NCBI GenBank assembly: GCA_964551135.1
Contig: CAZKAT010000003.1
Coordinates: forward strand, 90,942-154,941
Length of the DNA stretch: 64,000 nucleotides
Direction of reading: 5' to 3'
From: an uncultured Gammaproteobacteria bacterium
GTDB lineage: Bacteria > Cyanobacteriota > Vampirovibrionia > LMEP-6097
How positions within the stretch are numbered: position 1 is the stretch's first letter; the number at the start of each line of letters is the position of its first letter. A program made the translations under genes and the position numbers. The notes beneath the pieces were generated by a model. That model saw only the letters and a list, made by a program, of their open reading frames with translations, had not been told where the DNA came from and ran no database searches. Shown here one piece after another: positions 1 to 64,000 of the stretch.

Positions 1-9521: not shown

Positions 9522-9919
9522 GCTTCATGCCATAACTCTTCTAAGTTATAGAACTCTCTTGCTGATTCATCTATAATATGCACCACGAAGTCGAGGTAAT
9601 CTAATAGATACCATTTAGTACCATACTTACCTTCCTTATGAGTAGGTTCCATACCTTTCTCTGACAGGGTTTCTTCGATATGACGAGAGATAGCCTTAAG
9701 TTGAGCTGGGTTAGAAGCTGAAGCAATAATAATATAGTCCGCGATATCAGCAACCTTAGTAATATCAAGTATCTCAGTGTCTATAGCTTTCTTACTCTCC
9801 GCCAAATGAGCTACCTTAAATACTAAACGTCTTAAAGCGACATCATTCTTATCAGCGCTAGTTTTCTTCTTCGCTTTAGGTCTTTCTAGCATTACTGATT
9901 TAAGATTTGGTTTCTGCAT
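9491..9919 (-). CDS. rsfS: ribosomal silencing factor RsfS (Iojap)
   Basis: Conserved RsfS core (ILDITKVADIADYIIIASASNPAQLKAI...YGTKWYLLDYLDFVVHIIDE). The true start may be the internal Met (MLERPK). Confidence 0.8.
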   Translation of the reverse strand: MQKPNLKSVMLERPKAKKKTSADKNDVALRRLVFKVAHLAESKKAIDTEILDITKVADIADYIIIASASNPAQLKAISRHIEETLSEKGMEPTHKEGKYGTKWYLLDYLDFVVHIIDESAREFYNLEELWHEAIFIPRDEWA

Positions 9920-10772
9920 TAATTTTTGTACTACTTTTCGCTTTAGGACTTAGAACGAACACTTCTCTAATATTGCCCAAATCCTCATAGAATTTGACCT
10001 TGACGACTAAGTCTACCACATTCGGATCATGTCTGACGTCTACTACCTTACCTACTGGAAAATTCTCAGGATAAGGACAATTATCAACGTCAATGCAGAT
10101 GCCAGATGTAACGATCTCATCTCCTACTGCAACTTCTGAATCAACTGTAATAAACTGTAAAAATGCCAATCCAGGATAGTTACCATTAAGCACTCCATAT
10201 TGGTTTAGTCTTGCGATCTTAACTCCCATACGCCATTCAGGATTAAAGACGAGTTGCACAATAGAACTGCCATATCCTACCTTAGTGACTTGTCCAACAA
10301 TTCCCTTCTCAGTAATAACTCCGCGTCCAACAACCACGCCATCTTTAGATCCTTTATCAATAATGATTTGCTTATGCCAAGCATCAGGACTGCGACCAAG
10401 AATACGCGCAAAAATTGTTTTATACTCAAAAGTATTTTTAAAATTTAAAGCGTTCTCATAATAAGGGATTTTATCAATTTGTGATTTAAGTTCAATATTT
10501 TCAATGCTAAGTAATTTATTAGCAAACTCAAGCTTACTAGCCTTACGTTGAGCTGAAAGCAAATCAGCAGCTTCATGTTGAGCTTTTTTAATACTCTCGT
10601 AACTACTATGAATAAACGCTCCGGTGATTCTATAACCAAATAAACCCACTGCACTTAAAGGTCTATTAAAAACCCAAATAACAGCTAATGAAAGTAAAAT
10701 AGGAACCACCAGTGATCTAAGTCCCAACGTAGACTTGTATAAATTTTTGTTGGAGTTTGGAAAATCGTCCAC
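9900..10772 (-). CDS. mreC: rod shape-determining protein MreC
   Basis: N-terminal TM, coiled-coil segment and C-terminal beta domain (IIIDKGSKDGVVVGRGVITEKGIVGQVTKV). Located immediately downstream of mreB. Confidence 0.75.
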   Translation of the reverse strand: MDDFPNSNKNLYKSTLGLRSLVVPILLSLAVIWVFNRPLSAVGLFGYRITGAFIHSSYESIKKAQHEAADLLSAQRKASKLEFANKLLSIENIELKSQIDKIPYYENALNFKNTFEYKTIFARILGRSPDAWHKQIIIDKGSKDGVVVGRGVITEKGIVGQVTKVGYGSSIVQLVFNPEWRMGVKIARLNQYGVLNGNYPGLAFLQFITVDSEVAVGDEIVTSGICIDVDNCPYPENFPVGKVVDVRHDPNVVDLVVKVKFYEDLGNIREVFVLSPKAKSSTKINAETKS

Positions 10773-10774
10773 AG

Positions 10775-11824
10775 TTACACAAACGTCGGTTCACCAGCAA
10801 TCTCTAATACTCTTCTAAGTGATTTGTCGATTAAGACTCTGCCTGCACCTAAGACGACGCAATCTAGTGGAGTTTCTGCAACATGCACAGGTACTTCAGT
10901 CTCATGACTAATCATTTCATCTAAACCTTGTAGTAAAGCACCACCACCAGCTAAAACTATTCCTCTGTCATAGACATCAGCAGCTAATTCTGGAGGTACT
11001 CGCTCTAGAGTACGCTTAACTGATTCAACAATAGAAGATAGAGGCTCTGACATAGCTTCTCTAACTTCTGGTCTGCTAATAAGAACTGTTCTAGGAAGAC
11101 CATTAAGTAAGTTAAGTCCTCTTACTTCTAACTGATCAGCATCAGAAGCATCACTGATCTTAAACGCTGACCCTAGCTTGATCTTAACGTTCTCTGCAGT
11201 AGTCTCTCCGATAGAGAGGTTATAAACTTTCTTCATGTAAGTGACTATAGATTCATTCAATTCATCACCAGCGATTCTAATACTTTCAGAAATAACAATT
11301 CCAGAAAGCGATATCACCGCTACTTCAGTAGTACCACCACCAATATCAACGATCATACTACCGATAGGATCTGCTACTGCAAGTCCAGCACCAATCGCTG
11401 CTGCCATCGGCTCTTCAATTAAAAACACTTGACCAGCGCCAGCGTTCTCTGCTGCTTCACGCACAGCTCTTCTTTCTACTTCAGTAATGCCGCTTGGAAT
11501 ACCAACAGCGATTCTTGGTTTACTAAGTGGTCTGAAAGCTCCTTTACCAGTAGCTTTCTCTAGAAAATATCTGAGCATCATTTCAGCGTGACGGAAATCA
11601 GCAATCACTCCATCTCTTAAAGGTCTAGTAGCAATTATATGATTCGGTGTACGTCCAAGCATCGCTCTTGCCTCTTCACCAACAGCAAGAACTTCGCCGC
11701 TATCGCGACTCACTGCTACTACACTTGGCTCCCTTAGGATAATCCCCTGCTCAGTGCAGACAAGTGTGTTTGCTGTCCCTAAATCTATGCCAATGTTCTT
11801 CGAAAATCTACTAAAAAAACTCAT
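10775..11824 (-). CDS. mreB: rod shape-determining protein MreB
   Basis: Actin-like ATPase motifs: IGIDLGTANTLV, DIGGGTTEVAVIS. Confidence 0.95.
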   Translation of the reverse strand: MSFFSRFSKNIGIDLGTANTLVCTEQGIILREPSVVAVSRDSGEVLAVGEEARAMLGRTPNHIIATRPLRDGVIADFRHAEMMLRYFLEKATGKGAFRPLSKPRIAVGIPSGITEVERRAVREAAENAGAGQVFLIEEPMAAAIGAGLAVADPIGSMIVDIGGGTTEVAVISLSGIVISESIRIAGDELNESIVTYMKKVYNLSIGETTAENVKIKLGSAFKISDASDADQLEVRGLNLLNGLPRTVLISRPEVREAMSEPLSSIVESVKRTLERVPPELAADVYDRGIVLAGGGALLQGLDEMISHETEVPVHVAETPLDCVVLGAGRVLIDKSLRRVLEIAGEPTFV

Positions 11825-11984
11825 AAGTTCTATTCTATAGGATTGGCGGAGAAAATATCTATAAATATCTATAGGAAAAAATTAATTAATTGGACCTGAG
11901 TTTAAAGTTTCTTTGGTTATTATCTGTTGTCTATTTGACATTATGAAGAGCCTAAACAGATCAATGTTACTATAAACTCTCATA

Positions 11985-12890
11985 ATGTCCTTTAGAGAAG
12001 ACCTCTTAACCAAAGATTTCATCATCACCGCGGAGATCAACCCACCTAAAGGCTCTCATCCTGAGCAAGCTATAAAGAACGCTAAGAAAATTAATAACTT
12101 AGTTTCAGCGATTAATATTACCGACAACTCGGGTGCTGCCATGAAGATGTGCTCGCTAGTCTTAAGTTATTTAATACAAAAAGAAGCTGGTGTTAATGCT
12201 ATTTGGCAGATGACCTGTAGAGATCGCAATCGTTTAGCTTTACAATCTGATCTACTAGGTGCTGCTGCTTTAGGACTTTCTAATTTATTGATCTTGCGGG
12301 GTGATGCTCCTTTAGCACCAATTAAAGAAGAGAAATGTTTTGATTTAAGTACAGAAGATCTAATTCAAGCTGTCACGGCTCTTAAGTCAGGGAAAGATTT
12401 AGATGCTAATGAACTTAAAGAAGGTGTGCCAGATTTCTGCATGGCTGCTGCTGCTCATCCTGGAGTACCCAACCTTGCAGCACAAAAAGAAACAATGTTG
12501 AAACGCTTAGACATGGGAATAGAGTTTTTCCAAACTCAAATTTGTTTTGAGAAATCACAAATAGATAAATTCGTGGAATCTATTGGCGATGAACTTGCTT
12601 CTAAAACTATCTTAGGTATTACTCCACTAAAGACCCTCGCTCAAGCTAACTTCATGAATAAAAATATCTTCGGGGTTACCGTTCCAGACTTACATCTAGA
12701 GCTTATGCAAAAAGCCCTTGGAGATCTAGATCCTAAATCTGAACAAGGGAAAGCCGCTCAGCAAGAACAAGGTCTGGAATTGGCTCGAGATTTAGTCTCT
12801 TACATTAAAACCACGCCACTTAAAGGCATACATGTTATGGCGATTGGTCAAGAAGATATTTTAGATCAAGTAATTAAATCTATAAATTAA
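11985..12890 (+). CDS. metF: 5,10-methylenetetrahydrofolate reductase
   Basis: MTHFR family N-terminus (FIITAEINPPKG...NITDNSGA...QMTCRDRNR...LILRGD). Confidence 0.85.
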   Translation: MSFREDLLTKDFIITAEINPPKGSHPEQAIKNAKKINNLVSAINITDNSGAAMKMCSLVLSYLIQKEAGVNAIWQMTCRDRNRLALQSDLLGAAALGLSNLLILRGDAPLAPIKEEKCFDLSTEDLIQAVTALKSGKDLDANELKEGVPDFCMAAAAHPGVPNLAAQKETMLKRLDMGIEFFQTQICFEKSQIDKFVESIGDELASKTILGITPLKTLAQANFMNKNIFGVTVPDLHLELMQKALGDLDPKSEQGKAAQQEQGLELARDLVSYIKTTPLKGIHVMAIGQEDILDQVIKSIN

Positions 12891-13870
12891 TGCCTAGGAC
12901 ACCACTAGTTCAAATCAAAAATCTAAGCAAGCAATTTGCACTAGAGAAGAATTTCTTTGGTAAAGCTAGCAAAACACTTAAAGCGGTAACTAATTTAAAC
13001 CTGGATATCTATCCAGGAGAGTGTCTAACCATAGTTGGTGAATCTGGTTGCGGCAAATCTACCACCGCTAGATTAATACTGAAACTTATAGAAGCAGATC
13101 ACGGCGAAGTAATATTTCAAGGAGAAGATGTTCTGAAACTCAATGGACAAGCATTAAGAGATAAACGTCAGGATATGCAAATGATATTCCAGAATCCTTT
13201 CTCCAGCCTTGATCCACGTTATAAGATTTACGATAGTATCGCTGAACCACTTAGAGTGCACAAGCGTGGCAACGAAGAACAGATTAGAGCAAGAGTTTAT
13301 GAATTACTGAAACTAGTAGAATTAGACGAAAGTATCGCAAATAAATTCCCACATCAATGCTCTGGTGGTCAAAATCAAAGAGCCTGTATAGCAAGAGCCC
13401 TAGCTCTCAATCCTAAGTTTATTATCGCTGATGAAGCTGTAAGTGCTCTAGATGTCTCTATTCAATGGAAGGTATTACGCCTGCTAAAACGTTTACAGAC
13501 AGAATTAGGAATAAGCTTTCTCTTCATTGCTCACAATCTTGGCGTAGTGAAATATATCGCAGATAGAGTAGCGGTGATGTATTTAGGTGAGATAGTAGAG
13601 ATCGCCACTAAAGAAGAATTGTTTGCTAATCCTTTACATCCTTATACTAAGGCTCTCTTAAGCTCTGCTCCCGTAGCTGATCCTAGACAAAGAGACAGAG
13701 AGAAGATTTTACTTGAAGGAGATGTTCCCAAACCAACAGACATACCTTCGGGCTGTCCTTTCCATACTAGATGCCCTATTGCTGTTGCTGAATGTAGTAG
13801 GGTGAAGCCTGCGCTAGAAGACAAGGCTAATGAGCATTTTGCAAGTTGTTTATTGGTAAACAAAGGTTAA
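12890..13870 (+). CDS. ABC transporter ATP-binding protein, oligopeptide/dipeptide (OppF/DppF) type
   Basis: Walker A GESGCGKST, signature CSGGQNQR, Walker B IIADEA. Cys-containing C-terminal oligopeptide-ABC extension. Confidence 0.85.
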   Translation: MPRTPLVQIKNLSKQFALEKNFFGKASKTLKAVTNLNLDIYPGECLTIVGESGCGKSTTARLILKLIEADHGEVIFQGEDVLKLNGQALRDKRQDMQMIFQNPFSSLDPRYKIYDSIAEPLRVHKRGNEEQIRARVYELLKLVELDESIANKFPHQCSGGQNQRACIARALALNPKFIIADEAVSALDVSIQWKVLRLLKRLQTELGISFLFIAHNLGVVKYIADRVAVMYLGEIVEIATKEELFANPLHPYTKALLSSAPVADPRQRDREKILLEGDVPKPTDIPSGCPFHTRCPIAVAECSRVKPALEDKANEHFASCLLVNKG

Positions 13871-13915
13871 TATTTTAGCTATTAAGTGGTATAATTAACA
13901 ATAAAGGATAAAATA

Positions 13916-14221
13916 TTGCCTCTTAATTTATATACTCCTCAAGAGCTTCTTGAAAAAATAGCCATTAAGGCCAAACAAGTTAGATTAAATCAAAATCTTA
14001 CTCAAGAAGGATTAGCCTCTAGATCAGGAGTTAGCTTAGGTAGCGTGAAGAGATTTGAGAGAACCGGTCAAATATCTTTTGAGTCACTTTTAAAAATATC
14101 TCTGGTTCTGAATTCATTAAGTGATTTTGAAAATATTTTTGATGAGAATACTAAACCAATCAAAACCTTAGATGAAATCATTGCAGAACCTACAAAAAAA
14201 CTACGAGGTAGAATCAAATGA
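13916..14221 (+). CDS. hipB: HTH (XRE-like) antitoxin, HipB-like
   Basis: 101 aa. HTH segment LTQEGLASRSGVSLGSVKRFE. 4-bp overlap with hipA. Confidence 0.6.
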   Translation: MPLNLYTPQELLEKIAIKAKQVRLNQNLTQEGLASRSGVSLGSVKRFERTGQISFESLLKISLVLNSLSDFENIFDENTKPIKTLDEIIAEPTKKLRGRIK

Positions 14222-15453
14222 AAATCAATCCTCTACAATTATTAAAAGTATATTTGATCTTTTCAGAGAAGAAAAAGTTTTTTGTAGGTAGACTGGCTCT
14301 CAAAGATCAACAAATCTGGTTTGAATATGACAAAGAGTTTCTTCAAGAGAATTTGGAAATATCACCATTCAAACTTCCCTTAGGACCAAAACCCCTATCT
14401 TCTAAAGAGCAAATATTTAGTGGCTTACACGGTGTTTTCAATGATAGTCTTCCAGATTCTTGGGGGCAATTATTAGTAGACCGCAAATTGAGAAACTCAG
14501 GTATTGATCCAGGAAATCTTTCAGCCTTGGACAGACTATCCATAGTAGCGCAGCATGGAATGGGTGCCTTAAGTTATGAACCAGAACAAACTATATATGA
14601 TTACAAACACGAGAAATTAGATTTGGATAATTTATATAAAAGTTCACTTGAAATATTACAAGATAGCAGAAGTGAATCAATTGATGAATTGTTTTCTTTC
14701 AGCGGTTCCATTGGCGGCGCCAGACCGAAAATAACCGTATTAGTTAATAAGGACAGAAAAAAAATCCTTCATTCTCGAACAGAAAAAATCAAACACAATG
14801 ATTATGAACATTGGTTAATCAAATTCTCTGCCAACCAGGATCTTAGTGACCTTGGATTAATTGAATATGCTTACAGTTTAATGGCAAAAAAAGCCAACAT
14901 AGAAATGTCTGATACTTATTTATTCAACACCAAGAAATCAAATTATTTCGGTACCAAACGCTTTGATAGAAATGGTGATAAAAGATTACACATTCATAGC
15001 AGCTCAGGTCTTTTACATAGCGATTATAGATATCCAAGTCTAGATTACGAGAATCTATTTAAAGCAACTTTATTACTCACTAAAGATGCAAATGAACTTA
15101 GCAAACTTTATAGAATTACTGTATTTAACGTACTAGCTCATAACAGGGACGATCATAGTAAAAATTTCTCTTTTTTAATGGATGAACAAGGCACTTGGAA
15201 ACTATCTCCAGCTTATGATTTAACTTACTCAAACGGTCCCGGAGGCGAGCATAGTATGATGGTTTGCGGTGAAGGTAAAAATCCTGGAATAGAGGAACTT
15301 ACCAAACTTGCTAAAAAATTTAGCATAAAAAATTATCAAGAAATCATAGAAGCCACTAAGGATGCTGTATCACAATGGAAAAATATTGGGAAAGATATTG
15401 GAGTTTCAAAAGATTCCATAAAGCTTATAAGCGGGAAATTACTATATAATTAA
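14218..15453 (+). CDS. hipA: HipA family serine/threonine kinase toxin
   Basis: N-terminal HipA coupling domain. C-terminal catalytic motif HNRDDHSKNFSFLMDEQGTWKLSPAYDL. Confidence 0.85.
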   Translation: MKINPLQLLKVYLIFSEKKKFFVGRLALKDQQIWFEYDKEFLQENLEISPFKLPLGPKPLSSKEQIFSGLHGVFNDSLPDSWGQLLVDRKLRNSGIDPGNLSALDRLSIVAQHGMGALSYEPEQTIYDYKHEKLDLDNLYKSSLEILQDSRSESIDELFSFSGSIGGARPKITVLVNKDRKKILHSRTEKIKHNDYEHWLIKFSANQDLSDLGLIEYAYSLMAKKANIEMSDTYLFNTKKSNYFGTKRFDRNGDKRLHIHSSSGLLHSDYRYPSLDYENLFKATLLLTKDANELSKLYRITVFNVLAHNRDDHSKNFSFLMDEQGTWKLSPAYDLTYSNGPGGEHSMMVCGEGKNPGIEELTKLAKKFSIKNYQEIIEATKDAVSQWKNIGKDIGVSKDSIKLISGKLLYN

Positions 15454-15456
15454 GCT

Positions 15457-16320
15457 ATGTCCAACACTGAGAGTCAAAACCCCAATACCAAAAATCTTGA
15501 CAAGCTCAGTACTGAAGAGTTTGTAAGCACTTGGATTAATGAAGACAAAGCAGTATGGACAGCCTTAGATAAAGCTTCCACTCAAATCGCTAAAGCCATC
15601 GATATAATTTACAATCAATTTAAGGCAATTCAAGATGAATTAGAACCTTATGATCCAGGTCATCCAACAATCTACAAGGGTCCAAGATTGTTTTATATAG
15701 GAGCCGGTACTAGTGGGCGTTTGGGGGTACTCGATGCATCTGAGTGTCTACCAACATTCTCTTCACATCCAGACATGGTTCAAGGAATAATTGCTGGTGG
15801 TGATAAAGCTATCCGGCATCCAGTAGAAGGTGCTGAAGATGACGAAGCAGCAGGCTATAAGATCATCTCTGAGACTCTGAACCCCCAAGATACACTTGTA
15901 GCTGTTAGTGCAAGTGGTGGTGCACCTTATGTCATAGGTGCTCTGAAAGCTGCTAAGGAAAAGGGTGCTAAAACAATTGCTATAGCTAATAATCCTGATG
16001 CTTTAAGTTTTAAATATGCTGAACATTATATCTTTTTAGATACTGGCGCTGAGGTACTTGCAGGCAGCACTCGTCTTAAAGCTGGCACCGCTCAGAAAAT
16101 TACTCTCAATATGATCTCCACAGGATTAATGGTTAAACTTGGAAAAGTTATAGGAAATTTAATGGTGGATGTACAGGCTACTAATATTAAACTTAAGAAG
16201 AGAGCAATAGGATTAGTTAAACACTTAAATAATTGTTCAGAAGAAGAAGCAATAGAAGCTTTAGAGAAATGTCAATACAAAGTGAAAAAGTGCCTGAGTG
16301 ACCGAGGGGTGAGTGACTGA
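15457..16320 (+). CDS. murQ: N-acetylmuramic acid 6-phosphate etherase
   Basis: SIS domain with GAGTSGRLGVLDASECLPTF. 287 aa. The last ~8 codons run into a GC-rich hairpin element. Confidence 0.85.
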   Translation: MSNTESQNPNTKNLDKLSTEEFVSTWINEDKAVWTALDKASTQIAKAIDIIYNQFKAIQDELEPYDPGHPTIYKGPRLFYIGAGTSGRLGVLDASECLPTFSSHPDMVQGIIAGGDKAIRHPVEGAEDDEAAGYKIISETLNPQDTLVAVSASGGAPYVIGALKAAKEKGAKTIAIANNPDALSFKYAEHYIFLDTGAEVLAGSTRLKAGTAQKITLNMISTGLMVKLGKVIGNLMVDVQATNIKLKKRAIGLVKHLNNCSEEEAIEALEKCQYKVKKCLSDRGVSD

Positions 16321-16352
16321 GAATATAGAATTATTCAGGCACTCATTCACCC
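16296..16352. repeat. GC-rich imperfect hairpin element overlapping the murQ 3' end (terminator-like)
   Basis: GCCTGAGTGACCGAGGGGTGAGTGACTGAG ... loop ... CAGGCACTCATTCACCCAGACACCCAGTCACC. GC-rich arms in an AT-rich background. Shares a CCTGAG core with the other palindromic elements. Confidence 0.5.
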
Positions 16353-16403
16353 AGACACCCAGTCACCTCTTTAATTTTTACCGACTGCTATACTTATAAA
16401 GTT

Positions 16404-17297
16404 ATGGCCAACCAAAAAGAAATCAGAGTTAAGATAGGTTCTACTAAAAAGACCATGAAAATCACTTCGGCAATGAAGCTAGTAGCTGCCGCAAAAGTGA
16501 ATAAAATGCAGAAGAAACTACTCTCTACTAGACCTTATTCTGCAAAGATTACCGAACTATTCAATAAATTAATAGCATCAGCAGATGCCAGTGATCTAGC
16601 AAACTATCCTATGCTCAGAAGCAAGACTGAAATTAATACAGTATTGTTACTAGTAATCAGCTCAGATCGTGGTCTTTGTGGTGCTTATAACGCAAACATT
16701 ATTAAAACTACAATTAAAAAAATCCATGCTCTAAAAGAAGCAGGCAAGGTAGTAAAACTTATCACTGTAGGACGCAAAGCCAGGGCAGCTTTCAGTAAAG
16801 CTTTCTACAAGAGCCAAGGAGTTGAACTTATAGAGTCATTCGTTAACTTAAACTCTCTTCCAACTACTAGCGAAGCAACTCTAATAGCTAATAAAGCAAT
16901 AGAGTTATATTTACAAGGTGTTATAGATAAAGTAGAACTTATTACTACGAGATTTGTTTCTCTAGTTAATAGCGAAGTAGAAGTTGTAGATTTCTTACCA
17001 GTTCAAACTAGCTCGGCAAGCCAAGTTAAAGCAGAACCTTACGTGATCTATGATCCAGATATGGCTACTTTAATAGAAACACTTACACCTATGTATATAG
17101 AGAATAAAGTTTACCAAAGCTTACAAGAGTCGACGACAAGTGAGCTTGCAGCAAGAATGACAGCGATGAGCAATGCAACTAATAATGCAAGAGACGTCAT
17201 TAAAAAACTTACCCTAGCATACAATAAAGCCCGCCAGGCAAGTATCACTCAGGAAATCTCTGAGATCGTTGGTGGAGCTGCTGCACTTAGTGCTTAA
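16404..17297 (+). CDS. atpG: F-type ATP synthase gamma subunit, apparently without flanking atp genes
   Basis: N-terminal IRVKIGSTKKTMKITSAMKLVAAAK. Central SDRGLCGAYN. C-terminal ITQEISEIVGGAAAL. Confidence 0.85.
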   Translation: MANQKEIRVKIGSTKKTMKITSAMKLVAAAKVNKMQKKLLSTRPYSAKITELFNKLIASADASDLANYPMLRSKTEINTVLLLVISSDRGLCGAYNANIIKTTIKKIHALKEAGKVVKLITVGRKARAAFSKAFYKSQGVELIESFVNLNSLPTTSEATLIANKAIELYLQGVIDKVELITTRFVSLVNSEVEVVDFLPVQTSSASQVKAEPYVIYDPDMATLIETLTPMYIENKVYQSLQESTTSELAARMTAMSNATNNARDVIKKLTLAYNKARQASITQEISEIVGGAAALSA

Positions 17298-17312
17298 TAC
17301 TAATGACATTAA

Positions 17313-17336
17313 CCAAAACTAAAACCAAAACCAAAA
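17313..17336. repeat. hexanucleotide tandem repeat (CYAAAA)x4 at the 5' end of the phosphorylase ORF
   Basis: CCAAAACTAAAACCAAAACCAAAA. Translates as TKTKTKTKT if the upstream ATG is used. Confidence 0.6.
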
Positions 17337-17338
17337 CA

Positions 17339-18682
17339 ATGGAAGAGAAGATTGCTAGCCCCGAAGTGATACGACTGATAGATGCTAAGCGTCAAGGACA
17401 AGCACATAGTACCGAAGAAATATTTTGGCTAATTAATCACCTGGATAAGATTCCTGATTACCAATTATCAGCTTGGTTAATGGCAGTCTGTTTAAATGGC
17501 TTAAATGATGAAGAGACTACTGAGCTTACGCGCGCCATGGCTTTTAGTGGTCATGTGCTAACGCTGAAACGTGAAGCACCAATGCATAATCATAGTCATG
17601 GTGATGATGACGAATGTGCAAGTATTTACGTACCTAATAGCAGAGGTTTTGTAGATAAGCATAGTACTGGTGGCGTGGGTGACAAAGTAACCTTAGTTCT
17701 CGCTCCTATACTAGCTTCTATCGGTTTTAAGATTTCTAAATTCTCAGGTAGATCACTAGGACATACTGGTGGTACTATCGACAAGCTTGAAGCTATTCCA
17801 GGATTTAAGACTGACATTTCTATGAAACAGTTTGAAAAGCAAATATCAGAAGTAGGTATTGCACTTGCAGGTCAAACTATGGAGTTTGCGCCAGCTGATA
17901 AGAGACTATATTCGCTTAGAGATAGAACTGCTACTGTAGAATCTATTCCGCTAATAGCTTCTAGTGTGATGTCCAAGAAGATCGCTGGTGGAGCAGATAT
18001 AATTCTTCTCGATGTGAAAGTTGGCTCAGGTGCTTTTATGAAAGATTTGAAGTACGCCAAACTACTAGCGAAACAAATGGTCAAGATCGGCAAAAAGCTC
18101 AATCTCAATACCAGAGCCATTATCAGCAATATGGATCAACCTCTAGGAGCTGCTGTCGGTAATGGTCCCGAACTTATAGAAGCCTTAGATCTACTTGAAG
18201 GCAAGGTTAAAAATGATCTTTATGATTTAGTGATGGAGTTTGCTGGTAGCATTGCAAGCACTATAGAAGTAGAAGATGCTATTCGTTCTGGTAAAGCTTA
18301 TGTAAAGATGCAAGAGTGGATAGAAGCGCAAGGTGGCGATCTTAGTAAAGTAAGAGAAGCTAACGAGCCTAAGTTTAAACTTGAGTGCAGAGCAGAGAAA
18401 GATGCTTACGTTAAAGAACTCAACGCACTTACAGTTGGACAAGTGATTCATGAACTTGCATATAAGCCTGCCGCTGGTGGCACTTACGACATCGATAATA
18501 GTGCAGGTGTTTGGTTTAAAGCTAAGATCTCTCAGAAAGTTAAACCAGGTGATTTATTATTCACTGTGCAAGGCTCTAATGAAGCGGATCTAGAACAAGC
18601 TAAAGAAAAAATTCTAGATGCTTATTTATTCACTGAAAATAAAGTACGCAAGCCTAAGCTCATTTTAAGAAAGTATAACTAA
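17339..18682 (+). CDS. pyrimidine-nucleoside (thymidine) phosphorylase
   Basis: Glycosyl-transferase family 3 and PYNP motifs (SAWLMAVCLNGLNDEETTELTRAMAFSG, HSTGGVGDKVTLVLAPI). The start is chosen at the Met after the repeat; the ORF track starts at 17303. Confidence 0.85.
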   Translation: MEEKIASPEVIRLIDAKRQGQAHSTEEIFWLINHLDKIPDYQLSAWLMAVCLNGLNDEETTELTRAMAFSGHVLTLKREAPMHNHSHGDDDECASIYVPNSRGFVDKHSTGGVGDKVTLVLAPILASIGFKISKFSGRSLGHTGGTIDKLEAIPGFKTDISMKQFEKQISEVGIALAGQTMEFAPADKRLYSLRDRTATVESIPLIASSVMSKKIAGGADIILLDVKVGSGAFMKDLKYAKLLAKQMVKIGKKLNLNTRAIISNMDQPLGAAVGNGPELIEALDLLEGKVKNDLYDLVMEFAGSIASTIEVEDAIRSGKAYVKMQEWIEAQGGDLSKVREANEPKFKLECRAEKDAYVKELNALTVGQVIHELAYKPAAGGTYDIDNSAGVWFKAKISQKVKPGDLLFTVQGSNEADLEQAKEKILDAYLFTENKVRKPKLILRKYN

Positions 18683-20514
18683 TGCTTTAAAACTGGTTCA
18701 GTTATAGGCTCCTCGGACTGATGACTTGCAATCTTCCCATATGCATAAACTTTATTTTTCTTGATCATTTCATAAACAGTACCGTTGGTACCGATTAACG
18801 AAGCCTCAGTAACTGAGCTTTGGAACTTCGTCATTTTCAGTGAAGTTTTAGTTAGCTCTAATGGTTCAGCAATCGCAATCCTAGTTTCAGAGAATTTTGC
18901 TAAGTTTTTGTTATCACTAGGATTAGTTAAGTACTTATCGAACTCCGGTAAACACCTAAATTTAGCTACAAAATACTTAGTATCCTTCTCTGATGGATCA
19001 GTTAAGTACTTAAATAACCCCTTATTATCCAATTCAGCAACTGGTCTCTCAGCATAAAAACTAAAAACTGTAGCATGAGTTTTATAGGTGACTAATTTAT
19101 CTTCAGGTTTAAGTGACAAGGAGAAAGCTTTAGCTCCTGCATCTCTATAAATAGCAAAAGGACGAAGAATATAATGAGTGCTCACCAAGTAGCAAACTAA
19201 ACTAACTCCACTAATAATCGCAAAAGCCACTTTAGCTTTATAGAGCATTGCCGTCATTGCAACTAAAGCCGCTGCAATAAGTACAAAAGAAATTATTGCT
19301 ATACACGCTAGTACAGAAGAAGAATTCATCTCTAATAATTTCTTCTTAAATACGAATAAACCAAGTACTGCTCCGATAAACACAGTAAGAACCATTAAAG
19401 CTAAACCAATCAAACCATCTATATTCTTATAACCATTACTTCTAAGTGTCTTAAATTTCTCTGACCACCACTTAGCAACAATAACTATTAGTGGTAAATA
19501 AATTGGCATAATATAAGTCGGTAACTTGGTTTGAGATATACTGAAAAATAATAAAATGATAGTCGCCCACAAAGAACAAAAACTCATAAGGTGAGCTGCC
19601 TTTGCAGATTCTGCTCTAAGATTAAATTTCGTAGAATGGTCATTAGAGAATAAAGCTTGTATCAAGAAGAACGACCATGGAAATAATCCAACAATAATTA
19701 CTGGAATATAGTACCAGATTGGACCAGCGTGATTAGTCAGAACATTGAGATACCTGGATAAATTATGTCCCATAAAAAATTCATAAGTAAATTTACCTGC
19801 AGTTGCAAAATGCACCGCCATATACCATGGCACAGATATTAACAAGAATAATCCAAACCCAATACTTAGCTCCATCCATGTGTCAGCCAAGAAATCAAAT
19901 AAATCTTTTTCAAGAACCAAGAAAATAAAAATTACCACTAGTGGTAGCAATACGGCTACTGGTCCCTTACAAAGCATGCCAAATGCCATCATTACTAAAG
20001 ACAACCAAAACCAAGCTGAGCTTTGTTTCTCTTTCAATGCAAATTTTTGCTGGATTTCTTGCCTCTCGCGATAGCCTAAATAAAAGAAAGCAATAGCAGC
20101 AGAAATAAAAAACGCCAGCGTCATATCAGTGATAGCAAGCTTAGAAAATAAAAATATCTGCAAGCTAGTAAGCATCATTGCTGCTGCTACCAAACCAAAG
20201 CCCTGAATATTTCCCAACAAGAATGCTAACCATACCATTCCTGCTCCAGCTAATACCGACGGTAAACGTGCAGCAAATTCATTGAGCCCAAAGAATTTCA
20301 GAGATAAAACTTCAAACCAATAGAAAAGTATAGGCTTATCAAAACGCGGCAAGTAATCACAATAAGGTGTAATGAAATCTGCTCTCTCAAGCATTTCACG
20401 AGCAGTCTCAGCATAGCGAGGCTCATCAGGACTAATCAATGGAAAAGATCCTATATCCAAACCGAGAATCACCGCTGCGACTATAGGAATTAATAGTAGA
20501 AATAAATTATTCAT
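18679..20514 (-). CDS. ArnT/PMT-family (GT39/GT83-like) membrane glycosyltransferase
   Basis: N-terminal DEPRYAETAREMLERADFITPY...RFDKPILFYWF motif, ~12 TM helices and a C-terminal soluble domain. 611 aa. Confidence 0.75.
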   Translation of the reverse strand: MNNLFLLLIPIVAAVILGLDIGSFPLISPDEPRYAETAREMLERADFITPYCDYLPRFDKPILFYWFEVLSLKFFGLNEFAARLPSVLAGAGMVWLAFLLGNIQGFGLVAAAMMLTSLQIFLFSKLAITDMTLAFFISAAIAFFYLGYRERQEIQQKFALKEKQSSAWFWLSLVMMAFGMLCKGPVAVLLPLVVIFIFLVLEKDLFDFLADTWMELSIGFGLFLLISVPWYMAVHFATAGKFTYEFFMGHNLSRYLNVLTNHAGPIWYYIPVIIVGLFPWSFFLIQALFSNDHSTKFNLRAESAKAAHLMSFCSLWATIILLFFSISQTKLPTYIMPIYLPLIVIVAKWWSEKFKTLRSNGYKNIDGLIGLALMVLTVFIGAVLGLFVFKKKLLEMNSSSVLACIAIISFVLIAAALVAMTAMLYKAKVAFAIISGVSLVCYLVSTHYILRPFAIYRDAGAKAFSLSLKPEDKLVTYKTHATVFSFYAERPVAELDNKGLFKYLTDPSEKDTKYFVAKFRCLPEFDKYLTNPSDNKNLAKFSETRIAIAEPLELTKTSLKMTKFQSSVTEASLIGTNGTVYEMIKKNKVYAYGKIASHQSEEPITEPVLKH

Positions 20515-21286
20515 TAGTAGCAGATTTCACTGAAGGCTTCTCAGAAAGAGATCTATAGATAAGGAATGCAGCCCTGCCTATAACTCTATTCTTAGGCAAG
20601 AGTCCCCAATAATGACTATCAAAACTATAATTGCGATTATCACCAAGAACATAGTAGAAACCTTCTGGTATCTCTAGTTCATCAGTATCATATTCAGGTA
20701 AAAAATTCATACTAGCGAAATGATATGGTTCTTCTAAATGACGCCCATTGATAAAGACCCCTTCGTTCTTACGAACTTGAACCTTATCTCCTGGTACTCC
20801 TACAATTCTTTTAATATAAGCTTCTGGTTGAGGTAAGAAAGGTAGTCCAGTCAATCTAGCAAAAATACTTAGCGGATCATAATGCAGTACATCCTTACCA
20901 TCAGTAGCTTCTAAGGGTGGATAGAAGATTATAATATCGCCACGATTATATTGCTTATGGAATATTTTAGAAAACTTCTCGACGAATAATTTATCACCGA
21001 CTTTCATAGTTGGAACCATACTCTCTGAAGGTATAAATCTAAACTCTCCAACAGCTTCACGAATAAGAATCAGTAGTATAAGAACAACAACTATCTGAGC
21101 TGTGACTTCTTGTACTCCCCAGAATCTCCACTCTGGATATTTATAATATTTTTTCCAGCTAGTATCTTCCTTCTCTTCAGGTGCTTCACGCGTTGGCTTA
21201 GACCATTGCACTAAGTCCATAAGACCTTCTTTAATTCCTTGGAATATAGCTTTCAGAATATCTAATAGGTCGTTTATAAAATTCAT
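20507..21286 (-). CDS. lepB: signal peptidase I
   Basis: SESMVPTMKVGDKLFVEKF (Ser box), GDNRNYSFDSHYWG box, and RVIGRAAFLIYRS. Confidence 0.85.
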   Translation of the reverse strand: MNFINDLLDILKAIFQGIKEGLMDLVQWSKPTREAPEEKEDTSWKKYYKYPEWRFWGVQEVTAQIVVVLILLILIREAVGEFRFIPSESMVPTMKVGDKLFVEKFSKIFHKQYNRGDIIIFYPPLEATDGKDVLHYDPLSIFARLTGLPFLPQPEAYIKRIVGVPGDKVQVRKNEGVFINGRHLEEPYHFASMNFLPEYDTDELEIPEGFYYVLGDNRNYSFDSHYWGLLPKNRVIGRAAFLIYRSLSEKPSVKSATNE

Positions 21287-21432
21287 TACCTTATTAGTGT
21301 ATTAGATTTAAGGGCTTTAAAAGCGCTATCTGTAATAGATTTACTTATTACAGATTGTTAAAATAATATTTATTAGCTAAAATTTTCTCTTGAATAATAT
21401 AAGTTCTCGTTAATAAGAACAGGAGATAAGAA

Positions 21433-22461
21433 ATGATAACAACAAACCCTTTAATAGCTAAATTTGAATACAAAGATGGTCGTCAACGTGGAAATAGAGT
21501 CGGGGTAGTCGACAAAGAATCTGGGAAAATAACAGATATAACAGACCAAGTAGTTCAAAATGCCTCAATCAAAACTATAGATAGACTACTCAACTGGAAC
21601 GATAGATTAACAAGAGTGGGAAAGGCTCTTGAAAAGGCACAACAGGAAGCAGCTAACACAATATCTGCAGCAGAAGTAAAATTAAAAACACCATTACCTG
21701 ATAATATGCAAATTGGTTGTGCTGGTGTTACTTATAAAAGAAGTGTTGTTGCAAGAAACGCTGAATCTGGTGCAGCCCAAGGTTTAAGTCCGTATGATAA
21801 AGTCCATTTGGCTATGCTTAATAATGGTAAAAAAGACGGAAGACCAGAAATATTCTATAAACAATTAGCTAAAGATGCAGCTGCATCAGGTGAGGTCGCT
21901 GGAATCAGAGAAGATGCTAAATGGAATGTACCTGAATCTGAATTTACCATAGTATTGAATTCTCAGGGTAAGGTCGCTGGATATACCATAGGTAATGATA
22001 TGAGTTCTAGAGATATAGAAGGAGAAAATCCTTTATATTTACCTCAAGCCAAGGTTTACCATAGATCAGTAGCAGTCGGACCGTATCTATTATTGACTGA
22101 TGCTAATGATGACCCTACAAAAATTGAAAGAGACGAGACTGAAATCAAACGTGATTGGAAGGTAGAGCTGAAAATTCTTAGAGGTGATCAAGAAGTATTC
22201 AACGGTGAAACTCAAGTGGGTCAATTAGCAGCAAGCTTTAAACAATTAAAAGATTACTTGCTCAGATCACAGTACTTTCCTGATGGAATTGCGCTGTTAA
22301 CTGGTACAGGAATAATACCTGAGGATAAATTTACCTTACAAGATGGTGACAAGATGAAAATTACAATTGGACCAATGGGCACTCTTGTAAATGAAGCTCA
22401 AACTATTCCTAATAAATTAACCAAAGACAAAGTTGCAGAATTAGCAGCGATAGCAGCTTAA
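21433..22461 (+). CDS. fumarylacetoacetate hydrolase (FAH) family protein
   Basis: C-terminal FAH-like core (GYTIGNDMSSRDIEGENPLYLPQAKVYHRSVAVGPYLL). Confidence 0.55.
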   Translation: MITTNPLIAKFEYKDGRQRGNRVGVVDKESGKITDITDQVVQNASIKTIDRLLNWNDRLTRVGKALEKAQQEAANTISAAEVKLKTPLPDNMQIGCAGVTYKRSVVARNAESGAAQGLSPYDKVHLAMLNNGKKDGRPEIFYKQLAKDAAASGEVAGIREDAKWNVPESEFTIVLNSQGKVAGYTIGNDMSSRDIEGENPLYLPQAKVYHRSVAVGPYLLLTDANDDPTKIERDETEIKRDWKVELKILRGDQEVFNGETQVGQLAASFKQLKDYLLRSQYFPDGIALLTGTGIIPEDKFTLQDGDKMKITIGPMGTLVNEAQTIPNKLTKDKVAELAAIAA

Positions 22462-25400
22462 TCACTTCACATTAAAATACTTAGCATCAGGATGATGGAC
22501 TATTATCGCTGAAGTCGAGTGTTCAGGATGTATTTGCCATTCTTCAGAGAGTTCTAGACCAATACGCTCAGGCTTAAGCATCTCAAAGACCTGCTTCTGA
22601 TCTTCGATACGCGGGCAGGCTGGATAACCAAAGCTATAGCGCAGACCATGGTAGCTACCACGAATTAGCTTATAATAATCCTTATCATCTTCAGCAGAGA
22701 CTCCTAGTTCTTGGCGGATTCGAGCATGAGAATATTCTGCAAGCGCTTCGGTAGTCTCTGTGGCTAGACCATAATGATAGAGATACTCTTGGAAGTCTCC
22801 TGATTCGTATAATTTCCTTACGTAGTTTGCAGCTTCCTGACCGATAGTCACTACTTGAAAAGCCACCATGTTAGTTTTACCAGTAGTTCTAAAGTAGTCA
22901 CTGAGACATAAATGTTCACCACTAGTTTGACGCGGGAAGATGAACTCTTGGGTGCCATTAGGAGTATCAACTATAAGTTTATTAGGATTATTAGCACCTA
23001 TCTTGCAAGCATAATATCCATAAGTTATTTTAGGATGAATATACCCTGCTGACTTAGCTTCAGCCTTAACACGCTCTAAGGTTGGAAGAATAATAGTCTC
23101 GCGTTGCTTCTTATACTCAGCTTCACTCTGTTTACCTTTACCCATGCGCCATTGACCAATAATAAGCGCGTCGACATTTAAATACTTCCAGACTTCATCT
23201 AGATTAATATTATTCTCGATTAATTTATCACCGTAGAAAGGTGCCTTAGGTATTTCAGAGCTATCCAAGACTCTAGTATTAGATAGGTTCTCAGTGTAAG
23301 TAAATATATCAGCATGAAGCTTACCGTCTTCTACTGCATCATAAGGAGCTTCAGTTTCAGGATTAACTTGCTCAGGATCTTTTACCGCAGCTCTAGTCTT
23401 ATAGAACTCTTTCTTCACTGCCTCGAGATCACCTCCAGCACAAATCTTCTCCATCAAGCTCAAATCAGTAAACGCATCGAAACCATAGAATACAGTCCCC
23501 TTATAAATTTGCGCGCAATCTTCTTCTACGTAACGGCGAGTCAACGCAGAGCCACCCAATATCACTGGGATACTAATATTACGTTCATTCATAGCTTCTA
23601 GATTCTGCTTCATGATGAGAGTAGACTTAACTAGCAAACCTGACATACCGATAACATTAGCCTTATGTTCTTCTAATGCTTTAAGTATCTCGTCTATAGG
23701 TTGTTTAATACCAAGGTTATAAACCTTATAACCATTATTAGTAAGAATGATATCTACTAAGTTCTTGCCGATATCATGAACATCGCCTCTAACAGTAGCA
23801 AGCACTATAGAACCCTTATTACCAGCACCTTCTGCTTTGGTCATAAACTTCTCCAAATGAGCCACTGCAGTCTTCATGCAAGTAGCAGATTGAAGTACAA
23901 ACGGTAACTGCATCTCACCAGAGCGGAATCTATCACCGACTATCTTCATACCATTCATAAGAAATATATTAATGATATCGAGTGGTTTATGTCCCTTAGC
24001 CATAGCCACATCCAGATCCTTATCTATATTGGTTTTATTACCGTCAACGATTCTTCGCGCAAGTATCTCTTCTACTTCTAAGCCTTCATAGGGATTAGCA
24101 TTTTCGCTAGTATCATGCTTGATATCAGCGATACAATCGAGCAGCGCATGTAAAGGATCGTAATCTTCACGTCTGCGATCATAAACTAAATCCAAACAAT
24201 AATCTCTTACCTTAGGATCTAACTGTGCAATAGGATAAAGCTTCTTAGCAGAAGCTATAGCCATATCAAGTCCAGCTTCTATACACTCATGCAAGAATAC
24301 CGAGTTCAAAGCTGGTCTCAGCTTAGCATCCAGACCAAAGCTAATATTACTTAAGCCTAAGATAGTTTTCACTTCAGGATATTTTTCCTTGATCATGCGG
24401 ATAGATTTAATTGTCTCCACTCCAGCATTACGCATTTCTTCATCACCAGAGCCCAAGGTGAAAGTTAAAGTATCATAGATTAAATTACGCGGATCTAATC
24501 CATACTTATGCACTAACATTTCATAGAGACGACTTGCAACAGCGAGTTTCTTCTCCGCCGTCTTAGCCATACCTTCTTCATCTATAGTTAATACTACTAA
24601 AGCTGCACCAAATTGTCGTGCAAGACCTGCTATCTGTGCCACACGCTCTTCACCATCTTCTAAGTTAACTGAATTGATAATAGGCTTACCAGAAATATAT
24701 TTCAGCGCTTCCTTCAAAACCGGATACTCAGTGCTATCTACCATGATCGGAATATTAACCTGGGTATTAATACGCTTGATCACTTCAACCATGTCATGCA
24801 TTTCATCACGCCCAACATAGGCAGTACAGACATCGAGTACATGGGCGCCTTCTGCGACTTGATCTTTAGCAATATCGACTATGCCTTCATAATCACCCAC
24901 ACCAAGTAAGTCTCTAAATAATTTAGAACCATTAGCATTAGTACGCTCTCCTACAATCAGCGGGCGTGGCTCCATAATCATAGGCACTGAATTATAGATA
25001 GAGGAAACTGATTCTATAGCTTCGTCACTTTGAGCCTTATGCTCCACATGCTGAGGAAGCTTTGCAACTTTAGCTGCAAGCAATCTTATATGCTCATAAG
25101 TCGTTCCACAACAGCCACCTACAACACCCACACCAAAATCCTCAACAAAGCGTGTAAGTTCATTAGAAAACTCTTCTGGTCCCAAAGGGAAGTGTGCATG
25201 TCCACCCACATTCTCAGGAATACCTGCATTCGGCAAGCAACTCACCATAAACGGAGCATTCTCTGCAAGGTAACGGATATGCTCGCGCATCTCCTTAGGT
25301 CCTGTTGCGCAGTTCATTCCAATGATATCTATAGGATAAGCACTAAGAGTAGTAAGAACTGAAGCGATATCAGAACCAACCAACATCGTTCCCATAGTTT

Positions 25401-26127
25401 CTACAGTCACCTGTACTTGAATAGGAATTCTATTCGGAATTCTTGAGCCTGCCCCAGAAGCTCCCAGATGCAAGGCTTGCGAGTCCTGAGGAGCCAGAGT
25501 TGACTGAGTCGTCAATGAGGACTCCGAAGGACGAGCGTAACGCAGCAGATGGGACTTCTGGGGCAGGCTCATCACATCGAAACAAGCACTTAGGCAAGCC
25601 TTGATCTGGAGCGGATCCTGGCAAGTTTCTATCAGGATTAAATCCACACCGCCATCTATTAGACCAGCTACTTGTGGTTTATAACTTTCATAAAGTTCAT
25701 CAAAACTAATATTGCCCAGGCTAACTAATTTAGTACCAGGTCCAATAGAACCAGCTACGAATCTTGGCTTATTAGGTTCATGCGCTGTAAATTTATCTGC
25801 GACTTCTCGCGCTAGGCTAGCAGCAAGTTTACTAATCTCATAAGATTTATCTTCTAGTCCATACTCACCAAGCACTAATCTACTAGAACCAAAAGTATTA
25901 GTCTCTACTACATCAGCTCCAGCCTCAAAAAACTTAGTATGAATTTCTTGGATAATATCCGGACGATGAACATTTAATTGTTCTGGGCAACCTTCATATA
26001 TCTCCCCACCATAATCTTCAGCCGTCAGATCATAACTAAATAAACTCGTGCCCATAGCACCATCAAAAATAATGGTGTGCTTTTTAGCAGTTTCAAGAAA
26101 TTTGGATTTAGTTTGATTATTAGACAA
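22462..26127 (-). CDS. metH: cobalamin-dependent methionine synthase
   Basis: 1221 aa. Hcy-binding (FDGAMGTSLF), pterin-binding and B12-binding (GDVHDIGKNLV) regions plus the AdoMet reactivation domain. Carries an in-frame ~130-bp GC-rich palindromic insertion in the Hcy domain. Confidence 0.95.
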   Translation of the reverse strand: MSNNQTKSKFLETAKKHTIIFDGAMGTSLFSYDLTAEDYGGEIYEGCPEQLNVHRPDIIQEIHTKFFEAGADVVETNTFGSSRLVLGEYGLEDKSYEISKLAASLAREVADKFTAHEPNKPRFVAGSIGPGTKLVSLGNISFDELYESYKPQVAGLIDGGVDLILIETCQDPLQIKACLSACFDVMSLPQKSHLLRYARPSESSLTTQSTLAPQDSQALHLGASGAGSRIPNRIPIQVQVTVETMGTMLVGSDIASVLTTLSAYPIDIIGMNCATGPKEMREHIRYLAENAPFMVSCLPNAGIPENVGGHAHFPLGPEEFSNELTRFVEDFGVGVVGGCCGTTYEHIRLLAAKVAKLPQHVEHKAQSDEAIESVSSIYNSVPMIMEPRPLIVGERTNANGSKLFRDLLGVGDYEGIVDIAKDQVAEGAHVLDVCTAYVGRDEMHDMVEVIKRINTQVNIPIMVDSTEYPVLKEALKYISGKPIINSVNLEDGEERVAQIAGLARQFGAALVVLTIDEEGMAKTAEKKLAVASRLYEMLVHKYGLDPRNLIYDTLTFTLGSGDEEMRNAGVETIKSIRMIKEKYPEVKTILGLSNISFGLDAKLRPALNSVFLHECIEAGLDMAIASAKKLYPIAQLDPKVRDYCLDLVYDRRREDYDPLHALLDCIADIKHDTSENANPYEGLEVEEILARRIVDGNKTNIDKDLDVAMAKGHKPLDIINIFLMNGMKIVGDRFRSGEMQLPFVLQSATCMKTAVAHLEKFMTKAEGAGNKGSIVLATVRGDVHDIGKNLVDIILTNNGYKVYNLGIKQPIDEILKALEEHKANVIGMSGLLVKSTLIMKQNLEAMNERNISIPVILGGSALTRRYVEEDCAQIYKGTVFYGFDAFTDLSLMEKICAGGDLEAVKKEFYKTRAAVKDPEQVNPETEAPYDAVEDGKLHADIFTYTENLSNTRVLDSSEIPKAPFYGDKLIENNINLDEVWKYLNVDALIIGQWRMGKGKQSEAEYKKQRETIILPTLERVKAEAKSAGYIHPKITYGYYACKIGANNPNKLIVDTPNGTQEFIFPRQTSGEHLCLSDYFRTTGKTNMVAFQVVTIGQEAANYVRKLYESGDFQEYLYHYGLATETTEALAEYSHARIRQELGVSAEDDKDYYKLIRGSYHGLRYSFGYPACPRIEDQKQVFEMLKPERIGLELSEEWQIHPEHSTSAIIVHHPDAKYFNVK
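25443..25572. repeat. GC-rich nested palindromic element inserted in-frame within metH (RPE-like)
   Basis: Terminal inverted repeat GAGCCTGCCCCAGAAG / CTTCTGGGGCAGGCTC. Inner palindrome TTGACTGAGTCGTCAA. Encodes an extra segment (~LPQKSHLLRYARPSESSLTTQSTLAPQDSQALHLGASGAGSRIPN) in the MetH Hcy domain. Confidence 0.7.
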
Positions 26128-26230
26128 TTTATCTAGATTATTCTAGTACAATGCCACTCAATTATTCTGTTATGTTATTATTAGCTAGTCTCATTAAGAT
26201 AATCGCACAGGATCGCAGCTAATAACTACT

Positions 26231-28081
26231 ATGAAAGATCGAATTAATCGCATATATATTCCTCCTCCTTTTAATATAGAAAGTACTCAACAATTCTATG
26301 ATCGCCATGTTGCAAGAATCTTAGGAACCAATCCATCAAGCCCACCTAATACCGGAAACAATCAAACAAAAGAGCCAGAAGCTGCAAGAAAATCGTTAGC
26401 ATTAATGTTCAAATCCATTCCTGGTACTCGTAAAGAGATTGATAAAATACTTAAACAAAGTTTTCAGAAATTTTTAGCTGAACTGGACACCAAAGCAGCA
26501 GAGTTAGCTTTATTAGATAAATCTAGCTTTGAGTACAAACAGCAATTCCATGCTTTAGCTACAGAATTTGAAACAAGAGTTGCAGAATTTAATGACAGTA
26601 ACAGTTCAGATCACGCCAAAACTAAAACTGAAACTTGTACAAAACTATTGCAAGATTTTTTGATTAGTAGATTTAGTGAAGCATCAATGGATCCAACAAA
26701 TATTCTGATAGCAACCCTTATACTCAGAAGTAATCAAGGAATAATCGTAGATTTAATTAAAAACTATCTTGCAGCAGACCAAGATGACAAAACTGCTAAA
26801 AATTTCTTGGCTACAACTCAATCAGCTAGACTCTCTGAAGATCCTATTATATTTAAGTCTTTATTCCATGCCTCTGTCGACGGTATAGAAGATTATAAAT
26901 CCAACGAGAAAAAAAGAATCACGGAAAATTTAATAGGCTTAAGTCCAGGCTCCAATCCCAATAGTAAAGGTCAATATCTACTAAAATACTCCTTAGAACA
27001 AGAACAAAATTTACTAGATGAGTATAAATTGCTTTTTTTTCAATTAAGTAACTTAGATGAAGATGACGACGATAATTATGATGTTGCAACGATAGGTATT
27101 GAAGATACTGATGAAGAGCCTCAAGAAGACTTAGAAGAGAAAATCAGAGCACTTAAAACAGATACTATAATCATACGTCATTTAATCGATCAATTATATA
27201 ACTCTCCTGAAATTCATCCCATTCTTTCCAGTCAGGAAGTTTTAGATGAGTTAGATCAAACCAATCCAATTCAAACTCAGGATGATTTTATTCACTTATT
27301 AGATGAAGTATATGATGAAAATATTGCCAACCTTTTTGATACTAATTTACTTAAATCAACTTTAACTACTGCTATCCAGTTTGCTAAGGCAAATCCAGGT
27401 AAGCTTAAGATAGAACAAGTCAGCAATAAATTAGAAGAAGTTATTAATAAATTAGATGAATTTACTAATAAATTAGATAACTATCCTGGCTTTTATTTAA
27501 TGCAATTAACGACTGCTATTGAACTGTATTCTAAACATTTTGCTCCTGATAGACCAAATGATTTTTTGATAAATCTAGCAATAAATCCAGAAACCAGTGA
27601 TGTATTAAAATGTATAGTTGTTCAAACAATTGCAGATTCAAAAGTATTCACTGTCAGGCTAAAGAGAGACTTTAATCAAGGACAATTGGATAGCCTAGCA
27701 ACATTATTTGCAGCAGCGAATAATACCAAGAAACTATTCGAACCTCTAAGGGCTTTTTTGAGTAAGCTAAATTATCAAGACTTTACTTGTTGTATTAATG
27801 GACTTAGAGGAAAAGCTTCATTGGAGATCGACAAAAACAATCAAATAGTAAACCGTGGAACTTTTAACAATGGAAATATTCTTTCAATTATTGCTAATCA
27901 ATTCAAATGGGAAGACGCCAAGGACCCAATCTCTATAAATTTAGTTCAGTATATAGAAGAATCACTTAACAATGAAAAATTACGTGAAGGTGATACAAAG
28001 ATTGCTCAATTTATTAAATTCATCATAGATAATAATGACAATCCAAAAGATGAAACACCAGCTCCAAATTTTCAAATATAA
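26231..28081 (+). CDS. large acidic helical hypothetical protein (candidate secreted effector)
   Basis: 616 aa. No signal peptide or TM. Acidic run DEDDDDNYDVATIGIEDTDEEPQEDLEE. No recognisable enzymatic motif. Confidence 0.5.
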   Translation: MKDRINRIYIPPPFNIESTQQFYDRHVARILGTNPSSPPNTGNNQTKEPEAARKSLALMFKSIPGTRKEIDKILKQSFQKFLAELDTKAAELALLDKSSFEYKQQFHALATEFETRVAEFNDSNSSDHAKTKTETCTKLLQDFLISRFSEASMDPTNILIATLILRSNQGIIVDLIKNYLAADQDDKTAKNFLATTQSARLSEDPIIFKSLFHASVDGIEDYKSNEKKRITENLIGLSPGSNPNSKGQYLLKYSLEQEQNLLDEYKLLFFQLSNLDEDDDDNYDVATIGIEDTDEEPQEDLEEKIRALKTDTIIIRHLIDQLYNSPEIHPILSSQEVLDELDQTNPIQTQDDFIHLLDEVYDENIANLFDTNLLKSTLTTAIQFAKANPGKLKIEQVSNKLEEVINKLDEFTNKLDNYPGFYLMQLTTAIELYSKHFAPDRPNDFLINLAINPETSDVLKCIVVQTIADSKVFTVRLKRDFNQGQLDSLATLFAAANNTKKLFEPLRAFLSKLNYQDFTCCINGLRGKASLEIDKNNQIVNRGTFNNGNILSIIANQFKWEDAKDPISINLVQYIEESLNNEKLREGDTKIAQFIKFIIDNNDNPKDETPAPNFQI

Positions 28082-28133
28082 CTCTTATCTTGCAAGGTTA
28101 CCAAATGAGCAATATTCGACTAATATATAAGTT

Positions 28134-30197
28134 GTGGATAATGAGATTGTCATACCTGAGCTTCCGCTTTTGGAAACTAGAGAATTATGGTGGAATATCG
28201 ACCATAACTTCGGAAAGATATTTTTCTACTTACTTGCTGCTGTAGCTGTAGGATTTTTTCTATATGGTTTCTATAAGAAACTAAAGCTAATTTTTAATGG
28301 TAAAGCAATTAAAAGAGAAGATCGTTTCAACAATATAAAGGAACGTCTTAAAACCTTAATAACATTTGGGCTTTTACAGAAAAAAATCCGCGCAAAGAAA
28401 ACTGGTGGTATACCCCATGTATTAGTTTTCCTTGGTTTTATTATTCTATGGATAGTTACAGATATTATCGCTGTTCAAGAACATTTATTTAAGACAATTC
28501 ATTTCTTCCAAGGTACATTCTATAAGATAGTAAGTTTTGCTGCTGATTTTGGTGGATTACTATTGTTTATTGGCGTAGTAGTGTTTACTATTCGCCGTTA
28601 TATTTTTAAATCTAAGAATCTAGACAATACTCAGAATGATTGGATTCAATTAACTTTCTTAGGTTTGTTTGTGATCACTGGTTTCTTGCTAGAGGCTTTC
28701 CGCATGGCTGCAACTACTCATATAGAGGACTACGCGCCTATAGGAGCGGCTCTAGCGAAGTTCTTCTCCTATATGAGAGTAGAGGACTTACAAGCTAGTC
28801 ATAGAGTGCTCTGGTGGTTCCACAGTATATTAACCTTTACTTTTATTGCATTGATTCCTGTTACTAAGTTTTCACATATATTTCTTTCTCCTCTCACCAT
28901 GTTCTTCCGCACCGATCGTAAACGAGGACAACTTTATACACCATACAGCTTACTAGACATGATGAATGCAGAAGCTAAAGGTAAGGAGATCAATGAAGAG
29001 GATTTCACTGCTGGAGTTTTCACTTATAATGATTTCTCTTGGAAGTCCCTCCTAGACGGTGAAGCTTGTACTAGTTGTGGTCGTTGTCATGTAGTATGTC
29101 CTGCTCAAAATACCGACAAACCATTATCGCCTAAATTTTTAATGTTAAACATTAGAGCTCTTGCCACTAAAGAGGATAGAGATGATGTTTATAGTCATAT
29201 TCATCAAGATGTACTTTGGTCTTGTACTTCATGCCGTGCCTGTATGGAAGAGTGTCCTGTGTTAATTGAACATGTAGACACCATTGTAGATATGCGTAGA
29301 GGTTTATTACAATCCAATATGGCTCCTAGTAATCTACAAGCCACACTAAAAAACATCCGCACTAAATCCAACCCATGGGGCTTAGATCCTAGAGATAGAG
29401 AGAAGTGGATCGCTGAAATTAAGTCAGAGCAAGGCATTGATGTGAAGCTAGCTAGTGCTGGTGCTGAGTTTGAGTATCTCTATTGGGTAGGTAGCCCTGG
29501 TGCTTACGATGATAGAAATAAAGCTGTAACTAAAGCTAATGCTGCTCTATTTACTAAAGCAGGATTAAGTTTCGCTGTACTTGGTAACGAAGAGAAAAGT
29601 TCTGGTGATACAGCAAGGCGCGCTGGCGATGAAGGCTTATTCCAAGAGTTAGTTTTAGAGAATATTGAAATACTCAAGGCTTACAACGTGAAGAAAGTTA
29701 TCACTCAATGTCCGCATGTTTACAACACTCTGAAGAATGAGTATCCAGAATTTGGGCTAGAGGGAGTAGAGGTTTATCATCATAGTGAGATACTTGCTGA
29801 CTTAATCAAGAATGGTAAACTCAATCCTCAGAAAGAAGTCACAGAGACTATCACTTACCATGATCCATGTTACTTAGGTAGATATAACCAAGTATTTGAT
29901 CCACCAAGATTTATTCTGGAATCTATTCCTGGTATAGAGCTCAAACATATAGAACATGAAGGATCTAAGAGTACTTGTTGCGGCGGCGGCGGCGCACAGA
30001 TCTGGTATGAGACACCAGGTAATCACATCAACGTCATGCGCTTAGAAGAGTTAAATGAACATCAACCTAATAAGGTCAGTGTTGCTTGTCCTTATTGCAG
30101 CATTATGCTTAGTACGGCGACTACCACTGCCTTCCCTGGTACTAATGTACCGGTAATAGAGGATATAGCAGTGACATTAGCTAAATCTGTGTTGTAA
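28134..30197 (+). CDS. membrane-bound HdrED/GlpC-like iron-sulfur oxidoreductase (NarI-like cytochrome b domain fused to 2x[4Fe-4S] plus CCG domains)
   Basis: N-terminal ~260 aa with 5-6 TM helices and conserved His. Two ferredoxin motifs CTSCGRCHVVCP and CTSCRACMEECP. C-terminal CCG-type cysteine clusters (CCGGGG ... CPYC). Confidence 0.7.
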   Translation: MDNEIVIPELPLLETRELWWNIDHNFGKIFFYLLAAVAVGFFLYGFYKKLKLIFNGKAIKREDRFNNIKERLKTLITFGLLQKKIRAKKTGGIPHVLVFLGFIILWIVTDIIAVQEHLFKTIHFFQGTFYKIVSFAADFGGLLLFIGVVVFTIRRYIFKSKNLDNTQNDWIQLTFLGLFVITGFLLEAFRMAATTHIEDYAPIGAALAKFFSYMRVEDLQASHRVLWWFHSILTFTFIALIPVTKFSHIFLSPLTMFFRTDRKRGQLYTPYSLLDMMNAEAKGKEINEEDFTAGVFTYNDFSWKSLLDGEACTSCGRCHVVCPAQNTDKPLSPKFLMLNIRALATKEDRDDVYSHIHQDVLWSCTSCRACMEECPVLIEHVDTIVDMRRGLLQSNMAPSNLQATLKNIRTKSNPWGLDPRDREKWIAEIKSEQGIDVKLASAGAEFEYLYWVGSPGAYDDRNKAVTKANAALFTKAGLSFAVLGNEEKSSGDTARRAGDEGLFQELVLENIEILKAYNVKKVITQCPHVYNTLKNEYPEFGLEGVEVYHHSEILADLIKNGKLNPQKEVTETITYHDPCYLGRYNQVFDPPRFILESIPGIELKHIEHEGSKSTCCGGGGAQIWYETPGNHINVMRLEELNEHQPNKVSVACPYCSIMLSTATTTAFPGTNVPVIEDIAVTLAKSVL

Positions 30198-30207
30198 ATA
30201 AAAAACA

Positions 30208-30256
30208 CCCCATAAACAAGTTCCTTTACACTCGTTTATGGGGCACTCCTTTTTCT
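30208..30256 (+). terminator. rho-independent terminator after the Fe-S oxidoreductase gene
   Basis: Stem CCCCATAAAC ... GTTTATGGGG followed by a T-run (CACTCCTTTTTC). Confidence 0.6.
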
Positions 30257-30420
30257 ATTGTCTAATATTGGTTTCAATGCAGATTCCTTGTGATTAATAG
30301 GATAAATCTCCCTAGACTGGATCTTGCATCGATACTTAAATTATGCCCTCTGTGCCAATAATAAAGTTCAATCTTTAGGGTGAAATTGATTTCTAAAATA
30401 CGTTGAGTAACTAATACAAT

Positions 30421-30540
30421 AGTGTGTCATCCTGAGGAGGAGCCGAAGGCGACGACGTAAGGATCCACTACAACACTGAATTTATTAATGAGAGTGGATC
30501 CTTACGGTCGGGCTGCGCCCTCCCTCAGGATGACGAACGG
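30421..30540. repeat. GC-rich palindromic element (~43-bp inverted arms, 23-bp loop), intergenic
   Basis: GTCATCCTGAGGAGGAGCCGAAGGCGACGACGTAAGGATCCACT ... loop ... AGTGGATCCTTACGGTCGGGCTGCGCCCTCCCTCAGGATGAC. Shares CCTGAGGAG and CCGAAGG cores with the metH element. Abuts the stop codon of the permease gene. Confidence 0.75.
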
Positions 30541-30542
30541 AT

Positions 30543-31607
30543 CTAACCTTCAAGCTGTGTAGCTCGCAATCTCGGATCTACTTTAAGTAGTAGAATATCT
30601 GCGATTAAATTTCCGAGTACTAACATCAAGCTCCCGAGTAATAGATTTGCTAGAACCAAGTTGATGTCAAGCTTTCGTGCTGCTTCAAGAGTTAGGTAAC
30701 CTAATCCAGGATAAGCAAGCACCATCTCTACAAGTGCAGAACCAGCAAATAAATTAGAGAACTCATAACCCAAAATAGTTACCAATGGATTAATAGCATT
30801 ACGCAAAGCATGTTTATAAATTACTTTATCTTCATTTAGTCCTTTAGCTCTAGCCGTACGGATGTAATCTTCATTAAGCACATCTAATAAATTAGCGCGC
30901 ATTTGTCTCTGAAGAGCAACTAATCCACCAACAGTAAGAATTAATACTGGTAGAAACAAATGTCTAATTAAATCTAAGAGCTTAGCAAAGAAACCCAGTT
31001 CATCATAGAAGCTACTAGTTAAACCACCTATAGGGAACCAACCAGTCGCAAGAGTGAAAAGTAGCATTAATATAGCCAGCACAAATCCAGGCACCGACAT
31101 AAAAACCGACATCAAGAATCTTAAATTATTGTCTATAGCTTTATCCTTATTAACCGCAGCAATAATGCCCAAGGGAAGCGCAATCAACCAGGTGAAAAAC
31201 AAAGCAACAATATTCATTACTAGGGTATTAAAGAGAGCTGGTTTAATTAGATCTATAACTCTCTGATTATTCTGGCTCAGTCCAAACTCACCTCTACTAA
31301 TATTCTTCAGCCAAGTGAAATATTGCTCGCTAAAACTTTTATCAAGTCCCAAGCGCTTAGCTTCTGCAGCAATCTTCGCTTCAGAGATCTGTGGATTAAG
31401 CTTAAGATCAGCTAATGGGTCTCCAGTTTGGATTTGAGTTGCAGGACTATAGAACTTAACTAATTGCACTGAAGTGAACGGAATTTTCAGATCAAGTTTC
31501 AACTCAGGAATAGTGAAATCAAGTTTCATTAAAGCAAAAGTTATAAAAGTGATGAAGATCACAAGGAAGATTGAGCTTATAAAACGTTTAATAAGAAAAT
31601 TAAGCAC
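30543..31607 (-). CDS. ABC transporter permease (OppB/DppB family)
   Basis: Six TM helices. EAA-type loop IRTARAKGLNEDKVIYKHALRNAINPLVTILG. Confidence 0.85.
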   Translation of the reverse strand: MLNFLIKRFISSIFLVIFITFITFALMKLDFTIPELKLDLKIPFTSVQLVKFYSPATQIQTGDPLADLKLNPQISEAKIAAEAKRLGLDKSFSEQYFTWLKNISRGEFGLSQNNQRVIDLIKPALFNTLVMNIVALFFTWLIALPLGIIAAVNKDKAIDNNLRFLMSVFMSVPGFVLAILMLLFTLATGWFPIGGLTSSFYDELGFFAKLLDLIRHLFLPVLILTVGGLVALQRQMRANLLDVLNEDYIRTARAKGLNEDKVIYKHALRNAINPLVTILGYEFSNLFAGSALVEMVLAYPGLGYLTLEAARKLDINLVLANLLLGSLMLVLGNLIADILLLKVDPRLRATQLEG

Positions 31608-31651
31608 TTAGCTAATTCTAATATACTTTATAACAATTGTATTATTTTAAA

Positions 31652-31687
31652 AATGACGCGGACGCATGCGACGTCAGGGTGCGTCAT
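31652..31687. repeat. small GC-rich palindrome cluster between the ClC and permease genes
   Basis: ATGACGCGGACGCATGCGACGTCAGGGTGCGTCAT. Outer IR ATGACGC/GCGTCAT and inner GCATGC and GACGTC palindromes. Overlaps the ClC stop codon. Confidence 0.55.
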
Positions 31688-33408
31688 CAGTAGTCCATCT
31701 CTTGACTTGCTTCAAAATTAATAACATCAGATCTAGTAATGATACCCACCAAGTGCTTATTGTCTTTTTCATCGACAACTAATAAGCGACCAATTTTAAA
31801 TTCATAAAGCTTCAGTATAGCCTTATTTAAATTATCATTGATACTCAGCAATTTCAGATCCGTGCTCATAATCTCTGACACCGGACTATCCAATAACAAA
31901 TGATTATCAAAGGCAGTATGCAAATCTCTTTGAGTAACAATGCCCACTAAGTTTTGCTGGGTATCTAAGACCGGGAAACCAGTATGATCACTCTTATCAA
32001 ATAGCTCATGTAAGCTCTGCAAGGTCATGGTCTCAGGAACAGTATCTACTTTAGTAGTCATTGCATCTCCAATACTGAAGCTTTGTAAATAGGAAGCACT
32101 GTATTCTTTAATATTAATGCCGTCCTTCTCTAATAAGTTTTCATAGACACTACCTTGTTTAAGTTTCTCAGCACTGACGTTAGCAATGATACAACCGAAC
32201 ATAAGCGGCAAAACTAATTCATAATTACCGGTCAATTCAAAGAGCATCACAATACTAGTAATAGGAGCTCTTGCCATAGCTGTAAAGAAAGCACCCATAC
32301 CCACAAAAGCAAAACTAGAAGGATCCACATTTAAACCTGGTGCCAAAAAATTTACTAGATTACCAAACATAGAACCCAGTAAAGCACCAAGAATCAAGGC
32401 TGGAGCAAAAATACCACCAGGTACACCACTACCATAAGCTACTACTGACAATAAATATTTAGCTAGAAAGATTAACGGGATAAATGACCATTTATAAGCA
32501 CCCGCAAGCACACCCTCTAAAGCAGTATGCCCGCCTCCCATTGCTTGAGGAATCCACAAACCTACAATCCCTGTAATCAAGCCAGCAACAGCACCCCAAG
32601 CCCAAGAAGGTATATGCTTTAACTTAGTTCTATAAACATCTATAGAAAATAATGCCGATCTTTGAAAGTAGGTACCAAAGATAGCGCATAAAACTCCTAA
32701 AACTACAAAGAGTGGCAAAGTGATTACCGTAACGGGACAAGTAGATTGAAAGTGAAAAGTAAAGAAATCACCATACAACATTCTACAAGTAAACGCCGCT
32801 GCTACTGAGCCCACTATCGCAGGACCTAAAGCAATACTAGAAAAATTTCTATCTAGTTCTTCTATAACAAAAACAACACCTGCTATGGGAGTATTAAACG
32901 CAGCTGCTAAACCAGCTCCAGCACCACTAGCTATAGCTCGTTTACGATGCTTACCACCTAATAACTTACTAATCTTGGAAGCTAGTCCTGCACCCATTTG
33001 TATAGTAGGACCTTCTCTACCAAGTGATAGACCAGAAGCAATACCGACAACACCACCAACAAATTTGACCAACACAGTTCTTAATTTAATATCTATGCCA
33101 GTACTATTTAGTACATATTTTACTTGTGGAATACCACTGCCCTTAGCATCAGGAGCAAATTGAACAGTAACAAAACTTGCAATCAAACCACCTAACATAC
33201 AGAATAATGGCAACAAAACCCATTTTATCCATGGTTCACCAGAAGAATAGGTATAAAATAAAAAATCTGCTAACTTCTCAGTACAAATTCGAAAAGCGAC
33301 AGCAACAACACCAATAACGACACCGATAATAGCAACACGAATGAGGATTTGAGTTTTATGATCAAAACTTTTGGAGAAAAATTCTTTTAATTTACCTAGT
33401 TCATTCAT
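31687..33408 (-). CDS. ClC-family chloride channel / H+-Cl- antiporter with C-terminal CBS pair
   Basis: GSGIP, GREGP and GxFxP motifs. C-terminal tandem CBS domains. Confidence 0.9.
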   Translation of the reverse strand: MNELGKLKEFFSKSFDHKTQILIRVAIIGVVIGVVAVAFRICTEKLADFLFYTYSSGEPWIKWVLLPLFCMLGGLIASFVTVQFAPDAKGSGIPQVKYVLNSTGIDIKLRTVLVKFVGGVVGIASGLSLGREGPTIQMGAGLASKISKLLGGKHRKRAIASGAGAGLAAAFNTPIAGVVFVIEELDRNFSSIALGPAIVGSVAAAFTCRMLYGDFFTFHFQSTCPVTVITLPLFVVLGVLCAIFGTYFQRSALFSIDVYRTKLKHIPSWAWGAVAGLITGIVGLWIPQAMGGGHTALEGVLAGAYKWSFIPLIFLAKYLLSVVAYGSGVPGGIFAPALILGALLGSMFGNLVNFLAPGLNVDPSSFAFVGMGAFFTAMARAPITSIVMLFELTGNYELVLPLMFGCIIANVSAEKLKQGSVYENLLEKDGINIKEYSASYLQSFSIGDAMTTKVDTVPETMTLQSLHELFDKSDHTGFPVLDTQQNLVGIVTQRDLHTAFDNHLLLDSPVSEIMSTDLKLLSINDNLNKAILKLYEFKIGRLLVVDEKDNKHLVGIITRSDVINFEASQEMDY

Positions 33409-33413
33409 TTAAG

Positions 33414-34772
33414 CTAAGCCTTAGATTCTTTCTCCCCTTCTTTCTTATAAGTTATGCGGATAGGAGTACCTTTGAAACCAAAGTACTGTCTGATTTGTCC
33501 CTCCAAAAACCTAGTATAAGATTCTGGTATCAACTCAGGATAGTTAGTAAAGATCAAGAACTGTGGTGGAGCCACATCCACTTGAGTAATATATTTCATT
33601 TTAATGGCTTTTTGTTTTACTACTGGAGGTCTGGTAACCACAGTGATATCAGCAAGAACTTTGTTTAATAGACTAGTAGAGACTCTGCGCTTATGCTCAG
33701 TATTAGCATCTATGATCATTTGCCATAATTTATCAGTACGTTGACCAGTCAAGGCAGAAACATATTCTTTCTGAGCATAATCAACAAACCTAAGTTGGTA
33801 GTCTATTCTATCCTTATGTTTAAGAATCTTAACGGGATCGGCTTTAATCTCTGGGTCAAGAATATCCCACTTATTAACAAGCACCACACAAGCTTTACCA
33901 CGTTCTTCTATTAGTGCAGCTATCCTCTGATCTTGGTCTGTGACTATTTCTTCTTCCGTTGCATCCATCATCATTACTGCAACATCACAAGCAGCAATAG
34001 AGTAAGTGGTACGAATATTGGAGAAGCGTTCGACTTCTTCTTGAACTTTAGACTTACGTCTGAGTCCAGCTGTATCTATCAGCTCAAACTCTTGTCCATA
34101 TCTTGTAAGCCTAGTGTTAATAGCATCTCTAGTAGTGCCGCTGATCGGGCTAACTATAGAACGTTCTTCACCTAATAATTTATTAAACAGACTTGACTTA
34201 CCAACATTAGGTTTACCAACTACTGCAACTCTAATAATTCCATCTTCCTTGGGTTGTGACTCTATAGAACCATGACGATTACCGATATCACTAAGCATCT
34301 GACTTAATCCATGAGAGCCATGCAGAGCACTAATAGGATATAAATCCTTGAAACCTAATTTATAAAACTCATAAGTTAAAGGTTCTCTATCTGGACTATC
34401 TACTTTATTAATAGCAACGTAAACTGGTTTAGTAGTTCTCTTGCGTAGTAAATTAGCGATAGCATCATCTTCTTTAGTGATACCGGTACTGACATCTAGT
34501 AAGAACACCAGAGCATCAGCCTCCTCTAAGCCATTCAGAGCTTGTTGGTTAATTTCTTCAGCAAAGTTATCCTTACCATCAAAACTCAAACCACCAGTGT
34601 CGATGATAGTAAACTCTTTACCATCCCAATCAAAATCTACGTAATTACGATCACGAGTAATACCAGCCTGCTCTCCTACAATCGCAACACGCTTACCAGC
34701 TAGTCTATTGACCAGGGTGCTTTTACCCACGTTGGGACGACCTATAATGGAAATAACTGTTTTCTTTTTCAA
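33414..34772 (-). CDS. der: ribosome-associated GTPase Der (EngA)
   Basis: Two GTPase domains with GRPNVGKSTL and GKPNVGKSSL P-loops, plus the KH-like C-terminus. Confidence 0.9.
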   Translation of the reverse strand: MKKKTVISIIGRPNVGKSTLVNRLAGKRVAIVGEQAGITRDRNYVDFDWDGKEFTIIDTGGLSFDGKDNFAEEINQQALNGLEEADALVFLLDVSTGITKEDDAIANLLRKRTTKPVYVAINKVDSPDREPLTYEFYKLGFKDLYPISALHGSHGLSQMLSDIGNRHGSIESQPKEDGIIRVAVVGKPNVGKSSLFNKLLGEERSIVSPISGTTRDAINTRLTRYGQEFELIDTAGLRRKSKVQEEVERFSNIRTTYSIAACDVAVMMMDATEEEIVTDQDQRIAALIEERGKACVVLVNKWDILDPEIKADPVKILKHKDRIDYQLRFVDYAQKEYVSALTGQRTDKLWQMIIDANTEHKRRVSTSLLNKVLADITVVTRPPVVKQKAIKMKYITQVDVAPPQFLIFTNYPELIPESYTRFLEGQIRQYFGFKGTPIRITYKKEGEKESKA

Positions 34773-34851
34773 AGTATTATCCTGTAATACACTTATTATC
34801 CCAGTAAAACCAAGTAACAGGATAATATGTTATATAAATCTTAATGTTTAC

Positions 34852-35847
34852 ATGAAAATCCTCATAATAAAACTAAGCTCCCTCGGTGACATCGTCCATG
34901 CCATACCTGCAGCCAATGCTTTAGCCGAGATTTATCCTCGTGCTCAGATCGATTGGTTGATTTATAAAAACTTTTCAGAAATAATCAAATCTCAAACTTC
35001 AATAAATGTTATTCATGAACTCAATGATAAAAAACTTTCTACTTTAACTACAACTATCAAAAAATTACAAAAAGAAAATTATGATTTAGTAATAGACTTA
35101 CAAGGTTTAATTAAAACTGCAGTAATAGCAAGATTCATTTCTTCGAATGTCATGGGATCTAGTCATCCCAGAGAAAAATTAGCCTCATGTTTCTATCGAG
35201 CTAAAGTAGATCTTGGTGATACAATGGATGATTCAATGCATGTCATTGAAAGGAATTTGGCTATAGCAACATCATTGCGAGGTCTGCCAATCGAAGACAG
35301 AGCAGGACGATTCAATTCACCTTGCTTAAAAACAAGCTTTGGTGAATTGACTAAATCAAAAATTAAAAACGCAAATAAAAAAGTTTGTATTATTCCTTGT
35401 ACTACCTGGGAGACTAAACACTGGCCAGCAGAGAACTGGATCGAATTAATACAAGAACTTAAAACGAGAGATCCTCAAACTGAGATTTATATTTTAGGCA
35501 CAATTAAAGATCTAATAAAGATCGAAGCGATAATTTGTCAGTTGCGAGTGCCATTTCATTTAGTAGTGAATAAAAGTTTAAAAGAATTACCAGATTTCTT
35601 TAGCGATATGGATATAGTCATCGGTGTCGATACTGGACCTCTGCATATTGCAGCAGCAACCCTCTATGGTTCTAATGCTCAAATCATTGGCTTATATGGT
35701 CCTACTTCTGGAGCACGCACTGGACCTTATGGCTTCGAGTATATTAGCACAGCAAAGATTACCGGCACTAAAGCTAAACACAAACGTAAGGATGATGAGA
35801 CTATGAGAAAAATCAGTCCTAGATTGGTATTAGAGAAGATTCTTTAA
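34852..35847 (+). CDS. LPS heptosyltransferase (glycosyltransferase family 9)
   Basis: N-terminal MKILIIKLSSLGDIVHAIPA typical of WaaC/WaaF. The start is taken at this Met; the ORF track's upstream extension (34708) overlaps der and is unlikely to be coding. Confidence 0.8.
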   Translation: MKILIIKLSSLGDIVHAIPAANALAEIYPRAQIDWLIYKNFSEIIKSQTSINVIHELNDKKLSTLTTTIKKLQKENYDLVIDLQGLIKTAVIARFISSNVMGSSHPREKLASCFYRAKVDLGDTMDDSMHVIERNLAIATSLRGLPIEDRAGRFNSPCLKTSFGELTKSKIKNANKKVCIIPCTTWETKHWPAENWIELIQELKTRDPQTEIYILGTIKDLIKIEAIICQLRVPFHLVVNKSLKELPDFFSDMDIVIGVDTGPLHIAAATLYGSNAQIIGLYGPTSGARTGPYGFEYISTAKITGTKAKHKRKDDETMRKISPRLVLEKIL

Positions 35848-35869
35848 ATTATTTTCGATCAATTAGAAG

Positions 35870-36520
35870 TCAAATACTTGATATCACCAACGACATATCA
35901 ATCTTGGCTGGAATAGTTCTCCTTATTTTAAATAAGTTATCAATGACTATATGAATATTATGCTCATTAATTGAATTTCGCTTTAATATTTCCTCTAACC
36001 AAACACTTGCCTTATACAAATTTTCAATTGTATTCATATCTTTAGAATGTTGCCTTGGATTAAAGTCCTCTTGTGCTAAAGTATGTGCCCACATTCCTAT
36101 GTACTGTTCTTTTATTTTTATATGTTCGTACATAGGTAGAATCAAAACAGAATATCTAGAAGTTTTTAACTTATCTATTAAAGCATTTACTACTGTTGAA
36201 CTATCTTTCATTAATTCCTTATATAAAGATGGTCCTTTTCTTGGATCGAATTCTCCATCAATAAATAAACTATCTGGCATTGTTCCAGCTTGAAGCTGTT
36301 CTCTTTCTTCATGTGTAAATTCAATAGCCTCGACTTTTGGAATTTCCGGAACAGCAAGTTGCTCCAGTTCCTCTCTAGGGACTACTTTAACCGGAATAGT
36401 ATCCTGACCTACAGTTCTATTTTTAGCTGTTTTCCACCAACTGCCGAAAAAAGACCTTCTGGCCGGAGCTCCTGCTCCTTGCGTAGAATCTGAATGTGAT
36501 CTAAGTAATCGTGCATCCAT
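35870..36520 (-). CDS. hypothetical protein
   Basis: 216-aa ORF with no recognisable motif. Confidence 0.4.
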   Translation of the reverse strand: MDARLLRSHSDSTQGAGAPARRSFFGSWWKTAKNRTVGQDTIPVKVVPREELEQLAVPEIPKVEAIEFTHEEREQLQAGTMPDSLFIDGEFDPRKGPSLYKELMKDSSTVVNALIDKLKTSRYSVLILPMYEHIKIKEQYIGMWAHTLAQEDFNPRQHSKDMNTIENLYKASVWLEEILKRNSINEHNIHIVIDNLFKIRRTIPAKIDMSLVISSI

Positions 36521-36624
36521 AGAAGTTTATCTTACCATAGTAAAGTTTTAATCATCGAAATCATAATAGGTATAACGATTTAATTACTATAGCAAGTAAG
36601 CGGCAGCATATAATGTTCTAAGTC

Positions 36625-37755
36625 ATGGATTTTTTATTTATCATTATCAGCATTTTAACTATCACTCTACTTATAGTAGTTCACGAGTTTGGGCATTTTC
36701 TTGCAGCAAAATATTTTGGCTTTCAGACACCAGTGTTTGGTATTGGCTTACCCTTCGGTCCTTCTATAGATCTATTCAAGAAGTGGGATACCCAGTTTAA
36801 ATTTTATTGGGCATTGATTGGAGGCTTCGTTGCTATACCTGAGTTAGGAGATGAGACAGATCCCGAAACAATTAAAAAATACAGCATGGATAAACCTTTA
36901 AGAGAGTTTCCTGTTTATCAGCGCGCCATAGTAGCCAGTGGTGGCATAGTATTCAATATACTGTTTGCATTCTTGCTTGCAGTAGTGATGGCAGGTTCGG
37001 TTGGTTTACCTAGAGCAGCGGCTAATAATATTATCAGTGGATTTGTTGCATCTAATACTACCGCTAAAGATGCTGGATTAGAGCCTGGTGACAGGGTTAT
37101 AGCCGTTAATAATACTCCTATCCAAGACGGCAAGGAATTACAAAAAACAATTCATGATCTAGGTGAAAGTGATTTGAATCTAGTAATAGAAAGACCTACT
37201 AAGGTAGGAGATACTGAATCAGTGCAAACTAAAACAATTCACTTACACTCGAAAGGTTCCCTTGGAATAATTCTTGGACATCAGAAAGAATACAAGAAAT
37301 TCGCTCCTAATCCTTTAATCTGGATCTGGGAAGCATTTAAATTTACTGCTGATACTACTATAGCTATGATACTTTCAGTGATTGGATTACTGGCAGCTTT
37401 GGTTCATAAAATACTTGCCTTAGTTATACCGAACCTTGCACCCATGGCAACAGAATTAGGTGAAGTGAAAGGTATAGTCGGAATAGTGCAAATTATTAGT
37501 CACGATATTAAATCCAATGCCGTACTCTTACTTGAGTTTGCTATTCTACTGAGTCTAAACCTTGCAGTAATTAATATATTACCTATACCTGCACTAGACG
37601 GTGGGCATCTATTATTCATGGCTTATGAAGCGATCACTGGCAAAAAACCTCATGGCAAATTGCAAGAAGGTGCTATTCAAATAGGGTTTATATTTCTACT
37701 GAGTATCATTGCTATTACAACATTTAACGATATCAAGAATTGGATTTTTGGATAA
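36625..37755 (+). CDS. rseP: RIP metalloprotease RseP (site-2 protease)
   Basis: HEFGHFLAAKYFG zinc motif in TM1, PDZ domain and C-terminal LDGGHLLF motif. Confidence 0.9.
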   Translation: MDFLFIIISILTITLLIVVHEFGHFLAAKYFGFQTPVFGIGLPFGPSIDLFKKWDTQFKFYWALIGGFVAIPELGDETDPETIKKYSMDKPLREFPVYQRAIVASGGIVFNILFAFLLAVVMAGSVGLPRAAANNIISGFVASNTTAKDAGLEPGDRVIAVNNTPIQDGKELQKTIHDLGESDLNLVIERPTKVGDTESVQTKTIHLHSKGSLGIILGHQKEYKKFAPNPLIWIWEAFKFTADTTIAMILSVIGLLAALVHKILALVIPNLAPMATELGEVKGIVGIVQIISHDIKSNAVLLLEFAILLSLNLAVINILPIPALDGGHLLFMAYEAITGKKPHGKLQEGAIQIGFIFLLSIIAITTFNDIKNWIFG

Positions 37756-37761
37756 TCAATT

Positions 37762-38736
37762 ATGGAAGCACACAAACCATCATTAATAGAAAGTATAGTA
37801 GTTTTTATAATTACCATACTAGTCTTAGCTCTAATATTAGAATTCGTTCTAGTATTCAAGAATAAGGACGGACGTAATTATGATATCGAGATGTGGAAAT
37901 ATTCTCGCGAGCTTAAGCGCGTCTCAAGCAATCCAAAACTCGGTCATGAACACATTCCTAATAAATCAGCTAAATTACAAAACGTTGATATTAGAATCAA
38001 CTCTCTTGGCATGCGCGGTGATGAGCCTAAAGTAGCTGATACCAAGATACTAATGCTCGGTAGTTCTATTACTTTCGGCTGGGGTGTACCAGAAGAGAAA
38101 ATCTATCCAGAACTTTTAGAAACTAAGTTTAAAGATAGCGGGAAGTCCGTAGAAGTTTACAATGCTGGCATTGGTAATTACAACAGCACCAGAGAAATAG
38201 AACTTTTCTTCTCTAAGCTAGAACAAATTAAACCAAATATCATCATCTTAAATTCTTTCATTAGAGATGCAGAGGTTATACCTAGCCCTAAACGCAATTG
38301 GCTACTAGAGAATTCTCAACTTGCAGTAACTATATGGTCAAGACTTGAGCAGCTTAAACGTAAATTTGGAGTAGAGACAAGCTTTGAACAACATTATAAG
38401 GATATCTATGCAGATGACTATCCTGGTTGGATAGAAATGCAGAAGGCTTTCGCCAGACTCGCAGAATATGCCCAAGCTAATCACGTCAGAGTAATTGTGA
38501 CAATGATTCCTGATATCCATAATCTTAAAGACTATCCTTTTGTTTTTATCCATGAGAAAGTAGCTAGGCTTGCTCAAGCTAATGGCTTCGAGTTTGTAGA
38601 CTTCTTTGATTCATTCAAGGACATCGCTGATCAAAGCAGTCTCTGGGCTATGCCAGGTGACCCGCATCCTAATGAGACGGGACATAAGTTAATGGTGAAT
38701 CAGTTGTATAATTACCTTGCTGCGTTTCCGCAATAG
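37762..38736 (+). CDS. membrane-anchored SGNH/GDSL hydrolase (polysaccharide O-acetyl transfer/esterase type)
   Basis: N-terminal TM. SGNH blocks LMLGSSITFGWG (Ser), NAGIGNY (Gly), and GDPHPNETGH (Asp/His). Confidence 0.65.
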   Translation: MEAHKPSLIESIVVFIITILVLALILEFVLVFKNKDGRNYDIEMWKYSRELKRVSSNPKLGHEHIPNKSAKLQNVDIRINSLGMRGDEPKVADTKILMLGSSITFGWGVPEEKIYPELLETKFKDSGKSVEVYNAGIGNYNSTREIELFFSKLEQIKPNIIILNSFIRDAEVIPSPKRNWLLENSQLAVTIWSRLEQLKRKFGVETSFEQHYKDIYADDYPGWIEMQKAFARLAEYAQANHVRVIVTMIPDIHNLKDYPFVFIHEKVARLAQANGFEFVDFFDSFKDIADQSSLWAMPGDPHPNETGHKLMVNQLYNYLAAFPQ

Positions 38737-38744
38737 AAAATAAG

Positions 38745-40157
38745 ATGCTATTTAATTCATCAAGCTTTTTTGTATTTTTCCTCTGCTTACTTGCAGTGAC
38801 TAGTCTTAGTCCACTCAGATGGATTAAGATCATACTTTTAATTGCCAGTCTTATTTTCTATTCTTTCTGGTATCCACCTTATTTGATAATGCTTCTAGTA
38901 ACAGTAAGCATTAACTATCTATTTTTGAAGCGCATATATGTTTTAAGAACTGCTCCAGGAGACGATCCTCAAGCCAAGAGATTACTTACTATATCTTTGG
39001 TTTTTAATTTACTCTTGCTGTTTGGTTTTAAATACTTACATTTCGTTGCTGGAGCTTTTGGTTATAGCTTACCTGCTGATTTCAAGTGGGCATTACCTCT
39101 TGGCATTTCTTTCTACACCTTCGAAGCTATAGCCTGTCTAGTAGACACTTATAAACGCCAGAATCCGTTCCCTCCTAAGTTTCAGGACTTCTTATTCTTT
39201 GTAAGTTTTTTCCCGCATCTTATTGCTGGTCCTATTCTAAGAATTAAAACCGATTGGGCACATGTGATGCACCCAATTAAACCTAATTTCAAATCAATCA
39301 ATTCTGGATTGTACCTATTTACCTGGGGCTTAGCTAAGAAATTACTTATCGCAGATAATTTAGCGATTTTTGTGGATAGTTCTTTTAATAATATTGCTAG
39401 CTTAAGTTCCCTAAACGCTTGGATCGGAATTTATGCTTTCGCTGTACAAATATATTGTGATTTCTCCGGTTACGTAGATATGGCACTCGGACTTGCCATT
39501 ATGTTTGGTATTGAGCTTCCTGATAACTTTAATGGTCCTTATCTATCTCAGTCTATAACTGAGTTCTGGCGTAGATGGCATATCACCTTATCAAGCTGGC
39601 TGAAAGACTATCTCTATATTCCTCTTGGTGGTAATCGCAAGGGCGAAATTAGAACTTTTATTAACCTAATGCTCACGATGCTACTGGGTGGTTTATGGCA
39701 CGGAGCTAATTGGACTTTTGTAATTTGGGGTGGCTTGCATGGACTATATCTTAGTGTTGAGAAACTTCTGCATGAGCATTTCAGCTTGCCACTTATCGAA
39801 GATAAAAGTAAATTCTCTCTGAGAATATTTATTCAACAAATAATTTGTTTTCATTTAGTTTGCTTAGCTTGGGTCTTCTTCAGAGCACATAGCTTAAACG
39901 AGGCTAGTAATTATATTTCAAAACTAATTAGCTTAGACACTCTTAATTCTATAAATGCTGACCCTCTACTAGAACAAAGCCTTGCTATTCTATTTATAGC
40001 TTTATGCTTACATCTCTTAAATAGAAAATTCAATATCAAAAACAGCATCAGCAACTGGCGCATAGAATTTAAATTAGCTTTCCTATTACTTGCTTCGGTT
40101 CTTATATTAGTAATGGGAGTAAAGCAGGAAGTACGGTTTATTTATTTTGATTTTTAA
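38745..40157 (+). CDS. MBOAT family O-acyltransferase (AlgI/DltB/PatA-like)
   Basis: Multi-TM protein with MBOAT signature WRRWHITLSSWLKDYLYIPLGGNRKG ... LWHGANWTFVIWGGLHG. Confidence 0.85.
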   Translation: MLFNSSSFFVFFLCLLAVTSLSPLRWIKIILLIASLIFYSFWYPPYLIMLLVTVSINYLFLKRIYVLRTAPGDDPQAKRLLTISLVFNLLLLFGFKYLHFVAGAFGYSLPADFKWALPLGISFYTFEAIACLVDTYKRQNPFPPKFQDFLFFVSFFPHLIAGPILRIKTDWAHVMHPIKPNFKSINSGLYLFTWGLAKKLLIADNLAIFVDSSFNNIASLSSLNAWIGIYAFAVQIYCDFSGYVDMALGLAIMFGIELPDNFNGPYLSQSITEFWRRWHITLSSWLKDYLYIPLGGNRKGEIRTFINLMLTMLLGGLWHGANWTFVIWGGLHGLYLSVEKLLHEHFSLPLIEDKSKFSLRIFIQQIICFHLVCLAWVFFRAHSLNEASNYISKLISLDTLNSINADPLLEQSLAILFIALCLHLLNRKFNIKNSISNWRIEFKLAFLLLASVLILVMGVKQEVRFIYFDF

Positions 40158-40170
40158 ATTTATCTCAGTA

Positions 40171-40989
40171 TTAAATATTATCTCGCTGAGGCGTGTATGT
40201 CTCAAGAACCTCTTTGAGTTGTTGTTTCAGCTCTATATGTAAACTTAAATTACGTGATAAGTCGCTAGTTAAGCTACCATGATTCAGACCCAAATGTTTC
40301 CCAGAAGCCATAAAGGCACCCTCCCCATAATCAGAACGCGATTGAGCAATAAATCTTAAAACATCTAATACTATTGGATCGAGCTGTGCTTGATTTGCCA
40401 TTTTCTTAAGATCATCATGTAATTCATAACCAGGCTGAGCCGCTTCTGCAGACTGTTCAATAAATCTAAGCATCTGCTGAACTGTTTGTTTTTGAAGCTC
40501 TAAAAGCTTAGCAGGATCTTGAGCAAGTGCTTTAAGTGCAGCACGAGATGCATCATCAACTTTAACTTCTGGTATATCTACTACTTGAATACGAAAGTTT
40601 CCCCCCAAACCATCAGCCTTAAATCTTTGAATATGGAATTCAGAACTTTCTACGCCATAGTCTAGTGTTGCAGTTTTACCAGGAGCAAATTTTAAAGAAA
40701 CAACTGGATTTGCAATAAGTCGATTGTTGTAATAAGCTGCAAATTTAGTGCCTTTAGGAAATGCGTTCAGCCATGTATTCACTGAAGCTAAAAGTCCTGT
40801 TTCTATTGCAGAACGTGAAATCGCAAATATTTGACCAGATTGAACCTTAGCAGCGGGATTTTGACTAAGCTCTTTAGAATTCCGAATTGGAATATCAGAT
40901 GAAATCGGAGCTATAGAAGCTGGAATATTATTACCATTTGTTGAATTATTGGAAGAAGTACCATAAATATGTTGGCGAAGAGTAGTCAT
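40171..40989 (-). CDS. hypothetical protein
   Basis: 272-aa ORF with no signal peptide and no recognisable motif. Divergent from the small membrane protein gene. Confidence 0.4.
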   Translation of the reverse strand: MTTLRQHIYGTSSNNSTNGNNIPASIAPISSDIPIRNSKELSQNPAAKVQSGQIFAISRSAIETGLLASVNTWLNAFPKGTKFAAYYNNRLIANPVVSLKFAPGKTATLDYGVESSEFHIQRFKADGLGGNFRIQVVDIPEVKVDDASRAALKALAQDPAKLLELQKQTVQQMLRFIEQSAEAAQPGYELHDDLKKMANQAQLDPIVLDVLRFIAQSRSDYGEGAFMASGKHLGLNHGSLTSDLSRNLSLHIELKQQLKEVLETYTPQRDNI

Positions 40990-41077
40990 TATCTTGCTGA
41001 TTTTACCATGTGTAATTATTTTTATTCAAGGATATTGCTTATTTTTGAATAGATATAGATCAACTATAATAAAAGCC

Positions 41078-41287
41078 ATGCTAAAAGCTATCACTAATAC
41101 TTGTTCTAAATTATATAAAGGTCTAATTGCTGGCCTGAAAACTCTCTATGAATTATTTATCTATATCTCTAAATCTAAATTCTGGTGGCTAGCACCAATG
41201 ATACTGGCTTTAGTACTATGTGGAATCTTCTTAGTAGTAGTCAATACCGTTACAACTACTATGCCATTTGTTTACGCACTATTTTAA
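41078..41287 (+). CDS. small membrane protein of the type found beside carbamoyltransferases (DUF5989/SxtK-like)
   Basis: SKFWWLAPMILALVLCGIFLVVVNTVTTTMPFVYALF. The start is chosen at the internal Met (MLKAITN); the ORF track starts at 40994. Confidence 0.5.
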   Translation: MLKAITNTCSKLYKGLIAGLKTLYELFIYISKSKFWWLAPMILALVLCGIFLVVVNTVTTTMPFVYALF

Positions 41288-41304
41288 TTTGCTATATTTA
41301 GGTC

Positions 41305-42273
41305 ATGAACGATCTTAAGAAGAACCTAGGCGTATTTCTATTAACAGTTTTATTAATTGTAATAGGCGCTGAATTATATTATCGCTTCGTCAATCCCAAA
41401 GTACTAGGTAACACTGGTTCATTGTCTTATACTAAATGGTCACTAAACAATGTCAAACTCAATAGCTGGGGTTTTAGAGATAAAGAAAGAACTATCAAAA
41501 AAGAAAACCCTGCTATCAAAAGAGTCTTAGTAATTGGACCTTCTAATATATATGGTCAAGGCGTTACTAATCTTGAAGAGAGACTAACCGAAAGACTAGA
41601 GAGAAAACTTAACGCAAGCAATTCTGGTCAGTACGAAGTAATTAATTTTGGAACTATGACTCTAGATCCTGTTGGTACCTCTGTAGTACTTCTGAACAAT
41701 ACTATTCAAGCTGGTTTAGAGTTTGACTATGTCGTAGTTTACTATGCTTGGAATGCTATTAAACATATACCTGAAATTGGTCAAGCTTATATGAAATATA
41801 AAATGAGCCATTATAATGAGGCTAAACCCAATCCACTAGATCAAGCTCTATCTAAAAGTTCATATTTATATGACTGGGTTAAAAATGTGTCTAAGGATAA
41901 AACTTTCTTGATCGATGGTAAGACTTATACTGAGTGGCATTTAGACTACTATAATAATGATGACTATTTCAGAAAACATATAGAAGCTCTTAAATCAATC
42001 AATGATATGGTCAGCAAACACAATGCCAAACTTTATTTATTAATAGTGCCAATTAGTTACAATGAAAAAGAACGCGAAAAATATGCTCCAATACGCAATA
42101 AACTACTAAGCGCACTTCAAGAAGCTAATATTAGCTATGCTGATGCAACGCAGATCTATAATGGCATTCCTGAAATGGAAATTCCTGTAAGTAAGTATGA
42201 TGGACACAATAAATCTAAATACTACGAAAACATGGTTGACATTCTAGTTCCGCTTATCGAAAAGCAGCCCTAG
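41305..42273 (+). CDS. membrane-anchored SGNH-like hydrolase paralog
   Basis: N-terminal TM. VLVIGPSNIYGQG (Ser block), VINFGTMT (Gly block), and YDGHNKSKYYEN (Asp/His block). Confidence 0.55.
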   Translation: MNDLKKNLGVFLLTVLLIVIGAELYYRFVNPKVLGNTGSLSYTKWSLNNVKLNSWGFRDKERTIKKENPAIKRVLVIGPSNIYGQGVTNLEERLTERLERKLNASNSGQYEVINFGTMTLDPVGTSVVLLNNTIQAGLEFDYVVVYYAWNAIKHIPEIGQAYMKYKMSHYNEAKPNPLDQALSKSSYLYDWVKNVSKDKTFLIDGKTYTEWHLDYYNNDDYFRKHIEALKSINDMVSKHNAKLYLLIVPISYNEKEREKYAPIRNKLLSALQEANISYADATQIYNGIPEMEIPVSKYDGHNKSKYYENMVDILVPLIEKQP

Positions 42274-43837
42274 TAGCCATCTCTTCTGCAGCAGTACTAA
42301 ACTCTAAATCACTAATATCAATTAATCTAATACCCGCTTCTGGATTCAAGATCTCAGTTTGAGCAGCTTTCAGAGCGGGAACATTAGCTACATAAGGATT
42401 ATAATCAGGAATATTACGCAGACCAAAAAATAAGATACGAGTTTTAACGAAATTCTGCTTTAATTCTTTGATAAAAGCTGCTAAGAACTTTTGATAGTTA
42501 TATGGATCATCCAAATCACTATCTCCTGAATAAATCATTAATCCCTGGAATTTTAAACCTAATAATGGTTCTATTCTCTCATAATAAATCAAACCAGGCG
42601 TAGTCAGATCAGGAGTCTTACGATAGGACCATTTATAACCTGGCTTAAGCACTGTCTCTGACTTAGTTCCAGAAGATAAATTAATGCGAAGATTCAGTTG
42701 CTCACGAGCAAGCTTCACCACATCATCAACATCAGTTATCAATAATTCTATTTTATTATATTTAGGCTTAAGCAAGGATGCTGCTACATTGAAAACCCGT
42801 AAGGTTTCGGCTTCATCAATACTACCTATCAATTCTTCATTAATGAATAAGCTAATATCACCTTCAGTAATCTTATCGACAGCAAGTTGAATAAGGGTAG
42901 AACCATTCAAGTTTAAATTAGTATTGAATAGAGATTTATAATGATGTTCTACTGGAATATCAGTTGCTGCAAGCTCATCATGTGTTTCATCATCAGCGTC
43001 AAGGTTCTCCGCTGCGACCTCTTGCTTACCATGTTTCTCTTCATGAGTCACAATTGCTTCAACAGAACTTTTTATGTCGTCAGGAACGTTAGTAACAACT
43101 AACGAATCTTGAAATTCTGGGAATTGAACCAGTGTCTCTGGACTAAGCAAAGTTTTAATTGGGATATAATTCTCAGAGACATTAATTATGCCGACAGGCA
43201 CATGATAACGTTTACTAAAAAGCTTAGCTAAGTAATAAGGAACCGCTGGTATATCAGTAACATTTTGTGGTGCAACAATCTGCCAAAGTGCTTCCTGATT
43301 AAGTTCTTTAAATCCAGTTGTTTCAGATGAAAGATCAGCATCATAATATCTAATATTGTTTAGACTAGTAGCAGCTTTAATTTCCTTAGTAAAATCTTTA
43401 GTCTTACTCAGAGGAAAATTAATTATAGATTCACCAAGTACTAACCATTGATCTCCTATAAGAACATTCTCTAAAATAATCTCTTCTTTATCTGATTTAA
43501 TTTTAATTTCATAAGGGCCGCCAGCATCATGCTCACCTATATTAATTTTCCAATTATCATTTTCATCAGATTTGCCAGTGTAAGATTTATCTTTAAATTT
43601 TATTTTTATTTCTTTATCATGATGAGCCTTACCCCAAATTGTGATGGTTTGATTTCTTTGTAGCAGCATATTGTCAGTAAAAACTTTAGCCAGGCTAAGA
43701 TTAGGCGGATAATAGTCCACCTTCAGCTTATTAAGATGGATTAAGGAGTATCTCATAATGGCTACAAAAGCAAGTATCACTATTAATAGTGAAAGATATA
43801 ATTTTATAGTCTTATCTTTATTCTTGTCCTGAGCCAC
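42254..43837 (-). CDS. sialate-O-acetylesterase-like (SASA/DUF303-type) carbohydrate esterase, membrane-anchored
   Basis: N-terminal TM. SASA N-terminus KVFTDNMLLQRNQTITIWGKA...GGPYEIKIKS...ILENVLIGDQWLVLGESI, parallel to the SIAE GQSNM serine block. Confidence 0.5.
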   Translation of the reverse strand: MAQDKNKDKTIKLYLSLLIVILAFVAIMRYSLIHLNKLKVDYYPPNLSLAKVFTDNMLLQRNQTITIWGKAHHDKEIKIKFKDKSYTGKSDENDNWKINIGEHDAGGPYEIKIKSDKEEIILENVLIGDQWLVLGESIINFPLSKTKDFTKEIKAATSLNNIRYYDADLSSETTGFKELNQEALWQIVAPQNVTDIPAVPYYLAKLFSKRYHVPVGIINVSENYIPIKTLLSPETLVQFPEFQDSLVVTNVPDDIKSSVEAIVTHEEKHGKQEVAAENLDADDETHDELAATDIPVEHHYKSLFNTNLNLNGSTLIQLAVDKITEGDISLFINEELIGSIDEAETLRVFNVAASLLKPKYNKIELLITDVDDVVKLAREQLNLRINLSSGTKSETVLKPGYKWSYRKTPDLTTPGLIYYERIEPLLGLKFQGLMIYSGDSDLDDPYNYQKFLAAFIKELKQNFVKTRILFFGLRNIPDYNPYVANVPALKAAQTEILNPEAGIRLIDISDLEFSTAAEEMATRAAFR

Positions 43838-43869
43838 CTAAACGCATTATACTGGTATTTCGAGGAAAA

Positions 43870-44070
43870 ATGGCGTTATTAAAAAAAATCTGGAAACTAT
43901 GGAAGGCATTTGCCGATAAAGTATTAAGAACAGCTTTTCAGATTATTCTATTGATTTTTTATTTCACTATTTTAGTCCCCTTTGCAATTATATTTAATAT
44001 TGCAGATAAGGAAACATTTTTATCGGGCTGGAAACCTGTAAGCGAATCACAGGCTAAGGACATGTACTAA
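43870..44070 (+). CDS. small membrane protein immediately upstream of the carbamoyltransferase (SxtJ/K-like partner)
   Basis: 66 aa with one TM (AFQIILLIFYFTILVPFAIIF). Its stop overlaps the start of the carbamoyltransferase gene. Confidence 0.45.
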   Translation: MALLKKIWKLWKAFADKVLRTAFQIILLIFYFTILVPFAIIFNIADKETFLSGWKPVSESQAKDMY

Positions 44071-45824
44071 TGACAGTGAAAATTATTGGAATTTCTGCTT
44101 TTTATCACGATGCTGCAGCAGCGCTAATAATTGACGGTAAGATTATCGCCTGCGCGCAAGAAGAAAGATTTAGTCGTATTAAAAATGATTCTGAATTTCC
44201 TAAACATGCCTTAGAGTTCTGTCTAGAACAAGGATCCAAAGAACTAGGTCAAAAACTAAGTATTAACGACATAGACTATTTAGTATTTTACGAGAAACCT
44301 ATACTGAAATTCGAACGCATTCTTCTTAGCTGCCTAAAGTATTTCCCTAAAACATTTTGGTTCTTCGTTAAATCCATGATCACTTGGTTCTCAGATAAAT
44401 TATGGATGAAAGGTAAACTAGCAGAGCTTTCTGGCATAGCCCCAGAAAAAATTGTCTTCTCTCAACATCACTTATCCCATGCTTGTAGTTCTTATTTCTG
44501 TTCTGACTATAATGAAGCAGCGATACTGACTATTGATGGAGTAGGTGAGTGGGCTACTACAACTATCGGTCACGCTCAGGGAAATAAAATTAAACTCTTA
44601 GAAGAAATTAGATTTCCTAACTCTATAGGTTTACTATACTCGACATTGACTGCGTTTCTTGGCTTTGAAGTGAATGAAGGTGAATATAAAGTTATGGGCA
44701 TGGCTTCATATGGTAAGCCCAAGTATGTTGAGCAAATTAAGCAAATGTTTCAGTTAAATGATGATGCTAGCTTCTACAACGTAGAAAAATTCTATGCATA
44801 TTTATATGATCCAGCTAAGAGCTACACTGCAGAGCTAGAGAAACTTTTAGGTAAGCCTCGTGAGCGTGGTGATAGGTTCTTCGTTGATCCTGAAAGCAAG
44901 GAACGCGACCAACACTATGCAGATATAGCTAAGAGCTTACAAGTTATTACTGAAGATGCTGTACTAGCCCTAGCTCGTAGAGCTAAGCAGCTTACTGGCT
45001 CTAAAAATTTATGTTTCTCTGGCGGAGTAGCACTTAATTGTGTAGCGAACGCTAGAATACTTAGAGAATTAAATTATGAGGATGTCTTTGTGCAACCTGC
45101 AGCTGGTGACTCAGGTAGCGCTCTAGGAGCTGCTTACTACGCTTATAATATTCTTCTGAATAACCCTAAGGTAGATTCTGGATTCACACATCCTTATTGG
45201 GGTACCGAAATCACTGATGCTGAAGTAGAACAAGAGATTAAAGCTCGTGGACTCACTAAAGTAACTAGATTTAATAGTTTTGAAGAATTACTAACAAGGC
45301 TTGCAGAAATACTGAATTCAGAAAAAGTAATTGGTTGGTGCCAGGGTAGATTTGAATGGGGACCTAGATCACTTGGTGCTCGCAGTATTATTGCTTCTGC
45401 AGCTAAAGCAGAGATGAGAGATACTGTTAACCTCAAGATTAAATTTAGAGAAGCTTTTAGACCCTTTGCTCCAGCAGTAATAGAAGAAGCCGCTGATCAA
45501 TACTTTGATCTAAAGCATCCAACTAAGACTTCTATGTATAAGTATATGCTTGCTATTTGCCCGGTGAAACAAGGGAAGCTGCTAGAAGCTATCACTCACG
45601 TTGATGGCTCTGGAAGAGCACAAACCGTCAACAGAGAGACTAATGCTAAGTTCTATGATCTACTTAAAGCTTATGAGAAGCTTTCTGGCATACCAGTGCT
45701 TATTAATACTTCTTATAATCTCCGTGGTGAACCAATAGTAACAACAGCTTCAGATGCTTTGAATACTTTTTATAAGAGTGGATTAGATGCACTAGCTATA
45801 AATAATTATTTGATAGAGAAATGA
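44070..45824 (+). CDS. NodU/CmcH-family carbamoyltransferase
   Basis: N-terminal MTVKIIGISAFYHDAAAALIIDGKIIACAQEERFSRIKND typical of the YrdC/Kae1-like carbamoyltransferase family. 584 aa. Confidence 0.9.
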   Translation: MTVKIIGISAFYHDAAAALIIDGKIIACAQEERFSRIKNDSEFPKHALEFCLEQGSKELGQKLSINDIDYLVFYEKPILKFERILLSCLKYFPKTFWFFVKSMITWFSDKLWMKGKLAELSGIAPEKIVFSQHHLSHACSSYFCSDYNEAAILTIDGVGEWATTTIGHAQGNKIKLLEEIRFPNSIGLLYSTLTAFLGFEVNEGEYKVMGMASYGKPKYVEQIKQMFQLNDDASFYNVEKFYAYLYDPAKSYTAELEKLLGKPRERGDRFFVDPESKERDQHYADIAKSLQVITEDAVLALARRAKQLTGSKNLCFSGGVALNCVANARILRELNYEDVFVQPAAGDSGSALGAAYYAYNILLNNPKVDSGFTHPYWGTEITDAEVEQEIKARGLTKVTRFNSFEELLTRLAEILNSEKVIGWCQGRFEWGPRSLGARSIIASAAKAEMRDTVNLKIKFREAFRPFAPAVIEEAADQYFDLKHPTKTSMYKYMLAICPVKQGKLLEAITHVDGSGRAQTVNRETNAKFYDLLKAYEKLSGIPVLINTSYNLRGEPIVTTASDALNTFYKSGLDALAINNYLIEK

Positions 45825-46496
45825 TTAAACTGCAATTAACTTATATCCAGACTGACTATAAGTATGAGTCTCATTACCAATTTTATCCGTAACTAAAAGT
45901 TCAGTGATAGGCACTTCTTCATCCTGGTAAACCTCTCTCCTATTTACGGCATCAAAGTGTCCATCAGGAAATCCATTCATATGAAAGTCTAACAATCGTT
46001 GACTCGAAGCTTCATAAGCTTCAAGATTCAATAACTTAACCTTCTTAGAATCTAATTTACCATCTTGTCTAATAACATAATCTAGTAAGAATTTTAATTC
46101 TGGATGATCAATTCCAAAAATATCTTCGGCTTGAGGAAAATAGAGTTGAACTCTTGCATGACTATCATCAAGTCTTTCTATATCGATTTGTCCCTCCATA
46201 AATCCTCCTCCTCTAGAGAAAGAAACTGTTCCAGAACGTAATTCACCTTGTCCATTATCAGTAGCAACTCTCATAGTAGCTATATTATCTATTTGTCTAT
46301 TTATGTTTCCTGCAATTTCTTCCACAGGCAACTTAGCTAGAAATCCCTGTTCTAGTGTATGTAGATTAAACTCATCTCTTATCCGCTCAGAAGGCTTAGT
46401 ATCATCTTGCTTAGATTTAGTTAATACACCACGAGTCAAGTCTTCAATATTAATCTTAAAAGGAATGTTTATTGCAAGTCTTGATGTCTTCAACAT
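45825..46496 (-). CDS. hypothetical protein
   Basis: 223-aa ORF with no recognisable motif. Confidence 0.4.
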   Translation of the reverse strand: MLKTSRLAINIPFKINIEDLTRGVLTKSKQDDTKPSERIRDEFNLHTLEQGFLAKLPVEEIAGNINRQIDNIATMRVATDNGQGELRSGTVSFSRGGGFMEGQIDIERLDDSHARVQLYFPQAEDIFGIDHPELKFLLDYVIRQDGKLDSKKVKLLNLEAYEASSQRLLDFHMNGFPDGHFDAVNRREVYQDEEVPITELLVTDKIGNETHTYSQSGYKLIAV

Positions 46497-46567
46497 AAGT
46501 GCAAGAATAGCACAAATATAAAAGCAAAATCAACTGCTATTTAGTAATACGCTATAATACTCGCATT

Positions 46568-47674
46568 GTGACGACGACTATGAATCAATTTTCCGAAACA
46601 GAAGTTAATAATCCCGAAGAGATTATAAGTAGCATTGATAGAGCTACTAAGAATGGTTTTGTGGCACATGATTTGAACAATAAAGTTATACGCTTTAGTA
46701 GCAAAATGCAGGAAGTTACTGGCTGGACTGAAGCAGAAGTTATGGGGAAGGACGTAAAAGAACTATATCAAGTACAAGATGCTTGTAATATTCAAGATCC
46801 CGATGCTGTTACTGAGCATGTGGTGACTTTATTTACTAAGGATGGTAAACAAATCAAATTAGCTGTAAGACAGACAGGCATTCTTGGTAAAGAAGGGGAA
46901 GCTGTCGGATGTTTAATGTTTTTTGTTATCGAAAACTATAATAAAAACTTAGATAGAGCTCAATCAGAATTCATTAGTACTGTATCGCATGAATTAAGAA
47001 CTCCAATCACTAGTATCAAAGGGTTTGCTTCTACTTTACTTAGTACCAAAAAAGAACTAGAAAAAGAGAAACGCGATAAATATATTCGTATTATTCAAAA
47101 CCAAGCTGATAGACTTTCTCGCTTAGTTGAAGATTTACTTGCAGTATCAAGACTAGAAAGTAAAAAATTACAATTAACTATTCATCCAGTAAAACTTTTA
47201 CCAATAGTAGACTATGTCGCTGAAGTTGTTGGTTCTAAGCATAAGTTCTCCCATGAAGTGAAGATGGATTGTCCTAAAGATTTACCAGAAGTTTGGGTAG
47301 ATAAGGATAGACTAGAACAGATCTTAACTAATCTAATTGATAATGCTTTTAAATATTCACCTGAATCTAAGATTATAGACATCAGCATCAGAGTCGATAA
47401 ACTCAACTATCAAGACATGGTTAGAATAGATATAACTGACTATGGGATTGGGATTGAAGCTGAAAACCAACAAAAAATCTTCACTAAGTTTAGTAGACTC
47501 GATAATCCTCTTACTAGAGTTACTGAAGGTACTGGACTAGGATTGTATATTAGTCGTTCTCTTACTAAGATACAAGGTGGTGAATTAAAGCTTAGTAGCA
47601 CCAAGGGTAAAACTACATTCTCTGTATATCTTCCATTAACAGCTCATAAGGGTGGTGAAATATGGTGGGATTAA
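46568..47674 (+). CDS. cytoplasmic PAS-domain sensor histidine kinase
   Basis: PAS-like N-terminus. H-box HELRTPITSIKGF. HATPase N and G boxes (LIDNAFKYS, GTGLGLYI). No TM. Confidence 0.85.
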   Translation: MTTTMNQFSETEVNNPEEIISSIDRATKNGFVAHDLNNKVIRFSSKMQEVTGWTEAEVMGKDVKELYQVQDACNIQDPDAVTEHVVTLFTKDGKQIKLAVRQTGILGKEGEAVGCLMFFVIENYNKNLDRAQSEFISTVSHELRTPITSIKGFASTLLSTKKELEKEKRDKYIRIIQNQADRLSRLVEDLLAVSRLESKKLQLTIHPVKLLPIVDYVAEVVGSKHKFSHEVKMDCPKDLPEVWVDKDRLEQILTNLIDNAFKYSPESKIIDISIRVDKLNYQDMVRIDITDYGIGIEAENQQKIFTKFSRLDNPLTRVTEGTGLGLYISRSLTKIQGGELKLSSTKGKTTFSVYLPLTAHKGGEIWWD

Positions 47675-48924
47675 TTCCCAAGGATCATATACTGCATGTT
47701 CTTGGTAAGAGTAACGAGCCTAGTATTGTCTATAATGAAGAACTAAGAAAGTTTTGCGGTGAAGAAAACATTGAGCTTGCAGAAACCATTCAAACTAAAG
47801 GTTTCAAAGAAATTATTAGAAAGTTCAGACCAGAGATACTTTTAATAGAGGAAGAAGCGTTTAATCCTGAAGAACCTTATCGTTCTAGATCATGCCAACC
47901 ATTCAAGTTAGTTATAACCAAGAACCAAAACAAAGACAAGATTTTTGAGTATCTCAAACTTGGTGCTGATGAAGTTATTAGTAAAGATCTAAGTGCTGAA
48001 GAATTATTTCTTAAGTTCTTCTCCATTCTAAGACGTAAGAAAGTATTGGAACTATCTCAATTAACCAATCTACCTAGTATTAATAAAACTTATACAGTCA
48101 TAGAACATTGCCGCAAGCATCTTAGCGACTGGGTTGTAGTGCATGTAGATATCAGATATTTTCAGAGTTACAACACAATGTATGGGGTTTCCAAAGGTGA
48201 TGATGTTATCAGAGCAGCTGCTAAAGTCATGCAAAATACTCTCAGTACAATCAAGAGCTCTGATCATTTTATTGGTTACTTGGGTAGAGATAGTTTCTTA
48301 ATTATCAGTGATTCTAATTCCCTAGATACTATAATCCATAATATTCAAGTCAATTTCAAGAAGACTCTTAGCGATCACTACAATCAATCAGATTACACTA
48401 ATAACTACATCATCTCTTCTGCTCCTAACAAAGTCAGACGCAGAGAGGGTTTACTTGAGCTAAGTATTGGTTACTGTTCTAAAATTGATAGAAATTTCCT
48501 TTCTGGAACAGATATCATAGAGCAAGCTATAAAAAACAAAAAAGATCCTGGCTCCAAAAACAAAAGAGTATTAATACTTGAAGATGATGCCGATTTTGCA
48601 GAATTAATACAAGAGACTCTTTCACTAGAAGGTAATGAAGCTATGGTATCTGCGGGCTTAGATCATATTATTAATGAAGTAGCGGAGTTTCAACCAAGAA
48701 TTTTGATTCTTGAAGCTAGCCATATAGGTCACCAGAATTTTATACCTCTATGTGAAGATCTTAATAAATATAAAGCTGAAATAGGAATGAAGATTTTAGT
48801 AGCCACTGAAATCCCTGGTTATCAAAACTTCCTTGCTTCTGGTGCAGATGTCTATATACCTAAGCCTTATGAGATTGAGACTCTGCTAAAAGAAGTTCGT
48901 AGATTGAGATTCGATTACAGTTAG
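47662..48924 (+). CDS. response-regulator-like protein with degenerate GGDEF domain between two receiver-like domains
   Basis: GGDEF fold (VVVHVDIRYFQSYNTMYGVSKGDDVIRAAAKV...IGYLGRDSFLII) with GRDSF in place of GGDEF. Both receiver-like domains have Glu at the expected phospho-Asp position (LLIEEEAF and ILILEASH). Confidence 0.55.
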   Translation: MVGLIPKDHILHVLGKSNEPSIVYNEELRKFCGEENIELAETIQTKGFKEIIRKFRPEILLIEEEAFNPEEPYRSRSCQPFKLVITKNQNKDKIFEYLKLGADEVISKDLSAEELFLKFFSILRRKKVLELSQLTNLPSINKTYTVIEHCRKHLSDWVVVHVDIRYFQSYNTMYGVSKGDDVIRAAAKVMQNTLSTIKSSDHFIGYLGRDSFLIISDSNSLDTIIHNIQVNFKKTLSDHYNQSDYTNNYIISSAPNKVRRREGLLELSIGYCSKIDRNFLSGTDIIEQAIKNKKDPGSKNKRVLILEDDADFAELIQETLSLEGNEAMVSAGLDHIINEVAEFQPRILILEASHIGHQNFIPLCEDLNKYKAEIGMKILVATEIPGYQNFLASGADVYIPKPYEIETLLKEVRRLRFDYS

Positions 48925-49007
48925 TTATTGCTTTAAAACCTTAAAAAACATTGAATATTAAACGCTAAGCGATAGGCTTCGAATTATGCTACTATGTTTT
49001 TTGCGAT

Positions 49008-49084
49008 GGCAGCTGTGGCCAAGTGGTTAAGGCTCCGGTTTGTGGTACCGGCATTCGTGGGTTCAACTCCCATCAGCTGCCCCA
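49008..49084 (+). tRNA. tRNA-His (anticodon GTG) with encoded G-1 and CCA
   Basis: Cloverleaf read by eye: G-1 plus acceptor GCAGCTG/CAGCTGC, D arm, anticodon stem CCGGT/ACCGG with loop TTGTGGT, T arm GTGGG-TTCAACT-CCCAT, discriminator C, CCA. Confidence 0.85.
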
Positions 49085-49254
49085 TTTTAATTACCGTAGG
49101 TATATAAAGAGACAACTGTATGTGATCTAACTACGGTTGTCACATGTCTACCGGCATGAGTGGACGAGGGGACATTGAGAACCGTCGTCTATAAATGAGT
49201 AAGCTAGACCCCCGAAGCAGGCAAGAAAAGCGCAAAGCGTTTTTCGCAGACTAT

Positions 49255-49278
49255 ACTCCCATCAGCTGCCCCATTTTA
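49255..49278. repeat. 24-bp perfect direct repeat of the tRNA-His 3' end (att-site-like scar)
   Basis: ACTCCCATCAGCTGCCCCATTTTA occurs at 49066-49089 (the tRNA 3' end) and again at 49255-49278. Confidence 0.8.
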
Positions 49279-49283
49279 TAACT

Positions 49284-49829
49284 TTATGAACGAATAAGTA
49301 TCCTATGTAAATTATCTGCTAGCTCTGGTAATAATTGTTCTGCTTGCTTTAACCTTTCTTCACCATGAACTTGATGCACAGCATCTCTAAATCTAACCAA
49401 AAGATTTTGAACTTCTTTCAGTTTTAAAATTTCTGTTTCTTCTGGAAAAAGTTTTTTCTCTTCATTTTTTTTGTGTTGATTCCAGTGACCCACTGGATCT
49501 AAATCATGGTTAAATTTTGGATTATCAAAACAAACTCTATAATTACTCTCAATGCCTTGCTCCGAGCGATAGAAAAATATTTTTGTATCAGGGTCACCTA
49601 ATGTTCTAATTAGAGCATCTAGTTCTTTCAGTTGATCAGTTGCCTCTTTACTATTTACACCCCAAACACTCATTACCATCGGTACTAATTCTGCAATATC
49701 TCGTACTGAGTGATAGAAAGCATACTTAAGCTCATAAGGATAAGGGCTAGTAGGCAGAGTTCCACCAATACCGCCAGAAAATTGAGGAGTAGGACGAATT
49801 GGAAGGTTCGCTGTTAACATAAGTTGCAA
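49284..49829 (-). CDS. hypothetical protein
   Basis: 181-aa ORF directly after the att-like repeat. No recognisable motif. Confidence 0.4.
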   Translation of the reverse strand: MQLMLTANLPIRPTPQFSGGIGGTLPTSPYPYELKYAFYHSVRDIAELVPMVMSVWGVNSKEATDQLKELDALIRTLGDPDTKIFFYRSEQGIESNYRVCFDNPKFNHDLDPVGHWNQHKKNEEKKLFPEETEILKLKEVQNLLVRFRDAVHQVHGEERLKQAEQLLPELADNLHRILIRS

Positions 49830-49913
49830 TTATAGCAAAATCTAGGATTAGATCTCCATAATTACCCTTCCAATAGTTTCAATTCAAATTATTTGTGGTA
49901 TAATGAATATATC

Positions 49914-50240
49914 ATGAAAAAAATAACATTAATCATAGCTTTATTTGCGCTAGTTCTTTCTAGCCAACCTGCACAGGCTAATATATTTGGTCAAATCGTT
50001 GGTGGAACTCTTGCAGTTGTACTAGGTGCGCCTCTGGGTGCTGTAGTTGGTTTACCAACCGGTATAGTTAAAGGTGCTGTCGATGGTGTAACTGATCCAT
50101 TAATTCCAACACCAAATATGCCATTAAAAATTCTTGCTGCTCCACTTACTATTCCTCTAGGTATAGTTGTGGGTGCCGTAGTAGGAGTTGGTAAAGGTGC
50201 TGCTGCTGGTGCAAGAATGGGCTATAACATAGTTAACTAA
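49914..50240 (+). CDS. small secreted/membrane glycine-zipper protein
   Basis: Signal peptide MKKITLIIALFALVLSSQPAQA followed by G/A/V-rich GxxxG repeats. The start is taken at the internal Met. Confidence 0.45.
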   Translation: MKKITLIIALFALVLSSQPAQANIFGQIVGGTLAVVLGAPLGAVVGLPTGIVKGAVDGVTDPLIPTPNMPLKILAAPLTIPLGIVVGAVVGVGKGAAAGARMGYNIVN

Positions 50241-50255
50241 AACTATTTCAAAAAT

Positions 50256-50942
50256 CTAGGCGAAGTCGCCTTGATAATACAAAAAATCAGGCAATGTTTT
50301 ACCTCTGGGTGCTGTTGATCTTGGTTCCTCATAACCCGGTTCATCAGGTAAAGGTGCTGGTATCACATCTACAGGTTGTCGCCATAAGTTTTTTAATGAT
50401 GGCTCCCCACGTTTAGGTATAGGACTTGACTGCTTTTCAATACTGATAGGAAGTGGATTTGGAGCAAAGGGAGGACTTATTTCTAATCCTTTTTGAACAC
50501 CCAATGCACAATGCTGTAAAAATCTATAGGATTTTATATTAGAATTTAGAGAATTGTTTTTCAAATCCAAATTCACAGACGAAAATTTTTTCGAACCTAA
50601 AAATAAATTATTTAATTTTTTCCAAATAAAATTATTCTCTGGTGGAATACTACGCTGATCTGCTAATACAGCAAAACTTGCCAATTCCTTTGACAGACAA
50701 AACTCTAATAAAGCTCCATCTATATCAGCAGACTTTTCAATTTGATTTAATTTATTTTGTAAATTTTCAAGTTGAATTTCATACTTTTGTTTTAGTGACA
50801 TATTTTCAGATAGATGTAAGTCTTTCTGATTAACAATATTAGTAGGAGATTTAGGAACCACTGTATCATCAACCCAAGCTGGCATTAAACTTGCTCCTGC
50901 CATATAGGCTAAAAATGGTGTTGATAGCCAACTCGTTTTCAT
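50256..50942 (-). CDS. hypothetical secreted protein with Pro-rich C-terminus
   Basis: N-terminal hydrophobic segment and C-terminal PPFAPNPLPISIEKQSSPIPKRGEP. 228 aa. Confidence 0.4.
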   Translation of the reverse strand: MKTSWLSTPFLAYMAGASLMPAWVDDTVVPKSPTNIVNQKDLHLSENMSLKQKYEIQLENLQNKLNQIEKSADIDGALLEFCLSKELASFAVLADQRSIPPENNFIWKKLNNLFLGSKKFSSVNLDLKNNSLNSNIKSYRFLQHCALGVQKGLEISPPFAPNPLPISIEKQSSPIPKRGEPSLKNLWRQPVDVIPAPLPDEPGYEEPRSTAPRGKTLPDFLYYQGDFA

Positions 50943-51047
50943 AAATACTATTGTAGCAGATACTTAAGATAAAACATTAAGCGATTACCCTTAATTAGTT
51001 TGATTTTATAAGATTCATAAGAACCTAAAAACGCTAAACTTTACTTT

Positions 51048-51278
51048 ATGCCTGACTATATCTATATTTTCATAAATTCTTACTTGCCAATCTTAGTAGC
51101 TTTAGTTCTAGGTTTATTTATAGGCAGAATCACAAAAACCAAGAGTAAATCCTCAGTGCTGACCGGTTCTAGCGATGAACAGAAACTCAATAATGAAGTA
51201 CTTAAAGATCAAGTAAAACAGCTTGAATCTAAAATTAAAACACTAGAGAAAGCTTTAGAGATTACCAGTAAAAATTAA
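51048..51278 (+). CDS. small TM plus coiled-coil protein
   Basis: 76 aa. One TM (LPILVALVLGLFIG), then a heptad-like helical tail. Confidence 0.3.
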   Translation: MPDYIYIFINSYLPILVALVLGLFIGRITKTKSKSSVLTGSSDEQKLNNEVLKDQVKQLESKIKTLEKALEITSKN

Positions 51279-52093
51279 AGTCCAGCCCTTGGATGGAAGT
51301 CCTTATATGCCTTCGCAAGTCTATAATCTTGTTCTTTAACAAATGGTCTATAAAAATTACTTAGCTTAATAGCAAGCTTCTCTTCGATTTGCTCCAAGCT
51401 TAAACCTTGGTCTAAAAGATTCATAATCCTACTGCGTTTAAGGTAACTATGTTTCAATTCATAATTTTGCAAAATCTTAGGAATATCTGTTTCTATAAAT
51501 AATGGATCTTTCATAGTCATAGATTGAGTTTCTGGAAGCATTTTTGGTCTGTATTCTTTTAAATATTCTTTCATTTGCTTAGCTAGACTATCAGAAATCT
51601 CCAATCTAGTAGCTCGATAATTAAAACTATTACTCGCTAAATTATAATTTTCCAGATTCAAAGCAGTTAGTTCATCTTGTGAAAGATACAATTCATAAAT
51701 TACCTGAACTATTAACTGTTCATAATTAAATTCTGTTCCAAATCTATCAAAAATTTCGTTCTCTTTATAATAACTAAAAGCATCATGATTAAAGGAGAAC
51801 TTAAGCTTCCAAAAAGGGTTATTGTCCAAGTTCAACCAATTAATAAATTGACGTAAACTACTTAACTTAGAAACAAAACTTGATTCCATATATTTTTCTT
51901 CTAATTCATTTATATATCGAGTAATAAATTTAGCTTGAACACTGGCATCATCATTGTCTTTAAGATAGTCTATAAAAGCTTTAATATCTCTATTAATATT
52001 AGCTATAGTACCTGCTGACTTATTAGTACTCTCTTCCAAATACTGAATAAAATACTTTAGTAATTCTTCATTGAGAACGTAATTATTGTGCAT
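51275..52093 (-). CDS. tyrosine-recombinase-like protein (XerD-like N-terminal SAM-like domain; catalytic residues apparently degenerate)
   Basis: N-terminus LKYFIQYLEESTNKSAGTIANINRDIKAFIDYLKDN resembles the Xer/integrase core-binding domain. The region expected to carry the first catalytic Arg reads LSQDELTALNL, and the C-terminal HxxR/Y boxes are poorly conserved. Confidence 0.4.
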   Translation of the reverse strand: MHNNYVLNEELLKYFIQYLEESTNKSAGTIANINRDIKAFIDYLKDNDDASVQAKFITRYINELEEKYMESSFVSKLSSLRQFINWLNLDNNPFWKLKFSFNHDAFSYYKENEIFDRFGTEFNYEQLIVQVIYELYLSQDELTALNLENYNLASNSFNYRATRLEISDSLAKQMKEYLKEYRPKMLPETQSMTMKDPLFIETDIPKILQNYELKHSYLKRSRIMNLLDQGLSLEQIEEKLAIKLSNFYRPFVKEQDYRLAKAYKDFHPRAGL

Positions 52094-52292
52094 TAGTATT
52101 CTTATTTTTTTGAATTTCTTTTACTAACTCTCGAACATCATCATCAAGTCCATGCTTCTCAACAAACTTAACTATTAAAGGTGTATTCGGACTCCAGCCA
52201 ATATTAAGCAGATGACGCAAATGGTCCAAAGGGCCCATGTTCTTATTTAAAGTACTTGACTCTGCGTCTATAACTTCTTCTTCAGGAGGCAT
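52083..52292 (-). CDS. small hypothetical ORF
   Basis: 69 aa. Overlaps the start of the recombinase-like gene. Coding status uncertain. Confidence 0.25.
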   Translation of the reverse strand: MPPEEEVIDAESSTLNKNMGPLDHLRHLLNIGWSPNTPLIVKFVEKHGLDDDVRELVKEIQKNKNTNAQ

Positions 52293-52306
52293 ATTGTAAT
52301 TCTAAC

Positions 52307-52918
52307 TTACTTAGCTAGTTCAGCACCATTAGTGATCTGCAGCTTCTGCTTAATTTCTTCAAGAGTCATTTCTTTTATAGACTTCTCTTCAATAGATTCT
52401 ATTTCTTCCTTAACCTTATCCTCACGTGTTTGCGTTTCTTCAATTTCAGGAGCTTCCCATATTGATTCATCAGTAAACTGCACTCTCATGATTTCAACAT
52501 AGTAATAAGCATCATCTCTAAAAAACTTATCTTTTTTAAAGTGTATGGATTGCTCTTTACCAACCGGAAGGACATCAATACTATTCACCTCAGTTCTTTG
52601 ATCAACCCAGTTCTGGAACGGGAGCTTCAGAGTCCAAGCAACTCTATAAGCCATAATATCCTTATCACCAATATTCTTAACCTTCACACTGAAGTCATTA
52701 AAAATACCGGTGAGTGTCTTAGTTTTCTCAGAACCTTTATCAGCAACTTTAGCCTCCAATATCTCTACTGGTGCATCTGGATGATTAATAATTTTTACTG
52801 TTTGAATATGTTTCTTTTTAAATGGAATAAGAAACTTCTCAAACTCCAGAAAACTTTTAGCCGGTTGAGCTAAAGACAAGAAACAAACAACTATAACTAA
52901 TGGTATAAATTTTCTCAT
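52307..52918 (-). CDS. hypothetical secreted protein encoded immediately downstream of the secretin
   Basis: Signal peptide MRKFIPLVIVVCFLSLAQPAKS. Its start overlaps the secretin stop. Acidic helical C-terminus. Confidence 0.45.
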   Translation of the reverse strand: MRKFIPLVIVVCFLSLAQPAKSFLEFEKFLIPFKKKHIQTVKIINHPDAPVEILEAKVADKGSEKTKTLTGIFNDFSVKVKNIGDKDIMAYRVAWTLKLPFQNWVDQRTEVNSIDVLPVGKEQSIHFKKDKFFRDDAYYYVEIMRVQFTDESIWEAPEIEETQTREDKVKEEIESIEEKSIKEMTLEEIKQKLQITNGAELAK

Positions 52919-55152
52919 TAATATGTTGCTCCAGCTGCTTGTAAATAGACCTCTTCAACTTCATCTCCTGTTCTAATATTAGGAGTGATAAGTATTAAAA
53001 GTTCTCTTAAGTTTTTATTTCTTGAATTATTACCAAATAAGCTTCCAATAATAGGTATCTTACTCAATACTGGAATTTCATTATTTCTCGTGTAACCTTT
53101 TCTATCATCAAACAATCCACCAATAGCAATAGTTTCATGATTAACAATTTGAATCTCAGAAGATATTCTTCTTCTAACGGTTTGCTGAGGTACACCAGTA
53201 GTTGGATCTATAGTACCGTTAACCGATACTTCAACTTCAACCTTAACAGTTACTACTCCACCACCACCTACTATAGGAGTGATATCCATTGAGTTACCAG
53301 CCGTTACTCTGTTAATAGATTGCTGTTGAGCTGCAATAGAACCAGTTCCAATAGCACCAGCTTTATTTAAAACTACGTTTATATCTTGGTCAAAATTAAT
53401 CTTCGCACTCTTACCACTAGTTACCAAAAGTCTCTGATTAACTTTGATTTGTGCATTGTTATTAGTTTGGGAGAAAGTAGGATTATTAGCAAAAATCCCC
53501 ATGTATTTTGATCCTAAATTTACATTAAAGCCAGTTGATGGTGCCGTAGTCCCAGATCCAGCAGCAGTAACATTACCAATCTTACCTATAGTGAATGGAG
53601 TCTGATAGAGATTGTGTGATTGCGTGAAGTCTTTAGATATTTCTACTAATTTCACAACAAGTTCTACTTGTGGGATCGGCTTGTCAATAGTTCTAATAAA
53701 ATCATAGAGCTGAGTTAACTGTTGCTTAGAACCATCTGCAATAAAGGCGTTCTGATTAGAGCTAACTTGTACTAAGTTTTTTAATTCCGCTGGTAACAGC
53801 TTATTAGCTTCTTGTGCTTCCAAGTATTTAAGAGGGAAGAGTACAGTTCTACTATCAAGTGAGAAGTTCTTATTAGTAGAACTGTAAACAACATAGGTCT
53901 CTCCCTTCTTAGTGTAATTAAATTGGCTGCCTGCAAACAATAATTCAAAAGCATCATCTATATTTACTCCTCTAACTTTCAGAGTAATTCTATCAGTAGG
54001 ATTAGCAGTCATTACCACATCCACACCATAAGTATTAGCAAGGTCTTTAATGATACTTGATAAATCTTCGTTATCATAAGTTAAGTCTGCATATCGCTCT
54101 TCCAGCGGTAATGTTAAATCTATATCAGAAGTATCAAAACCCGCAATAAGACTAGTTCCTTTACCACCTTGTTTTTTAAGTATTGTGTAATTATCACCAC
54201 TTCTACGGAAATCTACATCAGCAGCATCAACTAAACTTAAAAATGCTTTAGTAAAGGGTTGATTATTGATTTCAACAACAGAGATAGTATCTCTATCTTG
54301 AACAGATCCGCTGACAGTTATACTTTTACCTGATACTCTTGCCAAAGTTGCAAAAGCATCTCTTGTAGCTATATTTCTTGCAGAGAAATTAACTATAGGA
54401 TCCTCACTAGGAGCTTGTTTTAGAGTAGCTTCCTTTTTAATCGTTCTCTCTCTTTTAGGAATTCCAACTATTTCTATTAACTTCTCAATCTCTTTAAGAT
54501 CTTTAGGATTCTCTGGATTTAAACCTGCAAGTAAATCACCATATTGTGAATATAATCTAGCAAAATCTTCTGGTGTTCTATCAAAAGTGTTAGCTAATTT
54601 GACATAATTTGTTCTTTTCTGTGCTTCTGTCTTCTCTAAATCACGTTGAGCTTTAGCTTTTAAATCAGCATCTATTTTTGCTGCATCCTCTGCTGACTTA
54701 GCTGCTAATGTAGTTTGAGTCGCAGTTGGTATAGTAGTAGTTGTTGTTGTTGTCTTAGCTGGCGTTGTTGTCTTAGCTGGCGTTGTTGTCGTAGTTGTTG
54801 TAGTTTTAGCTGGGCTTGATGTTGTTGTTGGCTTAGCAGGACTTACGGTTACAACAGGTGCGGTCGTTTTAACTGGAGTTGTTACTTGTTTCTTAACAAC
54901 TGGAGTATCTTCCTCTTCTTCATCGTCACCATAGAATCCATTGTCTTCATCATCCCAATCATCATCACTCCAATCGTCATCATCATCAGATGGTTTAGCT
55001 GCAATAAATGGAGTCTTCGCTAATGAAACTGCTGCTATTAATTCTTGTTCTTGAATCTTATAGGGAGTAGGGGTAAAAGAATTAGTTAGCGCAGGCCTAG
55101 CCATGCCAGATAATATTATTAATGCTATGGTGAGTGTTTTGATTCTGCGCAT
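52918..55152 (-). CDS. secretin (GspD/PilQ family) with acidic and Thr/Pro-rich N-terminal extension
   Basis: C-terminal secretin motif IPVLSKIPIIGSLFGNNSRNKNLRELLILITPNI. N0-like domain. Signal peptide. DDDDDWSDDDWDDEDNGFYGDDEEEED and a T/P/A-rich linker (AKTTTTTTTTPAKTTTPAKTTTTTTT). Confidence 0.85.
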   Translation of the reverse strand: MRRIKTLTIALIILSGMARPALTNSFTPTPYKIQEQELIAAVSLAKTPFIAAKPSDDDDDWSDDDWDDEDNGFYGDDEEEEDTPVVKKQVTTPVKTTAPVVTVSPAKPTTTSSPAKTTTTTTTTPAKTTTPAKTTTTTTTIPTATQTTLAAKSAEDAAKIDADLKAKAQRDLEKTEAQKRTNYVKLANTFDRTPEDFARLYSQYGDLLAGLNPENPKDLKEIEKLIEIVGIPKRERTIKKEATLKQAPSEDPIVNFSARNIATRDAFATLARVSGKSITVSGSVQDRDTISVVEINNQPFTKAFLSLVDAADVDFRRSGDNYTILKKQGGKGTSLIAGFDTSDIDLTLPLEERYADLTYDNEDLSSIIKDLANTYGVDVVMTANPTDRITLKVRGVNIDDAFELLFAGSQFNYTKKGETYVVYSSTNKNFSLDSRTVLFPLKYLEAQEANKLLPAELKNLVQVSSNQNAFIADGSKQQLTQLYDFIRTIDKPIPQVELVVKLVEISKDFTQSHNLYQTPFTIGKIGNVTAAGSGTTAPSTGFNVNLGSKYMGIFANNPTFSQTNNNAQIKVNQRLLVTSGKSAKINFDQDINVVLNKAGAIGTGSIAAQQQSINRVTAGNSMDITPIVGGGGVVTVKVEVEVSVNGTIDPTTGVPQQTVRRRISSEIQIVNHETIAIGGLFDDRKGYTRNNEIPVLSKIPIIGSLFGNNSRNKNLRELLILITPNIRTGDEVEEVYLQAAGATY

Positions 55153-55201
55153 AAAAGGGCCTTATACAAGAAGGACGCCACTATCATGCCAGAGTTCCCA
55201 C

Positions 55202-56284
55202 TTATTCTTTTCTAGTTTTATGCTCTAATCTAATTCTTTCAATAATAGCTTTTACTTCATCCTCGGTAGGCCCTCTGCTCTCTTCGACATCATTGTCTGT
55301 ATGATTCACAAAGGTACCACCAACGATTTTAAAATTAGATCCTTCCCAAGGAGTATCAGAAGGCGCTCTGAGTATTTCACCAGTCACACCATCTCGAGGG
55401 TTAAAAGGAACAACAAGTTTAGAAGCTTTAGCATCTTCCAAAGCTGTCTTATCAGCTTCAACGATCTGAGCTTTATTACTTATCTTCTTACCAAATCTTC
55501 TAGTTTTAACTTTACTAGAAGTAGCAGCAAGAGCATAATCAGGTACATCCGTAATAATGTTCATATCCAGAAGCTTTTTCCTTCTGGCTTTTTCTTTCTT
55601 GTCTTCATCAGCTATACGTTTAGCTTCTTCTTTCTCAAATCTCTTTTGTTCTTTTTCTCTTTCACGCTCTAAACGTTTCTGCTCTTTTTCGTTTTCACGC
55701 TCTAAACGCTTCTGTTCACGATCTTTCTTAAGTTCTTCCTTAAGTCTCTGCTTCTCTTTAAGCTTAAATAATTTCTCACGCTCACGATCTTTCTTAAGCT
55801 GTTCTTTTTCACGCTCACGTCTTTGGAGCTCACGCTGATGCTCCTTCTCTCTTTGTAATTTTTCACGTTCGCGTTGCTTAAGAATACGTTCTCTTTCACG
55901 TTCTTTCTGAAGTCTTTCACGCTCACGTTGCTTAAGAAGCTTCTCGCGTTCTCTTTCTTTCTGTAAACGCAACTTCTCACGTTCGCGCTCTCTTTTCTGT
56001 TGATCTTTAGCCCTGGTTTTGCTTAGGATTTTTTTAGCGGGTGCTTTCTTAGACTTAACAAGTGCTTTCTTAGGTTTAGCCTTAACACTAGTTTTTTTAG
56101 CTTTCTTAGATGCTACTGATTTAGAAGTGGACTTAGAGCGCTTCTGATTATCTTCTTTACGCTTTAATGAATAGAGACGTTTACGTTCCAACTCACAATC
56201 TCTACATGAGTTAGGGCGGTACGAGATTTTATTTTTAGCTGTAAGTTTGACTCCGCAAACTGTACAGACGGAGTGGGCTGACAT
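55202..56284 (-). CDS. zinc-ribbon protein with long E/R/K repeat (single-alpha-helix-like) region
   Basis: N-terminal Cys4 (CTVCG...CRDCE), ~150 aa of REREREKL-type repeats, and a globular C-terminus. The underlying nucleotide repeats generate spurious overlapping ORFs on both strands. Confidence 0.6.
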   Translation of the reverse strand: MSAHSVCTVCGVKLTAKNKISYRPNSCRDCELERKRLYSLKRKEDNQKRSKSTSKSVASKKAKKTSVKAKPKKALVKSKKAPAKKILSKTRAKDQQKREREREKLRLQKEREREKLLKQRERERLQKERERERILKQREREKLQREKEHQRELQRREREKEQLKKDREREKLFKLKEKQRLKEELKKDREQKRLERENEKEQKRLEREREKEQKRFEKEEAKRIADEDKKEKARRKKLLDMNIITDVPDYALAATSSKVKTRRFGKKISNKAQIVEADKTALEDAKASKLVVPFNPRDGVTGEILRAPSDTPWEGSNFKIVGGTFVNHTDNDVEESRGPTEDEVKAIIERIRLEHKTRKE

Positions 56285-56379
56285 ATCAGGATTAATTTTA
56301 ACTTATATTTGACTATGGGCCAAGGCCAAACTAACGACTAATGGGCCAAAATAAAATGATTTAATATATTATTTATGAA

Positions 56380-57696
56380 GTGCGCTCCTTAGACTCTATC
56401 AATCCAAGAGAATCTGGCTTGAATTCATTTGATAAAAATGAATTCAGCCAAAAATTAAAAGACTATAGTGAGCAAAACAAAAATCCTAACTATCCAGAAA
56501 ATTATTTAAAAATTCTGGGGCTATTTTTATTAGGACGCTACGACGCTTTAGAGACTCTATTGTCCGAGGATCCAAGCTTAATATCCAGTTACCAAATCAA
56601 AGCTATAAAAATCCTAAATTTAATTCAAAGCAATAAGCCAGTAACAAACCAGGATATATTTCCCTTCAGCTCTCAAGAATTAAATATCCGCAAAAAAATC
56701 TCCAAGAAAATCTCAGCACATATTATTGATTTATATGATGCCATTTCTAAAAATATCAGCAGCATTCCACTCACTAGTGATTTATGGGCACTTAAACCCA
56801 TATTGCCAGAAATAGTTTTTTACTATGGGAAATATATTCTTGAGAATAAAATTAGCAATGAATATAAAAGATTAGAAGAAGAGCTAACTCAAGCTATACC
56901 ATTAACAGAAAACGATGAACTCAATAAAGAGAATGAATTAGAGCAAGTCTATCTTAGAACCTTTTTCTATAGAACCATAGGTGATGCTGCTCAAGCGGAA
57001 GCTGCTCTTTTAAAATATAGAGATATTTACAAACCAGTGGAGCAAGCTGCTCATATTAAATCACAAGCTAATACGACATTCTATCCGCCTGATCAAGTAC
57101 TAAATAATTGGGATAAAATTCTTACTGAAGCTGATGCCATTCAGAAAGAAGTAGAACGCAAAGCTGGACTCTTAAACAGCACTTGCGATTATTTCAAGTG
57201 CAGTGACTGTTGTTCTAATACTTTCCCAGTTATGACTTTAACTGAGTTTAAATTTCTAGAGCAATGGATGAAAGACAATAATTATCCATTAGAAAAAATT
57301 CAAGAACGTTCTGAATTAATTCAACAGGATTATGAAAAAAAATACGGTAAACGATTAACATTAATAGATAAAGAACTAGCAGAGAATGATTTTCGAGGTT
57401 CTGAAAATCCATACAATTACAAATTCTCTTGTCCATTTCTTGAGGGCGGCAAATGTTCTATCTACCATGCTCGTCCTTTAATATGTAGAGGCTTTGGCTT
57501 ATCCACCGATAATAATATTTCAGTAAAAACCTGCAAATATTATTTGGCACAATATAGGCATAATTCGAGTTTGGATAATGAAAGGTATGCCTACGATCTA
57601 CGTGCAGCAGAAATGCTGGCAGCTTCTAGTGATAAATATTTGACCGGTGCAGAACACCTAAAAGGTACGATAGTGGCGTGGTTTTCTAAGAATTAA
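56380..57696 (+). CDS. hypothetical protein with C-terminal YkgJ-type CxxCxxCC zinc/iron-chelating domain
   Basis: CDYFKCSDCCSNTFPV ... CPFLEGGKCSIYHARPLICRGFG. Confidence 0.55.
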   Translation: MRSLDSINPRESGLNSFDKNEFSQKLKDYSEQNKNPNYPENYLKILGLFLLGRYDALETLLSEDPSLISSYQIKAIKILNLIQSNKPVTNQDIFPFSSQELNIRKKISKKISAHIIDLYDAISKNISSIPLTSDLWALKPILPEIVFYYGKYILENKISNEYKRLEEELTQAIPLTENDELNKENELEQVYLRTFFYRTIGDAAQAEAALLKYRDIYKPVEQAAHIKSQANTTFYPPDQVLNNWDKILTEADAIQKEVERKAGLLNSTCDYFKCSDCCSNTFPVMTLTEFKFLEQWMKDNNYPLEKIQERSELIQQDYEKKYGKRLTLIDKELAENDFRGSENPYNYKFSCPFLEGGKCSIYHARPLICRGFGLSTDNNISVKTCKYYLAQYRHNSSLDNERYAYDLRAAEMLAASSDKYLTGAEHLKGTIVAWFSKN

Positions 57697-57757
57697 TCAA
57701 TAGAGCTTGACATATAAATATGTAATGTGCTATTCTTTGATTTAGAGGTTTATTATT

Positions 57758-58513
57758 ATGGGTAATATCATGAGTTTATTGGGTGGTCTTTTCGGCGGCG
57801 GACAAGCTCCAGAAGTTAAACAACCAACAGCACCAGCGGCAGCAGTACAAACCGTTCCGCAAATAAACCCAGCTCAAGCAGAAACACAAAGAGCAGGTAA
57901 TGCAAATTTATTACAAACATCAGCGCCAACAATAGCAATACAACCTTTACAAACATCACAACCAGCAAATTATGATCTTGTGAAATTTTTAACTGACACT
58001 GGACTCAAACTCAATGAATTCAGAACAAATATGTTCGAGGCTAATTTATCTCAACTGACTTCAAATGTTCTAGATGCTATCAATGCAACGCTTAAAGCAC
58101 TAGGTGGAACCTTAATAGGGAAATTAGTAACACCTACTGAAAAATTAGCCACTCAGCAAACGCCTACACAAGCAGCTCCAACAGCTAGTCCTCAAGCAAG
58201 TGAAGCGGACTTAAACGAATTACTTAAATTATTAGGTGGCGGAGAACAAGCGAGTAATCAATCTGTAACTCCAATGCCCCAGACTATGGCTATTAATACT
58301 GGTGCTATTGGACAAGCTACACCACCACAACAAGCACCAAGTACAACAGTAACTGCCCCTGCTCAAACAACTCAAGCTACAGCTGGAGCAGAAATGAGTC
58401 CACAAGATATGGAAGCAGGTTTAAAAGCATTAATGGAAATGTTAGGAGGAGCAGGACAAGCTCAACCGGCAACAGCAACTCCTAACTCAACTCCTGCCCT
58501 TGCTAATAAATAG
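57758..58513 (+). CDS. low-complexity Q/A/T/P-rich protein with thrice-repeated L(L/M)GG(G/A)xQA motif
   Basis: MSLLGGLFGGGQAP, LLKLLGGGEQA, and LMEMLGGAGQAQ. 251 aa. A promoter-like TTGACA ... TATTCT lies upstream. Confidence 0.45.
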   Translation: MGNIMSLLGGLFGGGQAPEVKQPTAPAAAVQTVPQINPAQAETQRAGNANLLQTSAPTIAIQPLQTSQPANYDLVKFLTDTGLKLNEFRTNMFEANLSQLTSNVLDAINATLKALGGTLIGKLVTPTEKLATQQTPTQAAPTASPQASEADLNELLKLLGGGEQASNQSVTPMPQTMAINTGAIGQATPPQQAPSTTVTAPAQTTQATAGAEMSPQDMEAGLKALMEMLGGAGQAQPATATPNSTPALANK

Positions 58514-58598
58514 TTGAGATTCTTTCTTTGATCTAGCTTAAACAAAATCCTAAGTAAAATTAGGCATTTACCTCTTTAGCAAGCATCAAGCTATAATA

Positions 58599-59348
58599 GT
58601 GTTTATGGACACACATAAAATTGACCGTAGAACATTTTTAGCAGGATTAGGAGTAACAGCAGCAGCAGTCGGGCTCACTGGTCTTACAGCATGCGCGCCA
58701 GCAGTTAAAGCTAAGGCTCTGAGCCTATCTCATGGCAATGACAGCAGCTTATTTCCGGTCTACGACGGCACTAAATATACTAAGAAGGATTTCTCAGCTC
58801 TAACTAAGAACGATAAACTTGGACTCAGTGCTGAAAATATTCAAGCACACTTAGGTCTCTACGAAGGTTACATTACTAAGGTCAATGCCGCAGAAGCAGA
58901 GATGCGTGCAGGTGATATCAATGAAACTTCGATGAAGAATTTAGCGTTTGCACTTAATGGTATGGCACTTCATGATATTTATTTCTCTAATATGACTACT
59001 TCTAAAACTAATCGCTCTGGAGCTTTGAATAAAGCTATCGAAGCTAGTTATGGTAGTTTTGATAAGTACTTCACAAATTTAACTGGCATTGCAGATCAAG
59101 TTACAGGTTGGTCAGTAACAGCACTTAATTTACTTAATGGTAAAGTACTTAACTACGGTTTAGCTGATCATAGTGCTAACTTCCCTAACTTCGTGATGCC
59201 GATACTTGCATTAGATGTTTATGAGCATGCTTATCTAATTGATTTTGGTAAAGAAGGTAAGCCTAAATACATAGAAGTATTCTCCGGAATCATTGATTGG
59301 GACTTAGTTTCACGTCGCTATGATGCAATGACAACACTATTTAATTAG
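58599..59348 (+). CDS. Tat-exported lipoprotein with Fe/Mn superoxide-dismutase-like fold
   Basis: Twin-arginine signal RRTFLAGLGVTAAAVGLTGLTAC. SOD-like blocks IQAHLGLYEGYITKVN, LHDIYFSNM, and DVYEHAYLIDFG, parallel to the SOD motif DVWEHAYY. Confidence 0.5.
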   Translation: MFMDTHKIDRRTFLAGLGVTAAAVGLTGLTACAPAVKAKALSLSHGNDSSLFPVYDGTKYTKKDFSALTKNDKLGLSAENIQAHLGLYEGYITKVNAAEAEMRAGDINETSMKNLAFALNGMALHDIYFSNMTTSKTNRSGALNKAIEASYGSFDKYFTNLTGIADQVTGWSVTALNLLNGKVLNYGLADHSANFPNFVMPILALDVYEHAYLIDFGKEGKPKYIEVFSGIIDWDLVSRRYDAMTTLFN

Positions 59349-60000
59349 TTCTCGTAGGCATTTTATAATCACAGAGTTTAGATATCTTCTCCAAGCACTC
59401 CCAAGCTTGATCCATAAGATCTCCTTTGTAATCTATTTCATAAGGCTCACCAATTTTTACAACTATCTCTTTAGGGCTCTTATAAGTTATTCCTATTGGA
59501 ACTAAAGGCACCTTTGCCAATCTTGCAAGAAATATAGGTCCCTTGTTCGGCTTACCAAGCATTTCAGGATTAACAGAACGAGTACCTTCGATAAACACAC
59601 CTACACCCCAAGCTTTAAAAACTCCGAATGTTTGCAAAGCTTTCTTAGCAGCTTTAAAAGTTTGCGATTCAGCACTCTCTCTATCAATAGAAATAGTGCT
59701 AGTAAGGATCATAAATAAACGTAAGAATGGATTAGCAAATAATTCTTTCTTAGCAATAAAAGCTACTGGATAACGAACCGAATGTCCGAGTAAGGGAGGA
59801 TCATCGTAAGAACGATGATTAGACACAAAGATATAGTTTTGTTTAGGATCAGGAGCTTTACCAGTATATTCAATAGTAGTTTTTTTAAAAATATGAAAAT
59901 AAGGATTTACAAAAAATATATTAGAGAACCATTGCACAAACACACTTAAGGACGAGTAATAATATAAGTCTTTGATTTTTTTTAATGAACTCTCCATCAC
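59341..60000 (-). CDS. plsC: 1-acyl-sn-glycerol-3-phosphate acyltransferase
   Basis: HX4D motif (VSNHRSYDDPPLL) and FIEGTRS block. Confidence 0.75.
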   Translation of the reverse strand: MMESSLKKIKDLYYYSSLSVFVQWFSNIFFVNPYFHIFKKTTIEYTGKAPDPKQNYIFVSNHRSYDDPPLLGHSVRYPVAFIAKKELFANPFLRLFMILTSTISIDRESAESQTFKAAKKALQTFGVFKAWGVGVFIEGTRSVNPEMLGKPNKGPIFLARLAKVPLVPIGITYKSPKEIVVKIGEPYEIDYKGDLMDQAWECLEKISKLCDYKMPTRTN

Positions 60001-60037
60001 ACTTTAGATTTTACAATATGCTAAGCTATTATGCGTT

Positions 60038-61342
60038 ATGTCATTTTACGAAACAGAAGCCAGAGTCACTAAAGACCCAATCATGGGGCTAATTCAGATG
60101 GCATCCAAAGACAGTTCACCAGATAAGCTGACAGCGATTATTGGTTCAGCTGCTGATGACAAAGGTAAGGTTATAGTACCAGAAGCTGTTCTAGAAACTG
60201 CTAAAGAACTCTCTTCTCTAAGTATTAATTTTGAATATGCTCCAAGTCCAGGGATCTCAGGTTTAGCTGAAAAACTTAGTGAAGAATTTCTTGGAAAGAA
60301 TATTTGTAAGGCTCTTCAAGATCAAGGTATTTATCGTTCTGAGATAGTTACTTCTGGTGGCACTAACGCTATAGCGACTTCATTACTGGCATGCACTAGT
60401 GAAAATGATCAGATCATTACTCATAGTCCACACTGGGCTGGTTACGACAGTATTACACTTGCTATCAAACGTAAACCATTAATTAATTTTGATATTTTAG
60501 ATGCTGAGGACAATTTTAATTTAGTTGCTTTTGAAACTACTATTAAAAACCTTATCGCCTTTAAATCTGATGCTCGTATTATTCTAGTAATGAATACTCC
60601 TTTTGATAACCCTCTCGGCAAGGACTTTGGAGTGAATGCCTGGAATGAGATTGGTGAAATATTATCCAAATACAATGATAGAGAGATAATTATTATCCTT
60701 GATACTGCTTATATAGACTTTGGACCAGATGGAAAGGATTATTGTAGATTAAGCTTCGTTCCTAATTTATTTAAGAAAATCGATAGCACTAAATTCAAAC
60801 TTATCATTGCTGGCACTGTGTCTAAGAGCTTTGCTATGTATGGTGCAAGGATCGGTTCTGCAACCTTACTTACTAGTGACGAAGAAGCGGCTCGTTCTTG
60901 GAAGGATATTGGTGGTGGCTGCGTTAGAGGTACTTTTAGTAATGCTTCTAGAATTGGACAAGAGATCGCCATCAATATACTTGAGGATAAAAACAAACTT
61001 GCTAATATTCATGAATTCCAGAAAGAAACTTCTAGGTTAATAAACAAACGTCGTGATTATTTTATTGAAGCAATGAAAGGCAAACTAGAAGAGCAATACA
61101 GGCTAATTAGACCTGATAGTGGATTTTTTATTTCGCTAATGATTGATAATCATAAATATCAGAACTCTACCTTTGCAGAAGTATTCTATAAAAAATTACT
61201 TGAGAATAGATTATATGCGCCTCTTATATCTGGACAATTCTTACGCATCCCTACTTGCGGTCTAGCTGAAGCTAAGTTAGAAGAAGTTGCTAAGCGTATT
61301 TTAGAAGTAAGTAAACAGATGCATGGAATGCAAGCAGCTTGA
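60038..61342 (+). CDS. class I/II PLP-dependent aminotransferase
   Basis: PLP-lysine block GTVSKSFAMYGARIGS and fold-type I spacing. 434 aa. Confidence 0.6.
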   Translation: MSFYETEARVTKDPIMGLIQMASKDSSPDKLTAIIGSAADDKGKVIVPEAVLETAKELSSLSINFEYAPSPGISGLAEKLSEEFLGKNICKALQDQGIYRSEIVTSGGTNAIATSLLACTSENDQIITHSPHWAGYDSITLAIKRKPLINFDILDAEDNFNLVAFETTIKNLIAFKSDARIILVMNTPFDNPLGKDFGVNAWNEIGEILSKYNDREIIIILDTAYIDFGPDGKDYCRLSFVPNLFKKIDSTKFKLIIAGTVSKSFAMYGARIGSATLLTSDEEAARSWKDIGGGCVRGTFSNASRIGQEIAINILEDKNKLANIHEFQKETSRLINKRRDYFIEAMKGKLEEQYRLIRPDSGFFISLMIDNHKYQNSTFAEVFYKKLLENRLYAPLISGQFLRIPTCGLAEAKLEEVAKRILEVSKQMHGMQAA

Positions 61343-62535
61343 AAGAACGTGCCATATTAATAGATATTGTTGATTTAGGAACAGATCCTGCAGAATACAC
61401 TTTAAGATTAGAAGAATTAGATAGCTTAGTGAAGACTTATGGCGGAGTGAGCATACTTAAGACTTATCAAAAGCGCTCTAAGCCAGATTACAACACTTAT
61501 GTAGGTCGCGGCAAGGTAGAAGTATTATTCAAGGAAGCTGGCGGCGGAGAGAATGTAGACTTAGTAATTTTAAACAATATACTTAAGCCCAAACAAATAT
61601 TCAATTTAGAAGAATATCTCACTGAACTGGAAATCGAGCGTTTGAAAGAGCTTGGAAGAGTCGGGACTCCTAAAAAAATCAAAGTCTGGGATAGAGTAGA
61701 TTTAATATTAAAGATTTTTGATAAACATGCAACTACAGCAGAAGCGAAACTACAAATAGAACTAGCAAGTATTAAGCATATGGGTCCAAGAATATTTGGC
61801 ATGGGACTCGAGCTTTCTCGTCAAGCAGGTGGTATCGGTGGAGTAGGTATAGGTGAGACCAATACCGAGATCATGAAACGTCACTTAAAGAAGCGCTTAC
61901 AATTAGTCGAAGAGAAGATCAAAACATATGGTGATATACAGAAACGTCAACGTAACACTCGTAGAGAACGTCACCAACAAACTATAGCTCTAGCTGGTTA
62001 TACCAATGCTGGCAAAAGCACTCTAGTAAAGGCTTTGACAAAGAAGAAGGACGTCTATATTGCTAATGAACTTTTTGCAACCTTAGATTCTAAAGTAGGA
62101 GAATTATTCTTAGCTAGCACTGACGGTAGTTGGGGTAGCAAGTTAATGATTGCTGATACCATTGGTTTCATCCAAGACCTACCTCCTGATTTGATCAAAG
62201 CATTTAAGACAACCTTAGCTGAAATAGTAGATGCTGATTTAATTCTGCATGTAATTGATATCAATGATGCTAATATTCATCTCAAGATCAGAGTAGTAGA
62301 AGAAATACTAGACGAACTATTAGATAGCAAAGACATTCCTAAGATTTATGTTTTCAATAAAGCAGATTTATTAAAAGAGAAACCTTGGTCAGAGAATGAT
62401 AAACAAAACTATATCTCTGATCTATTAGATAAATATGCGAGCTACAGTCCTCAAGTGGTTTCTGCGTTAGATGCCGAGGGGCTGAATGAGCTGACGGCAA
62501 GTATTAGCAAGAAAGTTGCAACCGCGACTACTTAA
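61339..62535 (+). CDS. hflX: GTPase HflX
   Basis: HflX N-domain, then a G-domain with GYTNAGKSTLVKALT and DTIGFIQDLP. Confidence 0.9.
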   Translation: MKERAILIDIVDLGTDPAEYTLRLEELDSLVKTYGGVSILKTYQKRSKPDYNTYVGRGKVEVLFKEAGGGENVDLVILNNILKPKQIFNLEEYLTELEIERLKELGRVGTPKKIKVWDRVDLILKIFDKHATTAEAKLQIELASIKHMGPRIFGMGLELSRQAGGIGGVGIGETNTEIMKRHLKKRLQLVEEKIKTYGDIQKRQRNTRRERHQQTIALAGYTNAGKSTLVKALTKKKDVYIANELFATLDSKVGELFLASTDGSWGSKLMIADTIGFIQDLPPDLIKAFKTTLAEIVDADLILHVIDINDANIHLKIRVVEEILDELLDSKDIPKIYVFNKADLLKEKPWSENDKQNYISDLLDKYASYSPQVVSALDAEGLNELTASISKKVATATT

Positions 62536-62539
62536 ATAT

Positions 62540-63160
62540 TTATTCTATAATTACCAATTTCTCAAACTTCGACGAAATAGCACTTCTGATCCGTTTATCA
62601 GTTACACACTTATTCAGTAATTCCTTAAATTTTCTCTTATTAAAATTTTGGCTTAAATCTAATTCTGGTAAAGAAGCAAATCTATTACCTTTGCGAGTTG
62701 ACAGATAAAGAGTATCAAGTAAAGCTTTCTCTGGACTTGCTATTAAGTAACTAATTTTAGAATTAGAAGGTGACCAATTAATCCCATCTAAAAATAGACT
62801 AGGATTGAGTTGTATAAACTCATAATTTGCAATTAAAGTTTTTAGTTTTCTTGGTCTACCGGTACTAGCGACTTGAATACTCTGAGGAATTTGAGAAATA
62901 ATTCCATGGCGATTAAGTGCTGATAAGAACGAAACGTAACCCTGCTCGTTATTTAATAAATAAGGAATCGCAGCAATTGGACTAAAATAAGAATGCCTAG
63001 TATTAGCCCAAACCCCTCTGGTTAATTTAACAGTTAGAGCTTTCGCTTCCAATCTTTTAAGATGCTCAGTTGCAGCAGAAATACTTAAACCGTTAAGCAG
63101 AGCATAATCTCTGGTTCTAAAAAAAATGAAATCTTCTGAGTTTAATATGTTAACTTTCAT
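62540..63160 (-). CDS. AbiEi-like antitoxin / transcriptional regulator (wHTH)
   Basis: N-terminal wHTH-like segment (DYALLNGLSISAATEHLKRLEAKALTVKLTRGVW) and a C-terminal domain. 4-bp overlap with the upstream NTase gene. Confidence 0.5.
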   Translation of the reverse strand: MKVNILNSEDFIFFRTRDYALLNGLSISAATEHLKRLEAKALTVKLTRGVWANTRHSYFSPIAAIPYLLNNEQGYVSFLSALNRHGIISQIPQSIQVASTGRPRKLKTLIANYEFIQLNPSLFLDGINWSPSNSKISYLIASPEKALLDTLYLSTRKGNRFASLPELDLSQNFNKRKFKELLNKCVTDKRIRSAISSKFEKLVIIE

Positions 63161-63924
63161 TTGCTTATTAGATTCATTACCCTATCTTGTATCTCCCTCC
63201 AAATCTCCTCTCCTGAAAATTTTTCTCGATCTTCCTTAGCAAGAAATTCTAGAACCTTGCCTTCATAATCTTTATAATTAATTGAAAGCAAGGCTTCTTC
63301 TGCTTTAGCTAGAACCTCCTTGGCCATTTGCTTTGACTTAAAGTTTTTAGTATGCCCACCAATATCCAATATGAAAATATCAAAAGCATCACGTGCTTGA
63401 ACTTCTTTTCTTCCGGCAAGTGCTTCAATCTTTTGAGCAAGAGCAGTGCTTGCATCATAATGCTGAGCTAAGTAAGAAAGCCTATTGTATTGTCTACTTA
63501 TTTCAGTATCTATTCTTTCCAGTGAATGCAAATAAAGTTTAAGATCTTTTTTTCTTCTGGAAAACTCTATCTTAGTTGCTAGTTCATCACCAGATTGGTT
63601 AATTATTCTGAAACGGAATCTTTGGGTAGTCTCTGTTTGCTTTGCCTTAGCCGGATCATTAATTAATACATCTCGAATACCATAAGTTTTTAATTTTCTT
63701 ATGAAAGTATCATCGTTAAGAATTTTATAGCCATTTTTCTTTAGAGTTGCTACACTACCAGCTAGTACATCTATATCCATATCTTCAGAATAGCGAGGAC
63801 TCTTGTAGTAAAAACGCAAATTAACTCCACCTTTAAGAATATAAATAGTAGGATCAGAAATCTTTAGCAATTGCTCTAGGAAGCAAAAATGAAAAATTTC
63901 TCTTAATTCTAAGTCAGACAGCAT
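63157..63924 (-). CDS. AbiEii/DUF1814-family nucleotidyltransferase (type IV TA toxin-like)
   Basis: N-terminal ILKGGVNLRFYYKSPRYSEDMDIDV, matching the DUF1814 NTase motif (KGGTAL...R.S.DIDF). Confidence 0.7.
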   Translation of the reverse strand: MLSDLELREIFHFCFLEQLLKISDPTIYILKGGVNLRFYYKSPRYSEDMDIDVLAGSVATLKKNGYKILNDDTFIRKLKTYGIRDVLINDPAKAKQTETTQRFRFRIINQSGDELATKIEFSRRKKDLKLYLHSLERIDTEISRQYNRLSYLAQHYDASTALAQKIEALAGRKEVQARDAFDIFILDIGGHTKNFKSKQMAKEVLAKAEEALLSINYKDYEGKVLEFLAKEDREKFSGEEIWREIQDRVMNLISK

Positions 63925-64000
63925 AATTTAATTATACCCCTGAATTCATGAAAATATGAATTCAAACGCATAATTAATTATTAATTAGCCTAATCACTAT

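Follow-up and report, generated by a model that had tools for sequence, protein, structure and literature searches.

A hairpin-forming repeat lying in frame within metH and its dispersed relatives in Melainabacteria-like genomes

The metH locus and its insert

The window (the entire 64-kb stretch of DNA analyzed here) contains an intact metH gene on the minus strand, at positions 22462 to 26127, that encodes a cobalamin-dependent methionine synthase of 1221 amino acids. This ORF was identified by its homologs, by PDB mapping, and by the five MetH Pfam domains (PF02574, PF00809, PF02607, PF02310, and PF02965), all of which are kept with a hairpin element lying in frame inside the gene. As a first-pass annotation of the sequence had stated, the element leaves the reading frame unbroken. 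It is an imperfect palindrome of 128 nt at positions 25444 to 25571, 1 to 2 nt off the limits of 25443 and 25572 originally given, and it was recognized as a full-length member of a repeat family, hereafter family 1, by a covariance model (R1, 150.9 bits, E = 1.4e-31, model positions 1 to 128), by nhmmer (E = 4.8e-39), and by its fold. The copy is antisense to metH, and the plus strand of the window corresponds to the usual sense strand of family 1. The GC content of the element is 0.59, compared with 0.41 for metH and 0.36 for the window, and its initial description as a GC-rich segment in an AT-richer gene was accurate.

The element is bounded on the plus strand by a left arm, TGAGCCTGCCCCAGAAG (25444 to 25460), and a right arm, CTTCTGGGGCAGGCTCA (25555 to 25571). 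These terminal inverted repeats, already noticed at first pass, are 17 nt each, 100% complementary, and separated by 94 nt. Perfect matches to the 16-mer arm in the window were restricted to the two arms themselves, with 0.11 chance occurrences expected when up to three mismatches are allowed, and no second inverted repeat of equal quality and spacing was found in the 64-kb window. An inner perfect palindrome had also been claimed. What is present is TTGAC-N6-GTCAA with GACT-G-AGTC nested inside it; the 5-bp arms are perfect, but they are not part of one long palindrome. The inverted repeats fold well: the mRNA-sense strand of the element reached -75.2 kcal/mol versus -44.7 +/- 3.7 for shuffled sequences (z = -8.2), none of 200 shuffles folded as well, and the opposite strand gave -82.0. 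Since the terminal arms are perfect and 40 of the 42 pairs are Watson-Crick, the metH copy is probably a young one.

By comparison with the three closest MetH orthologs (88, 85, and 78% identity), all of which lack the segment, it was confirmed to be extra sequence. The gap in the orthologs is clean and 123 nt long, and the empty site reads GATGTGATG^CAAGAG. Relative to the closest ortholog, the net gain is thus 123 nt, or 41 codons, while 42 residues (MetH 187 to 228, SLPQKS...GAGS) are encoded by the element itself; both figures fall slightly below the roughly 43 added amino acids first proposed. A target-site duplication is not evident on either side of the copy. The junction (TG^CA) is ambiguous and is followed by five to six remodelled codons. 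DNA and protein alignments to related loci L002, L003, and L004 delimit this remodelled junction, which immediately follows the insert in the coding direction, to positions 25423 to 25443 (minus strand). It is 1 nt shorter than in the orthologs, has RIPNR in place of their QEKDIK, KEKAIK, or QEKQIK, and holds the near-repeat AGAATTCCGAAT / AGAATTCCTATT. A frameshift with compensation at the junction (a 124-nt insertion followed by a 1-nt deletion) was also considered; the lengths fit, but the 15 nt in between have diverged too far to prove it.

The location of the insert in the protein was examined with experimental structures and an AF2 model. Alignment with the Thermus MetH structures 8SSC and 8G3H covers query residues 9 to 186 and 226/228 to 419, and the aligned blocks join at adjacent chain residues, leaving the insert without a counterpart. 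The AF2 model places the insert between helix 172-187 and strand 236-240 of the homocysteine-binding (Hcy) TIM barrel, with pLDDT values of 38 to 48 for residues 201 to 230 and above 90 for the barrel. The anticipated surface-loop position agrees with this alpha-to-beta loop, and the insert is modelled as disordered and compatible with the fold.

A dispersed family of hairpin repeats

A motif scan followed by nhmmer and covariance-model searches identified about 56 copies of family 1 in at least 14 related MAGs, the lower bound being 8 to 11 copies per MAG. The source genome was read over 64 kb only, and two copies are present there. Related copies with the inverted-repeat fold, on which the first-pass reading depended, thus exist in sister genomes. 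The label "uncultured Gammaproteobacteria" borne by many of the copy-holding MAGs is doubtful. Their MetH proteins are closest to those of named Melainabacteria or Caenarcaniphilales MAGs, and the gene order around metH in the window is common to a named Caenarcanales locus (L084).

Of the 56 copies, 26 sit inside ORFs of 600 nt or longer, and the frames are open. The hosts are unrelated housekeeping genes: those identified with Pfam encode Ffh, PurD, LeuA, HisF, RlmN, PGM, an M3 peptidase, and an Lpd-like protein, and further hosts are atpG, tkt, and a second site in metH. In-frame copies in a transketolase subunit and in one unknown protein were found by peptide search, and copies in atpG of L004 and at the second metH site of L003 by blastn. 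Empty orthologous sites were demonstrated for both metH sites, for atpG, and for a PMT_2 gene described below. At the DNA level, the core of the metH element is 82 to 87% identical to those of related copies in atpG, tkt, and other genes. All but two of the 26 copies in ORFs share one orientation, to which the metH copy is antisense. Intergenic copies often abut ORF ends, with 11 located between convergent genes and two between divergent genes. TA is found at both termini of seven of 20 intergenic copies, although it could belong to the repeat.

The hairpin of family 1 is kept by compensatory changes. Double changes occur at 25 of the 42 pairs of the consensus hairpin, a count matched by none of 500 shuffles, and the paired share of cells is 95.5%, against 82% for shuffles and 33 to 40% when the partners are slid. 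The most conserved part is an apical module, GAGTTGAC-TGAGT-CGTCAATGAG (25497 to 25519, plus strand), whose columns are invariant in 24 copies; it served as the seed of the collection scan and is common to hairpins of other phyla. The termini vary more than the apex, which is unusual for a MITE recognized by a transposase. They are RRMCYTGTY-like and untagged, the arms pair with each other rather than with themselves, and the sole CGTC of the family is at the apex, not at an end.

Family 1 is a previously undescribed repeat family, often in frame in housekeeping genes, and literature searches returned no account of such elements in Melainabacteria. Neither the window copy nor 10 copy-holding loci matched any Rfam 15 family at gathering thresholds or at E <=10, and the metH element had no match in plasmid and phage collections by blastn in distant mode. 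The motif scan of IMG/VR returned one match, a bare motif that scores 11.7 bits and forms no hairpin; it provides a control for chance occurrence. An intein or self-splicing intron was rejected, as the segment has only 42 codons and matches no Rfam intron family, and open frames would be unneeded if it were excised.

Further repeats in the window

A probable second copy of family 1, old and decayed, is located at positions 18795 to 18903 (minus strand, GC content 0.38) and is recognized by model R1 with 28.6 bits (E = 0.0029). It is in frame and in sense orientation in a PMT_2 glycosyltransferase gene (18682 to 20526, minus strand), where it coincides with a 39-aa insert missing from all three orthologs. 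The insert peptide matches that of the copy in L043 (BLASTP E = 7e-9), and a frame-A peptide HMM run over the six-frame window also recovered it (E = 0.004). The DNA-level match is weak, with a score of 22 versus 16.3 +/- 2.6 for shuffles. This copy is missing from the element list of the first-pass annotation.

Three other GC-rich elements, at 16296 to 16352, 30421 to 30540, and 31652 to 31687, had been grouped with the metH segment on the basis of shared CCTGAGGAG / CCGAAGG cores. None was placed in family 1 by covariance model, nhmmer, or blastn, and the cores were not robust as a sign of kinship. Against the window copy, the local alignment scored 22 versus 15.5 +/- 2.2 for shuffles, with 18 of 1000 shuffles as high; against the family consensus, there was no excess over shuffles. 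The element at 30421 to 30540 is a dispersed repeat of a separate family carrying CGTC...GACG, the tags of CGTC-tagged repeats, and its region was unmatched in Rfam at gathering thresholds and at E <=10. The other two had no further copy in about 650 kb of related DNA.

Origin, mobilization, and relatives of the repeat

The metH segment is very probably a young, non-autonomous hairpin mobile repeat that is tolerated as an in-frame passenger. Family 1 would be spreading in a Caenarcaniphilales-like lineage of Melainabacteria (Vampirovibrionia), and one copy has inserted into the DNA for the alpha-helix-to-beta-strand loop of the homocysteine-binding TIM barrel. It would persist there because the sequence gained amounts to whole codons, the frame is free of stops, and the 41 extra residues form what is predicted to be a floppy surface loop, on the non-catalytic face of MetH in the model. 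More distant relatives have unrelated inserts of about 45 aa in this loop, in keeping with its tolerance of additions. The element is predicted to be translated rather than removed, and the insert is presumably neutral for MetH activity. About half of the surviving copies are likewise in-frame passengers in housekeeping genes, with the rest mostly at gene 3' ends, between convergent genes. We infer that the repeat is mobilized in trans by a putative transposase, and the terminal TA of many intergenic copies fits a TA-targeting cut-and-paste enzyme. The approximately 650 kb sampled yielded neither a transposase nor an autonomous parent element sharing these ends, and no protein recurred beside the copies; apart from syntenic orthologs, all-against-all clustering of the neighboring ORFs returned just one group of ABC ATPase paralogs.

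Alternatively, the same repeat may move as single-stranded DNA, with a Y1/HUH enzyme (IS200/IS605- or RAYT-like) recognizing the folded plus strand as for REP/REPIN, a route that we consider unlikely. It would agree with the better conservation of apex and internal loops than of termini, with the lack of a duplication flanking the metH copy, and with a strand asymmetry in which G-U pairs outnumber A-C oppositions by 67 to 11 (151 to 29 in a larger set). Part of the G-U excess is, however, to be expected, since the plus strand was the one used for structure prediction. Internal loops are 78% purine on that strand and include three conserved tandem GA/GA oppositions, but purine-rich loops could also stem from selection for a hydrophilic sense-frame peptide. 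In the closest relative, a Y1_Tnp gene (PF01797; L002, 360 to 1295) is found 9 kb from metH, yet it is not flanked by family-1 copies and model R1 finds none in L002. The half-units are not self-palindromic, the ends have no GTAG or CGTC tag, no target tetranucleotide on the left flank is conserved, and intergenic copies are unbiased relative to their neighbors (three sense and three antisense, or five and three where one flank is known).

The very stable predicted hairpin (z = -8.2) and the strong covariation could also reflect a functional RNA element selected in the metH message, such as a translational pause or a site for RNase III or transcript stability, and intergenic copies at gene 3' ends or between convergent genes are located where hairpins can terminate or stabilize transcripts. 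Such a role is highly improbable given that the metH copy is antisense to the orientation of 24 of the 26 copies in ORFs, the nearest orthologs have no element, the host genes are functionally unrelated, Rfam has no match, and the hairpin is not followed by a run of T; correction of one arm by the other can also produce covariation in a DNA palindrome. The remaining explanation, an ancestral or lineage-specific functional MetH loop or an assembly artefact, is effectively refuted. Distant Melainabacteria MetH proteins (relatives P0006-P0033 and L084) do have a loop of ~45 aa at the same position (DIEE..YPRAV..GL), but its sequence is unrelated and it is missing from the three closest orthologs, and the DNA identity of the metH element to copies in other genes also argues against this explanation. 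The insert is not an assembly artefact, because the identical MetH protein is encoded on four assembled contigs, three of which exceed 200 kb.

As a mobile passenger repeat, family 1 can be compared with several known systems. The first-pass annotation had likened the metH segment to Rickettsia palindromic elements (RPEs; Ogata et al. 2000, summarised in PMC10969869), and its insertion, its absence from orthologs, and the related in-frame copies in unrelated genes bear this out. Like RPEs, family 1 is a dispersed palindromic repeat of about 100-150 bp without a known transposase, nearly half of its copies are in frame in unrelated housekeeping genes left intact, certain frames encode a conserved hydrophilic peptide, and subfamilies differ in their frequency inside genes. 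It differs in its host (Melainabacteria-like rather than Alphaproteobacteria), in being best conserved at the hairpin apex and not at an end tag, and in the occurrence of hairpins with its apex in several other phyla. A scan of 185,579 species genomes for the apical motif returned no Rickettsia, and the RPE-like character of family 1 is supported for behavior, sequence kinship not included. With bacterial MITEs such as Correia, ERIC, Nezha, and QMITE (PMC10969869, PMC5896051), it shares small size, absence of a transposase, terminal inverted repeats, a stable hairpin transcript (predicted for family 1), TA at many termini, and occasional in-frame fusions with host ORFs. Unlike those, it lies far more often inside ORFs (26 of 56 copies), its termini vary with compensation around a nearly invariant center, and about 650 kb of loci contained no recognizable parent insertion sequence. 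REP and REPIN sequences (Di Nocera et al. 2013, PMC3733652) are also hairpin-forming and sometimes intragenic, and the CGTC-tagged families, among them RPE-4 and RPE-6, have no dedicated transposase either (PMC3733652). REPs, however, are defined as self-palindromic units of 20-40 nt with a terminal GTAG or CGTC tag (PMC3733652). Family 1 is not made of such units, and no RAYT gene accompanied it in the loci sampled.

An unrelated sister lineage of cyanobacteria, free-living or predatory, thus shows RPE-like behavior at a similar frequency. The in-frame spread of palindromic repeats into essential genes has mostly been regarded as a peculiarity of Rickettsia, with scattered cases elsewhere. 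With young, intermediate, and decayed copies in orthologous genes, the origin of protein surface loops becomes testable, and two MetH sites and two copy ages in one 64-kb window provide material for this. The search for the mobilizing enzyme gains a motif and a covariance model, with a conserved apex, compensating arms, and relatives in other phyla. The in-frame inserts also lengthen proteins predicted from MAGs and can mislead annotation and alignment.

The same apical module was found in hairpins of Nitrospira, Xanthomonadales, Legionellales, a Rickettsiella MAG, Halomonadaceae, and an alphaproteobacterial MAG. In these cross-phylum hairpins, a nearly invariant shared module, (C)GGAGTTGAC-N6-GTCAATGAG, is combined with a shared AAGGC / AACGCAG internal loop and with freely covarying arms. 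Family 1 may, as a tentative suggestion, be one branch of a cross-phylum superfamily of ~125-nt hairpins whose folded apex, rather than ends, is recognized by a widely distributed putative enzyme. If so, the mode of mobilization would be unlike that of classical MITEs or REPINs, and the superfamily would be a general source of new protein loops. Coxiella QMITE1 and QMITE2 were considered as kin of the Legionellales hairpins, but they differ, being about 400 bp and 150-190 bp with GTAG REPs, respectively. In-frame hairpins are found outside Melainabacteria as well: the Nitrospira hairpin is in frame in HsdR in five species, and that of the alphaproteobacterial MAG is in frame in UbiE.

An in-frame palindromic insert in metH

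The metH open reading frame (22462-26127, minus strand, 1221 aa) encodes all five Pfam domains of cobalamin-dependent methionine synthase, and its frame is unbroken by a family-1 element of 128 nt at 25444-25571. At its ends are inverted arms of 17 nt (TGAGCCTGCCCCAGAAG / CTTCTGGGGCAGGCTCA), perfectly complementary and 94 nt apart. A window-wide inverted-repeat search returned no second pair of equal quality and spacing, and the only perfect matches to the arm sequence in the window, where 0.11 matches with ≤3 mismatches are expected by chance, were the two arms themselves. GC content is 59% in the element, 41% in the metH gene, and 36% in the window. In the sense of the metH mRNA, the element was predicted to fold into a single long interrupted hairpin at −75.2 kcal/mol, compared with −44.7 ± 3.7 kcal/mol for shuffled sequences (z = −8.2), and the opposite strand at −82.0. 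The GC-rich, in-frame palindrome described by the first-pass annotation is thus present. The annotation put the added sequence at about 43 amino acids; the addition was confirmed, and the count is 42 element-encoded residues (187-228, SLPQKSHLLRYARPSESSLTTQSTLAPQDSQALHLGASGAGS), or 41 codons net. Four assembled contigs encode the identical 1221-aa protein, evidence against an assembly artifact.

Out of 8000 homologs scored, the MetH orthologs most similar to the window protein were P0001, P0002, and P0003 (88%, 85%, and 78% identity). Their sequence at the insert is DVM-QEKDIK-IPIQVQV, in contrast to DVM-[42 aa]-RIPNR-IPIQVQV in the window. Alignment with their genes (loci L002, L003, and L004, respectively) placed one clean gap at GATGTGATG^CAAGAG, with a length of 123 nt (41 codons). 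Relative to the orthologs, the next five to six codons downstream are remodeled and shorter by 1 nt, and a TG^CA reading of the junction, with no duplication, is possible, so the exact ends of the insert are ambiguous.

Thermus MetH structures 8SSC and 8G3H matched query residues 9-186 and 226/228-419; the two matched stretches adjoin each other in the structures' chains, which have no counterpart to the insert. Residues 1-420 were modeled with AlphaFold2 from an alignment of 40 sequences, giving a mean pLDDT of 80.4, a pTM of 0.80, and a confident TIM barrel. Residues 201-230 (pLDDT 38-48) fell between helix 172-187 and strand 236-240, and the insert is thus predicted to be located in an alpha-to-beta loop of the barrel. 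Alpha-to-beta loops of (beta/alpha)8 barrels lie on the face opposite the catalytic one. The earlier expectations that the element would fold, that orthologs would lack it, and that it would map to a loop all held. The position is tolerant of insertions, since an unrelated loop of ~45 aa (DIEE...YPRAV...GL) occupies it in MetH of more distant Melainabacteria. A conserved 40-70-aa insertion in this loop (query residues 187-235; consensus DIEEEC.DLSDEEL..KYPRAV....K.GL..R.R.P) was observed in MetH proteins P0006-P0033 and that of locus L084, and is missing from the window's three closest relatives.

Copies of the family, their host genes, and their source lineage

The metH element gave no further blastn match in the rest of the window. 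Protein searches with its open frames identified two proteins: P0122, a transketolase N-terminal subunit containing ...KLPDARLASSEEPELTEPSMRILKGSRNAADG..., and P0121, a small protein of no known identity in which the element is read in another frame. By blastn, copies were found in atpG of L004 and in metH of L003, the latter at a different site, the linker ahead of the B12-binding Rossmann domain; neither the window nor the other orthologs have a copy at either site. Five copies compared had cores 82-87% identical and terminal arms that differed yet were still self-complementary. Scanning 185,579 species-representative genomes for the apical motif GAGTTGAC-N5-CGTCAATGAG returned 78 loci. Searches with nhmmer and with a covariance model (R1) derived from 24 full-length copies gave 82 matches in 656 kb, ~56 of them clear family-1 members from at least 14 MAGs, with at least 8-11 copies in each of the richer MAGs. 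The first-pass annotation anticipated a dispersed family, and related copies exist in these MAGs. One contig carries a tandem cluster of three copies or fragments in a stretch of ~400 nt (L024, 3725-4130), which is reminiscent of REP/BIME arrays.

The weakest R1 match listed (28.6 bits, E = 0.0029, GC 0.38) lies in the window at 18795-18903 on the minus strand, inside a PMT_2 gene and exactly at 39 residues missing from all three orthologs. The extra peptide (KFSETRIAIAEPLELTKTSLKMTKF) matched a family peptide by BLASTP (E = 7e-9) and a frame-A profile (E = 0.004); similarity at the DNA level was marginal. We read this segment as a probable old family-1 copy whose composition has drifted toward that of the genome, which would place a young and a decayed copy in one 64-kb window.

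Twenty-six of the 56 copies lie inside stop-free spans of ≥600 nt. Host genes recognized by Pfam encode FlgA, an HD-domain protein, M3 oligopeptidase, LeuA (two species), PurD, HisF (two species), Lpd-like and TrxR-like flavoproteins, a short-chain dehydrogenase (SDR), a CN hydrolase, an Amidase_3 enzyme, a PFOR-type enzyme, Ffh, RlmN, phosphoglucomutase, and a U32 peptidase; MetH (twice), AtpG, and transketolase had been found before that step. In 24 of the 26 the orientation is the same, with two frames in use, giving sense peptides KLPDARLASSEEPELTE.SMR..ERNAADG and GLGQGICERGAGVD..VNEDAERANNAE. The two antisense copies include that of the window metH (three antisense copies if a 438-nt ORF of L005 is included). 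The LeuA copies of L033 and L060 share a position and differ in frame. Some inserts are common to orthologs of two species (e.g., L051 and L025, L071 and L084), which indicates vertical persistence. Intergenic copies, many of which abut ORF ends, include 11 between convergent and 2 between divergent genes, and those between same-direction genes had no orientation bias. For this reason, the sense bias within ORFs is best explained by selection for the encoded peptide rather than by the insertion mechanism. In L002, a different insert, two units of the tandem peptide repeat DLSGEAQR(T/A)KP, occupies the loop of AtpG (gene at 18990-19931) that holds the family-1 copy in L004; the window AtpG has neither insert.

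MAGs with copies were labeled Melainabacteria or Caenarcanales in some cases and "uncultured Gammaproteobacteria" in others, including the organism of P0002. The Caenarcanales locus L084 has a window-like gene order around metH, and its MetH is 63% identical. These labels and this synteny suggest a Caenarcaniphilales-like source lineage and make the gammaproteobacterial labels doubtful. The title "uncultured Gammaproteobacteria bacterium" is carried by MAGs CAYPGT, CAZELI, CAZQXM, CAYUFH, CAZASO, CAZKFA, and CAYQSL. The closest named relatives of the P0002 MetH are Melainabacteria/Caenarcaniphilales, and the taxonomic labels look wrong. The CAYPGT locus L016 has a metH ORF and element position identical to those of L003. 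Locus L004, from the 78%-identical relative, belongs to GCA_013565675.1 (contig JACCDV010459359.1), where contig numbers exceed 459,000; this suggests that the source assembly is very large, perhaps eukaryotic or mixed, and that this bacterium is a passenger in it.

Hairpin structure, comparison with known repeats, and mobilization

The RNAalifold consensus of a MAFFT alignment of 24 copies contained 42 pairs, predicted on the + strand. Standard pairs filled 95.5% of cells, compared with 82.1% when partners were shuffled and 33-40% when they were slid by 1-3 columns, and both sides had changed in 25 pairs, compared with 16.7 ± 1.8 in shuffles, counts that are inflated by the relatedness of the copies; 0 of 500 shuffles matched the observed pairing values. 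Across the 24 copies, no variation occurred in the six apical pairs or in most of the internal-loop positions. The structure was strand-asymmetric, with 67 G-U and 11 A-C oppositions, and internal loops on the family + strand were 78% purine, with three conserved tandem GA/GA oppositions. Because the prediction concerns one strand, the copies are related, and arm-to-arm correction of a DNA palindrome could look like selection in covariation counts, we take the hairpin to be real and conserved as a DNA or RNA molecule and assign it to neither.

Rickettsia palindromic elements are ~150 bp long, nearly half lie in frame in unrelated genes, their encoded peptide is conserved, and their transposase is not known (PMC10969869). 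Family 1 behaves alike, and the first-pass comparison with these elements stands as one of behavior, given the empty ortholog sites and the share of copies in ORFs; the apical-motif scan returned no Rickettsia. Repeats of the REP/REPIN and GTAG-/CGTC-tagged kinds, as defined in PMC3733652, were considered and rejected, since family 1 has half-units that are not self-palindromic, ends without a tag, and no associated RAYT gene. The size and inverted repeats are those of a MITE; a parent element was not found in the limited sample of loci, and the metH copy, at its ambiguous TG^CA junction, has no evident target duplication. For the element, no match was found in Rfam, plasmids, or phages, and literature searches on Melainabacteria gave no description of such elements. 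Family 1 is a new family, a new variant in architecture of a known kind of selfish repeat, and is relevant to researchers of mobile DNA and protein evolution.

The metH element is very probably a non-autonomous mobile repeat carried as a translated passenger, presumably mobilized in trans. A DDE-type, TA-targeting cut-and-paste enzyme would move family 1 as an ordinary MITE. Many intergenic copies start and finish with TA (TAAACTTGTT...AACAAGTTTA; both ends in 7 of 20) and often sit exactly at stop codons, and bacterial MITEs typically have TA termini (PMC5896051); we place this route slightly ahead. Movement as a single strand by a Y1 enzyme, slightly behind, would fit the strand asymmetry, the greater conservation of the apex than of the ends, the lack of evident duplication at metH, and the presence of a Y1_Tnp gene close to metH in the nearest relative; however, that gene has no family-1 copy nearby. 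Weighing on both the cut-and-paste and the single-strand route, no transposase recurred next to copies in ~650 kb of loci. The Y1 gene (L002, 360-1295; 311 aa; IS200-like domain PF01797) lies ~9 kb from metH, and the matching stretch of the window's contig lacks it.

Hairpins in other phyla and other variable features of the region

The motif scan also returned full-length ~125-nt hairpins outside family 1 with an identical apical module, (C)GGAGTTGAC-N6-GTCAATGAG(C/G)A, and often an AAGGC / AACGCAG internal loop. Near-perfect examples occurred in multiple copies in a Legionellales MAG (L036, L042, L059, and L083) and at a syntenic locus in six Xanthomonadales genomes (Thermomonas, Lysobacterales; L013, L021, L055, L063, L073, and L078). 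Others were in another gammaproteobacterial MAG, a Rickettsiella MAG, and a 748-aa ORF of Billgrantia; L082 and L022 are among the loci that hold near-perfect hairpins with the GGAGTTGAC-N6-GTCAATGAG apex. Five Nitrospira genomes (L007, 4213-4337; matching sites in L038, L068, L072, and L079) carry the hairpin in frame in type I restriction HsdR (~985 aa), between helicase motifs, and UbiE of an alphaproteobacterial MAG (L070, 4910-5037) contains a near-perfect one, also in frame, whose apex is a variant. Some 10 other motif matches, including Alistipes, Peribacillus, Ruminococcaceae, and a single viral one, had no R1 match, in line with the ~17 calculated by chance (18 fixed bases, 596 Gb, both strands). 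Because the motif was the search key, apical invariance across phyla is partly a search effect; the surrounding hairpins and common loops are not products of the search. That these hairpins and family 1 form one mobile superfamily is a tentative idea that we consider rather unlikely.

Gene content around metH (window 26231-28081 and 21433-22461) varies among close relatives. Upstream, a 616-aa ORF with no Pfam match is present in L004 (578 aa) and not in L002; downstream, the window and L003 have a FAA_hydrolase gene that L002 and L004 lack. A hipB-hipA toxin-antitoxin pair (HTH_3 and Couple_hipA/HipA_C; window ~13916-15453, corresponding to L001 20675-22212) lies between a SIS-domain gene and an ABC ATPase gene, in a slot that is variable, since it is empty in L002 and holds an AAA_14/DUF4143 gene in L004.

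The kinship proposed between the metH element and the window's other GC-rich elements was not upheld: blastn gave no match, and the intergenic element at 30421-30540 represents a second, distinct palindromic family. It consists of CGTCATCCTGAGGAGGAGCCGAAGGCGACGACGTAAGGATCCACT, an AT-rich loop, and then AGTGGATCCTTACGG..CCCTCAGGATGACG, with outer CGTC/GACG tags followed by AT and a covarying inner GCC-GAA-GGC stem. Further copies occur in L002 (three) and L044 (two), and the family is similar to the CGTC-tagged repeats described by Di Nocera et al. 2013.

Follow-up and report, generated by a model that had tools for sequence, protein, structure and literature searches.

A probable locus for the acylation and carbamoylation of a surface glycan in an uncultured Melainabacteria-like bacterium

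The locus analysed here lies on a contig of an uncultured Melainabacteria-like bacterium. It is a genuine gene cluster, and its probable task is to attach acyl and carbamoyl groups to a sugar polymer of the cell surface. Eight open reading frames, six on the forward and two on the reverse strand, are present at positions 37762–45824 of the window (the whole 64-kb stretch of DNA that was analysed), as an initial annotation had proposed for this region of about 8 kb. The RseP gene, which that annotation had placed just upstream, was also recovered immediately adjacent to the cluster (TIGR00054, 216.6 bits versus a cutoff of 147.55). Since two genes are located on the opposite strand, the eight genes cannot constitute one operon in this genome. 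Direct profile-search support was obtained for SGNH1, the MBOAT protein, the NodU/CmcH-type carbamoyltransferase (CmcH), and DUF5989; the assignments of SGNH2 (through its predicted fold), the 66-aa short SxtJ, and the "SASA" protein are supported indirectly. The features of the locus are:

37762..38736, + strand: SGNH1, SGNH/GDSL protein with N-terminal transmembrane (TM) anchor, partner of MBOAT (Pfam Lipase_GDSL_2, 1.9e-14)
38745..40157, + strand: PatA/AlgI-type MBOAT O-acyltransferase bearing a fused C-terminal acyl-shuttle motif (PF03062, 4.7e-35)
40137..40154, + strand: FIYFDF, final six codons of MBOAT, matching the FXYXXF acyl-shuttle hexapeptide (sequence reading)
40171..40989, – strand: unk272, 272-aa ORFan, outside the system, strain-specific insertion
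41078..41287, + strand: DUF5989 microprotein in the SxtK position (PF19451, 1.6e-10)
41267..41284, + strand: FVYALF, final six codons of DUF5989, matching FXYXXF (sequence reading)
41305..42273, + strand: SGNH2, clade-restricted, TM-anchored SGNH-fold protein in the sxtL position (predicted fold)
42254..43837, – strand: TM-anchored CE20/SASA-fold protein lacking the catalytic His, accessory gene, probably non-catalytic (phmmer, Foldseek)
43870..44070, + strand: 66-aa short form of SxtJ (BLASTP, alignment, position)
44070..45824, + strand: O-carbamoyltransferase of the NodU/CmcH/TobZ family (PF02543, 1e-71; PF16861, 8e-64)

Synteny comparison showed that the clustering is not due to chance: relatives and members of distant phyla repeatedly have these genes side by side. 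Two recurrent modules were distinguished, a PatA/PatB-type pair and an sxtI/J/K/L-like module of CmcH, SxtJ, DUF5989, and an SGNH protein. In a sample of 80 metagenome loci with 40–50% identical CmcH proteins, SxtJ or DUF5989 was located within 2.5 kb of CmcH in 72 loci and both were in 58, and DUF5989 lay within that distance of 62 of the 80 carbamoyltransferases; at least one small partner occurred in all 30 CmcH loci with good flanks. An MBOAT gene was present in one of the 80 loci and in none of the 30 with good flanks. Both modules share one locus in several phyla, often within O-antigen/EPS loci. They lie within 10 kb of each other in Bradyrhizobium sp. CB82 and in two Anaerolineales loci (L010 and L050), are divergent neighbors in L097, and form same-strand runs of the order SxtJ-DUF5989-CmcH-SGNH1-MBOAT in L101 and L102. 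In the relatives L004 and L009 the genes follow one another without interruption on a single strand in the order RseP-SGNH1-(MBOAT)-DUF5989-SGNH2-SxtJ-CmcH. Neighbors of the homologous loci in other phyla include genes for GT4, GT2, DegT, Wzx, Wzt, Glycos_transf_4, and UDP-Glc dehydrogenase, and on planctomycete plasmids such genes reside within an exosortase/EpsI/tyrosine-kinase EPS locus. These glycosyltransferase, Wzx/Wzt, sugar-nucleotide, and exosortase/EpsI contexts uphold the earlier proposal of a surface-glycan decoration system. In the saxitoxin cluster, sxtI (612 aa), sxtJ (134 aa), sxtK (54 aa), and the GDSL gene sxtL (426 aa) are neighbors (PMC2679770; PMC2684587); their counterparts here are CmcH, the short SxtJ, DUF5989 (SxtK position), and SGNH2 (sxtL position).

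The MBOAT assignment was confirmed by its profile match. Structures of DltB matched the protein at 6e-22, with MBOAT His319 aligned to DltB His336, and the TIGR04091 DltB profile scored 157 bits, under its cutoff of 375. A C-terminal FXYXXF is present in nine of ten homologous MBOATs; for PatA and DltX, both this motif and the part played by its acetyl-Tyr are established (PMC12148441). SGNH1 belongs to a family of more than 1100 members (approximately 45–90% identity) with the invariant residues G100, S102, N134, and D300-P-H302, and the family profile had no PatB match in the PDB at E ≤ 1. The PatA/AlgI/DltB-type pairing of MBOAT and SGNH suggested previously was substantiated by an MBOAT gene adjoining the SGNH1 homolog in all seven sampled contexts; an Anaerolineales ortholog of SGNH1 (44% identity) likewise has an adjoining MBOAT. 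For SGNH1, SGNH2, and the SASA-like protein, the charges on either side of the TM helix give an ambiguous count, so that analogy alone underlies the assumption that they face outward.

The carbamoyltransferase, also correctly recognized at the outset, consists of a Kae1-like N-domain and a YrdC-like C-domain, has no TM segment, and is cytoplasmic. The structures of NovN, GdmN, and TobZ matched it over the full length (6e-84 to 4e-77), and H133, H134, H137, D156, and D347 are invariant in the alignment. The 66-aa protein encoded directly upstream, a position conserved in L002, L004, L005, L006, and L009, contains an amphipathic basic helix and one hydrophobic helix, and its stop overlaps the start of CmcH in the sequence TAATG. 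It matched the C-terminal half of a Planctomyces "SxtJ family membrane protein" (BLASTP E 3e-6), and a Rokubacteria ortholog matched PF19588 at E 0.0093. Where the initial annotation had seen two SxtJ/SxtK-type small partners, one was secured as DUF5989 (41.3 bits versus a cutoff of 27), and the 66-aa protein aligned weakly and to the C-terminal half of SxtJ only. SGNH2 had no Pfam match and a weak NCBIfam match (1.3e-4), but its AF2 model (pLDDT 81.5) matched SGNH hydrolases including PatB, Cj0610c, and TesA. It has only 39 homologs, all at least 50% identical, with the invariant residues G78-P-S80-N81, N114, G116, N150, and D299-G-H301. Its gene starts 17 bp downstream of DUF5989. By its sxtL position, SGNH2 is part of the carbamoyltransferase module and not a partner of MBOAT. 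Two SGNH proteins are encoded, one recognized by Pfam and the other by its modeled fold, but calling them paralogs was generous (25% identity over 137 aa, E 0.015).

The true start of DUF5989 is probably the ATG at 41078 (69 aa), not the TTG at 40994. The N-terminus of the protein is basic, and its single TM helix leads into a tail free of charges. F.Y..F stands at the extreme C-terminus in 62 of 69 DUF5989 ORFs. MBOAT and DUF5989 of this locus both end in FXYXXF. An inward N-terminus, a single TM helix, and FXYXXF at the extreme C-terminus are DltX-like traits; the DltX motif, FLYFGF, is predicted to be extracellular (PMC11035591). As no sequence-level match between DUF5989 and DltX was found, the likeness is one of motif and architecture only. 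The FXYXXF tail of DUF5989 is a new point and suggests a testable role for this long-unexplained partner of carbamoyltransferases. The gene strands, the link of SGNH2 to the carbamoyltransferase module, and the FXYXXF ends of both proteins had not been part of the initial annotation.

The description of the "SASA" protein as sialate-O-acetylesterase-like held for the fold, with phmmer matches to PF03629 proteins (5.5e-29) and Foldseek matches to the CE20 esterases 9ega, 9h4u, and 7kmm and to SIAE (7.8e-35 to 7.6e-18), but not for the catalytic apparatus, and no Pfam match was obtained. In the alignment GQSNM is replaced by GESIIN and GESN by GDSD, the His of the "IHP" motif is deleted, and the C-terminal domain is missing. 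The whole subfamily lacks the catalytic His and has altered blocks I and III, with Ser replaced by Ala in member P0006, and the gene is absent from L004 and L009. Judged from these residues, the protein is probably inactive, and the loss of the catalytic His makes a glycan-binding accessory role more likely than an esterase; the removal of acetyl groups once attributed to it is accordingly not borne out. The 272-aa protein, formerly counted as a cluster member, had no Pfam or NCBIfam match, is absent from the closest relatives (L002, L004, and L009), and among 1.84 billion representatives retrieved itself and one 30%-identical remote homolog only. It is a strain-specific ORFan unrelated to the system.

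We consider it reasonably probable that an envelope glycan is decorated after or during export by an O-acylation lane and an O-carbamoylation lane; the polymer may be LPS core or O-antigen, EPS, or peptidoglycan. In the PatA/PatB-type acylation pair, MBOAT (His319) would, by analogy with PatA, load an acyl group (probably acetyl, from acyl-CoA) onto the Tyr of its own fused FIYFDF at the outer face of the membrane, and SGNH1 (Ser102/His302) would move it from there to a sugar hydroxyl. In the sxtI/J/K/L-like carbamoylation module, cytoplasmic CmcH would convert carbamoyl phosphate and ATP to carbamoyl-AMP, as expected from TobZ, working with the two small membrane proteins, of which the short SxtJ is translationally coupled to it. 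The DUF5989 Tyr may then hold the carbamoyl group as a Tyr-O-carbamate and hand it to the neighboring SGNH2 (Ser80/His301) for transfer to the glycan. This relay to SGNH2 is plausible, though unproven. It counts against the proposed pair of lanes that CmcH is a soluble ATP-dependent enzyme whereas the DUF5989 Tyr, by the positive-inside rule, faces the exterior, and neither a channel-forming partner nor a transmembrane conduit is evident, the short SxtJ having one hydrophobic helix only. Further counterpoints are that an SGNH gene occurs within 3 kb in only 31 of the 80 CmcH loci and in 14 of the 30 with good flanks, that L004 keeps SGNH1 and lacks MBOAT, and that, apart from one GT9 gene, the window has no locus for glycan synthesis beside the cluster. 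In L098, DUF5989 occurs with MBOATs and SGNHs and no CmcH is present within 10 kb, so that DUF5989 may serve MBOATs and not CmcH.

Two of these points fit a possible but somewhat doubtful alternative, in which CmcH acts directly on a nucleotide sugar, an undecaprenyl-linked glycan, or a small molecule in the cytoplasm or at the inner leaflet, SxtJ and DUF5989 merely tether it, SGNH2 is an esterase or decarbamoylase, and MBOAT-SGNH1 is independent. To our knowledge, all characterized family relatives (TobZ, NovN, GdmN, and NodU) transfer carbamoyl straight to soluble substrates. WapO/PA5005, which has no known small partners, is presumed to modify the heptose of the LPS core in this way (PMC8005017), a decarbamoylase role has been put forward for SxtL (PMC2679770), and both the missing conduit and the scarcity of nearby SGNH genes agree with such direct action. 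However, it leaves unaccounted for the acyl-Tyr carrier motif of DltX and PatA at the end of DUF5989, and the TM-anchored SGNHs with intact Ser/His that in 29 cases lie at most 400 bp from one of the trio CmcH, SxtJ, and DUF5989. A single Dlt-like pathway, with CmcH in the adenylate-forming, activating role of DltA, MBOAT passing carbamoyl through the membrane to the Tyr of DUF5989 as DltX, SGNH1 and/or SGNH2 as DltD, and no separate acyl lane, would match the DltA/DltB/DltX/DltD parts list, the tight operons of L101 and L102, and the order SGNH1-MBOAT-DUF5989-SGNH seen here and in L098. It is nevertheless quite improbable, given that MBOAT carries its own fused shuttle like the acetyl-CoA-using PatA and is missing from most CmcH/SxtJ/DUF5989 loci, that L004 lacks MBOAT and has all else, and that no carrier protein is present.

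Peptidoglycan O-acetylation of the OAP type, with MBOAT as PatA, SGNH1 as PatB, the SASA-like protein as an Ape-like O-acetyl-peptidoglycan esterase, and the carbamoyltransferase genes as unrelated neighbors, appears improbable. The PatA-like size, catalytic His, and C-terminal motif of MBOAT and the PatB-like architecture of SGNH1 speak for it, as does a window that has cell-wall genes (mreB, mreC, and a MurQ-like SIS protein) and no dedicated polysaccharide locus; the failure of the SGNH1 profile to find PatB, the lost His of the supposed esterase, and the SGNH1-MBOAT homologs that elsewhere reside in O-antigen/EPS loci, repeatedly joined to the CmcH trio, contradict it. The initial annotation had also named an antibiotic or nodulation-type pathway as an alternative for the carbamoyltransferase, and a tailoring cassette for a saxitoxin-, antibiotic-, or Nod-factor-like secondary metabolite, not envelope modification, would be in keeping with the sxtI/J/K/L module of a toxin cluster and with antibiotic tailoring enzymes as the closest solved relatives of CmcH. 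We regard this as highly improbable, as the NodU equivalog score is far under its cutoff (165.8 versus 1000 bits), no antibiotic or nodulation genes flank the carbamoyltransferase, and the 64 kb contain no PKS, NRPS, amidinotransferase, or other pathway genes. The flanks consist of housekeeping genes with conserved synteny, and the homologous loci are glycan loci.

All eight open reading frames (ORFs) that the initial annotation had reported for positions 37762-45824 were recovered by ORF calling. In order, they are:

37762-38736, plus strand: SGNH1, TM-anchored SGNH protein, 324 aa
38745-40157, plus strand: MBOAT O-acyltransferase, 470 aa
40171-40989, minus strand: unk272, ORF of 272 aa
40994-41287 as listed (the real start is probably the ATG at 41078), plus strand: DUF5989 small ORF, 69 aa
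41305-42273, plus strand: SGNH2, TM-anchored SGNH protein, 322 aa
42254-43837, minus strand: SASA-like protein, 527 aa
43870-44070, plus strand: small ORF, putative short SxtJ, 66 aa
44070-45824, plus strand: carbamoyltransferase CmcH, 584 aa

The gene of RseP (36625-37755; TIGR00054, 216.6 bits versus a cutoff of 147.55) had correctly been placed just upstream and stops 6 bp short of SGNH1; der and a gene of the GT9 heptosyltransferase family are found farther upstream. The related contigs L004 and L009 contain a single same-strand run RseP-SGNH1-(MBOAT)-DUF5989-SGNH2-SxtJ-CmcH, and the version of this run in the window is split by two minus-strand genes into at least three transcription units. 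The G + C content is even throughout the region. Scans of positions 36400-46700 revealed 33 promoter-like sites (36.7 expected) and 8 terminator-like sites (5.3 expected), in both cases no better than shuffled sequence, so that nothing was learned from them on co-expression. The sole find of the tRNA and Rfam scans was a tRNA-His at 49009.

Two of the listed genes could not be retained in the roles that had been assigned to them. The 272-aa ORF had been counted as a cluster member, but it is a strain-specific insertion that is missing from the relatives L002, L004, and L009, matches no Pfam or NCBIfam family, and is matched by a single remote homologue in a set of 1.84 billion representatives. 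It is one of three minus-strand ORFs without family match (35870-36520, 40171-40989, and 45825-46496; 216-272 aa) that interrupt conserved plus-strand genes and do not occur at those positions in the same three relatives; the first and the last of them are strain-specific insertions, too. L002, which is 95% identical, carries a different insertion in the gap between RseP and SGNH1 (3320-4255, minus strand), a 311-aa ORF with the motif HYHLILET that by eye looks like an IS200/RAYT-type tyrosine transposase. No significant kinship was found among this ORF and the ORFs unk216, unk272, unk223, unk181, and unk228.

The SASA-like protein, to which the removal of O-acetyl groups had been ascribed, has no Pfam match. 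It was matched by phmmer to PF03629 proteins (5.5e-29), and a Foldseek search with its structural model (pLDDT 77) retrieved 9ega (7.8e-35), followed by 9h4u, 7kmm, and SIAE, down to 7.6e-18. With the CE20 esterases XAC1771, PpCE20_II, and FI8 and with SIAE it shares the overall fold, composed of a beta-sandwich at the N-terminus that bears the F(S/T)DxMVLQR motif, an SGNH-like domain in split form, and a jelly-roll domain inserted into the chain. In contrast to these enzymes it possesses a TM anchor, lacks the C-terminal domain, has lost the catalytic His ("IHP" in the CE20 structures) through a five-residue deletion, and has the Asn of blocks I and III replaced. The whole Melainabacteria subfamily has diverged, with GQSNM changed to GESI(I/V)N (GESIIN in the window) and GESN changed to GDSD or GDSN (GDSD in the window), and one subfamily member (P0006) has a Ser to Ala exchange. 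Moreover, the gene is missing from L004 and L009. Despite its esterase fold, the protein is therefore probably a pseudo-esterase, and the proposed deacetylation step is wrong or unsupported. A Pfam-recognised SASA protein (PF03629, 349 aa) is encoded 3 kb from an SGNH1/MBOAT pair on the metagenome contig L100 (5752-6801, minus strand); SASA-family esterases may often accompany loci of this kind, the window copy being the degenerate version.

The pairing of the MBOAT with an SGNH protein was confirmed: SGNH1 ends 8 bp before the MBOAT gene, and an MBOAT adjoins the SGNH1 homologue in all seven informative genomic contexts. The MBOAT was assigned by PF03062 (4.7e-35), its His319 within GGLWHGANW aligned to the catalytic His336 of DltB, and its score for the DltB equivalog TIGR04091 was under the cutoff (157 versus 375 bits). 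Bacterial MBOAT-SGNH systems pass the acyl group on via the Tyr of a C-terminal FXYXXF hexapeptide. In PatA this hexapeptide (FIYANF) is part of the MBOAT itself, and in the Dlt pathway it is provided by the microprotein DltX (PMC12148441). Since the MBOAT ends in RFIYFDF and nine of ten homologous MBOATs also end in FXYXXF, the MBOAT-SGNH1 pair fits the PatA/PatB paradigm. The homologue without this terminus is the MBOAT of the locus L097 (11034-12671, 545 aa), where its absence may be due to a frameshift or fusion. SGNH1 belongs to a large family (Lipase_GDSL_2, 1.9e-14) with an invariant S102 and D300-x-H302, and its catalytic Ser/His/Asp triad is intact. A search of the family profile against the PDB matched only generic GDSL esterases; PatB (7TJB, 8TLB) was absent at E ≤ 1, and neither DltD nor AlgX was found. 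The pair thus resembles PatA/PatB-type systems (also AlgI/AlgJ/AlgX, WssH/WssI, and PatA1/PatB1) in its MBOAT of approximately 470 aa with the invariant His, in the hexapeptide at the MBOAT C-terminus (FIYFDF here, FIYANF in Neisseria gonorrhoeae PatA), and in the adjoining SGNH protein of approximately 320 aa with an N-terminal TM helix and intact triad. It differs from them in that SGNH1 is not detectably an orthologue of PatB, AlgJ, AlgX, or DltD, that the cluster contains no active Ape-type esterase, and that the recurrent linkage to a carbamoyltransferase module has not been described for PatA/PatB-type systems.

CmcH, the central enzyme of this second module, contains both NodU/CmcH domains, a Kae1-like N-domain (PF02543, 1e-71) and a YrdC-like C-domain (PF16861, 8e-64), aligns over its full length with the structures of NovN, GdmN, and TobZ (6e-84 to 4e-77), and retains the invariant metal-binding residues H133, H134, H137, D156, and D347 of the family. 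An identity as nodulation protein NodU was rejected (NF041651, 165.8 bits versus a cutoff of 1000). Residues ~88-112 (window 44331-44405) form a conserved aromatic, amphipathic segment, FPKTFWFFVKSMITWFSDKLWMK, in the carbamoyltransferase subfamily whose genes accompany those of SxtJ and DUF5989. This segment falls into a gap or is poorly aligned in comparison to NovN, and the best TobZ stretch begins only at residue 128; it is possible that it represents a docking site for the membrane or a partner. The carbamoyltransferase gene of the Anaerolineales contig L010 (9995-11766) is broken into two ORFs.

The suggestion that CmcH is accompanied by SxtJ/SxtK-type small partners was right in outline. 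Metagenome contigs were scanned with an alignment of the carbamoyltransferase, and the 80 loci obtained were then searched with our own HMMs. SxtJ or DUF5989 was encoded within 2.5 kb in 72 of these loci, DUF5989 in 62, and both in 58. At least one small partner was present in each of the 30 loci whose flanking sequence reached 2.5 kb or more on both sides, and nearly all partner genes were on the same strand as the carbamoyltransferase. An SGNH protein was found within 3 kb in 31 of the 80 loci. A supposed rule that the SGNH gene always directly follows DUF5989 was dropped, as the nearest gene of the trio was CmcH in 16, DUF5989 in 7, and SxtJ in 6 cases.

In the window, DUF5989 (PF19451) was assigned well above the cutoff (41.3 versus 27 bits), and the case of the 66-aa protein is more involved. 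It has no Pfam match, and its BLASTP alignment with annotated SxtJ (E 3e-6) covers the C-terminal half only; its orthologue in the rokubacterial contig L006 matches PF19588 with E 0.0093, under the cutoff. Based on this alignment and the match of the orthologue, the protein was read as a short SxtJ. Our own SxtJ HMM recognised it with 8.6e-29, the training set having contained the protein itself. Its position directly upstream of CmcH is conserved, and its stop codon overlaps the start of the carbamoyltransferase gene (TAATG). Among the SxtJ-family proteins of L012-L094 (homologous loci) and the window, 54 of 67 have an aromatic last residue, usually in the form (K/R)Q(F/Y)-COOH, and a Tyr is often located five residues from the C-terminus; the last four residues of the window protein are KDMY. 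According to charge counts, the orientation of this tail may differ between long and short forms.

In the published sxt clusters, sxtI (612 aa) is listed with its neighbours sxtJ (134 aa), sxtK (54 aa), and sxtL, a GDSL lipase of 426 aa, and sxtJ and sxtK figure as partners of sxtI without a characterised function (PMC2679770, PMC2684587). The window has counterparts of all four: a NodU/CmcH carbamoyltransferase, a putative SxtJ-family membrane protein, a microprotein of approximately 50 aa, and a GDSL/SGNH protein. Size, position, and PGAP naming suggest that SxtK corresponds to DUF5989, and SGNH2, which holds the position of SxtL, may be likened to it by this position and its predicted SGNH fold. 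Unlike the sxt segment, the cluster has a putative short form of SxtJ of 66 aa, an SGNH2 of 322 aa compared to ~426 aa in SxtL, and a context of envelope and glycan genes without toxin genes. Tailoring of a secondary metabolite, for which the sxt-like gene set might speak, is highly improbable for this locus. Comparable sets are found elsewhere: planctomycete plasmids encode, according to PGAP, a carbamoyltransferase, an SxtJ family membrane protein, and DUF5989 inside an exosortase/EpsI/tyrosine-kinase EPS locus, and pSymB of Sinorhizobium meliloti encodes a 442-aa SGNH protein, a 143-aa protein, a 49-aa DUF5989 protein, and a carbamoyltransferase.

SGNH2 begins 17 bp after DUF5989 and belongs to a family of 39 sequences, all at least 50% identical, whose alignment retains G-P-S80-N, N114, G116, N150, and D299-G-H301. 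It has no Pfam match, and as the profile search against PDB sequences found nothing, its SGNH fold was revealed solely by the predicted structure: the AlphaFold model (pLDDT 81.5) matches SGNH hydrolases including PatB, Cj0610c, and TesA. The likeness of SGNH1 and SGNH2 is remote (25% identity over 137 aa, E 0.015). The way in which the SGNH proteins had originally been distributed among the modules proved wrong or unsupported. TM-flanking charges of SGNH1, SGNH2, and the SASA-like protein, counted by eye, were ambiguous for topology, and the outward orientation of all three is thus assumed by analogy only.

The DUF5989 protein has one TM helix and ends in FVYALF, and F.Y..F occurs at the C-terminus of 62 out of 69 DUF5989 ORFs. 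In the family consensus, a K/R cluster is followed by one TM helix, then by a short tail that is rich in Ser/Gly and free of charges, and lastly by PF(I/V)Y(T/A)LF-COOH; since the K/R cluster precedes the helix and the tail is uncharged, the C-terminus is predicted to be extracytoplasmic. The motif FLYFGF of DltX has likewise been predicted to be extracellular (PMC11035591), and in its predicted features DUF5989 has the architecture of DltX. At the sequence level no match between the two was found, as Pfam scans gave DUF5989 alone and the DUF5989 profile retrieved from the PDB chance TM-helix matches only (DsbB, A2A receptor) and no DltX chain. A literature search returned nothing on DUF5989 and no relevant paper that ties an acyl shuttle or DltX to a carbamoyltransferase, and according to the 2025 PatA/PatB paper a DltX-like microprotein is missing from all MBOAT/SGNH pathways but Dlt (PMC12148441).

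The resemblance to the Dlt pathway of teichoic acid D-alanylation (DltA, DltC, DltB, DltX, and DltD) extends beyond the single-pass microprotein with FXYXXF at its extreme C-terminus (FLYFGF in DltX, FVYALF/FIYTLF in DUF5989). In both cases the microprotein gene has as its neighbour a gene for an SGNH-type protein with a TM anchor, several genomes have an MBOAT gene beside it too, and CmcH would take the part of the adenylate-forming cytoplasmic enzyme that activates the donor at the outset. A single Dlt-like pathway running through the MBOAT would account for these parallels. The arrangement SGNH1-MBOAT-DUF5989-SGNH (438 aa) plus a second MBOAT in the MAG contig L098 (10001-16650), with the shuttle motifs FIYYDF, FIYALF, and FLYFQF and no carbamoyltransferase within 10 kb, suggests that DUF5989 may also serve MBOATs. 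In contrast to the Dlt pathway, activation would fall to a carbamoyltransferase, an MBOAT is missing from most DUF5989 loci, the MBOAT of the window remains under the DltB cutoff, DUF5989 does not match DltX, and no DltA/DltC (adenylation-enzyme or carrier-protein family) was detected in the cluster and the neighbouring ORFs scanned, which left all but ~13 of the window ORFs covered. In addition, the organism is probably diderm, as indicated by the GT9 gene, a secretin with STN and FecR_C domains (52918-55152), and the general description of Melainabacteria as diderm, so that teichoic acids, unlike in the Dlt setting, are not expected. The single pathway through the MBOAT was considered quite improbable.

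Both modules recur together. DUF5989 and a carbamoyltransferase were present within 10 kb in four of the seven SGNH1-homologue contexts. The two modules co-occur in Bradyrhizobium sp. CB82, are divergent neighbours in L097, form one same-strand run SxtJ-DUF5989-CmcH-SGNH1-MBOAT in the loci L101 and L102, and are combined in L010 and L050 as well. The clustering noticed initially is thus real and not due to chance, and its interpretation as a glycan decoration cluster is right in outline. Homologous loci are rich in glycan genes, namely those of GT4 and GT2 glycosyltransferases, DegT, Wzx, Wzt, Glycos_transf_4, UDP-glucose dehydrogenase, and epimerases, which supports a glycan target; in the window GT9 is the sole glycan gene nearby. 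Recognition by phages, lysozyme, complement, and antibodies changes when LPS, capsules, EPS, or peptidoglycan carry O-acetyl or O-carbamoyl groups. A PatAB-type peptidoglycan acetylation beside unrelated carbamoyl genes would agree with the PatA-like features of the MBOAT-SGNH1 pair, is at odds with the repeated union of the two modules, and was regarded as improbable.

The catalytic residues of MBOAT, SGNH1, SGNH2, and CmcH are intact as far as their sequences tell. The O-acylation route would lead from acyl-CoA via MBOAT His319 to the Tyr of FIYFDF, further to SGNH1 Ser102, and finally to a glycan hydroxyl. In the O-carbamoylation route, CmcH would use carbamoyl phosphate and ATP, and the carbamoyl group would pass via Tyr66 of DUF5989 and Ser80 of SGNH2 to a glycan hydroxyl. 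DUF5989 could be a DltX-like shuttle whose C-terminal Tyr carries carbamoyl, and CmcH, SxtJ, DUF5989, and a TM-anchored SGNH protein could constitute a trans-membrane O-carbamoylation relay for extracytoplasmic glycans, a reading that we put forward tentatively and with some doubt. Its weak step is the loading, by a cytoplasmic CmcH, of a Tyr predicted to be outside the membrane; as for possible conduits, SxtJ has here one hydrophobic helix only, and most trio loci lack an MBOAT. Alternatively, carbamoylation could occur directly in the cytoplasm, with the small proteins as passive membrane anchors and SGNH2 as a hydrolytic enzyme. WapO (PA5005), the putative enzyme for 7-O-carbamoyl-heptose in the Pseudomonas LPS core, offers an earlier example of an envelope glycan that receives O-carbamoyl groups (PMC8005017). 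CmcH shares the two-domain structure and the conserved metal-binding His/Asp with TobZ, NovN, GdmN, NodU, and WapO. Those enzymes act alone and on soluble or cytoplasmic substrates, whereas the subfamily of CmcH almost always occurs with SxtJ and DUF5989 and has the additional aromatic segment (~88-112) without counterpart in NovN. Direct carbamoylation is possible rather than probable.

If the relay proposal is true, it would add a third kind of acyl-Tyr relay to MBOAT-SGNH and AT3-SGNH, one in which no MBOAT is needed, assign a function to SxtJ, SxtK, and SxtL, unexplained since the description of the sxt cluster, and explain carbamoyl groups on exported polysaccharides. It was not until 2023-2025 that the chemistry of acylation in MBOAT-SGNH and AT3-SGNH systems, with its acyl-Tyr shuttle, was elucidated. 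Should the relay proposal prove false, what remains is an ordinary but well-supported glycan-decoration cluster of an uncultured Melainabacteria lineage. In either case it is a variant of known systems, noteworthy because DUF5989 bears the shuttle motif and because both modules are repeatedly joined in an operon: a Pfam family of unknown function is defined by the acyl-shuttle motif FXYXXF, accompanies carbamoyltransferases and TM-anchored SGNH proteins across many phyla, and in several lineages is encoded in the same operon as a PatA-type pair of MBOAT and SGNH protein, within loci for O-antigen or EPS. Culturable carriers exist in Bradyrhizobium sp. CB82 (CP121650, at ~8.27-8.29 Mb) and with the S. 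meliloti pSymB locus (~483-487 kb in CP073680).

The window sequence is identical to a metagenome contig in ENA. The closest relatives of the window are MAGs labelled Cyanobacteriota or Candidatus Caenarcanales (Melainabacteria), and the related contigs L002, L003, L008, and L009 are labelled uncultured Gammaproteobacteria. As relatives with the same synteny bear the former labels, the gammaproteobacterial label of these four appears to be wrong. Elsewhere in the window, a Fic/DOC protein (8421-9488), a HipA-type kinase toxin (14218-15453), and an ORF whose sole recognised part is the N-terminal SAM-like domain of phage integrase (51275-52093) are encoded. A 611-aa PMT/ArnT-like GT-C glycosyltransferase (PF02366, 2e-17) is located 17 kb upstream of the cluster (18679-20514, minus strand) and is predicted to be a further enzyme that faces the periplasm and acts on glycans or lipids to modify them.

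Follow-up and report, generated by a model that had tools for sequence, protein, structure and literature searches.

The window (the whole 64-kb stretch of DNA that was analysed) encodes a tRNA-His downstream of a gene for a GGDEF and receiver protein (47662–48924), whose homologues are named Melainabacteria or Caenarcaniphilales. The order of response-regulator/GGDEF gene followed by tRNA-His is kept in at least 25 related loci, and the relatives in which tRNA-His lies behind this gene span 97% to 45% protein identity. The features at the locus are as follows, with all segments between 49085 and 49278 read in the sense of the tRNA.

49009–49084, + strand: tRNA-His(GTG), called by ARAGORN and by the Rfam tRNA model (60.6 bits), with G-1 encoded at 49008 and CCA encoded at 49082–49084.
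49066–49089, + strand: first copy of an exact 24-mer repeat, consisting of tRNA nt 58–76 and the trailer TTTTA.
49085–49147, + strand: unit leader, a degenerate copy of the tRNA-His 5′ half, recognised by local alignment to tRNA nt 2–52.
49148–49164, + strand: segment B (CTACCGGCATGAGTGGA), a copy of tRNA-His nt 37–52/53, recognised by alignment to the tRNA.
49165–49254, + strand: insert X, 90 nt that replace the T-loop, with helices P2, P3 and P4 positionally fixed across relatives.
49165–49171 with 49209–49214, + strand: helix P2 in X, with a variable apical region.
49219–49222 with 49249–49252, + strand: helix P3 in X (AGGC with GACU), weak.
49225–49233 with 49237–49245, + strand: hairpin P4 in X, with the loop AAA.
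49255–49278, + strand: second copy of the exact 24-mer, consisting of segment C (tRNA nt 58–76; ACUCCCAUCAGCUGCCCCA, to 49273) and TTTTA.
49284–50942: variable accessory segment outside the unit, with ORFs of 181 aa (− strand), 115 aa (+ strand) and 228 aa (− strand).
51048–57696: core run of a 76-aa ORF (51048), a 272-aa Xer-like ORF, 69- and 203-aa ORFs, a secretin, a 360-aa ORF and a CxxCxxCC protein (ending at 57696).
51275–52093, − strand: the 272-aa Xer-like ORF, with a match to an N-terminal SAM-like domain only.

The 24-mer ACTCCCATCAGCTGCCCCATTTTA occurs exactly twice in the window with 24 of 24 positions identical, so that the perfect duplication of the tRNA-His 3′ end reported in a first-pass annotation of this DNA is real. 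Its first copy comprises the last 3 nt of the T-loop, the 3′ strands of the T-stem and acceptor stem, C73, CCA and TTTTA. A third copy, suggested to lie for example near 57.7 kb, is absent from the 64 kb with up to 3 mismatches tolerated (shuffled sequences also yield no matches). The 165-bp spacer between the copies (49090–49254) was described as non-coding and structured, correctly so: it has no ORF of 50 or more aa, and it folds better than its shuffles on the + strand (z = −3.7), compared with z = −0.4 on the − strand. Of the two hairpins proposed within it, both inverted repeats are present, ACCGTAG/CTACGGT (49093–49099 and 49131–49137) and GACAAC/GTTGTC (49111–49116 and 49136–49141, extending to 49111–49120 and 49132–49141), but they cannot coexist because their 3′ arms overlap.

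The spacer had been interpreted as part of an integration scar, possibly an attP remnant or a small RNA. Comparison of the tRNA-His locus in relatives shows instead that the second repeat copy belongs to a conserved element: the 3′ 107 bp of the spacer (49148–49254, segments B and X) and the second copy form one covarying unit, arranged as B (tRNA nt 37–52), insert X and C (tRNA nt 58–76 with CCA), and at least 14 related loci, with flanking-protein identities of 46–94%, carry homologous units behind tRNA-His. A duplicated tRNA-His 3′ end is found 189–304 bp downstream in L002, L003, L007, L037, L043 and L044, and the sequences between the relatives' repeat copies are homologous to the window spacer. 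Arrays of the tRNA-His 3′ end are present in L012, with four tandem copies and a truncated one, and in L227. A covariance model (R1) built from nine units matches the window unit at 49148–49273 with 107 bits (E = 8e-29) and also finds complete units in L222, L225/226, L227 and L238; the contig end of L013 carries the start of a unit. In a scan of 672 kb, comprising the window and the related loci, full units occur only directly 3′ of tRNA-His.

R1 also matches the real tRNA-His at every locus, over nt 37–76 with X deleted (31–33 bits), and the unit was therefore assembled from B, X and C. X is 87–90 nt long across the units, and GUGG in segment B (49160–49163) corresponds to the 5′ strand of the T-stem. 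The left junction in L003 still shows ATTCA, which places the insertion point of X at TTCA^ACU of the T-loop. The window leader scores 31 in local alignment to tRNA nt 2–52, compared with a maximum of 28 among 300 shuffles, indicating that the unit family descends from a duplicated tRNA-His gene. At the leader position most relatives have a strong rho-independent terminator hairpin, so that a terminator stands ahead of each unit in most species, and then a leader of ~45 nt that retains D-arm remnants (for example AGTGGTTGAG in L011). Neither ARAGORN nor the Rfam tRNA model calls a cloverleaf in the unit, and with B, C and the window leader all homologous to tRNA-His, the unit is tRNA-derived without being a tRNA. 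The best explanation of these sequence relationships would be a tandem tRNA-His copy in which a structured insert of ~90 nt took the place of the T-loop.

Segments B and C are complementary, with GG(C/U)A of B facing UGCC of C and UGA facing UCA, and together they form a closing helix that leaves CCA unpaired (in the window GGCA at 49153–49156 with UGCC at 49267–49270, and UGA at 49157–49159 with UCA at 49262–49264). The first four pairs, G:C73, G:C72, C:G71 and A:U70, are those of the tRNA-His acceptor end; the tRNA 5′ strand being G-1 G1 C2 A3, the mimic includes the His-specific G-1:C73 pair. On its 3′ side the unit would then terminate in the second repeat copy and its CCA tail. The closing pairs are near-invariant (G42–C73 in 18/19 units, G43–C72 in 16/19, nt 44–G71 in 18/19 and U46–A67 in 19/20), and since both strands descend from the tRNA these counts demonstrate compatibility only, not covariation. 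A derived change of UC to GA in B at nt 47–48 gains two further closing pairs. In five of seven minimum-energy folds the closing helix leads into a three-way junction from which the P2 arm and the P3/P4 arm branch, and CCA forms a tail; the minimum-energy fold of the window unit itself has a competing helix of 49160–49167 with 49185–49192 that engages the 5′ strand of P2.

Covariation was examined in an alignment of 15 units (~12 distinct sequences) fitted to the model, in which one strand is misplaced in some rows. Paired combinations make up 87.6% of the alignment cells, compared with 30–52% once the 3′ partners are slid; double-sided changes are seen at nine pairs (0–5 in the slid controls), and none of 500 shuffles reaches the observed covariation score. 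Because the alignment is model-fitted and has misplaced strands, the helices were additionally read straight from the sequences. P2, at unit positions ~18 and ~62, is found in seven versions, six of 6–8 bp (CGAGGGG/CCCCCG, TACGACGG/CCGTCGTA, TAGGATGG/CCATCCTA, GCGAGG/CCTCGC, GTGAGG/CCUCAC and GAAAGGG/CCCUUUC) and a seventh, in L222, reduced to the 4-bp GGGT/ACCC. P3, at positions 70 and 98, has four versions, or five counting GGGCU/AGCCC of L238; these include ACGCAUC/GAUGCGU, AGACAUC/GAUGUCU and AUGCACC/GGUGCAU, and in type-1 units such as that of the window P3 has shrunk to AGGC/GNCU. P4, at positions ~78 and ~90, has at least six versions. All directly read versions are complementary, with three G.U pairs and zero A.C pairs on the tRNA-sense strand. 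These comparisons demonstrate, at the level of primary sequence, that X retains the predicted helices P2, P3 and P4 through compensatory changes. The + strand has the better folding z-score in only 6/9 unit variants.

X of the window and of L002 are 62% identical, the same as the third codon positions of the flanking gene, so that X drifts approximately neutrally yet retains its helices. We had considered that X was swapped between the window and L002, given that they are only 62% identical, but this argument fails as silent sites are equally diverged.

Relatives have from 0 to 5 tandem units behind tRNA-His, down to an upstream-protein identity of 46%. L227 has four identical units and a truncated one and L228 a truncated unit only, with an identical flanking protein, reflecting either real variation or assembly collapse. 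In the closest relative, L229 (97%), all that is left of a unit is a decayed remnant, and in L009, L010 and L040–42 the 76-aa ORF follows immediately after tRNA-His with no unit between them; with L229 decayed and several lineages lacking it, the unit is dispensable. Many copies are truncated or degenerate (L043 at 4476–4589, u1 of L044, L225 and L011), and the arrays of L012 and L227 terminate in truncated units, which fits unequal crossing-over better than integration. Variable repeats at this position probably explain why contigs of the clade often break right after tRNA-His.

Two further patterns bear on how the units evolve. The first is that B agrees with the host tRNA at nt 38, 43 and 44 in 36/39 comparisons, a value equalled by 2 of 100,000 permutations; this concerted evolution of B and the tRNA possibly reflects gene conversion, or selection for pairing with the pairing partners of the tRNA. 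The second is that the type of insert is incongruent with the host tree: the window, L007 (61%) and L222 (75%) share type 1b, and type 1a is found in the window's nearest relatives, L229, L002 and L037. Either exchange between lineages or the differential loss of units from heterogeneous ancestral arrays would fit this pattern.

These data bear on the possibility that the unit is a functionless relic, a partial tRNA-His copy with a foreign insert in its T-loop that arose by an old integration or a tandem duplication and has since behaved as selfish or neutral tandem DNA, multiplying and disappearing passively through unequal crossing-over. Its dispensability (decayed in L229, missing in L009, L040–42 and others), the frequent truncated and degenerate copies, the homogeneous L227 array indicative of recent amplification, and a search of the leader that gave no convincing conserved sigma-70 promoter (weak −10-like hexamers lie 5–11 nt before B in some species) would all be expected of such a relic. 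However, the hosts are near-saturated at silent sites (62% third-position identity at 94% protein identity) and P2, P3 and P4 have stayed complementary through at least 6, 4 and 6 versions at fixed positions. The leader and segment B are 89% identical between the window and L002, compared with 62% at flanking-gene third codon positions, and neutral DNA would lose its architecture across hosts ranging from 94% to 46% identity. We therefore regard a functionless relic as quite improbable.

The region to the right of the unit, at 49.3–56.3 kb, had been interpreted as a decayed integrated element marked by a degenerate tyrosine-recombinase-like gene and an orphan secretin. The stretch that varies between close relatives is confined to 49.28–51.05 kb. 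It includes the three accessory ORFs, none of which has a match in Pfam, NCBIfam, PHROGs or PADLOC; the segment is missing from L002, and L229 shares only the 181-aa ORF (77%). From 51048 to 57696 gene order and orientation are kept in L002, L012, L015 and L045, with protein identities down to 28–62%, and since the 51.0–57.7 kb region is syntenic in relatives, including those down to 46% identity, it is core genome and not a decayed island. Both putative markers lie within this core cluster, and the decayed-element interpretation thus fails for most of the region. The 272-aa Xer-like ORF was also considered as a locus-specific, integron-like recombinase, a candidate that was dropped given its core synteny and the absence of a detectable catalytic domain.

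A decayed island whose attL and attR are the two 24-mers, and whose body is either the 165-bp spacer or the region to ~56.3 kb, would account for the perfect repeat of the tRNA 3′ end, for the accessory-looking small ORFs at 49.3–50.9 kb and for the use of the tRNA-His site by mobile elements in relatives. Of the features expected of island att sites, the repeat of the 3′ part of the tRNA is present (24/24), but the 165 bp between the repeats contain neither integrase nor cargo, and the only recombinase-like ORF (51275–52093) lies outside the repeats in core synteny, with its match limited to the N-terminal SAM-like domain. No distal repeat was found in the window. Nor is the insertion lineage-specific, as at least 14 other loci have units homologous to the spacer, though empty sites also exist. 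The unit resembles tRNA-island attL/attR pairs, and cis-mobilizable elements, in its repeat of the tRNA 3′ end from the T-loop, its short non-coding interval and its location at a tRNA gene that mobile elements use in relatives, but unlike island att remnants it has a covarying interval fused to tRNA nt 37–52, a clade-wide distribution, homogeneous arrays and no associated integrase. The decayed-island explanation is already contradicted by the synteny and family data, and we consider it very improbable indeed.

Site-specific integration at tRNA-His, also proposed in the first-pass annotation, does take place in relatives, although the window spacer is neither an attP nor an island remnant. 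Elements with large serine recombinases adjoin tRNA-His in L005, L012, L014, L016 and L230/231, and the 3′ ends of the recombinase genes in L012 (11415–13013), L005 and L230 overlap the end of the tRNA; distant viral relatives of these recombinases adjoin tRNA-Thr and tRNA-Gly. L002 has a 3.8-kb accessory segment between its second and third copies of the tRNA 3′ end, encoding AbiEi/AbiEii and a YhcG-type nuclease and followed by an MNT/HEPN pair. X is absent from all of these mobile elements at tRNA-His in relatives, whether the serine recombinase elements or the L002 genes, and a connection of the unit to the large serine recombinase elements was rejected because X is missing both from them and from their distant viral relatives. 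tRNA-His is thus a true integration hot spot, and the unit is distinct from the elements that exploit it.

The main rival explanation nonetheless takes the unit for a miniature non-autonomous integrative element, similar to cis-mobilizable elements, or for a structured recombination site. A circle of C, leader, B and X would insert at the T-loop/3′ end with a recombinase provided in trans, the helices would act at the DNA level as a folded single strand, a cruciform or protein-binding arms, and successive integrations would build the arrays. In tRNA genes, att sites typically extend from the T-loop to the 3′ end, as the repeat does here, and the site is a hot spot for the serine recombinase elements described above (L005, L012, L014, L016 and L230). 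In L002 and L043, moreover, the repeat copy of the unit itself has taken up other DNA, the units are patchily present across the clade, and the discordance of insert types 1a and 1b with the host tree is also consistent with mobility, as is the contrast between the four units of L227 and none in L228 with an identical flanking protein, except that this difference could be assembly collapse.

Several observations argue against such an element. The flanking repeats are present, but a search of the relatives' serine recombinase elements and of viral contigs yielded no autonomous element bearing X; no recombinase is consistently linked to the units, and no units were found away from tRNA-His or in the viral contigs, phages and plasmids searched (BLAST searches of phages and plasmids with the spacer returned no relevant match, and in viral contigs a 14-mer gave chance matches only and the pattern of GTGGA joined to the repeat gave 0 matches). 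A circle of 190–230 bp would be very small for recombinase synapsis, and the truncated array ends of L012 and L227 favor unequal crossing-over. A role as a DNA site also leaves unexplained the acceptor-like helix with its CCA, the substitutions in B that extend this helix, and the excess of G.U over A.C pairs. We therefore consider an integrative or recombination module unlikely.

Scans of the units of the window, L012 and L037 against Rfam, using both gathering scores and E-values, returned only tRNA, with noise on the terminator hairpins, so that the Rfam/Infernal scan of the spacer suggested in the first-pass annotation assigns it to no described family. We found nothing on such units in the literature, and the family appears to be undescribed. 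Several known systems were considered and rejected. ARAGORN finds no tmRNA or two-piece tmRNA, and the unit lacks Ala identity. Dispersed MITEs or IS200/IS605-type elements also have hairpins, yet all copies of the unit are at tRNA-His and the window has a single one. An integron attC or cassette array does not fit, there being no integron integrase, the units being near-identical and ORF-free, and the fold being a three-way junction and not a single imperfect hairpin. CAST homing guides, TnpB omega-RNAs and bridge RNAs were set aside for want of partner genes such as cas12k/tns or tnpB among neighbours within ~10 kb and of any scaffold match, and hammerhead, k-turn and BHB-intron motifs, sought by eye, are not consistent across variants.

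RNAs built on a tRNA chassis include the tRNA-like domain of tmRNA, the bacterial Y-RNA-like YrlA and the histidine-accepting 3′ structures of tobamovirus-type viruses. The unit is similar to these in having an acceptor-like helix with a 3′ CCA together with non-tRNA helices, in mimicry of one end of a tRNA, but differs in lacking any sequence or model match to them, in its extra helices replacing the T-loop, in its His identity (G-1:C73) and in drawing the 5′ strand of the acceptor mimic from the anticodon-stem/variable region. Like tRNA pseudogenes and tandem duplicates it comes from a duplicated tRNA-His, has a decayed 5′ half and is not called as a tRNA; unlike pseudogenes, its 3′ two-fifths and the inserted three-helix module are under selection, and it evolves in concert with the functional gene. 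In E. coli, RNAs of the 3′ETS-leuZ type are short unstructured sponge sequences released by processing of tRNA 3′ external transcribed spacers. The unit shares with these its non-coding nature and its position directly behind a tRNA gene, with which the window unit may be co-transcribed, but it is a multi-helix element of ~120 nt with its own tRNA-like end, and in most species it is separated from the tRNA by a terminator. In design the unit is closest to a tRNA-like RNA on a tRNA chassis, yet it falls within no described family.

The reading we favor, with a probability of roughly 50%, is that the unit is an undescribed tRNA-His-derived gene for a tRNA-like small RNA, whose copy number shifts by recombination between the repeats. 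Transcription in the tRNA sense would yield a tRNA-like small RNA of ~120 nt (~49153–49273 in the window), perhaps as part of a tRNA-His transcript in the case of the window unit. Its ends would be produced by the tRNA-processing machinery, as they resemble those of tRNA-His, and the RNA might act as a mimic, decoy or alternative substrate for HisRS, RNase P or the CCA-adding enzyme. The repeated tRNA 3′ ends and terminators may serve as substrates for homologous recombination that changes the copy number and leads to precise loss of units, which would explain the identical copies of the 24-mer; the repeats may also supply extra copies of the attachment sequence for mobile elements at tRNA-His. 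A small RNA by itself leaves the concerted evolution of B and the tRNA not fully explained.

A more specific version, which we put forward as a doubtful proposal only, is that the unit represents a new class of tRNA-like small RNA, a His-type minihelix mimic recognised by HisRS as a decoy, sensor or carrier, with its dosage tuned by the arrays. Such an RNA would present the acceptor and T-stem of tRNA-His with G-1:C73 and CCA, have a three-way junction in place of the T-loop, be matured by RNase P and 3′ trimming and perhaps be histidylated by HisRS, serving as a non-ribosomal aminoacyl carrier, decoy or sensor. In a bolder variant the flanks B and C would guide pairing with the tRNA-His gene or with the 5′ half of the tRNA, which would explain their co-evolution with the host tRNA.

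Where the 3′ end of a tRNA gene recurs as a short direct repeat, an integration scar is the usual reading, and adopting it here would turn a conserved RNA-like element and ~6 kb of core genes into a supposed decayed island. The locus offers a natural case of repeats that vary in copy number and evolve in concert at a hot spot of integration. It also suggests how a tRNA duplicate may be rebuilt as a different RNA, with the 3′ strand of the anticodon stem becoming the 5′ strand of an acceptor and the T-loop becoming a junction. If expressed, the units would constitute an undescribed family of structured tRNA-derived RNAs in a non-photosynthetic sister lineage of the Cyanobacteria.

Large serine recombinase elements are present at tRNA-His in three related Melainabacteria loci (L numbers denote these loci, and coordinates following them are positions within the locus), and two further loci carry large serine recombinase genes directly after tRNA-His:

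L012:11415-14590, large serine recombinase element
L005:11418-15669, large serine recombinase element
L230:6048-10062, large serine recombinase element
L014 and L016, large serine recombinase genes directly after tRNA-His

The 3' ends of the recombinase genes (~530 aa) overlap the last bases of tRNA-His, and the genes are accompanied by Prim-Pol/DUF3987 or DUF5906 primase-like genes. Distantly related viral recombinases adjoin tRNA-Thr and tRNA-Gly. The L012 element has inverted copies of GATTGGGGAATCTGAGAGTAAA at its ends, which look like attP half-sites. Between this element and the first of the tRNA-His-derived structured units, at L012:14583-14785, ~165 nt are bounded by perfect inverted copies of a 19-bp sequence (TGGGGCGACTTTGCGCGCC and its complement); the arrangement looks like a small MITE-like element inserted at the end of the tRNA.

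In L002, accessory DNA (11806-16183) encoding an AbiEi/AbiEii pair, a YhcG (PD-(D/E)XK) nuclease and an MNT/HEPN pair separates the unit from the core genes. The third tRNA-end copy of this locus (15392-15408) has the T-loop variant TTCAAGT, as in other species, and the sequence after it resembles the left terminus of the serine recombinase elements. L043 contains an inserted 905-aa ORF (1768-4485) with a complete unit on one side and a degenerate second unit on the other, and the sole match to this ORF is a faint one, LmuB-like (Lamassu).

The repeat copy of a unit in L225 is cut short (CATCAGCT followed by TTCCC), and past it lies a second, divergent insert-like fragment (8190-8300; CCCGTGG TCGTGAGAAAACC ... 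CCCACGG), then a hairpin; the arrays are therefore able to mix different insert types. The leader preceding the unit was compared between the window (49093-49141) and L002 (11430-11480). Its short anticodon-stem-like helix (CGGT/ACCG) has a compensatory change from a G-C pair in the window to T-A in L002, and the long GACAAC...GTTGTC hairpin is partly retained there (8/10 pairs).

Many metagenome contigs of the clade end 25 to ~350 bp past tRNA-His (L004, L010, L013, L016, L037, L039, L239, L240). The L037 end falls within a second unit, that of L239 is ~7 bp past tRNA-His, and that of L240 is ~90 bp past the upstream gene, where tRNA-His was not detected. These ends fit assembly breaks from the tandem units or from strain-level variation at this hot spot.

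Domain content of two genes in the window's secretin region:

51275-52093, minus strand, 272-aa Xer-like protein with an Xer-type N-terminal SAM-like domain
52918-55152, minus strand, 744-aa secretin whose secretin domain is preceded by FecR_C and STN domains

The secretin gene lies within a conserved cluster of small ORFs (69, 203 and 360 aa), none of which has family matches. The Xer-like protein has no recognizable catalytic domain and is kept beside the secretin cluster in relatives (37–85% identity); it may represent a recombinase fold, inactive and co-opted for a different role.

Follow-up and report, generated by a model that had tools for sequence, protein, structure and literature searches.

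A Secretin of Probable PilQ/HofQ Type Within a Conserved Gene Cluster of Melainabacteria

The Secretin Gene and Its Domains

The window, that is, the whole 64-kb stretch of DNA that was analyzed, harbors on its minus strand an open reading frame (ORF) for a 744-aa protein (Table 1), whose boundaries and C-terminal motif (IPVLSKIPIIGSLFG...LLILITPNI) are as given in an earlier sequence-only reading. The ORF is a real gene, far beyond chance, because ~98 homologs at 40–99% identity have long invariant stretches in common. That the protein is a secretin, as the same reading had proposed, is borne out by Pfam, which finds the Secretin domain (PF00263) at residues 562–726 (E 8.7e-31, 107 bits against a cutoff of 27.5), STN (PF07660) at residues 388–424 (E 1.6e-9, 37.8 bits against a cutoff of 28.4) and FecR_C at residues 357–422 (E 1.8e-9), and by Foldseek, which matches the fold to all solved secretin classes (InvG, PilQ, GspD, pIV and RcpA; E down to 2.6e-21). 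The hallmarks of the superfamily, namely a C-terminal barrel, a Sec signal peptide (from sequence) and periplasmic N0/N1 rings, are all present, and AF2 models the N0', N0, N1 and barrel domains with confidence. The domain order is signal peptide, ~130 disordered residues, three-helix domain, extra N0-like domain, N0 (STN), N1 and secretin domain, and PF03958 is precomputed for several of the homologs. An S-domain is absent, with just 17 residues between barrel and stop. Pfam searches of the whole protein and of sub-sequences, at E up to 10, found no AMIN domain, and the GspD-type N0 (PF21305), which the true GspD proteins P0100–P0102 carry, is not matched in Pfam.

Table 1. Features of the secretin locus, with positions in the window.
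Feature	Positions	Strand	Basis
Secretin gene, PilQ/HofQ-type architecture	52918..55152	-	ORF of 744 aa; Pfam, NCBIfam, AF2, Foldseek
Signal peptide, residues 1–23, predicted cleavage after ALT	55084..55152	-	AF2 helix 2–17; site inferred from sequence
Acidic D/E/W block, residues 56–82	54907..54987	-	Composition; 15-bp tandem repeat
Thr/Pro/Ala/Lys-rich disordered linker, residues 83–150	54703..54906	-	18-bp repeats, PAKTTT units
Three-helix domain, residues 154–229	54466..54693	-	Motif LYSQYGDxLxGLNPENPKDLKEIEKLIEIVGIPKRER; conserved in alignment
Extra N0-like (STN-like) β-α domain, residues 253–327	54172..54396	-	AF2, weak STN match
N0 domain, STN/FecR_C type, residues 355–424	53881..54090	-	Pfam, repeated on sub-sequence; AF2
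N1 domain, Secretin_N type, residues 435–489	53686..53850	-	Secretin_N E 0.002 on sub-sequence; AF2
Secretin β-barrel domain, residues 495–727	52972..53670	-	Long strands in AF2; Pfam 562–726; Foldseek
Upstream partner gene, 360 aa	55202..56284	-	ORF; conserved in alignment
Downstream partner gene, 203 aa	52307..52918	-	ORF; start overlaps secretin stop (TAATG), 1 nt
Small protein, 69 aa, no signal peptide	52083..52292	-	ORF; 14 nt after 203-aa gene
XerC/D-like protein, 272 aa, degenerate catalytic domain	51275..52093	-	Overlaps 69-aa gene by 11 nt
CxxCxxCC protein, putative Zn/Fe-chelating, 438 aa	56380..57696	+	PF03692 E 8.3e-7; divergently transcribed
Membrane-anchored coiled-coil protein, 76 aa	51048..51278	+	ORF; convergent

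The N-terminal region is indeed atypical for GspD or PilQ, with disordered sequence, the three-helix domain and the additional N0-like domain in place of AMIN. The signal peptide ends in an A-x-[TSA] cleavage site that is conserved in the alignment of relatives. Residues 45–82 (38 residues) comprise 14 D, 5 E and 2 W; the acidic block, underlain by a 15-bp tandem repeat at 54947–54984, has a pLDDT <50 in AF2 and is therefore predicted to be disordered. Scored as at least 15 D/E per 30 residues, such a block occurs in 59 of 98 homologs (Trp included in 56 of those), with the consensus DDWxDxDWxDDxxFYxDDEE among relatives, hence an N-terminal extension of this kind is widespread in the lineage, an outcome that the sequence-only reading had itself named as counting against its proposal. 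The (D/E)nW block is a lineage trait, and only the poly-Thr run is a local feature: a Thr-rich run, scored as at least 12 T per 40 residues, is found in only 9 of the 98 homologs, and the linker of P0001, a 99% identical homolog, is 7 aa shorter. Block and linker had both been described before, yet the linker (31 T, 9 P, 7 A, and 7 K), in which an 18-bp tandem repeat at 54746–54813 codes for the PAKTTT units, spans ~68 rather than ~50 aa. The helices of the following domain (residues 154–190, 194–208, and 216–229) are modeled with a pLDDT of ~85–95, and the domain has no Pfam match even at E up to 10. The extra N0-like domain has the order β-α-β-β-α-β-β (pLDDT ~88), matches STN weakly (E 0.002, 18.3 bits, below cutoff) and has many residues that are invariant among relatives, from F256 to T323.

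Neighboring Genes

Within a tight, conserved cluster on the chromosome, the secretin gene stands second. The neighbors are as previously described, i.e., a Zn-ribbon, E/R/K-rich 360-aa protein upstream, a 203-aa protein with a signal peptide downstream and a recombinase-like 272-aa protein, the latter matching tyrosine recombinases in their N-terminal SAM-like domain only. The 360-aa protein joins a C4 zinc ribbon at its N terminus and a conserved motif at its C terminus (RAPSxTPW..NFKIVxGxF...IIExIxxEHK) with a Lys-rich (AKK/KPKK) segment and a long E/R/K-repeat helix; the alignment shows conservation at both ends but a variable middle part, and the gene contains 27- and 54-bp tandem repeats. 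It has neither a signal peptide nor a transmembrane segment, and matches no Pfam, NCBIfam or PHROG family. Its gene is separated from the secretin start by 49 nt, and in 40 of 42 loci a homolog immediately precedes the secretin. The 203-aa protein, whose homologs follow the secretin in 38 of the 42 loci, comprises the signal peptide, a β-sandwich domain of ~120 aa (residues 38–158; core pLDDT ~90 in AF2) and a charged C-terminal tail. It is likewise without a Pfam, NCBIfam or PHROG family match, and Foldseek returned no PDB match at E ≤1e-3, just generic Ig/ApaG/RhoGDI-like sandwiches.

The 69-aa gene and the XerC/D-like gene behind it are each present in 27 loci of a closer clade. For the 69-aa protein, no family match was obtained with Pfam, sub-threshold Pfam or PHROG. 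The sole Pfam match of the 272-aa protein is Phage_int_SAM_1 (PF02899, residues 13–87); the catalytic domain PF00589 is not matched in Pfam, the same being true of its relatives, and the XerD, XerC, and XerA models of NCBIfam score 33–38 bits against cutoffs of 220–335. In an alignment to E. coli XerD (reference sequence entered by hand), Arg-I falls opposite Ser, His-II opposite Ile and the Arg of HxxR opposite Lys, while the C-terminal FHPRA is retained, so that PF00589 with the R-K-H-R-H/W-Y residues, by which a tyrosine recombinase is recognized, is lacking. Further outward, the position of the CxxCxxCC gene is kept in 24 loci of the closer clade, and the 76-aa coiled-coil protein, which has weak PspB/LapA-like matches only, has homologs (E 1e-4 to 3e-33) at the equivalent place in 20 loci.

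Conservation of the Cluster and Absence of Linked Secretion Genes

The cluster is probably co-transcribed as one operon, because its genes overlap by 1 and 11 nt or are spaced by 14 and 49 nt, and no terminator was predicted on the minus strand. All of the ~98 secretin homologs come from Melainabacteria (Caenarcaniphilales and allied MAGs), including 36 loci in GTDB genomes from Melainabacteria-type MAGs, although some of the records are mislabeled. The order of Zn-ribbon/K-E-R-rich protein, secretin and β-sandwich protein is kept down to ~40% secretin identity. The 69-aa and XerC/D-like genes join the cluster in the closer clade only; the more distant clade lacks them there, so that they are no core partners of the secretin. 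The housekeeping flanks (HflX, aminotransferase, acyltransferase, and Fe-SOD) are syntenic in relatives with 57–58% identical secretins. The secretin gene is a conserved chromosomal, vertically inherited feature of Melainabacteria and not a mobile element.

The absence of cognate ATPase, platform and pilin genes nearby, which had been pointed out for the locus, extends from the window to the 42 related loci. Neither a PilB/GspE-type Walker A motif nor a prepilin motif is present in the whole window, where all remaining ORFs of at least 100 aa read as housekeeping genes or have no recognizable function, and no pilus or secretion genes occur in the 8–10 kb past each of its ends on the 288-kb source contig. 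Genes for pilM/N/O/P were found neither in the window nor within 10 kb in the 42 related loci, in none of which a PilB/PilT-like ATPase or a prepilin was found within 10 kb either. Almost all known T4aP and competence secretins are linked to pilM/N/O/P.

Assignment to a Secretin Class

Among the NCBIfam models, PilQ (TIGR02515) ranks first with 102.5 bits against a cutoff of 284.35, only 10 bits ahead of GspD (TIGR02517; 92.5 bits against 351.35). HofQ (NF010083) reaches 79 bits against a cutoff of 554, but is spanned end to end (residues 352–726 on model positions 25–416 of 419). The check by subfamily HMM that had been suggested therefore puts PilQ first, yet the protein is not a certified PilQ, since its score is far below each curated family cutoff. 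AMIN is lacking as well; PilQ proteins typically, though not always, contain such domains. Across the family (21 aligned members), the best E-values are 9.8e-39 for PilQ and 1.1e-35 for GspD, and PilQ is the top curated model for each member. With identities of at least 42% inside the family and at most 33% outside (1.84 billion representatives searched), the family is isolated in sequence space; the ten nearest full-length outside relatives all have PilQ as the best model (194–284 bits, below the PilQ cutoff), which exceeds GspD by 12–78 bits. No photosynthetic-cyanobacterial PilQ is found among the sequence matches. PGAP and IMG annotate several homologs as PilQ or HofQ.

The core of the protein, in which the barrel follows one N1 and an STN-type N0 without an S-domain, is shared with the PilQ/HofQ/ComE group, and the nearest relatives are PilQ-like, as expected of a T4aP PilQ. 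A T4aP PilQ would, however, also reach the curated cutoff, contain AMIN and be linked to pilM/N/O/P. Here, the place of AMIN is taken by the acidic-Trp block, the Thr-rich spacer, the three-helix domain and the second N0-like domain, and the gene belongs to a different conserved cluster with uncharacterized proteins, never to pilMNOP. An assignment to the Tad secretins RcpA/CpaC was rejected, as Pfam and NCBIfam gave no RcpA-type N-terminal match, no cpa genes lie nearby, and the PDB match to RcpA (E 4.9e-6) ranks with the weakest.

A Divergent PilQ/HofQ-Type Secretin as the Favored Reading

We lean, with moderate confidence, toward the explanation that the 744-aa protein is a divergent PilQ/HofQ-type outer-membrane secretin of a Caenarcaniphilales-type melainabacterium, serving as the pore for type IV pili (T4P) or DNA uptake, with its inner-membrane partners encoded elsewhere. 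Like other secretins, it would assemble as a 12–16-mer pore and let a type IV pilus, or a competence pseudopilus with DNA, pass, the pilus being powered by PilB/PilC/PilT-type proteins whose genes would lie elsewhere. The extra N0-like ring, the helical domain and the acidic tail may stand in for the classical AMIN domains of PilQ, and could extend and anchor the periplasmic vestibule. The translationally coupled 203-aa β-sandwich protein is a candidate lineage-specific accessory of the secretin, PilP-, pilotin- or TsaP-like by role, not by sequence.

The literature consulted on melainabacterial T4P genes covers Gastranaerophilales and Vampirovibrio rather than Caenarcaniphilales. In a melainabacterial genome of another order, TXSScan identified only pilA/B/C/D/T, and neither pilQ nor pilMNO (PMC5877343), which would fit a housekeeping pilQ that has been relocated. 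Full T4P gene sets have been described in Melainabacteria of other orders, and the secretins listed for V. chlorellavorus adjoin their ATPases, unlike the secretin here (PMC4451040). In Arthrospira, PilQ co-purifies with the cyanobacteria-specific protein NIES39_A07680 (PMC12475490), so that there, too, a secretin of the cyanobacterial phylum is paired with a lineage-restricted, non-canonical accessory instead of a classical pilotin; however, NIES39_A07680 is a pentapeptide-repeat solenoid, whereas the candidate here is a β-sandwich, and the functional parallel is a tentative one.

Secretins are usually assigned to their machine via their operon, and in this non-photosynthetic sister class of the oxygenic Cyanobacteria the secretin is kept apart from pilus and secretion genes, in a deeply conserved cluster of uncharacterized proteins. 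These neighbors are the residual novelty of the locus. If they are true partners, they would define new secretin accessory proteins and help to explain why TXSScan reported pilA/B/C/D/T without pilQ or pilMNO (PMC5877343); if they are not, what is gained is a corrected annotation only, namely a divergent housekeeping PilQ rather than a mobile module.

Alternative Explanations

A different view, which we consider unlikely, is that the secretin and its conserved neighbors form a self-contained, Melainabacteria-specific envelope module that works without PilMNOP and possibly without a pilus, for instance as a DNA uptake or export pore, since two cytoplasmic partners resemble nucleic-acid binders. 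The 360-aa protein combines its C4 zinc ribbon with a histone-H1-like Lys-rich tract and conserved termini, and the Xer-like protein keeps the DNA-binding SAM-like core-binding domain while having lost catalytic Arg and His. The full-length alignment to the model of HofQ, the 'DNA uptake porin', would fit as well, as would the overlapping or closely spaced genes, the absence of T4P/T2SS genes near every family member and the occurrence of the upstream-secretin-downstream triad in nearly all 42 loci, at secretin identities from 99% to ~40%. Synteny alone, however, does not prove a shared function, the functions of the partners are guessed from composition only, and the more distant clade has neither the Xer-like nor the 69-aa gene in its cluster. 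Moreover, the cluster encodes no inner-membrane component, and without a transmembrane protein or ATPase it cannot energize transport alone; secretins are not known to function except with an inner-membrane machine. Also unlikely is a reading in which PilMNOP has been replaced by a lineage-specific secretin module with an undescribed coupling to the cell interior, possibly for DNA traffic. Such a module may consist of the Zn-ribbon/Lys-rich/ER-helix protein, the periplasmic β-sandwich protein and the secretin, equipped with the acidic-Trp tail and the additional N0 ring; in Caenarcaniphilales it may also include the 69-aa protein and a putative, catalytically dead Xer-like DNA binder.

The protein could also be the outer-membrane gate of a T2SS-like system, whose pseudopilus exports protein or exopolymer, as has been proposed for cyanobacterial and myxobacterial slime nozzles, but this too is improbable. 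PilQ/GspD-family secretins are implicated in the secretion of polysaccharide slime by cyanobacteria (PMC12475490). GspD shares the secretin domain and an N1-type domain with the protein here, it scores close behind PilQ in the HMM comparison both for the single protein and family-wide, its PDB sequence scores are likewise near those of PilQ, the top matches of the PDB sequence search are GspD chains (5wq7, E 6.7e-14), and IMG labels most homologs 'GspD/PulD'. On the other hand, the GspD-type N0, the N2/N3 repeats and the S-domain are missing, with one weak Secretin_N domain instead of N1–N3, no gsp operon or other gsp genes lie nearby, and the outside relatives favor PilQ over GspD in 10 of 10 cases; on these grounds and given the HMM score of 92.5 against 351.35 bits, identity as GspD was rejected.

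A mobile module of pIV-like or Tad-like kind had been suggested from the sequence, but an origin from a filamentous phage or a mobile (Tad or integrative) element, with a pIV-like secretin that arrived together with the adjacent recombinase-like gene, is hardly credible. The pIV family phrog_1012 (M13 protein IV) does match residues 355–726 (E 6.1e-31, 108.5 bits), a profile score on par with that of PilQ, the compact layout of N0, N-domains and secretin (N0-N3-secretin) is common to pIV (7ofh; TM-score 0.66 normalized to the target in Foldseek), and the tyrosine-recombinase-like gene lies 0.8 kb downstream. Yet pIV lacks the 350-aa N-terminal extension, the Xer-like protein has no recognizable catalytic domain, the match to RcpA is weak, no Zot/pI, coat or replication genes were found at the locus, where no neighbor matches a PHROG family of known function, and no relative was detected among the 2.9 million viral contigs of IMG/VR. 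The synteny of locus and housekeeping flanks across a class-level clade and the persistence of the gene triad also speak against this origin, which is largely refuted. The GC content over the gene (0.346–0.377 in two 2-kb windows) is likewise inside the range of the 64-kb window (0.322–0.420).

Domain architecture of the secretin

ORF translation and Pfam bear out the sequence-only reading of the 744-aa protein, in that it ends in a secretin domain (E 8.7e-31), preceded by an STN domain with an overlapping FecR_C match, and a Pfam search finds no AMIN domain, GspD-type N0 (PF21305) or S-domain. An AlphaFold2 model, built from a 71-sequence alignment, divides the chain into the segments listed in the table. 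The helices that follow the disordered segment have no match in Pfam and bear a motif, LYSQYGDxLxGLNPENPKDLKEIEKLIEIVGIPKRER, that is strongly conserved in the homologue alignment.

Segments of the secretin (as residues) and genes of the window and related loci (as nucleotides, with strand where reported)
Feature	Position	Remarks
Secretin gene	52918-55152 (-)	744 aa
Signal helix	residues 2-17	AlphaFold2
Disordered segment	residues 18-150	AlphaFold2; contains acidic block and Thr-rich linker
Acidic block	residues 56-82	
Thr-rich linker	residues 83-150	T = 31/68
Three confident helices	residues 154-229	AlphaFold2
Beta-alpha domain	residues 253-327	AlphaFold2; weak STN match, E 0.002
N0 domain, second beta-alpha domain	residues 355-424	AlphaFold2; significant STN/FecR_C match
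STN domain	residues 388-424	Pfam
N1 domain	residues 435-489	AlphaFold2
Barrel	residues 495-727	AlphaFold2; only 17 residues from barrel to C-terminus
Secretin domain	residues 562-726	Pfam
360-aa upstream protein	55202-56284 (-)	
272-aa Xer-like protein	51275-52093 (-)	
Nucleotidyltransferase/HEPN-like pair	3552-4236 (-)	overlapping genes
Fic-domain protein	8421-9488 (+)	
Q/A/T/P-rich protein	57758-58513 (+)	251 aa
AbiEi/AbiEii-type pair	62540-63924 (-)	
203-aa-protein homologue, locus L015	11809-12834	acidic-Phe C-terminal tail
203-aa-protein homologue, locus L023	2695-3729	acidic-Phe C-terminal tail
Second secretin, locus L042	9929-11251	440 aa

Both low-complexity stretches noticed earlier behind the signal peptide are present, with 14 D, 5 E and 2 W in residues 45-82 at the acidic one, and DNA tandem repeats of 15 bp (acidic block) and 18 bp (linker) underlie them. 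Of 98 homologues, 59 have a stretch with 15 or more D/E per 30 residues, and in 56 of these it includes Trp. The block often takes the form of regular DDEDW repeats, up to six in succession; a few homologues have Phe in place of Trp, and the block is missing from shorter ones (500-650 aa). The N-terminal extension, which had been called unusual for GspD/PilQ, is thus not unusual within the lineage. A poly-Thr run is found in only 9 of the 98, and a 99%-identical homologue has a 7-residue deletion within it. From these frequencies the acidic-aromatic block is taken to be a selected lineage trait and the Thr spacer a local, length-variable expansion.

In two related loci (L015 and L023), the homologues of the 203-aa downstream protein have gained a long acidic-Phe C-terminal tail (e.g. 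DDFEDDDFDGFDFDDEDFEDFDE), which resembles the acidic-Trp block at the secretin N-terminus. Swapping of an acidic-aromatic module between the secretin and this partner was considered and rejected, as the secretins of both loci retain their own acidic block, and there is hence no clean Rosetta-stone signal.

A conserved chromosomal cluster and probable operon

The genes flanking the secretin are as first described (ORFs, Pfam, NCBIfam). The secretin gene is typical of its lineage, is passed on vertically and belongs to a conserved chromosomal cluster, a probable operon. Among 42 related loci, compared over as much as 10 kb on either side, 40 have a 360-aa-protein homologue upstream of the secretin and 38 a 203-aa-protein homologue downstream of it; in the closer clade (secretin identity of about 50% or more), the genes for the 69-aa, the 272-aa Xer-like and the divergent CxxCxxCC protein also hold fixed positions. 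HflX, an aminotransferase, an acyltransferase and Fe-SOD flank the cluster also in relatives whose secretins are 57-58% identical. The secretin stop and the 203-aa start overlap (TAATG), followed by a 14-nt gap to the 69-aa gene and an 11-nt overlap with the Xer-like gene, while the gap upstream of the secretin is 49 nt. Given these tight junctions, and since no minus-strand terminator is predicted, the genes are probably co-transcribed. The only hit of an Rfam scan was tRNA-His, so that none of its models points to a regulatory RNA at the cluster.

About 98 close homologues were retrieved from 5.8 billion proteins. They are annotated as PilQ, HofQ or GspD, and those with names derive from 'Cyanobacteriota', 'Candidatus Melainabacteria' or 'Caenarcaniphilales' MAGs. 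Likewise, the 36 loci obtained by scanning GTDB species genomes belong to lake, groundwater and ocean MAGs of Melainabacteria, Vampirovibrionia or Caenarcanales. A 288-kb metagenomic contig (ENA ERZ3430527 NODE_13) contains the window, which elsewhere encodes housekeeping proteins, among them ThrRS, MreB/MreC, the ATP synthase gamma subunit, MetH, Der and signal peptidase; the GC content of the secretin locus lies inside the range seen across the window. Several public MAGs with the melainabacterial secretin locus are also found under the title 'uncultured Gammaproteobacteria bacterium' (e.g. CAZELI010000001, CAYPGT010000056), which is probably a taxonomic mislabel.

Proteins encoded next to the secretin

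The 360-aa protein, which is restricted to Melainabacteria, combines an invariant C4 zinc ribbon (CxxCG...YRPxSCRDCELERKxLYS) and a conserved C-terminal motif (TPW...NFKIVxGxF...EHK) with a variable middle, consisting of a histone-H1-like Lys-rich tract and a long E/R/K-repeat helix generated by 27- and 54-bp DNA repeats. It has no signal peptide, no transmembrane segment and no family match in Pfam, NCBIfam or PHROG, and a homologue search with a chimeric query of its N- and C-terminus returned only a few fragments. In the 203-aa protein, a signal peptide precedes a conserved beta-sandwich some 120 residues long (AlphaFold2, pLDDT ~90), for which Foldseek found no specific structural relative.

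In 27 related loci the Xer-like gene is kept just 3' of the secretin cluster. Only the N-terminal SAM-like (core-binding) domain of tyrosine recombinases is matched in its product (Pfam), and a PDB sequence search gave nothing usable. When it is aligned to E. coli XerD, the protein has Ser at the position of Arg-I, Ile at that of His-II and Lys at that of the HxxR Arg, and the XerD-like C-terminal FHPRA is conserved. Judged from these residues, the protein is probably not an active recombinase and may be an inactive pseudo-recombinase or a DNA-binding protein.

Relationship to known secretin classes

No curated NCBIfam model certifies the class of the secretin: PilQ scores 102.5 bits (cutoff 284), GspD 92.5 bits (cutoff 351), HofQ 79 bits (cutoff 554, aligned end to end) and SctC 66 bits. 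PilQ is nevertheless the top-ranked model across all 21 aligned family members. The PHROG pIV profile scores 108.5 bits, similar to PilQ, and a fold search with the whole secretin is non-discriminating, because InvG, PilQ, GspD, pIV and RcpA are all matched about equally (Foldseek).

As a proxy for phylogeny, the N0-N1-secretin part was used in an exhaustive HMMER search against 1.84 billion cluster representatives. The family proved isolated, with only about nine representatives before identity falls to 33% or less. Ten full-length proteins from among the nearest outside the family were scored, and PilQ was the best model for each (194-284 bits, 12-78 bits over GspD); STN and Secretin_N are almost universal among the 73 nearest outside proteins, with AMIN rare. 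On the basis of this search, the scores of the outside relatives and the architecture of the secretin, the family is placed, with moderate confidence, nearest to PilQ/HofQ-type secretins.

A second, minimal secretin (440 aa, N0-N1-secretin only) was seen in locus L042, from the groundwater melainabacterium MAG nzgw192 (JAHFBF010000001), amid haem-biosynthesis genes (ferrochelatase, HemN-like, URO-D) and with no pilus or secretion genes by it.

Possible role of an orphan secretin

The secretin is an orphan in the sense that no pilus or secretion genes adjoin it, as had been noted from the sequence, and this is true of the whole family. Regex searches of the window found neither a PilB/GspE/PilT-type Walker A motif nor prepilin leaders, its translated ORFs include no T4P or T2SS platform protein, and no pilus or secretion genes lie in the 8-10 kb past each window end. 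In the ORFs of the 42 loci, phmmer with P. aeruginosa PilT and a prepilin regex likewise gave nothing.

On the most likely reading, which carries moderate confidence, the secretin would be the channel by which a type IV pilus or competence machine crosses the outer membrane, and the inner-membrane parts of that machine would be encoded away from the locus. The role of AMIN domains may then fall to the extra N0-like ring together with the helical domain and the acidic tail, and the coupled 203-aa beta-sandwich protein may be a lineage-specific accessory, for which the cyanobacterial PilQ with its reported cyanobacteria-specific partner protein would be a precedent (PMC12475490). Full T4P gene sets have been reported for Vampirovibrio (PMC4451040), and pilA/B/C/D/T, with no pilQ named, for a Gastranaerophilales genome (PMC5877343); a literature search for pili in Caenarcaniphilales or Vampirovibrionia found nothing specific.

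That the locus is instead a self-contained lineage-specific module, perhaps DNA-related, seems unlikely. A T2SS-like exporter is similarly doubtful, and the secretin lacks the N0 and S-domain expected of GspD. A mobile or pIV-like module, one of the possibilities raised by the sequence-only reading, is very improbable and for practical purposes ruled out, since the secretin has no relatives in 2.9 million viral contigs and its neighbours no phage-family matches of known function, and the housekeeping flanks are conserved. The remaining interest of the locus is moderate and lies in its uncharacterised partners and the absence of pilMNOP linkage.

Other genes in the window

In the AbiEi/AbiEii-type toxin-antitoxin pair, a 255-aa ORF matches AbiEii (PF08843), and the 206-aa ORF upstream of it resembles an AbiEi partner that is positioned elsewhere in the related locus L001. 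The gene pair adjoining ThrRS encodes a Polbeta-type nucleotidyltransferase and a substrate-binding, HEPN-like protein (PF08780), and is a probable toxin-antitoxin module. The 251-aa low-complexity protein, in which an 'LLGG/MLGG' motif occurs three times, has no family match and is weakly conserved in one relative (L007). Amid housekeeping genes lies a Fic-domain protein (PF02661) with an HTH-like C-terminal region.
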